DNA of 35,479 nt from Octopus bimaculoides. Lineage: Eukaryota. Made by a program: the position numbers and the translations under genes. Shown in pieces: positions 1-35,479 of the stretch (its first letter is position 1; each line of letters begins with the position of its first letter). Below the pieces are notes generated by a model, which was given only the letters and a program-made list of their open reading frames with translations, was not told where the DNA came from and searched no databases. The stretch covers positions 17,238,672 to 17,274,150 of the forward strand of contig NC_069000.1 of assembly GCF_001194135.2 (NCBI RefSeq), given 5' to 3'.

Positions 1-55
1 ACATATATATATATATATATACATATATATACATATATATATATATATGATACAG

Positions 56-136
56 ATACTAAAATGATACAGAGAAGATTAGCATGGCCCCTGCGCAATG
101 ATAACATGCAAATTCGTGAAGCGTTCCATATTTTTT
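56..136 (+). pseudogene. RNU6: U6 snRNA pseudogene, 5'-truncated
   Basis: ATACTAAAAT-GATACAGAGAAGATTAGCATGGCCCCTGCGCAA..AAATTCGTGAAGCGTTCCATATTTTTT matches U6, including the ACAGAGA box. It lacks the 5' stem-loop, has a ~6-nt deletion (TGGAAC) and substitutions, and has (AT)n upstream instead of a promoter. Confidence 0.93.
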
Positions 137-139
137 ATA

Positions 140-510
140 GGTGCAGGAGTGGCCCTGTGGTAAGAAGCTTGCTTCCTAACCACATGGTTCCAGGTTCAGT
201 CCCACTGCGTGGCACCTTTGACAAGTGTCTCCTACTATAGCCTTGTGCGGACCAAAGCTTTGTGAGTAGACGAAAACTGAAAGAAGCCCATCGTGTATTT
301 GTGTGCGTGTGTGTGTGTATCTGTGTCTGTGTTTGTTCCTCCACCATCGGTTGACAACCGATGTTGGTGTGTTTACGTCCCCGTAACTTAGCGGTTCGGT
401 AAAGGAGTCCGATAGAATAAGTACTAAGCTTACAAAGAATAGGTCCTGAGGTCGAATTGTTCGACTAAAAGCGGTACTCCAGCTTTGCTGCGGTCAAATG
501 CCTGAAACAG
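140..510 (+). mobile_element. tRNA-derived SINE, family A (near full length)
   Basis: A-box TGGCCCTGTGG, B-box GGTTCAGTCCC, CORE-like GCACCTTTGACAAGTGTCT and an internal (GT)n. Homologous copies at 24200-24595, 32300-32610 and 34888-35208. Confidence 0.85.
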
Positions 511-553
511 GAGCTAGCTTAAAAGCCGCACTATCGTGCGGCTTTTAAACTAG

Positions 554-623
554 TACATACATACATACATACATACATACATACATACATACATACATAC
601 ATACATACATACATACATACATA
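554..623. repeat. (TACA)n microsatellite
   Basis: Perfect tetranucleotide run. Confidence 0.95.
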
Positions 624-624
624 C

Positions 625-1101
625 AATACCAGGCACTGGCTCTCATGACTTCTAATTCTAAATTGATTTGAAGTGTTATCATGTACATATTTTGTCGTAG
701 TATAAAAGATGGACAACAGCAAATATTCTGCTCAATACCACAGATTTGCTAGTCAATTGTTTAACCTTAACCAGTTGAGCATGTCTCTTGGTGGTTGACC
801 ATATGTGCATCTCTGATCACGAGCAGAAGTAGTGGGGGGGGCATCATAGCTATGTATTGAGAGGAATTCTCTGGGATTTGAATAATTCACCTTTGGAAAC
901 ATGGGTGTTTCGTTGGACATCCTTCAACAAACCTTATTCGAAGACCTCTTGAGCAGGATGAGCTACTCGACCTGAAGAAAATTCTAACTGGGCCCCACCT
1001 GCAAGGTCATATGTTGTTTAACTTGATATGAGATAACCATGTCGCGCACATATGGTTGTGATGCATGTGCCTGGCGTACCCTCACTTTGATGACATGCAC
1101 T

Positions 1102-1102
<1 letters not shown>
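625..1102. mobile_element. Unclassified interspersed repeat (family E)
   Basis: The 715-885 segment (CAATACCACAGATTT..CCTTAACCAGTTGAGCATGTCTCTT) recurs at about 21020-21180. Confidence 0.6.

Positions 1103-1171
<69 letters not shown>
1103..1171. repeat. (CT)n microsatellite
   Basis: Perfect dinucleotide run. Confidence 0.95.
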
Positions 1172-1175
<4 letters not shown>

Positions 1176-1899
1176 TTACATACGTACATACATACATGCA
1201 TACATACATCTGAGTTTCTAAAATTTGTATTTAGTCACTAACGAGCGAACGCAACGTTATAATAGACATATGTATGTATGTATATATATGTAAGTGTACG
1301 TGTGTTTCTTTGTGATGAACAGCAGAAAAGCCACCTACCCCTTCTCTCCTTAAAGCTACGTATTCCTCACAGCCACCTTTCTTTCCCTTCCTCGGCGTTT
1401 TAAAATTTATTTATGAGCATGTGTGTGTATGTGCGTATGTATCTATGTATTTACGAAAGTAAGTATGCAGCTTCGCGTGCAAATGACAGCTGTATTAACG
1501 TTAACGTCCCACTGCCACTCTATATTTGTCGCTTACAAAACGTTGCCCTCCCCTTCACTGATATCAATCACATTCACTATGCCACCACAGCTATAAACTT
1601 AGCAAGTACTACCGACCCGTAATCCTAAATCTAGAAACCAACACTGATTCTACTTTAGCTAAATCATTAGTTTCCCGATGAGTCTTCGTAATTCTAGAAA
1701 CAACACATATAATAAACATGAAAATTATATACTCCATTTAAGAAAAGAAAACATTTTGTAAGTAAGAAGCCGATCATATATATATTTGCATTTGCGCCAA
1801 GTTTAACTGTTCTGAATCAAAATGGAATGGTATAGGGCGGGAGATTTTACCAACTGCTGCTCTTACTATTATATGAACGATTTTGCCATTAATAATACT

Positions 1900-2325
1900 G
1901 TATTATTTCTTATTTGCTTCTATCTAGAAATCGAAGGAAATGACTATTATTCCCTTCTAAATTTGCTTTTGTGGCCTGAATATCAATGTTTTGAAATTGA
2001 CCTATTTCCCATTATATTTCAGACAGATTAAGCGCTGAGTCACCGAAGCAGAATTTTCTAGAACTTTCTAGAAGTTTCAAGAACTTTGAAGAACTTTCTA
2101 AAAGTTTCAAGAATTTCTAGAACGTTCTGGCAACACAGATGGTAATACAAATACAGAAATCATAATCTCAACAATTCAGTTTATTTCTAACTGTCAAAGT
2201 GGAAACAAGTTTGAAGCAAGCAAAGTTGGAAGGAAATATTAGCCTCCTTTCGGACATTCTAGGGGAAGGTAAATATGAAATAACAGTTGCTACCTAAGGA
2301 CAAAAATCGTGTTACGCGGTGTAAT
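1900..2325. mobile_element. Unclassified interspersed repeat carrying an HSE array
   Basis: 1905-2052 aligns to about 20870-21010, and 2215-2325 aligns to about 21188-21300. Termini not resolved. Confidence 0.7.
2050..2127. promoter_or_regulatory. Heat-shock element (nGAAn inverted-pentamer) array
   Basis: GAAttTTCtaGAActTTCtaGAAgtTTCaaGAActTTGaaGAActTTCtaAAAgtTTCaaGAAtTTCtaGAAcgTTC: 16 cores, 14 perfect. The motif match is direct; function is untested. Confidence 0.6.
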
Positions 2326-2743
2326 ATGTACAGTCATCAAGTCATCGTAGACATTTTCGTTTCTTTGGAAATCATATTTTCCAGTAGGGTCTTTGGATTT
2401 GTTTCAGTTATGTAGATGCAATATCAACACATGACTTAGGATAGAGAAGAGTGTACCCTAAATTAAGTCCCTTCGTTTCTTACAGCTCAGTAATATATAC
2501 AGTTCTCAAAATTCGACCTATTTTCACTTCGTCATTTACAATATTTGCATATATTGCATATATATAAAGTCATAAATGTATAGAATTTTTTATTACATTA
2601 TTATATCAACGGTTTCGTTGATTTTTGAGCGTCAATAATTGGCTTCATTATTTCTGTGCAGGAAAATTGTAATTCATACCTCGTTACAAGTTTTGTCACT
2701 CACTCTAATACTTGTTACATTAACACTGTACTTCTGTTTCTCC

Positions 2744-2960
<217 letters not shown>

Positions 2961-3704
2961 CTTCCATCTCTACTGAATATACATATGTACATGCATTATG
3001 TATGTAGGCATGTAATTTCAGATCAGTATCTCTCTACAAGTCTGTAACTCATGCTGTTATTAACTATAAATGGCCAACAAATAAAAAAAATATTAAAAAA
3101 AAAAAATCACACAGATTGTCTTTATATGCGACAAGAAATACTTCTCTTAAATGTTTGCGGGTGTTGTTCAGCTATTTCTTCATGCAATCAAGAAGCATAT
3201 TTTCATTCACCATCCCAATTACGGTTCATCTAATAACCAGCTCTCAAAACTATACGGCCAAATAACACCCGCAACAATAGCATGAAGTGTAGAAAGAGAG
3301 AAAAGGGTCTGAGACCCCTTCCTCTCTCTCTCTCTCTCTCTCTCCCTCTTTGACTGTTGGTTTTGCTTGTGTAGTTTATTTCAACCAATTTTCCACCTTT
3401 CCTTCCTCTATCCCTCATCAAACCGGAACGCCTAAGAAAATCATTTCAGCTGGTGCGTATATTTACGGTCCATTTCTCTCTGTGTTGAAATCCCACTAAG
3501 GATAGCTTTGTTATTCGTCTTTCCTTTCGACACCGGCAATCCTTCGATATTGATAAACGACATCATTCACCTATGCAACCTTCCTACATGACATAGATTA
3601 TAGAGGCTAGAGTGAAATAGAGGGTGGATGATTTCGTCTCTTCATACCAACACTCTCTAGACACATATCAACAGAATGTCCCGACACCTATAAAACGAAG
3701 TTTA

Positions 3705-4075
3705 CATGTTGGCACTCCGTCACTTACGACGTCGAGGTGTTCCAGTTGATCCGTTCAACGGAACAGCCTGCTCGTGAAATTAACGTGCAAGTGGCTGAGC
3801 ACTCCACAGACACGTGTACCCTTAACGTAGTTCTCGGGGATATTGAGCGTGACACAGCGTGTGACAAGGCTGACCCTTTGAATTACAGGCACAACAGAAA
3901 CAGGAAGTAAAAGTGAGAGAAAGTTGTGGTGGAAGAGTACAGCAGGGTTCGCCACCATCCCCTGCTGGAGCCACGTGGAGCATTAGGAGTTTTCGCTTAA
4001 TAAACACTCTGGGAATCGAAACCGCGATTCTATGACCGCGAGTCCGCTGCCCTAACCACTGGGCCATTGCACCTC
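3705..4075 (-). mobile_element. tRNA-derived SINE (family D)
   Basis: Minus-strand head GAGGTGCAATGGCCCAGTGGTTAGGGCAGCGGACTCGCGGTC..GGTTTCGATTCCC with A and B boxes, followed by a ~300-nt non-tRNA body. Confidence 0.8.
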
Positions 4076-4548
4076 TAAATAAAACAACGTAACAATGAAG
4101 TATTAGACTCGATTTAATCGACTACACCTTTCATCACTCCCACCGCCATCCCCAGCTTTGTGGCATTGCGCTATTGCTGCCGATATTCCGGTTTCAGCGT
4201 TCGATATTTCTTCATCCATGTCCATTTTTCAATTAAACACGTTCAGCCTAAAGCAACATCTACCAAACTACTGATAACCACTATTTCATAATTAAGAAGC
4301 GAGAGGGAGTGGGTGGGGGGGGGGCGATTAGTACAATTACGACCACCAGAACTATCAGTAGCATTCCAACACAGCCACACTTGACATATTATCTGATCTC
4401 CTAGCTTAGGTAAGTCACATAGAAGAATTTTTTTTTTTTTTCATAACATAATAAATCCACTGATTGGATCAAAACCGCATAAGTCAAACCTTGTTAACTC
4501 CACACGCTTTCCTCTTTTTACTCACTTTATATTCCAAACTACAGCTAT

Positions 4549-4745
4549 TGTGTGTGTGTGTGTGTGTGTAAATATATATATATATATATTTATATATGTA
4601 TATGTGTGTATGTGTGTGTATGTATGTATGTATGTATGTATGTATGCAAGTATGTATGTATGTGTGTGGAGGCCCGCTAGTATATACATACATACATACA
4701 TACATACATACATACATACATACATACGTACGTGTGTGTGTATGT
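4549..4745. repeat. Compound (TG)/(TA)/(TATG)/(TACA) microsatellite
   Basis: Direct reading; (TATG)n and (CATA)n blocks face each other. Confidence 0.9.
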
Positions 4746-5007
4746 GTCATTATTCAGTTTCATTTCAAGATTTCTTGCCAATAGAGAAAGAGCCGGTTTC
4801 TGTCTGTCTATCTATTTTTCTGTCTGTCTATCTGTCTATATGTATGTATGTATGTATGTTATCAATCAGTTTCATTTCTGTATTTCTTGTCAATAGAGAA
4901 AGAGCCGGTTTCTAACCTAGATCCAAGGCTCCTTCATTGGAATTTCAACAACATCAACAGAGTATTTTTGTTTGTTTCTACGTATGTATGTATGTATGTA
5001 TGTATGC

Positions 5008-6328
5008 TTTTCAAAACTCTGAGGAGGGGATTTACATAAAATATCGAACAGGGAATGTTTTTAATCTAGCCAGACCGAAATTCAAAACGGAGGGTTTTAC
5101 TTCACTCATTAGGGAACTTTTGTATGCTGATGATTGTGATCTTGTCAGTCATTCTGAAACAGGTCTGCAATCTCTTGTATCTGCATTTGAATCAGCTTGT
5201 GATGATTTTGGCTTGACCATCAACTTGAAAAAAAACAGTTGTGATGCATCAACCTGCGTGTGGTGCTGTTTGTAACCCACTAAAGTTTTTGTTAAGAGTG
5301 CAAGTTACTTCAGGTTGTCGATTCGTTTCACTTACCTTGAAATCTCTATACAAAATGATGGAAATCTTGATACAGAAATACCGCTGTGACTTCAAAGGGC
5401 AGCAAAAGCATTTGGTTGCTTGGAGTCACACGTTTCGTGCCAGAGACATATAAATAAGAATACAAAGCTGGCTCTTTACATATCATTTGTCTTACCATCT
5501 CTGTTGTATTCTTATGAAACATGGCCTTGTTATGAAAGGCATTTTAAATTGTTAGGACAAATCCACCAAAAATGCCTTCATCGCATTTTAAACATTAAAT
5601 GGAGTTCTTTTACTCCAAACACAGATCTCCTTGCATCTTCAGGCATCACTTCAATTAAAGCTATGATTCTGAGGAACGAAATGAGATGGTGTGGCCATAT
5701 TGTTCGTATGGCGGATGAACACATGCCGAAACAACTGCTTTATGGTGAGCTTACAGAGGGGAAAAGCTATCAGCGTAAACCTTAAAAAAAGGTTAAAGGA
5801 CAGCATAAGAACTACTATGAAATCATTTGGAATGGATCCAGAAGACATAGAAACCCTTGCTTCGGATCGAGTTGGATGGCGAACAAAAGTGTGGAGTGGA
5901 GTGAAAGTAGTTGAAGAGGCCAGGATAACGCATGTAAAACTCAAAAGAGATCTAAGGAAGAATGTCGCGATCGAGAAGGTGAATGACAATAACGTTTTGC
6001 TGGGCTCAAATCGCATTTGCGAACCCATGGAAAACGAACCTCCTCCAACTATTCTGCCTATATGTCTGTGCACACCTTTGAATTCAGTGTATGCCGGAAG
6101 GTTTGCAAATCTTACGGAGGCCTCAAAAGACATTTTAAGATCCTCAAAGATCAGAACTTATCTGCAGCCCTTGGTGATCCAAATCGGATGTGCAATCTAT
6201 GGTGGGTGTCTTTTCAGAACGTTGTCTGGTTTAATAAGCCACATCAGATGATATGGTGGTGCTAAGGTGTAGGTACAGAAGGTGGTCAAACTCTGCATAA
6301 GGAGTAGACAGCCACCATGTATGTATGA
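5008..6328 (+). mobile_element. RTE-clade LINE, 5'-truncated and frameshifted
   Basis: RT with IRELLYADDC...FGLTINLKK, thumb LLYSYETW...HQKCLHRILNIKW, RWCGHIVRM..MPKQLLYGEL, then KRLKD...DRVGWR. Several frameshifts. Ends in a short ATGT tail. Confidence 0.92.
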
Positions 6329-7280
6329 TATAGATCATAAATGTCTTATATTCTGTTTTGAATTAATTTATGTCGCTTAGCAATTGCAGATAAAGTTGAA
6401 CGATTGTCGTGCTGATAACGGCTTTTGAGCCAATAATACGTGTCCACTGCTATCCTCTAGCCTCCAGACAACCTCCTTTTCCTTGACGGTATGTCAGCTT
6501 TGAAGAATCCATGAATCTTGAGATTATCTCCCTTTTTTAAATGGGGCTGATCTTGTCATTTTGTAATTATTATATTTCCTCTTGGTTTGGAGATAATTTT
6601 AATAAATCAAAAGTTTATGTTGTATGGTATTTGATCTACTTGTATTTTTCTATAACATCCAATATATTGCCAAATTGCTTCAAGCTGAAAATGAAAATTT
6701 ACATTCAACGATCATCAAATATGGTTGAATGGAGAACTATGGCTTGGATTCTTTGCTATGAGACACCTGAAACGTAACATTTGGTTCATGGGGCTAAAAG
6801 TTGCTGCGAAGATCCGAAACGTAATTCCACGATGAAAGAACTAAGTCCAAAGTGAAAATGTACAAGACTGAGGCAGTGGGCCATCAGAGTTATGTCCCTT
6901 GGATGAATTGCCGCAGTCCATGACCTGCAAGCGAGGATTCAAGTAGTAAAAGTTCCACTCCACCGCCACCAGTATTATACATCTGATTGTAAGGGCGTGA
7001 CAATCTAAAGGGAAAATGTACAGAAGTAGAATGACAGGGTGGTGAAGAAGTTATTTTTAAACCGGATCGGTTGCGTATATGCATATGTATAAATTTGTAT
7101 ATATAAATGTTGGAAGTATGTGTAAGAGTAATACTAACTCCTCGCTTAAGATGAGAGGAACGCTGGTGACTAGAATAGTTAGATCAAAAGTCAATTCGTA
7201 CCATAGACAATCGCGAACGGCTTGATTTGAATCGACAATGCATGTTTGTGTGTGTGGGTGAGAGAGATAGATAGAGAGAG

Positions 7281-7475
7281 ACCACTGCTTGACAACCGAT
7301 GTTGGTGTGACTACGTGCCCGTAACTTAGCGGTACAGTCATAATATTCGATAGAATAGATACCAGGCTTCTAAAAAAAATAAGTACAGTAGTTGATTCAT
7401 TAGACTAAAAATTCTTCAAGGCAGTGGTCTCACCGTGGTCACAATCTAATGACTGAAACAAATAAAAGATAAAAA
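7281..7475 (+). mobile_element. SINE family A, 3' half
   Basis: GCTTGACAACCGATGTTGGTGTG..CCCGTAACTTAGCGG..AATGACTGAAACAAATAAAAGATA, shared with 140-510. Confidence 0.75.
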
Positions 7476-7848
7476 AAAAAAAACATTTGCATACACGCAC
7501 TTGACTCGCATACAGACACACAAAGACGCATATTCATGAGTACCAGTTTAGAAAACAATCACGTGATAGTCACGCCTAAATTAGAATAGAGTAGTTTCCC
7601 TTGTTTTGAATTCAATATTCATCTACAATTGTTTTCATATACGAAGATCTAGTGAGTTCTGAGATTTTTGTCTCCTATTACGTACATAACGTATTCTTCG
7701 CTCAACTTTTTCTTCTCTTCGACCAATACATTCTATCACTGCTCTTTCCTCTTCTTGTTTATTTTCTTTTTGCTTTGTTTTTGCCGTTTCTCGCAGTATT
7801 AGAAATTACTGTTAAACTTAAGGTGTGTGTGTGTGTGTGCGCGCGCGC

Positions 7849-7891
<43 letters not shown>

Positions 7892-7923
7892 NNNNNNNNN
7901 NTATATATATATATATATATGTG

Positions 7924-7954
<31 letters not shown>

Positions 7955-8297
7955 GGCGGCAATCACACATTACGTACATTTATGACATAAACTTGAAACC
8001 GAAACACGTATGCAATCTTACGATCTACCGTGATCATAGACCGTTTTTTATTTTTAGGCGGTGGATTATTAGTTAACGGAAATTTTAGTTATGTGTGTAT
8101 ATAATTCTTATTTGGAATGGTGCTTCTCGAAGTAGATAAGGCGTGTAAATACTAAGTTTAAAACATGTTGGGTGTGTCTGTATCTCGGTAACGGCAACTA
8201 AAAATATTAAAATTTGATTACCATTACAGCAAAGGGTTATTGAATACGCAATAGTCGTAAGGTAATAACTATATTTCTGTGTGTGTGTATACGTACT

Positions 8298-8328
<31 letters not shown>

Positions 8329-8877
8329 ACACACACATACATCGTTTTCTCCAACTACTTGAATTTGTCAATTTTCAAAGGATCATTTTCAAATTTTCCG
8401 CTCTGATGTAGTTTTGCATGCTGATCACGACAGTCGCATTCGATTTTTAGAAAAATTGATGATGATGAAGAAGTTAGAAGCATTTAAATTTACGTGACTT
8501 TAGCCAACGAAATAAAGTCCAGTCTCCACGCAAGAAAATTAAAAAGATATATATATAACACAAATGGGCTGAGGTTCACAACTATTTCAGACCTGTTTTT
8601 TTCTGATGATCAAATCACTCATATCATGTACTAGTCTAGTAAGTACATGAGTGTCCGTACACACTGTTGATACGCATCCTGTTGTTGACTACTTTGGTTT
8701 CATTAAAATAATGGACCAAGCGTGGTCCATCACTTGGATTGCAGTAAGAAATTTAAACTGTCCATATTTTAAACTCTGTTTTTTTTGTTTTTGTTTTTAA
8801 TTAGTAAAATTTAGAATTTACGGAGGAAGGGGAGTGGTTTAAAAAATGTCATTTTTTTTTTTTTTTTTTTTTTTTTT

Positions 8878-9317
8878 NNNNNNNNNNNNNNNNNNNNNNN
8901 NNNNNNNNNNNNNNNNNNNNNNNNNNNNNNNNNNNNNNNNNNNNNNNNNNNNNNNNNNNNNNNNNNNNNNNNNNNNNNNNNNNNNNNNNNNNNNNNNNNN
9001 NNNNNNNNNNNNNNNNNNNNNNNNNNNNNNNNNNNNNNNNNNNNNNNNNNNNNNNNNNNNNNNNNNNNNNNNNNNNNNNNNNNNNNNNNNNNNNNNNNNN
9101 NNNNNNNNNNNNNNNNNNNNNNNNNNNNNNNNNNNNNNNNNNNNNNNNNNNNNNNNNNNNNNNNNNNNNNNNNNNNNNNNNNNNNNNNNNNNNNNNNNNN
9201 NNNNNNNNNNNNNNNNNNNNNNNNNNNNNNNNNNNNNNNNNNNNNNNNNNNNNNNNNNNNNNNNNNNNNNNNNNNNNNNNNNNNNNNNNNNNNNNNNNNN
9301 NNNNNNNNNNNNNNNNN
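8878..9317. other. Assembly gap (440 N)
   Basis: N run. Other gaps are at 7892-7901, 13174-13281, 19409-19880 and 31868-31877. Confidence 1.
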
Positions 9318-9419
9318 TGAAACAAGTAAAAGAGAAAAAGAGAGTATGAATTCCCATGTGCAGAAAAAATTCACAAACATTTTCTGAAAATTCAAAAAAA
9401 AAAAAAAAGTTACTGTATT

Positions 9420-9625
9420 TATTTTGAGATGCTCTGTGTTTCTTTCAATTACTTTAAATATAACAAAGAATTTAGTAAAACAACTTAGTTATCATTCAGC
9501 TCATGTTAGGAACATAAATTATGACTAAGGTTTGGTGGAAGATTTCAATTAAAAACTTATGAAAACAAGACATTTGTACTCAGAGCCAGAGGCAGTTTCA
9601 GCCGGGTTGGTAACGAAAGGGTTAA
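9420..9625. mobile_element. piggyBac-like non-autonomous element, one end
   Basis: Ends in ...GGTAACGAAAGGG|TTAA (GGG terminus plus TTAA target). The other end is not seen and may lie in the adjacent gap. Confidence 0.5.
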
Positions 9626-10409
9626 ACCAGAATTCTGCCCTCAAAGGGTTTATATGTGGTGCTTTAACCAGAATTCTGCCCCACTAAGACGACAATTAGC
9701 ATAGTATAACAATTCACTAACCTCAATTTTAGATGTGGTGTTATGTCTTTTGACATAACCCCATATGCGGTTCTTAAACCAGAATTCTTTGGGGAAACGT
9801 TTACAGAAGGAGTAGGTATGTAAAAGAACTTAAAGTTCTATATAAAAAAAAAAATGTAGTGGTGTTTCAGAATATCTATCCATGCTCCATGGGGAAGGAA
9901 AAATGCAAAGAATCGGGTGCGGTTTTTTAAAATTATTTTGTCCTTCAGTGTTTTGAGTTCCTGTGTTTCATACAACAGGAATTGTGATTCCAAAATTTTC
10001 ATATTTTCTTCACTAATTCCATGTCCTTTCTGTTCCCCCATAAGACAGTGATAGCTATTCTGAAATTCCATCAAAGATTGATTCAGAATCATAAATACCA
10101 TTGAATGAGACCTGGAATTAATAAAGAATAGAATAAAAACTAACCTTTTCGCTTCCCATAAGGTATAAGTGCCTTATCCAAAACTTCAAATATTAATATT
10201 GCACCCATATTTCATTCAGTATATTGCCTATCACTGATCTAAATTCATGCCATTGGCTCATTTGAGTCATTTCTTCAGCTACATAAATTAGAACTAGTCA
10301 GAACTTTTTCTGACCAAAAAGGCTTGATTAGACTGGTGAGGTGTCACAAGACTAAAACATGTCAATAGTTGTCTCCCTTCACCTACAAACAGAAATCATA
10401 ATTTCCCCT

Positions 10410-10853
10410 TTTTGATATGACTGATGTGTCCTGGAGCTCCTGCCAATTAATTTTGAGTGAGGAATTCTGAATGGAAAGAGTTGCAGCAAAATTTGTGCCT
10501 CACTTGCTCACGTAAGATTCAAAGTAGTCATGACTGAATGTATGTCGTGATCTAAAAGAACAGTTGTAAGTTGATCTTTCTCTCTGCGACTTTTTTTTTG
10601 TTCCCCTGAATGAAAAAAGTTCTTAAATGGAAACATTTTACAGATGTGGAAAAAGAAAAGAAAAATGATGGAGGTGTTAAAAGCATCACTTCACAAGAGT
10701 TCCAGAACTGCTTCAAACAGTGGAAAATGCATCTGGACCAATGCATTGCTTCAAATGGATAATGCTTTGAAGGCAATAAAAGTGTAAACGTCTAAAACTA
10801 ACTGAATAAAATAATATTGCAAAATTCTGGTTTCTTTTGGGTACCCACTCGTA
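10410..10853 (+). mobile_element. Tc1/mariner transposon relic (3' part with right TIR)
   Basis: SWSSCQLILSEE..MERVAAKFVPHLLT (WVP-like linker), degenerate C-terminus (QEFQNCFKQWK..LDQCIASNG), and TIR-like TTTCTTTTGGGTACCCACTCG followed by TA at 10852. Confidence 0.8.
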
Positions 10854-10855
10854 TA

Positions 10856-11036
10856 TTCCCCACCTGGATGGGATGCCAGTCCATCACAGAATTACTCATT
10901 TTTACCAGCTGAGTGGACTGGAGCAACATGAAATGAGTTTTACTCAAGGACACAAAGCGTCTCCCAGTCCAGAAATCAAAACCACCATTTTATGATCATG
11001 AGTCCAACACCCTAACCACCAAGCCACGTCCCTCCA
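10856..11036 (-). mobile_element. tRNA/CORE-type SINE (family F)
   Basis: Minus strand: TGGCTTGGTGGTTAGG A-box, TGTGTCCTTGAG CORE-like segment, GATGGACTGGCATCCCATCCAGG. A related fragment lies at about 32985-33100. Confidence 0.7.
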
Positions 11037-11286
11037 CAACAGATCAAGTTTACCACCCAAGAACTCATTACACCTAGAACAAGAGAGCAAATACAAGGCA
11101 TTTTATCATATTTATGATATTAGAGAGCAAAGTAATACTGGTGGTAGTAGTTGTAGTATGGTATTTGTAAACAGAATGGTGGAAGGATATACTGCTGCTG
11201 CTTCTTGTTGTTATTGTTACGATGAAAATTCTCTGATTACATCCTATTTGATTTCTCTTTTTTTAGTCTTTTCAGAAGTCAAAAAC

Positions 11287-11451
11287 ATGTCCGTGAACCC
11301 AAACCTTCCTGCTCAGGCACCTCGTTCACAAGAATGTGCCAGTCAGGTGGAGATCCGTATCCATTGTAAGGACCTGGTGAACAAGGATGTCACATCAAAA
11401 TCTGACCCATGTGCTGCTTTGTATATCTTCGAAGGTGCAAAATGGAGTGAG
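11287..11451 (+). CDS. CPNE3: Copine (copine-3-like) coding exon 1/14, start of C2A
   Basis: Acceptor ttcag at 11275, then AAAAAC-ATG. Encodes MSVNPN...VEIRIHCKDLVNKDVTSKSDPCAALYIFEGAKWSE (copine KD..SKSDP motif). Donor GTATGT at 11452. The paralog assignment is a similarity call only. Confidence 0.95.
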
Positions 11452-12093
11452 GTATGTGTTTATACAATGATATCCGTTATATGGCTATGGATGAGTGTAT
11501 GTATCTATGCAAGTAGTATATGCATAGAAGTATTTACCAAGGCTGAAAGTGCACAGAATGAGATGATCGAGCACTGCTGTTTGGGTGCTGATATTTTAGC
11601 ATGGCTGACTGAATATTCTGCTTATTTTGGCAACAGTACTTCTTCAAGGCAATGCCCCAGCATGGCCACAGTTAAATGACTGAGACAGATAAAAGATAAC
11701 AGATGTATAGCAAACAAATGTGTGCGTGCGTGTGTGTTTTTAAGGGAACTTAAAATATTTCAAAGCTAGAAAAAGACATGCAATTGAAATAGGGAATATA
11801 AGGGTTTTAATTACATAGTGAAGTAGAATTTTGTAAGCTTGTCCTGGAAAATTTTCTTCTGTATATAAGCCATCAAGGTTTGGGTGAAACTAGTCACCAT
11901 AACTCTGTTTCTGTCTAAGATCTTATTATAACTTTGTTTTGTAGACAAATGCTTATTTATAAAGGTTAGGAAAATACTGGCAATATTAGAACTAGCGCTT
12001 AAATCATATGGAGGATTATACCATAAAATATTTTGTTTTTTATTTGCATTCATGAGTATTAGTTCTGTTTCATTTATCTATTGGTAATTTCAG

Positions 12094-12273
12094 ATAGGAA
12101 GAACTGAGAAAATCAACAACAACCTGAATCCACAGTTCTCTACAGCTATTGGCATGAAATACTACTTTGAAACCGTGCAGAAGATCAAGATTTGTGTCTA
12201 TGATGTTGATAATGCAACAGCAACACTCGAGGATGATGACTTTCTAGGCAGTTTTGAGTGTACACTTGGTCAG
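12094..12273 (+). CDS. CPNE3: Copine exon 2 (C2A)
   Basis: [16 protein letters not shown]...[18 protein letters not shown]...[14 protein letters not shown]. tttcag acceptor, GTGAGT donor, 180 nt. Confidence 0.97.
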
Positions 12274-12298
12274 GTGAGTTATGAAGTACAGTATCTTG

Positions 12299-12332
<34 letters not shown>

Positions 12333-12655
12333 TAATAATATGGCATTAAACTGCACCCAGCTGTGGTATCACAACATGGGAAGAACAAGGTTACCCTTAA
12401 CCACAACTACCTGTAAGCCCACCCCAAGACTTATAAATACCAGGTTGGTGTTTGGCAGGGTCAAGCCTGTCTCAGAGGAGGAGGGGGTCACAGCAAACCA
12501 CTCTAGAGAAGGTCACTCAATAAAAACACCAATGGCTGTGTGTGTGTGTATATATATATGTATGTTTGTAAGTATGTATGCATGTGTATGATCAGTAACT
12601 ATACTTTATTAGTAAGACTATATGCTATACATAGGTTTTATCTCTGTCATTGCAG

Positions 12656-12730
12656 CTTGTCTCAGGTGGACCTTTGACCAAAAAGTTAGTCAACCAGAAA
12701 GGAAAACCATATGAAAAGAGTTATATTACT
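12656..12730 (+). CDS. CPNE3: Copine exon 3
   Basis: LVSGGPLTKKLVNQKGKPYEKSYIT. tgcag acceptor, GTGAGT donor, 75 nt. Not in the ORF track; read by eye. Confidence 0.92.
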
Positions 12731-13128
12731 GTGAGTATCTAACAATTTCATGACCTTCATTAATGTTGAGGATTCAGTGTTCAGTATGAAGGCTGAATTT
12801 TTTAAGAAACTTCTTTCCCCAATCCAATTACAGTGTACTATAACCTCAGATCAGTCTAAGCCATGAGTGAAATTGTGTAGAAGAACATTGGGTGGACTGT
12901 ATCTGTAATTGAAAAGGCCAGTCTTATGACATATCATTTCACATAAATATTGTTAAAGGATTCCATTAAGCATACAGTTGTCTGTTTGAATATTTTTCCA
13001 TTAATACTATAATACAAGACAGACTGTATCTGTTATTTGAAAGGCGCATTTTGTTATACACTGTCATACTGATTCTGCCAGTGTGTTACAGTAAGGGTAC
13101 AAGAGGCTATAGAATACTCAATTTTACA

Positions 13129-13173
<45 letters not shown>

Positions 13174-14704
13174 NNNNNNNNNNNNNNNNNNNNNNNNNNN
13201 NNNNNNNNNNNNNNNNNNNNNNNNNNNNNNNNNNNNNNNNNNNNNNNNNNNNNNNNNNNNNNNNNNNNNNNNNNNNNNNNNNTATATATATATATATATA
13301 TATATGTATATGTATGTATATATATACCAGTGAGCACACCTTTGTAATTTCAAAAACAAAATTATGTGTCCTTTAGAAAATCGGTACTTAAGGTCATGTG
13401 GTATTCATACAGCAACCATAGAGGCAGGCGTCTGGTGGAGATGAAAGCGGAGACTGGCTGGTGTCAGATACATCTCTGTCAGAGACAAGTTGCATGTGGT
13501 CAGTGGCATGTGCCAAAGGCATAGAACAGTTAAGAACTGGCATATTCTGCATTCTGCACAAGCAAACTGAATTTGGATTCACACAAGTAGATATCTGTCC
13601 CATATACATTAGGATTATCTCTCCTGATATGCACATTTTTTTCTCAGCCTTGCATCACATTTACCAACAACAAAATACTTTTCACAATTGGACATTATTT
13701 TCACCTTGTCTTAAAATGCATTTTTGTATGAATGCACGCTTTTCCCTAGATCGTTCGTTTCTTTTTTTAGAAACTCTCTAGCTGGGGAGTAGTGTAGGGA
13801 CCTCGCTTCACCCTTCTTGCTGCTAGTCAAAATGAACGGGAAATCCTCTCTACACTAGATGATTGATGAGGAAACACTCAAAGCCCTAGGACCTGTGCTG
13901 GTCAAGGAAAGGTCAGTCCTTTGTTTAGGGTTTGACCTACATTACTGACCATAGTCTTTATAGCAGAGAACACTTCCTATCTCTTACTCTTTTTATGTCA
14001 GCAGACCAAGGAGCAACACGCTCTTCTACATCAGCCATGACCAAGTGCAACACTTTCCTTTGCCCTTAGCTCGACGTACAAACAGAAGCTTTCAGCCACA
14101 AGAAAGACAACTTCAATCACTGTTCTTTTTCCATCTCGCATACTGGCAACCAGCACCTTAACAACACAACCGTTACAATTGGTGACCTTCGACTGCAATG
14201 AAGAACTAACTGTTACAAGTATTATTAATTGAATAACTGGAATACTTATCAGTGAAACCAACAGAGAATCCATTTATTTATAGTTTGGCATGAATTATGA
14301 TGTTACTTTATTGGAGGAGAAGGGGCAGTGGCATTCACTTTTACAGTATGTCTGACTGATAAGCTATCAACTTGAGTTCTTTTGGGATTGGTAACTGCTA
14401 CAAAAACACCATTGAGCTTTTTCACTTAACTCCTTTTCCTTTTATGTTTTCTGTCTGGTATTTCTCATTCACAATACATAATGTCTTCCCATTCCTTTGG
14501 AATACATCACAAATGGAAACATAGTCATTCTTCAGTAACACAACATAACTTAATTGTTTTGTATGTATGATTTTATATCATACACTACAAGTTTTTTTTG
14601 GTTTTTCTCCATCTACGTAAAATTCTTACCTTTAGATTTAATAACACTTGCATGTATATCATAACAATCTACTAAAATTTCTATCTTTCTGAAAATAATT
14701 TCAG

Positions 14705-14779
14705 GTGTCTGCTGAAGAAGTCTCAGAGAAAACAGAATTGGTTCAGTTGAGTTTTAAAGCCAAGAAACTTGACGATAAA
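14705..14779 (+). CDS. CPNE3: Copine exon 4
   Basis: VSAEEVSEKTELVQLSFKAKKLDDK. ttcag acceptor, GTAAAT donor, 75 nt. Confidence 0.93.
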
Positions 14780-15349
14780 GTAAATCACTTTCTAATGCTA
14801 TTTTTCTCCTTGATTTTCTTGTCTCTCATTTTCATTATTCTTAATGTCAAGAACATTGTCACCAATTTTGACTAACTTATTTAAGTACTTTGTATATATG
14901 TGTTTTATAAGTTAGAGAAGGAGAGGCAATGTCCACGATTTGCAGTCCCTCCTAGAATTGATGTGGTTGATTTTCAGTTTCAGCAACTGTTTTTCTACAT
15001 CTGCAGGAATGGGCTAGAAGGAAATTAAAAAAAAAAATTGGGTGAATTAATTTTAGTATGAAAATTTAGAGGACTGAAACATAGTAGAGATGATGCAAGA
15101 AGAAGAGGTAGATGTGTTGGGAGAGACAGAGTAGAAAGAGATATTCAAATGGCTAGTGCAAACCAAAACTCATACTAGTTGTAGAAGAGATAAAAAGAAT
15201 TAAAAATTATTGTGTTGGTGAATGAATTATTGTGCTCTATATGTGTTCACCATAGGGAACACATATAGAGACCATACTTGTAATTCAAAGGATTGTAATA
15301 AGAATATAAGTGTTTTGGGAATACTCAGTCACTTAACATCATAATTCTT

Positions 15350-15785
15350 TCTATTATAAGCAAGGCTTGACATTTTTCAGAGTGGGGCTAATCAGATCAG
15401 CCCTAGTGCACAGCTAGTACTTTATTTTATCAATCCTAAAAAATATGAAAAGGAAAGTTGTTCCCAACAGAATTTGAAATCAGAATGCACCTGCTTAATG
15501 TAATAATACAAGGTCTATTGTACTTGTAAATCATGTATAATGAATCTACTTTGAGATTACATGAGGCCATAGTAGTGAGGAAGGTGGATTGAGATAACCA
15601 TTAGAATGTTGCAAAATATATTTTGCAATATTTTTACAACTCTTTAGGTTCAGTGTTCAAATCCCACTGAGGTTGACTTTGCCTTTCATCCTTTCAAGGT
15701 CAATAAAATAAAGTACCAATCAAGGATTGGGGTCAATGGTGTTGACCAATTTCTCCACAGGTATTGTTCCTAAATTAGAAACTAC
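15350..15785. mobile_element. Two SINE family B copies, head-to-head (- at ~15350-15490, + at ~15575-15785)
   Basis: Shared core GTTCAAAT..GAGGTTGACTTTGCCTTTCATCCTTT..AAGTACCA..TGGGGTC in opposite orientations. Confidence 0.7.
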
Positions 15786-15797
15786 TTTTATTAGTAG

Positions 15798-16055
<258 letters not shown>

Positions 16056-16612
16056 TGAGGTCGTATCAAAAATTTCCCAGTCTAGTTCTGTAGCACACCA
16101 ACAGATGGCAGCACATGGTTATGTGTGCAGTGAGAGCTAGCAGTGACTTTCATAAGGCAATGTGTCTAGTAATATCGTGTTTACTTTGCAAGTTATGAAA
16201 TTTGTTTTTTATGTGATCGCATTTATGTTGTAGTCTGCGAATTTGTAATGGACAGGAACAAAGAGCCAACATGAAATTTTGCATGAAACTTGGGAAGTCT
16301 GCTACAGAGACATTGAGCATGCTTCAGCAAGCTTGCAGCAATGAGTTGTACCCAATGTTCTGAGTGGCATGGGAGTTTTAAAAGCAGAACATCCTGGAAG
16401 GTGACGAGCAATCTGGAAGACCTGCCACAAGTGTCACCCTCAGAAATGTGGTATTGTGCATCAAGAATTCATTCCTGAGGGCCAGACCATCAATTGAGAG
16501 TTCTGCTGTGACGTTTTGAAGTATTTGAAGGAGGAAATTTGGCAAAAGCAACCAGATCAGTGGAGCACGAAGGATAGGATTCTTCATGACGACAATGCAC
16601 CCTGTCACCAAG
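16056..16612 (+). mobile_element. Mariner transposon relic (left TIR, HTH start, internally deleted catalytic piece)
   Basis: TA + TGAGGTCGTATCAAAAATTTCCCAG TIR-like end. Encodes QRANMKFCMKLGKSATETLSML, ..SGRP, and GIVHQEFIPEGQTIN..ILHDDNAPCH (HDNA motif). Contains stops. Confidence 0.85.
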
Positions 16613-16962
16613 TCTGTGACTAAATTATTTAATTCTAGTAGGCAGGTGACGACATAAACTCTCATAGGTTGGTGATGTTATTTTTTAGCTCCAGACTGGT
16701 ACACATGTGATCATGAGTGTTCCAGTCATGACCATACCATCTTTCATTCAGACAAAATGTATCTGGGACTACATTATCCAGTGACTTCTTTCTTTTTTAA
16801 GATAGTAACATGCGATTTGAGAGAGGTATAGTTGTTGTTTTTAGCAGGTTAAGCAGCTACATAGAAGCTCCTTTGATTGGCTTGTACAACTGTTGCTATT
16901 GTTGTTTCAGTATTTCATTATTTACCTGTTCTATATCTCTCTCTCTCTCTATTATCTTACAG

Positions 16963-17052
16963 GTGGTGAAGAATAACTTGAATCCAACATGGAAAACATT
17001 TGAAATTACATCTCACACATTGTGTAAGGGAAACAAGACGTCACCAATTCTG
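16963..17052 (+). CDS. CPNE3: Copine exon 6 (C2B)
   Basis: VVKNNLNPTWKTFEITSHTLCKGNKTSPIL. ttacag acceptor, GTAATC donor, 90 nt. Confidence 0.95.
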
Positions 17053-17078
17053 GTAATCATTTTTATAATTATCATCAT

Positions 17079-17270
17079 GGGCACAGTCATGGCTGTGTGG
17101 TTGATAAGCTTGCTTCCCAACCATGTTGTCTCAGGTTCACTTCCCCTGATAGACACCTTGGTCACTTATAGCCCCAGGCCAACCAAAGCCTTGTGAGTGG
17201 ATTTGGTAGCAGGCAAACTTTGAGAAGCCCATTGTATATACATGTATATGTGTGTGTTTGTGTGTACTCT
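17079..17270 (+). mobile_element. SINE family A, 5' half
   Basis: ATGGCTGTGTGG..AAGCTTGCTTCCCAACCATG..CCAAAGCCTTGTGAGTGGATTTGGTAG. Confidence 0.75.
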
Positions 17271-17754
17271 TGTCATGACATCATGGTTGTAAACGAGCAT
17301 CACCATCATACAAGTGGTATTGTTCTTTTCCATTCTTCCATGAAAAATATGTCTGGCCAAGAGGAAATATTACTTTACTTGGAAATAGGTGAGGGTTGGC
17401 AACAGGAAGGGCATCCAGACAGAAAATATGCCTCAACAAAGCATGGAAAAATGAATGATAAATGATGATGATGACCTCCAGTATCAGTGCCGTTGTTGTT
17501 GTTGCTCTTGTTGTTATGCATTCCCTGACCAGTGCTCTGGCACAAGTGACCACAAATAATGTGGGAAAAAGCACAATTAAATCTATGCAAAACTTAACTT
17601 ATTTTATGAATCCTTGAAGAAATAAAGAAAACCAACACTGGAAGGATTTAAAATAATAGTGTGTGAATGGACATAACTGAGTGCTACAAAGCATTTTGTT
17701 TGATGTTCTACCAATTCTACTATCCATTTCCCTTAGTAGTAGCAGTAGAAATTC

Positions 17755-18155
17755 TTTCTAATATAGGCACACTGCTTGAAATTTATTGGGAGGGGGATAG
17801 TTGATTGCATTGACCCCAGTGCTCAACTGGTACTTCTTTTATCAACTCTGAAAGGATGAAAGGCAAAGTTGACCTCAGCAGAAAATAATAATAATGACAA
17901 TGGTGGTGGTGGCGGCGGCGGCAGTGGCTGCTGCTGCTGTTGTTGTTGTTGTTGTTTAAAATTTTGGGGCGAATAATTTCAGAGAGGGTGTAATTCAATT
18001 ATATTATCCCCAGTGTTCAACTGGTACTTATTTAATTGATCCCAAAAGGATGAAAGGCAAAGTCAACCTCAACAGAATTTGAACTCAGAATAAAGACAGA
18101 CAAAATGCCACTATGCATTTTGTCTGGCATGCTAACAATTCTGCCAGCTTGCTAC
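17755..18155 (-). mobile_element. Two SINE family B copies separated by trinucleotide microsatellites
   Basis: CCCCAGTG(C/T)TCAACTGGTACTT..GAAAGGATGAAAGGCAAAGT occurs twice. Confidence 0.75.
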
Positions 18156-18164
18156 TTTAATGAT

Positions 18165-18590
18165 GATCATCATCATCATCATCATCATCGTTTAACGTCC
18201 GCTTTCCATGCTAGCATGGGTTGGACGATTTGACTGAGGACTGGTGAAACCGGATGGCAACACCAGGCTCCAGTCTGATTTGGCAGAGTTTCTACAGCTG
18301 GATGCCCTTCCTAACGCCAACCACTCAGAGAGTGTAGTGGGTGCTTTTACGTGTCACCCGCACGAAAACGGCCACGCTCGAAATGGTGTCTTTTATGTGC
18401 CACCCGCACAAGCCAGTCCAGCGGCACTGGCAACGATCTCGCTCGAAAATCCTACAGGAGCCAGTCAGGCGGTACTGGCAACGGCCACGCTCAAAATGGT
18501 GCATCTCATGTGCCACCCGCACAAGAACCAGTCCAGGGGCACTGGCAACGATCTTACTTGGCTTGCCGGGTCTTCTCACGCACAGCCCAT
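18165..18590 (-). mobile_element. SINE/non-autonomous retroelement family C with (GAT)n tail
   Basis: GGTTGGCGTTAGGAAGGGCATCCAGC core and ..CCATGCTAGCATGGAAAGCGGACGTTAAAC(GAT)n end. Other copies at ~22275-22530 (-), ~24795-24880 (+), ~28655-28995 (+) and ~17380-17475 (+). Confidence 0.75.
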
Positions 18591-19024
18591 TTGATAATAA
18601 TAATAATAATAACTATCAGGAGTACCCGGCGTTGCTCAGGTATTAAATACTCGGCAATGGTCTTAATAGGTTCTACCATTTTTATCGTTGTACATCTCTT
18701 TGAATATTTTTTGCATTAAGTTGCAAACATTGACATTGAGGAAGAAGTGATTTTTCCCAAGTGGCATTTATTAGTTGAACAGGAACATCTGACTTTTATA
18801 ATTTTGGTGTCAAAAGGACTGTCATGTAAAAGCTTTTTGTTGCATGCAACTTTTGCCTTTTTTTTGCAAAAAGTTGGGGGTCCCTTCAGTTTTATTGATT
18901 TTTCTCCTAGAAGTGGGTATCTCTAGGCATCAGTAATGTGGTAGTGACTTGCCTGGGTAAATTTGCCATTTAATAAAATAAATTTCATCAAAATTGGATG
19001 AAAAATGTGGAAACGCATAAAAAG

Positions 19025-19066
<42 letters not shown>

Positions 19067-19084
19067 TTTTGAGTTTTATAGATA

Positions 19085-20256
19085 TGTAGTGAAACTACCT
19101 CCCGCCATTAGATACAAACTACTATCGCCATTACATACAATCTTCTCATTTAAATATAAATAAATGCGAGCGTAGTAGAGAACCCATTCCTTGTCCATCA
19201 CGTGACTGATCATTATTCGAATCGGCAACTTCTTCGAACCTTTCCCGCCAGAACGCAAACTGACCAATCACGGCCCCTAATAAGGTCACGTGATAGAGTA
19301 AAATTCTAAAGGCATTTGGAGCCCTCTTAACGCTATATATAGATCAACTCATACCCAATAATTTGTCTCGGTCCAGTTTCTCTTTGAGAACTGTTCCGTG
19401 TACCACACNNNNNNNNNNNNNNNNNNNNNNNNNNNNNNNNNNNNNNNNNNNNNNNNNNNNNNNNNNNNNNNNNNNNNNNNNNNNNNNNNNNNNNNNNNNN
19501 NNNNNNNNNNNNNNNNNNNNNNNNNNNNNNNNNNNNNNNNNNNNNNNNNNNNNNNNNNNNNNNNNNNNNNNNNNNNNNNNNNNNNNNNNNNNNNNNNNNN
19601 NNNNNNNNNNNNNNNNNNNNNNNNNNNNNNNNNNNNNNNNNNNNNNNNNNNNNNNNNNNNNNNNNNNNNNNNNNNNNNNNNNNNNNNNNNNNNNNNNNNN
19701 NNNNNNNNNNNNNNNNNNNNNNNNNNNNNNNNNNNNNNNNNNNNNNNNNNNNNNNNNNNNNNNNNNNNNNNNNNNNNNNNNNNNNNNNNNNNNNNNNNNN
19801 NNNNNNNNNNNNNNNNNNNNNNNNNNNNNNNNNNNNNNNNNNNNNNNNNNNNNNNNNNNNNNNNNNNNNNNNNNNNNNNNACGATCTGGTATAATTGCTC
19901 ACGTGTCATTTACTGACTCTTTCTATCTGCTGTAATAACTCACACATGTATCACTCACATACACACTTTTCTTTGTACGACGGCCTGTCTTTGATTATGT
20001 TCTTATATGTCGCATTCACACTCTCACACAGACATACATCTTTAACGCTACAATAAATATTTCTGTTATTCATCTAATACGGTTGTGGTCTTTCATTACT
20101 GGTCATCTATGTTATCGTCGCATAACATATTATATATATCATTCATTGATATATCTATTGTATGTTCGACCGTGTGACACGTTTAAATAAAAGGAGTTCT
20201 GTTTTTCCATTCGTCACCATTTCTCCTTTTATGAGTTCGCACGGTCGTCCCTTACA
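19085..20256 (+). mobile_element. Probable LTR (solo LTR or collapsed LTR element) in copine intron 6
   Basis: TGTA...TACA termini flanked by an identical 4-bp GATA (19081-84 and 20257-60). CpG-rich, with CCAAT, a TATA-like box and AATAAA in U3-R-U5 order. 472 N lie inside. Confidence 0.72.
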
Positions 20257-20326
20257 GATATATATAAATAAGATAGATAATAATAATAATAATAGTTTGT
20301 TTTTTACATTTCATTCTGTATTTCAG

Positions 20327-20425
20327 ATCAACTGCTACGACTGGGATAGTGATGGATCCCATGATATGATTGGTTGCTGTGAGATGACTTTGTCAGAAAT
20401 GATGCAAGCAAATTCAAGAAATGAA
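20327..20425 (+). CDS. CPNE3: Copine exon 7 (C2B, YDWDSDGSHD loop)
   Basis: INCYDWDSDGSHDMIGCCEMTLSEMMQANSRNE. tttcag acceptor, GTAAGA donor, 99 nt. Confidence 0.95.
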
Positions 20426-20618
20426 GTAAGATTATCTTAATAAATAGAAAAGATGGTTTTGGTTTTTAGTGATGGGTGGTTATCATGTAGTAAGTGTTCT
20501 TATCTCTTTTTCTTATTTCGAACAGTCACTTCCAACTTCAGTATAAGATCAGAAAGGTTTATGTGGAGAGAGGGGGGAGAGAGATAAATACTTTACTTTT
20601 TTTTTTCTTCTTCTTCAG

Positions 20619-20696
20619 GTTGTCAAGTTATGTATTCACCCCAAAAATGCTGCAAAAAAGAAAAGTTCTGGAAGTATTATTTTATATGCCTGTAAA
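20619..20696 (+). CDS. CPNE3: Copine exon 8 (end of C2B, basic patch)
   Basis: VVKLCIHPKNAAKKKSSGSIILYACK. Long polypyrimidine tract plus cag acceptor, GTAAGC donor, 78 nt. Confidence 0.88.
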
Positions 20697-20869
20697 GTAA
20701 GCAAACACTTTTTTTTACACAAACTATTAATCTCATAAAAGAGAAATAATTTGAAATTTATTAACAAGAGATTCTAAAAATGAGAGATTTTATGTAAACA
20801 TTGTGTAACAAAATTTACATTTTTATTTTTAATTTTTTCAGTCTTTGGTCAGTAAATGTTATTTTATAG

Positions 20870-21300
20870 TTGCTTTTATCTAGGAATCAAAAGAAATGGC
20901 TACTATTCCCTTCAAACATTGTTTTTGTGACCTGGACATCAATGTTTTGAAAACTGACATATTTCCCATTACATTTCAGACACATTCACTGCTGAGTTGC
21001 TGAAGCAGAAATATTGTTATAGCAAATCTTCTGTCCAATACCACAGATTTTCTTGTCAGTTACTCGACCTTAACCACTTGAGCATGTCTCTTAGTGGCTG
21101 ACAATACATGCATCTCTGAGATGAAGCATAGGAAAGCATCATAGCCATATGTTAGGAAGGATTCTTTGGGGTTTGAATAAATGTAACATAAGCAAAGTTT
21201 GAAGTAAACATTAGCCATTTTTCATACTTTTTAAGGGTAATCAAATAGGAAATAACAGTTGCTACCCAGGGACAAAAATTGTGATACATAGTGTAATAAG
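20870..21300. mobile_element. Second copy of the 1900-2325 repeat, with a family-E segment in the middle
   Basis: Flanks align to 1905-2052 and 2215-2325; the centre aligns to 715-885. Confidence 0.65.
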
Positions 21301-22775
21301 CAGCTATTTTGTGACCCCTGGGGGTTTTAGCGGAATTCACTTTGTTGCAAGCATTCGGGATTCGGGCTTACTTCTATCCTGGAAATAACTTCTTTCCTGT
21401 CCATTTCCCTTGTAGTCTTTGAGATCTTGAAAGAAGGCCCATATTTTTCTCAGCAAACACCCAACAACATTTTCTTAAAACTATAGACATGATTCAGTGA
21501 TTACAAGCATTCTATTCTACATATGCATTCCATAGTTTTCATAGAAAGCAGTTGTTGTTGTGTTTCTACTCCATGTTCATAGAAGCTTATGACAAAGCAT
21601 CCTATTTTTTTCTGGCACCAAGGGAGCTTCTACAGGGTTGCTGAACTTCCTAGAAATAACAGCCAAATCACCATCAAACCTTGTACTACCATCTTAAAGA
21701 AAGAAGGATACGTTACACAATGTATCCTTATATATGTCAGCATGGAAAACAGATGTTAAATGATAATGATGATGATAAGCTATGACACAGTTGTTGATGT
21801 TGCTTAGACCTAAGTCATCCTTCATTGAGCAGATCTACCATCAAAGATATTCTAGCTGTGACCATCCTGTCTTTTTCATTTGTGCAAGGAACTCAGGGCT
21901 ACATTATTCAATATGTTGTTTCCTAAGACATTAGGCTGCAATTTGAGAGAGATTTGGCTGATGTTTTGAGCAGGTCAACAGTCATGTAGAGAATGGCTCA
22001 ATACAATACAGTAAATGACATTGGTTGGGGCACTGTTGTTGATGTTTGACTTCTAGTCAACTCTCATTCAACTGACATGGTGAAAGATATCATGTGACTA
22101 TCCAGCTTTTTTGGTTATTTTGGGGCCTTTTTTCTATATCAGGTATAGTGTATCCTTGACTATGTTGTTCAGTTTGTACTTTACTTTTTTATGGCAGTCC
22201 AGCAGCATAGCATCTGTAAAGCTGCATCAAATTAAATAGTTATGAAAATCTTGAGGAATACTGTTTAATATTGGCCATCATCATCATCATCATTTAACAT
22301 GTTTTCCATGCTGGTTTGAGTTAGATAGTTTGACTGGAGATGGTAAACCAGAGAGCTTCCCAGGCTCCACTCAGTTTTGGTTTGGGGTCTATGGCCGGAT
22401 GCCCTTCCTAATGCCAACCACTGCACTGAGTGTCTTTCACATGTCACCAGTACAGGTGTCTTTTATGTGTCGCTGGCACGGGTGCCTTTTATGTGCCACC
22501 AGCACAGGTGCTTTTCACACATCACTGGCACTGTCCACAACCACAATTTCACTTAGATTGAAGTGTCTTCTCAAGCACTGTATTTCACCAGAAGTCTCAG
22601 TCACTTGTCATCACTTCAATGCCATTTCACCACCTCATCCCATATCTTCTTGGATCTACCTCTTCCACAGGTTCCTTCCACATATTTATTTTTCACTATA
22701 GTACATAACATTTATTGCATGATTGCAACCTCAAATTTAAATGGAATATTTTCAAAGAGTCCGTTCTTCTTACAG

Positions 22776-22835
22776 GTGTCAATATTACCATCTTTTTTGA
22801 ACTACATTATGGCAGGAACAAACATCAATTTTACG
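22776..22835 (+). CDS. CPNE3: Copine exon 9 (linker into vWA)
   Basis: VSILPSFLNYIMAGTNINFT, matching copine SFLDYIxGG..xNFT. ttacag acceptor, GTAAGA donor, 60 nt. Confidence 0.93.
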
Positions 22836-22949
22836 GTAAGACTCTTTCTTTTCTTCTTTTCTTTTTAACTGCTTTACATCCCTGCCCTAACTGAGTGTTT
22901 CCTTCCCATTACACCAATAGTAGTCTAGCAGTATGCAATAATTTACTAC

Positions 22950-23755
22950 TAGCCAAGGCCTGAAATTTTGATGTGGTGGGGAGTATTCTATACCATCAAC
23001 CCTAGTACATGACTGGCACTTTATTTTATCAACCCTAAAAAGGGTGAAAAGACAAAGATGACCTCAGTAGAATTTGAACTCAGAACATAAAGAGCCAGAG
23101 CAAAGCAAAGCATTTTGTCTGGCATTCTAGCAATTCTGCCGAAAGAATAATAGAAATAATAATTCTTTCTACTATTAGCACAAAGTTTAGAATTCGAGGA
23201 GAGAGGTATAGTTGATTATTTTGATCCCAATGCTCACTGGTGCTGAAAGGAAGAAAGGTAAAGTCAACTTCATTGTAAAGACAAAAGAAATGCTAATTGT
23301 CTGACATGCTAATGATTCTGCCAGCTTATTGCCTTATAGTAATAATGATAATGATAATAATAATAAAAATGGTTTCAAATTTTGCCTCAAGGGCAGCAGT
23401 TTTTTGGGGGAGGGAATGAGTTGATTACATCAACCCCAGTGTTCAACTGATACTTATTTTATTGACCCCCCACAAGGTTGAAAGGCAAACTTAACCTCAG
23501 TGGAATTTGAACTCAGAATGTAGCAATGGGCAAAATACTGCTAAGCATTTTGACCAATGCACTTACGATTCTGCCAGCTCACCACCTTAATAATAATAAT
23601 GATAATAATCCTTTCTACTAAAGGTACAAGGCTTGAAATTTAGGGGGAGGGGTCTAGTCGATTACAGCGATCCCAGTGTTTCCCCTCCTACTTAATTTAT
23701 CAACTCTGAAAGGATAAAAAGCAAAATCAACCTCAGTGGAATTTGAACTCATAGA
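22950..23755 (-). mobile_element. Stack of four SINE family B copies in intron 9
   Basis: Four successive GGAATTTGAACTC / AAAGG.AAAGTCAAC / CAATTCTGCC motif sets, separated by (TAA)n tracts. Confidence 0.75.
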
Positions 23756-23965
23756 TAGCCTTGAACTTTTTCTATCCAAAATCCCCCTCACAAAACTTCA
23801 TGGCCTTGTGGCGAAAATTTGAAACCATTATTTACAGGTTTATTTGCTTCAAGTCTCATTGTTCCAAAAGAGAAATTATTTCCAATTCTCTCAAAGTTTC
23901 TAAATTCTTATATGTATGTATGTATATATGTATTTATTAATGTTTGTATGTTTTTATATTTATAG

Positions 23966-24100
<135 letters not shown>

Positions 24101-24199
24101 TAAGTAGCTTTCTTCTTGCTGCTGTTTAACTCTTGGTTTGGCTTTCATTGAACAAACAGAACTATGATGAACAGGGTTCAAACCCATCCTATCATGTCC

Positions 24200-24595
24200 T
24201 TTTCTTTTTATCTTTTACTTGTTTCAGTCATTTGACTGTGGCCATGTTAGGGCACCATCTTGAAGGGTTTTAGCTGAAGAAATCAACCACCGGACTTATT
24301 TTTTTAAGCCTGTTACTTATCCTATCAGTCTCTTTTGCCAAACCACTAAGTTACAGGGACATAAACACACCAACACGAGTTGTCAAGCAGTGGTGGGGGA
24401 CACACACACACACATGCACATAAACACAGAAATACACACACATGCACACAAACACACATATATACAGCAGGCTTCTTTCAGTTTCCATCTACCAAATCCA
24501 CTCACAAAACTTTGCTCAACCTGAGACTATAGTACAAGACACTTGCCCAAGGTGCCACACAGTGGGACTGAACCTGGAACCATGTGGTTGAGAAC
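24200..24595 (-). mobile_element. SINE family A, full length, CpG-decayed
   Basis: Reverse complement of the 140-510 family. A further 3' half lies at ~25375-25570. Confidence 0.8.
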
Positions 24596-24882
24596 AGAAA
24601 GAGCTGGAAGAAATGCTGCTAAACATCTTTGCTGTTTTTATATTTTAAATCTGGTAGCAAACCAGGTTTATGGCAAGATAAGAGTGGAGGTAAGTCATTC
24701 TGAACTTCCTGACTAGTAATTAGACAAGTGAAAATGGTGGTGTTTTTGTTTGTTCAATGTTCCATATACCATTGCATGCATTGTAATTGTTTCCCTTAAG
24801 ATTTTTGATCACCATTGCTTGCCTCACTTGTCCAACCCATGCTAGCATGGAAAGCAGACGTTAAATGATGATGATGATTTAA

Positions 24883-25056
<174 letters not shown>

Positions 25057-25605
25057 TAAGGGCTACTTGGCATATAAATATAATGTGTGTAGTAGTAATA
25101 GTAGTACATAGATGTATGGCTGGATAGTTAAAAAGTTCACTTCTCAGTTACATGGTTCTGGGTTCATTTCTACAGCACAGTACCTTATGTATACTTCTAT
25201 GTATGTGTGTTGATGTAAGCTGAATTGCAGCTTAACTGAACTATTAATAATGATACACTGGGCTTAAGGACCAGAATGTGTGGGTTTGTGTATGTGTGTT
25301 TCAGAGATAGTATCCACAAATTTGTTACTGTCATTTATTAACGCTCACTAGTTTTACTGAGAAAGTTTATTATACTTTTATTCTTTTACTTGTTTCAGTC
25401 ATTTGACTGTAGCCATGCTGGAGCACCACTTTTAGTCAAGCAAATTGACCCCAGGGCTTATTCTTTGTAAGCTAAGTACTTATTCTATTGCTGAACCGCT
25501 AAGTTACAGGGACGTAAACACACCAGCATCGGTTGTCAAGGAATATTGGTGGGGACAAACACAGACACAAAAACATATACACACACACACACACGTGTGT
25601 GTGTG

Positions 25606-25650
<45 letters not shown>

Positions 25651-25820
25651 CAATAAGAAAATGGAGGGGAATATGAGGTATTCATCAACTTGCAGACACT
25701 ATATTCCGTACACTATGTGTACTCCCTTTTCTCAGTGTCCACTCCCTTCTTCTAACTTTACAATGTACACCCTCTTCCTCCTAGTCCTACAATATGTACA
25801 CACTTCTCCCAGTCCTACAA

Positions 25821-25905
25821 TGTACTTCATGTTCATGTAGCTCCCTTCAATGTACTCCATGTTCATGCAGCTCCCTTCAATGTACTCCATGTTCATGCAG
25901 CTCCC
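25821..25905. repeat. 30-bp tandem repeat (~2.8 copies)
   Basis: TGTACTCCATGTTCATGCAGCTCCCTTCAA at 25821, 25851 and 25881, inside a degenerate CT-rich array (25700-26010). Confidence 0.85.
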
Positions 25906-26251
25906 CTTCTCCCAACCCCACACTGTGTGCTCCCTCCTCCTTATGTGCACCTCTTCTCCCAGCCTTACAGTGAGCATCCTCTTCTCCAAGCCATACAAAT
26001 TGTACTCCCTAGACATAGGGCCTGAAATTTTGGCAGCACTTAACTGGTAATTATTTCATCAACCCTGAAAGGATGAAAGGCAAAATCAGCCGCTGTGAGA
26101 TTTGACCTCAGAACATAAAGACCAACAAAATGTTGCTAAGCATTTTGCCCGGTATACTAACAATGCTACCAGTTCATCACCTTATTAATAATAATAATAA
26201 TAATAATAACAACAACAACAACAACATTAATAATTAATGTTTTATTTGCAG

Positions 26252-26394
26252 GGATTCATGGTGTTCTAACTGCTTACCAGAACTGCATTCGCCAGATACA
26301 GTTGTGGGGGCCGACAAATGTAGCCCCTATTATTCGACATGTGGCTAAATTTGCTTTTGCAGCGCAGAATGAAGAGGCTACAAAAGGAGCAGCA
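26252..26394 (+). CDS. CPNE3: Copine exon 12 (vWA)
   Basis: (G)[47 protein letters not shown]. ttgcag acceptor, GTAAGG donor, 143 nt. Confidence 0.95.
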
Positions 26395-26599
26395 GTAAGG
26401 ATTTGTTTTAATTCCACTTTCCAAAATGGAGGGATAATACCCATGGGGACAGAACATTATCAGGGTAGAGGGAACAATACTAAAAAGGAGAGAGGTTAGT
26501 ACCAGGGTGGAGGGGGACATTACCAATGTGCGAGGATTCTACTAGAATGGAGGGACAGTAACAAGGTGGAGGAGAAAAGTGCCAGTGGAGAAGGGACAA

Positions 26600-27235
26600 T
26601 ATAAGGGTGGGCAAATCTGAAAGGATGAGAGGCAGAATTGACCTTGAAGGAATTTGAACACCAAGAGCCAAAAGAAATACTCTGAAATATTCTATCTGAC
26701 ACTCTAATAACTCTGTGAGTTTGCTGTTTCTGTAATTATTGTGTAATGGTAAAGTCTTTGCTGAGGTAGTGAACATTATTATAAGTGCTGGGCTGAAGGT
26801 CATGAGCTGGCAGAATCGTAAGAATCAGTAAAGTAAGTGAGCTGGCAGAATCGTTTGCATGCTGGGCAAAATGCTTTACGTTCTGAGAGTTCAAATTCCA
26901 TCAAGGTTGACTTTGCCTTTCATCTTTTCGGGGTCGATAAATTAAGTACCAGTTACGCACTGGGGTTGATGTAATCGACTTGATTCTTTTGTCTGTCCCC
27001 TCTATGTTTAGCCCCTTGTGGGCAATAAAGAAATAAGAATCGTAAGTATTCCAGACAAAATGCTTAGCAGCATTTCATTCATTTTTATGTTCTAAACTCA
27101 AATTCTGCCAAGGTTGACTTTGCCTTTCATCCTTTCAGGATTTATAAAATAAGTACCAGTTTAACACTGGGGTTAATATAATCAACTGGCCCCTCTAAAT
27201 TTGCTGACCTTGTACCAAAATTTGAAACCAATAAT
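26600..27235. mobile_element. SINE family B cluster in intron 12 (one - copy, then two + copies)
   Basis: Minus copy at ~26600-26725. Plus copies at ~26803-27035 (duplicated head GAGCTGGCAGAATCGT) and ~27035-27235. Confidence 0.75.
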
Positions 27236-27517
27236 CAGTACTGGGGTCAATTCATTCAACTATACTCCTCACTCAAAGGTATTTAGTTATATCCCTTTAT
27301 GTTCTGAACTCCAGTCAATGCTCATCCATATCTATAATCAAGTTTGTGCCTTTCTTCCTTCTATGGTCAACAACATTCAATGCCAGTTATGTACTGAGAT
27401 AAATTAAATTGACTTTACTCCTCCCCACAAATCTATATTACAAATGGTTATTAATGTCTTTATCTCTGTTGGGATTCCTTATATGATATGCTGCTCATAG
27501 ATGATATTCTTATATAA

Positions 27518-27790
<273 letters not shown>

Positions 27791-27859
27791 TGAAGATTTT
27801 TTTTTTTAAACTAGTTAGCTTGGCTTAAGCTAGTTCCATGGTATTGTTTGTTGCCTCTA

Positions 27860-28300
27860 GGTTGCTTGGAGTAAGTGTCATGCTTATTTGGCTGAGGTAC
27901 ACGGTATGTTTAAGTTGCTGGGGTACATACATGTCATTTTGCTGCTGGAGCACATGTCAATTTACACTGCTGGGGTACATGTCATTTCATGTTGCTGGAG
28001 TATATCATTTTTATGTTGCTGGGTTACACGTAATGTTTATGTTGCTTGGGTACTTGTCATTTTATGTTATTGGGATATATATCATGTTTATGTTGCTGGG
28101 GTACTTGTCATTTTTATATCAGTGGGGTACATGTCATATTTATGTTGCTGGGGTATGTGTCATGTTTATGTTGCTTAGGTACATGTCATGTTTATGTTGC
28201 TGGGGTATGTGTCATGTTTATGTTGCTTAGGTACATGTCATGTTTATGTTATTGGGGTACACGTCATTTTTACCTTGCTGGAGCACATGTCATTTTATGT
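27860..28300. repeat. ~25-26-bp minisatellite
   Basis: GTCATGTTTATGTTGCTGGGGTACAT-like unit, about 17 degenerate copies. Confidence 0.9.
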
Positions 28301-29624
28301 TCTAGTAGATTATTTCTAACAGTAAGCAGATGAGAAATAAACATTCTTCAACATACAACACCAATCTGCTGCACATAATTTTTCTGGTGAACAGAACTAA
28401 ACTCAGTGCTGCAAATTAACAATTGAATGAATTTGATGAGTTTACAGTGATGCAGCTGATTAGAGTATTTATTATACTACTCTGAAGTACCTACATGAAA
28501 CAATAAAGTAGAAGCCAATATACTTAAATTAGTGAACCAAAAAATTTTAATTAGAATTATACTCATAGAGAAACAATCATTATCTTAATGACTAACTTTT
28601 GTCAAGAAGAGAAGGAGAGTCAATTAAAATTTGTTAAAAACACAATCGTTACCAGCGTTGTCTTCTAGCACTTGTGCTGGTGGCACGTTAGAAAATCATT
28701 CGAGCGAGGTCGTTGCCAGTGCCACTGGACTGGCTCCCGTGCAGGTGGCCTGTAAAAAACACCTTTTTGAGTGTGGCCGTTGCCAGTACCGTGTGACTGG
28801 CCCTCGTGCCGGTGGCACATAAAAGCACCCACTACACTCTCAGAGTGGTTGGCGTTAGGAAAGGCATCCATCTGTAGAAACTCTGCCAGATCAGATTGGA
28901 GCCTGGTGCAGCCTTCTGGCTTGCCAGTCCTCAGTCAAATCGTCCAACCCATGCTAGCATGGAAAGCGGACATTAAATGAGGATGATGATGACAATGTGC
29001 TGTGAAGTGAGCTTGCTCTTAGGTACCTATTCGCAGTCAGATATATTGGACCTGCAAGAGTTATGTGTCTTTGTTATGGACACATCACAATACCAGTGTC
29101 AGAATTTTAACCAATCTCAGTTAATTGTCTTATTCCTTATCTATTCACAGATCAAATCTAAATTTAAACTATAAAAGCCATATTGTATATATACTCAAAT
29201 ATGAATTTTTATTGTAGCTACTATCTCTTTGAACTATGCACTTCCTGAAATTATTCCATTGTCCTACATATTTGACATGTGATATGGTCCAAAATCATAT
29301 GCTGAAATTGAAATATGTCAAGACACAAAATAATATGAGTGTAAATAACAATTGAAACCTATCTTTTCATGGATATTTATGTACAATTTTATATATTTAA
29401 TAACCAAAGAATCATTTATTTTACATTTATTCCAGAGATACATCTAATTCAATTACAACAGACACCGACACTTATACTCGATACATTCAATAAATATCAT
29501 ATAAATCTTTTGGAGCCAGTCTTTGATCTAATTCCAAGCCCTACAACATACACTTTACTTTCTTCTCCCAACCCTACAATGTGTGCTCCCTACTTTCAGT
29601 GTTCCCCCTTTTCTTCTTATTTCT

Positions 29625-30652
29625 TTATTGCCCATAAGGGGCTAAATGTAGAGGGGGACAGACAAAGAGATTAAGTCGATTACATCGACCCCAGTGCGTA
29701 ACAGGTACTTAATTTATCAACCCCGAAAGGATGAAAGACAAAATTTGAAAAATTATAATTAATTTGTGCACAAAATATTTATGGGTTTATTATTATACAT
29801 AGCATTAAGGCAGCAAACTGACAGAATTATTAGCATACCAGCCTAAAGCTTAGCAGCATTTCGTCCATCTTTATGTTTTGGGTTCAAATTCCACCAAGGT
29901 CGACTTTACCTTTCATCCTTTAGGAGTCCATAGATAAGTACAAGTTGAGTACTGGGGTTGTTGTAATCAACTTATTCCCTCCCCCAAAATTGCTGCCCTT
30001 GTGGCAAAATTTGAAACCAATATGCATAACATTGAGTAAATTTGCTTCCTGACAAAATTTTAATGGGTTTTTTTAGGGTGGGGTTTTTGCCAACTCATTT
30101 AATAAATCCCTTAGACTCTCTCATCTTCCCTTCCCTGCCCACCTCCAATACTATCCTCCAACCCCTTCTGTTCTATGAAATGACTTCACCTGCTTTTGGA
30201 GACTTCATGTTTTTAGTTAAATTAAGAAATTTTGATGACATTGAGGTGAATGCCTAGATTGTCTAGTGTGTAATTTCAAAGTCACTTAGCATACATTCGC
30301 CATTGGATGCCTAGTTTACTGCAGACACTGTTGGTGAAATCACTCCAGCCTTTTTATATATCTCCAGTTGTTCAAGTAATCTCGAGGAGGAGGAGGCATA
30401 TTGGTGGATCAATATTTAGGCAGCGAGCTGGCAGAATCGTTAGCACGCCGGGCAAAATGCTTAGCAGTATTTCATCTGCCGTTACATTCTGAGTTCAAAT
30501 TCCACCAAGGTCAACTTTGCCTTTCATCCTTTTGGGGGCTGATTAAATAAGTACCAGTTATACACTGGGGGTCGATGTAATCATTTTAATCCCTTTGTCT
30601 GTCTCTGTTTGTTCCCTCTATGTTTAGCCCCCTGTGGGCAATAAAGAAATAA
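29625..30652. mobile_element. SINE family B cluster in intron 13 (- ~29625-29745, + ~29805-30020, + ~30418-30652)
   Basis: GGCAGCGAGCTGGCAGAATCGTTAGC head, GTTCAAATTCC B-box, and shared core and tail. Confidence 0.8.
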
Positions 30653-30879
30653 ATATTTAGAACATATTGGTAACTGGTCCTTTACCAATATTTGATTAGC
30701 TTGTTTAGGGGATGAATATATGGAGCATTAATTTCAAGCAAAGACATTGCAGTTATCTATTTTCCTCCCTTGTTTCAAATCTACCCCCATTTTTGTTCAC
30801 CTTAACTTTATTTCCCTGGAAATGTTTATCTTCATATGTATGTGTATATGTCTTTAACAATATAACTCTTCTATTTCAG

Positions 30880-30984
30880 AGCTCAAATGCTGAACTAGCA
30901 CGCCATGTTTTAGCTGAGGTACCAGGCCAGGTTGTGTCCTATTTTCGATCAAGAAATTTGATGCCAATAGAAAAACAGACATAG
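30880..30984 (+). CDS. CPNE3: Copine exon 14 (terminal coding exon)
   Basis: SSNAELARHVLAEVPGQVVSYFRSRNLMPIEKQT followed by TAG. tttcag acceptor. Summed CDS is 1632 nt = 543 aa plus stop. Confidence 0.95.
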   Translation, partial: SSNAELARHVLAEVPGQVVSYFRSRNLMPIEKQT

Positions 30985-30999
30985 GACTTTTCTGCCTGC

Positions 31000-31049
<50 letters not shown>

Positions 31050-31195
31050 ATGTATTAAAGTTCACACTTCAATGAAATATTCTACTCTAAGATGATTATA
31101 AATATTTCATCATGTTACTTAATCTGCTGATCAATTTCTTCACATAACACCAAATATTGTCAAAGACAACCTATTACTGCACAAAATCTTTCCCA

Positions 31196-31201
31196 AATAA
31201 A
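31196..31201 (+). terminator. Candidate polyadenylation signal of the copine 3' UTR
   Basis: First AATAAA after the stop codon; an ATTAAA lies at 31054-31059. Usage unverified. Confidence 0.35.
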
Positions 31202-31659
31202 CAATGATTTCTAACATAAGCAGAAGATCACAAATTCGGGGTAAAGGAGTTAAACTTTCAACCCCATGTACTTCACTTGTACTTTGTTTTATTAACTCTA
31301 GAAGGATGAAAGGATGATGACATCAGATTTGAGCTCAGAATATAAATAGCAAGTTTCCAAGTAAATAATAATAGGTATTTCTAATTTTTGACACAAGGCC
31401 AGTAATTTTGAGGGGAGAAAGAAGTAGATTACATCAATCCCCAGTGCTCAACTGGTACTTATTTTATCAACCCTAGTCCTTAACTGGGACTTAGTATATC
31501 AACCCAAAAATGATAAAACCAAAACCAGTCTTAGTGGAATTTGAACTCTGAACATAAAGAGCTTGAAGAAATGTAACTAAGCATTTTGTCCATGCTGATG
31601 ATTCTGCCAGCTCACTGCCTCAACAACAACAACAATAATAATAATAATAATAATAATAA

Positions 31660-31912
31660 AATATTCAGACAAATACATAACAAAAACACCAGGACTTACA
31701 AATATATATAACACAGAAAATTGCACTACTGGGCACTGCACACATCCTATGCAAAACACTTTCAATACAATAACCATAAGAGCATCACAGCAAACCACAG
31801 CACAAACCCAAGGCACACAGAGCTGTGCTCGGTAGTGAAGTGAAAGCACGTTATAAAAATAAAACTANNNNNNNNNNGAAGTGAAAGCACGTTATAAAAA
31901 TAAAACTACTGA
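31660..31912 (+). mobile_element. R4/Dong-like (RLE) non-LTR retrotransposon 3' end
   Basis: Degenerate KTPGLTNIY..QKIALLGTAHILCKTLSIQ*, resembling the RLE C-terminal QK..LLGTA.ILR motif, then a 3' UTR, with (TAA)n on both sides. Confidence 0.65.
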
Positions 31913-31953
31913 ACAATAATAATAATAATAATAACAATAACAAGAATAACAAC

Positions 31954-31996
<43 letters not shown>

Positions 31997-32635
31997 CCTT
32001 TTTTTTATTAAGGGTCGATGCAAAGATCAGAGATGGTGTGGGATGATACAGTATAGGATTACATAAAATAACAAAGACAAATTTCAAAGATAAATTCTCC
32101 AAAAGTGAGGACTGCTCATGGAAGCCCAACAAAAACCATGGTCACCCTGACCAATAAAACAAGTGCTTTCTCCCTGTTGTCCCCCTCCAATGTACAAGTG
32201 TATACTCAGAGCATGTCTATTCACTCAAACAATGAATAATGTTAACTATATGGCCAGCTTTCTGAAACTAGCTATCTACAAAAATAAAAAGATGTCTAAG
32301 GATTGCTGTGGTTAAGAAACTTCCTATGCAACCACAGGTTCAGTGCCACTGTGTGCCACTTTGGACAAGTGTCTTTTATTATAGCATTGTCATATATATA
32401 TATATATATAAATGTCTATGTATGTGTGTTGGTTTCTTTACAACACTGCTGCATAGCATTTCAGCGAAAGAGCTCAATAGAATAAGCATCAGATCTAAAA
32501 ATATGTACTGGAGTTGATTTGATGGAGTAAAATCCATTCAAGAAGTTGCCCAAGCATGATCATTGTCCACCCGAAAACAGTAAAAGATAATAGAGATAAT
32601 AACATAGCAATAAAATAGGTTAACACCTGTCAAAG

Positions 32636-32870
32636 GTGAGGAGCTGGCAGAATCATTAGCACGCTGGGCGAAATGCTTAGCGGTATTTCGTCTGCCGCTA
32701 CGTTCTGAGTTCAAATTCCGCCGAGGTCGACTTTGCCTTTCATCCTTTCAGGGTCGATTAAATAAGTACCAGTTATGCACTGGGGTTGATATAATCGACT
32801 TAATCCGTTTGTCTGTCCTTGTTTGTCCCCTCTGTGTGTAGCCCCTTGTAGGCAGTAAAGAAATAAGGTT
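32636..32870 (+). mobile_element. SINE family B, young copy (CpGs intact)
   Basis: GGTGAGGAGCTGGCAGAATC..GTTCAAATTCCGCCGAGGTCGACTTTGCC..GTAAAGAAATAAG. Confidence 0.85.
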
Positions 32871-33829
32871 AACACCTGTCTCAAGTTTACAGGTACATTA
32901 AACCATTGCTTATCCTAGTTTCTGAAGCATTAAGCTACTGAGAGTACAAGTCAGTCTCTAGATGAGACTCTAGTCTTTTACAAGGTTAACTCCCAGTTGC
33001 TATCAAGTGAACTAAAGCAGTATGAAATGAAGTGCCTTGCTCAAGGACACAATACATTAGAATTTATGATTGTGAATCCAACACTCTTATCACTAGGCCA
33101 TTATGCTAAGATAAACAGACAGATAAATTGATTGTAAGCATTCAGTTAACAGATTCCAGATAAATGAATTTCAGATTTAATGAACCAAATAAGGATAATG
33201 CAATTCTGTACTACCACTATGATCATGACACAATACTCTACAACTGCATTATCAGAAAGGAAAATAAATGTTAAATATAATAATTATCTGTTATGCATTA
33301 TGAACAGCATTAATGCTTTTTTTTTTATCATTGATAACTTTCAAATTTGCACTTTACCTTCAATTTAATGCATTTATGGCAATAATGAACAGGCCTTCCC
33401 TACTATTAATTTGTTAAATCAACATTTCATTCTGTGCTGGTGGAGATTTGTTCATTTGTCTTATATAAGAAACAGAAGTATATGAGGAATGCTTTTTTTT
33501 TTTCTCTGAAGTTGTTATTGACTAGTGGAAAATAGTTCCAAACAAATATTTTTCCCTAATAAATTTTAATATTCAATCATTTCTAGATTTGCTTGGGAGT
33601 TAGCTTCAGCATTATGTGCATCTTTAGTGCAGACACTAGAATTATATTGTTATATAAGATGAGCCAAAGAGGAAGGTGCTGAGAATGCATACACATACTG
33701 TATATATGTATGCATACATCTGCATGAATGTATGTTTGTATACATCTTGAGCAAATGTATATTTGTATACATCCTGAGCGAACATCATTTGAGCATCTTG
33801 AGCAAATGTCATTTTCTATAGCCTCAACT

Positions 33830-34447
33830 CAACTCTGGGCCTTGTTAATTCTCATTGCAAAGCTCAGTTTCAATGGAAATTGCAGGCACTTGTACTGGAA
33901 AGGCCTATCTGAGGGAATAAGTGGAATCCTAGGAATGAATACAGGCTCACCCCTTGCTTTAGCAGTTAAAATTGTTGTCTCCAAGATGGTTGACATCATC
34001 TTCTTTATTATAAGTCATGTGCCATTGCAAAGCTTTGGTGGATCGAGGTTTCGAAGCAGCATAACTGATGCCTCAATCTTGAGGTGGGAGGCCAGGTGGT
34101 GTTAGACTATTCAATAATTCAACTGGATAATTCACAGCTTCATCGATGTTGACTACAGTGTCAATGGAATTGTAGATGTGATGCTCCAGAAGTTTGATGT
34201 TCAAACCATCAACTGCCACATTCTTTGGAGCTAAAATGGCCAGTTGTGGTCTGTAAACTGATTTCGCAGGTTAGGAAACACCTTATTCATTAGTTCCTTT
34301 AAATCAGATACCATATGTCCAAAAGGCAAGCTTACCCATCCGTCCTTCTCACCAACCGAAGTGCCATTACTGATGCCCGACAGTTGCTTTGAAAAGGTTT
34401 TATCTGCTTCATCACGATTGAGCTGCACTCTAATGTGGGTTGTGAGT
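33830..34447 (-). mobile_element. Helitron RepHel helicase (PIF1-like) relic
   Basis: [86 protein letters not shown]. Contains stops and frameshifts. Confidence 0.9.
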
Positions 34448-34887
34448 CATTTGAATTATAGACAATGGGACAGGCTGAGCTATTAAATTTAAGTCAGTAT
34501 GATATGCATGAAAGGTGTACATTATCTAGTATGTTATTGCTACAATTTGTATGATATATACATTAGTTAAAACATTTGGTGGTTTTCTATAAGGAGAAAC
34601 TTAAGGCGCATTCCAAATATACTCATATTAAAAATTGTAAATATTGTTAGAGCTTTCACTTAAAATATTGCTCAATATTGACTTTTTCTATACACATCTT
34701 ACTATATGCAGCTGAATTATTTGATATGTAAGACAGAAAACTGTTGATGCTCCTCCAAAATCATAATAAAGAGAATAATAAATTTATTAAATTTCTCATC
34801 AATGTGTTGGGTTTCACTTCTTGTGTTTATATTTTATGGTTGGGTTGTTGGCATTGTGAATGTGGTATGATTTAGATAAGGAAGACA

Positions 34888-35208
34888 GATGCAGCCATGG
34901 CTGTGTGGTAAGAAGCTTGCTTCCTAACAACATGATTCCGGGTTCAGTCCCACTGCATGGCACCTTGAGCAAGTCTCTTCTACTACAGCTTCAGGCCAAC
35001 CAAACCCTTGTGAGTGGATTTGGTAGATGGAAACTGAAAGAAACTCGATGTATATATGTGTGTGTCTTTGTATATGTGTCTGTCCCCATCACTGCTTGAC
35101 AACTGGTGTTGGCATGTTTACATTCCCATAACTTGGCAGTTCAGCAAAAGAGACCAATTGGATAAGTACCAGGCTTAAAAAAAAAAAATAAGTACTGGAG
35201 TTGATTCC
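34888..35208 (+). mobile_element. SINE family A, CpG-decayed, 3' end truncated
   Basis: ATGGCTGTGTGGTAAGAAGCTTGCTTCC..GGTTCAGTCCCACTGC..AAGTACTGGAGTTGATT. Confidence 0.85.
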
Positions 35209-35479
35209 GCCACGTTGATATGGTTGCAGTCATCCATCTTCCTGAGCCAGGCTGCATCTTCCACCACGGTGCCTCCCATTCCCAAGACGACCCCTATTGC
35301 GATGCTACTGGCGTCACACCAAACGATCCCACTCTTTGATTTGGGAACATACCAACTGCCCCTCACTGGATCCTCTGCTCTCACTCTGACCAAGACTTCC
35401 TGCATCATGTCGGTCGTTTTCTCCCCAACTCTGTCATTCCACTTTGCTCCTTTGGCTCATCTCTTGATGAAGCTACATG
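35209..35479 (-). mobile_element. LTR-type retroelement pol relic (RT connection / RNase H)
   Basis: CSFIKR*AKGAKWNDRVGE..DPVRGSW..VWCDASSIAIGVVL..VEDAAWLRK.DD.NHINVAE, containing the RNase H DAS and HIN..E motifs. Runs off the window edge. Gypsy versus DIRS is not resolved. Confidence 0.8.

Follow-up and report, generated by a model that had tools for sequence, protein, structure and literature searches.

A minisatellite with the heat-shock-element consensus in one rearranged copy of a dispersed octopus repeat

Heat-shock factor (HSF) recognizes DNA as a trimer that binds three inverted nGAAn units, with cooperativity between adjacent trimers and a preference for A before the GAA; HSF1 is presumably present in octopus. 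In Arabidopsis, the LTR retrotransposon ONSEN (ATCOPIA78) carries heat-shock elements (HSEs) in its LTR as part of the family consensus, and these make the element heat-activated. Repeats of the CORE-, V- and Deu-SINE families are modular and have a common central core domain. One of the closest described systems is that of the Caenorhabditis Helitrons, in which clusters of tandem overlapping HSEs recur in many copies, HSF-1 binds them and heat-induced genes are associated with them (Garrigues et al. 2019, PMC6927752), a real precedent that had been invoked in the first-pass annotation of the DNA described here. Human satellite III repeats are reported to be bound by HSF1 (review, PMC9032817). 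Our search of the literature for HSEs in octopus repeats returned no paper.

The DNA analysed here, referred to as the window, is a stretch of 35,479 bp from Octopus bimaculoides (GCA_001194135.2, chromosome CM046620.1). Near its left end lies an array of 79 bp, AGAATTTTCTAGAACTTTCTAGAAGTTTCAAGAACTTTGAAGAACTTTCTAAAAGTTTCAAGAATTTCTAGAACGTTCT, which was read base by base. Two features of this array are as follows.

2050-2128, no strand assigned: HSE-consensus array of 16 inverted nGAAn units with 14 perfect cores, a 10-bp unit AGAACTTTCT and a 30-bp higher-order period.
2050-2084, no strand assigned: uninterrupted run of seven perfect units containing five overlapping trimeric HSEs, the strongest predicted HSF site.

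In 5-bp steps from 2050 the array reads AGAAT TTTCT AGAAC TTTCT AGAAG TTTCA AGAAC for the first seven units, TTTGA AGAAC TTTCT AAAAG TTTCA AGAAT for the next six and TTCT AGAAC GTTCT for the last three, so that nGAAn and nTTCn alternate throughout. This anatomy is seen directly in the letters. Units 1-13 are in phase, the imperfect ones being unit 8 (TTG) and unit 11 (AAA); a 1-nt deletion (a missing T) follows position 2114, after which the last three units are all perfect, with the last core ending at 2127 and the last unit at 2128. The earlier count of 13 cores in phase with the first seven perfect, a 1-nt slip, three more and 14 perfect cores out of 16 proved exact when the letters were read again. 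Where an HSE is defined as at least three contiguous inverted nGAAn pentamers on an exact 5-bp register, the array provides seven that are contiguous and perfect, 13 that are in phase and 16 in total. The trimeric HSE (GAAnnTTCnnGAA or its complement) has six overlapping matches, starting at 2051, 2056, 2061, 2066, 2071 and 2115, and none in the rest of the 35-kb window, of which the array is also the sole place with at least three phased perfect units. The longest perfect run observed is seven units; when the window was shuffled 200 times, no run exceeded three, and chance does not account for the array.

Because seven contiguous pentamers are perfect for AGAAn/nTTCT and 16 units are present in all, the seating of several HSF trimers follows fairly from the binding rules. 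The capacity for four to five trimers proposed at first pass is likewise a reasonable reading of the consensus; the whole array could hold that number, and its first 35 bp should be a very strong candidate HSF site. HSF trimers should thus be able to bind the array in vitro, and HSF binding to it is plausible. The array resembles the Caenorhabditis Helitrons in having tandem overlapping HSE motifs in a copy of a dispersed or mobile repeat, away from classical hsp promoters, and differs from them in density, with six trimeric HSEs in 79 bp as compared with more than 10 per kb over longer stretches. It resembles human satellite III as a tandem repeat with a unit like an HSE pentamer that could recruit HSF1 outside protein-coding promoters. 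Satellite III is, however, a megabase-scale pericentromeric GGAAT satellite, whereas the octopus locus is a single 79-bp array of strictly inverted GAA/TTC units.

The array lies inside copy A (1894-2329) of a dispersed repeat of ~440 bp. Positions 1903-2053 of the window recur at 20859-21010 (82%) and positions 2218-2326 at 21190-21298 (79%), and profile searches set the limits of the arms of copy A and the extent of copy B. A third copy, D, was found elsewhere in the genome, together with a related repeat, X.

1894-2058, plus strand: left arm of copy A, 82-84% identical to the left arm of copy B, ending ...GAAGCAGAA.
2129-2217, plus strand: remainder of the centre of copy A (89 bp), unique, with no homologue in copies B and D, in X repeats or in any fetched locus.
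2212-2329, plus strand: right arm of copy A, common to copies B and D.
1897-1971, no strand assigned: first inverted-repeat partner, ~75 bp, pairing with 2218-2293 in a foldback around the centre.
2218-2293, no strand assigned: second inverted-repeat partner, pairing with 1897-1971.
20849-21302, plus strand: copy B, in the copine intron between exons 20616-20702 and 22764-22838, without the array.
21011-21189, plus strand: centre of copy B (180 bp, the 170-bp X core), ~80% identical to window 716-886.
680-1082, plus strand: free-standing X repeat of ~400 bp, retroposon-like, with a (CT)n tail and a core common to copies B and D.
Locus L006, 15625-15830, minus strand: copy D, 7.5 Mb from the window, intronic in a copine paralogue.

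Between their shared arms the centres of copies A and B are unrelated. Copy D is 5'-truncated: what it has is the 3' portion of the X core and, after it, the right arm. The junction between the two matches that of copy B save for a 21-bp deletion. The independent copies B and D thus both have the X core and lack the array, and the same is true of their three orthologues. As B and D share both the core and the junction, and as each is conserved in more than one species, it is arms plus X core that has spread on two or more occasions. On these alignments copy A is the odd one out of the three, and its right arm is the most divergent from their consensus (a hand count on the alignment). The description of the array as lying inside a dispersed repeat therefore holds for its position, since the arms recur at copy B, but not for the array itself, which is outside the repeated part. 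An nhmmer search with a profile of six core sequences gave no match in the centre of copy A. We also considered whether the sequence that follows the array in copy A (GTTCTGGCAACACAGAT) is what is left of the beginning of the X core (TTCTG..CAATACCACAGAT), an origin that would have allowed the array to be placed on ancestral sequence; the idea was dropped, the local alignment having p ~0.3 against shuffles. Further X repeats lie in O. vulgaris locus L004 (16407-16794 and 17614-17991) and in locus L009 (15959-16173), and the X tail is a microsatellite that varies, being (CT)n at 680-1082 and (AAT)n in one of the O. vulgaris copies.

The octopus DNA compared with copy A amounted to ~470 kb in nine loci (L001-L009) reached via protein matches, of which ~430 kb is other than the window. 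Within these ~430 kb, from O. bimaculoides, O. sinensis and O. vulgaris, there was no HSE run of at least four perfect units and no homologue of the centre of copy A. Copy B has orthologues at the corresponding site, L003 27086-27537 in O. sinensis and L004 51454-51906 in O. vulgaris, at 92% identity, with an X-type centre and without the array, and copy D is conserved in O. sinensis (L009 26803-27006). The sister loci used for comparison, 113 kb in O. vulgaris (L004) and 57 kb in O. sinensis (L003), are both collinear, the window matching L004 from 5502 to its end. Further to the left, a single-copy block at 3016-4645 matches L004 11239-12465, and homology breaks exactly at window 3015/3016. 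By direct comparison, window 1172-3015, with copy A and its single-copy flanks (1172-1893 and 2327-2750), is absent from the fetched parts of L003 and L004, among them the next 11 kb upstream in L004. Neither locus has a homologue of any part of block 1082-3015, which hence offers no demonstrable empty site for copy A; the neighbouring block 680-1082 is itself a repeat, and O. vulgaris homology resumes only at 3016. Copy A may accordingly be specific to the O. bimaculoides lineage, may have been lost in the other lineage or may be displaced beyond the fetched region.

The periodicity of the array points to how it may have formed. Tandem Repeats Finder (TRF) reports a period of 10 (8 copies, 78% match) and a period of 30 (2.7 copies, 84%), the latter scoring better. 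The higher-order period is also seen directly in the letters, as the variable spacer base of successive decamers runs T, C, G, then C, C, G, then T, C, and recurs every 30 bp, and the decamer pair AGAAG-TTTCA reappears 30 bp on as AAAAG-TTTCA. When the array is written in 30-bp rows, the first row differs from the third at 2 of 20 positions and from the second at 4 of 30. The array thus has the head-to-tail units of 10-60 bp, the unit variants and the higher order of a minisatellite, and the 30-bp period is the mark of tandem duplication. Since the 10-bp period corresponds to two HSE pentamers, the expansion of any GAAnnTTC seed gives exact 5-bp phasing automatically, and a 10-bp minisatellite can by construction mimic an unusually long HSE array, which calls for caution. 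Seeds of this kind are available, with 12 GAAnnTTC and 13 TTCnnGAA in the 35-kb window. The array is also self-complementary, a quasi-palindrome that forms hairpins in the predicted fold, and such a structure favours slippage. Its first AGAA is part of the left arm of the family. In copies A and B alike this arm ends GAAGCAGAA, and identity between the two continues through these letters and stops there.

We suggest that a seed AGAAnnTTCT, a palindrome-like 10-bp unit whose first AGAA would have been supplied by the left arm of the family, duplicated inside the rearranged copy A of an old ~440-bp repeat, and that the 10-bp units may then have diversified into a 30-bp block which was later duplicated itself. 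An origin by slippage would be in keeping with this course. Taking the evidence together, we lean toward the array being a real HSE-consensus minisatellite, generated by local tandem expansion in the one rearranged copy, private as far as sampled and with an incidental potential for HSF binding; this is the reading that we consider probable, with room for doubt. The default is that the array is neutral, or at most an incidental predicted binding site. Like ordinary minisatellites formed by slippage or unequal exchange, it has a 10-bp unit, a 30-bp higher order, variant units and one indel, and it lies inside a decaying repeat copy. It departs from them in that its unit is exactly two inverted HSE pentamers and in that it is the only complex 10-bp array in ~470 kb. 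Among 882 TRF rows from that DNA no other 10-bp minisatellite is complex, in the sense of not being dinucleotide-derived, and nearly all other period-10 arrays are of low complexity (TG, TA or CT type). The array is therefore not a routine by-product of a microsatellite-rich region, and this counts against a private expansion. The divergence between rows, 10-25%, is of the same order as that between the arms of copies A and B (18-21%), which indicates that the expansion is not recent; that an array of such age is still largely intact also counts against a private and neutral history.

The nearest gene lies to the right of the array.

11287-30981 (stop near 30981), plus strand: copine-3 coding region, XP_014784992-type, 550 aa, the gene nearest to the array.

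The O. bimaculoides copine-3 protein matches the exons of the window with up to 100% identity, and a 469-aa reconstruction of the copine in the window finds the O. sinensis copine-3 orthologue; a lachesin gene follows downstream. From the array to the copine-3 ATG (11287) we measured 9.16 kb, in agreement with the ~9 kb given at first pass. There is no open reading frame (ORF) of at least 70 aa on either strand between 348 and 2638, so the promoter-proximal setting of a classical HSE is not that of this array. Its surroundings are rich in microsatellites. The nearest coding remnant is a fragment of a LINE reverse transcriptase at 4.9-6.3 kb, the next being copine at 11.3 kb. The LINE fragment (4937-6251) is frameshifted, and its relatives, 65-81% identical, are O. 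vulgaris hypothetical proteins. The observed/expected ratio of CpG is 0.56-1.18 over 1-9 kb as compared with 0.04-0.4 over most of the copine gene body, in which 18-21 kb (0.60-1.05) and 28-29 kb (0.42) are exceptions, and the description of the array as lying in a CpG-retaining region is thereby borne out. The sharp contrast between 1-9000 and 10000-35479 reads as the footprint of gene-body methylation, and the intergenic DNA around the array is probably unmethylated. Copy A has kept eight CpGs and the intronic copy B one, which implies that much of the divergence between them is CpG decay in B.

This setting bears on whether the array could be a functional, lineage-specific heat-responsive element, at which HSF1 trimers would bind cooperatively on heat shock and drive a non-coding transcript or act at a distance on copine-3 or on a gene to the left of the window. 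The extended consensus AGAAn/nTTCT, perfect over seven contiguous units and kept in 14 of 16 overall, speaks for such a role, as do the CpG-retaining and probably unmethylated intergenic DNA and the rarity of such arrays, with none elsewhere in 430 kb. The cores are also better kept than the spacers: among the eight decamers, changes fall at 2 of 48 core sites and 9 of 32 spacer sites (p = 0.005 in a naive Fisher test, and p ~0.025 in a binomial test when hand-counted as ~9 independent events). The cores could thus be under constraint, but units were inherited in 30-bp blocks and the finding was itself chosen for its intact cores, and for these reasons the contrast is not counted as evidence of constraint. 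On the minus strand, a TATA-like AAATATAATG is found at 2019-2010, ~30 bp beyond the left edge of the array, where copy B has AAATGTAATG. The arrangement of array and then AAATATAATG is the HSE-then-TATA order of hsp promoters, with no ORF after it. Together, the TATA-like motif and the contrast between cores and spacers give weak hints of more than neutrality. Against a functional element stand the absence of any hsp-like or other ORF of at least 70 aa at 348-2638, the microsatellite-filled surroundings, the 9 kb to copine, interrupted by assembly gaps and a LINE fragment, and the lack of a counterpart in the sister-species loci. We therefore regard a heat-responsive role as unlikely, though it deserves to be taken seriously. 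Should HSF1 bind the array and heat activate it, this would represent a strong stress-responsive site born in one step, from a two-pentamer seed expanding in junk DNA, and the example would come from a cephalopod, a group in which cis-regulatory evolution has hardly been studied. As it stands, it is a single array, private as far as sampled, with no neighbouring target gene, and it makes a clean candidate for a binding or reporter test.

It is also conceivable that copy A belongs to an array-bearing subfamily which carried HSE arrays to many places in the octopus genome, in the manner of the Caenorhabditis Helitrons. The precedent exists (PMC6927752), the right arm of copy A, being the most divergent of the three, could stem from a different source element, and the array, with rows about as divergent as the arms of A and B, could predate the insertion of A. 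On the other hand, copies B and D and the three orthologues are without the array and share a different centre, and nothing like either the centre of copy A or its array occurs in the ~430 kb compared from the three species. The comparison covers three family copies (A, B and D) in ~470 kb sampled from a genome of 2-3 Gb, and among them the array does not recur at the same position in B or D. A random sample of ~68 kb of O. vulgaris DNA, reached via LINE-fragment genes, contains no copies of the family, and a 27-base probe conserved in all three copies had 0 matches in JGI metagenome contigs. The idea of a repeat family that spreads the array thus finds no support in the copies reached: where the first-pass annotation had envisaged the array as cargo of a transposon, an unrelated 170-bp core takes its place in copies B and D and in the orthologues of these copies in O. 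sinensis and O. vulgaris. We consider the spread of HSE arrays by such a subfamily improbable, and we give little credence to the bolder form of the idea, in which copy A would be one visible member of an array-bearing cephalopod repeat subfamily that seeds long candidate HSF-binding arrays across the O. bimaculoides genome. Were that form true, mobile DNA would have rewired the heat-shock response independently a second time, here outside nematodes and by way of a non-Helitron element.

The nature of the element argues in the same direction, as it fails the hallmarks of a Helitron (5'-TC, 3'-CTRR, a subterminal 3' hairpin and no terminal inverted repeats). The shared region starts ...ACTGTATTATTTC and ends ...GTGTAATA, and its arms form the ~75-bp inverted repeat, which copy B has as well and which is the main feature of the predicted fold. 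Unlike the Caenorhabditis Helitrons, then, the octopus element has a long inverted repeat and no 5'-TC/3'-CTRR ends, and its array, known from sequence, is found in one of three copies. Both the inverted repeat and the size of 440 bp fit a foldback element or MITE, but beyond the right repeat there are 33 bp that A, B and D have in common, no target-site duplication is identifiable and copy D is truncated at the 5' end. The element may thus be foldback or MITE-like, as its long inverted repeat suggests, or SINE-like, as suggested by the truncated copy D together with a core shared with a tailed retroposon. Copies A, B and D have no tail, while the related X repeat ends in a microsatellite. Rfam and tRNA scans of the element gave sub-threshold noise only, with no tRNA, 5S or 7SL-like pol III head. 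That the X repeats and copies B and D have this core in common suggests a family of modular build around it. As in core-sharing SINEs, B, D and the X repeats have a 170-bp core in common with different flanks, and D is truncated at its 5' end as retroposed copies often are. Differences from those SINEs are that no tRNA, 5S or 7SL-like head was detected, that neither an A-rich nor a microsatellite tail is present on A, B or D, and that the arms make up a long inverted repeat, an uncommon feature in a SINE. The likeness to ONSEN (ATCOPIA78) is that of a transposable element with HSF sites, here predicted; the octopus array, however, is outside the family consensus, and the element is without coding capacity.

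That the length or placement of the array is an error of a short-read-derived scaffold is hardly credible: the assembly is gap-rich (N runs at 7892, 8878, 13174, 19409 and 31868) and the order of upstream blocks differs from O. vulgaris, but positions 1-7891 are free of gaps, the units differ from each other and so are not a collapsed or stuttered perfect repeat, both arms are continuous with the array and the chromosome-level record is identical (L005 position 1 being window 1287).

Several further observations were made around the copine gene. Just upstream of the conserved block of the copine-3 promoter and first exon, O. vulgaris (L004 24038-35951) and O. sinensis (L003 1-9644) have ~12 kb extra, which in O. 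bimaculoides is missing, or was lost, between window 10409 and 10945. Next to the N gap at 8878-9317, the sequence at 9409-9625 matches, in reverse orientation and at 90-92% identity, a stretch of an O. sinensis copine intron (L003 41916-42133) and two places in O. vulgaris, and it is either a young repeat or a contig misplaced at the gap. In the O. vulgaris annotation, copine-3 and the downstream lachesin are fused in one 927-aa model (CAI9737714.1, L004 10001-103428), and this fusion accounts for lachesin proteins appearing in the same 90% cluster as copine-3. Downstream of copine, a 125-aa ORF (33728-34105) is represented as a predicted protein in UniRef and MetaClust with neither homologues nor a gene on record, and it probably arose as an artefact of gene annotation in the first O. 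bimaculoides release. The copine introns contain tandem repeats of their own, namely a 26-bp minisatellite at window 27861-28301 (17 copies, 71% match) and a near-perfect 30-bp triplication (95%) at 25814-25905.
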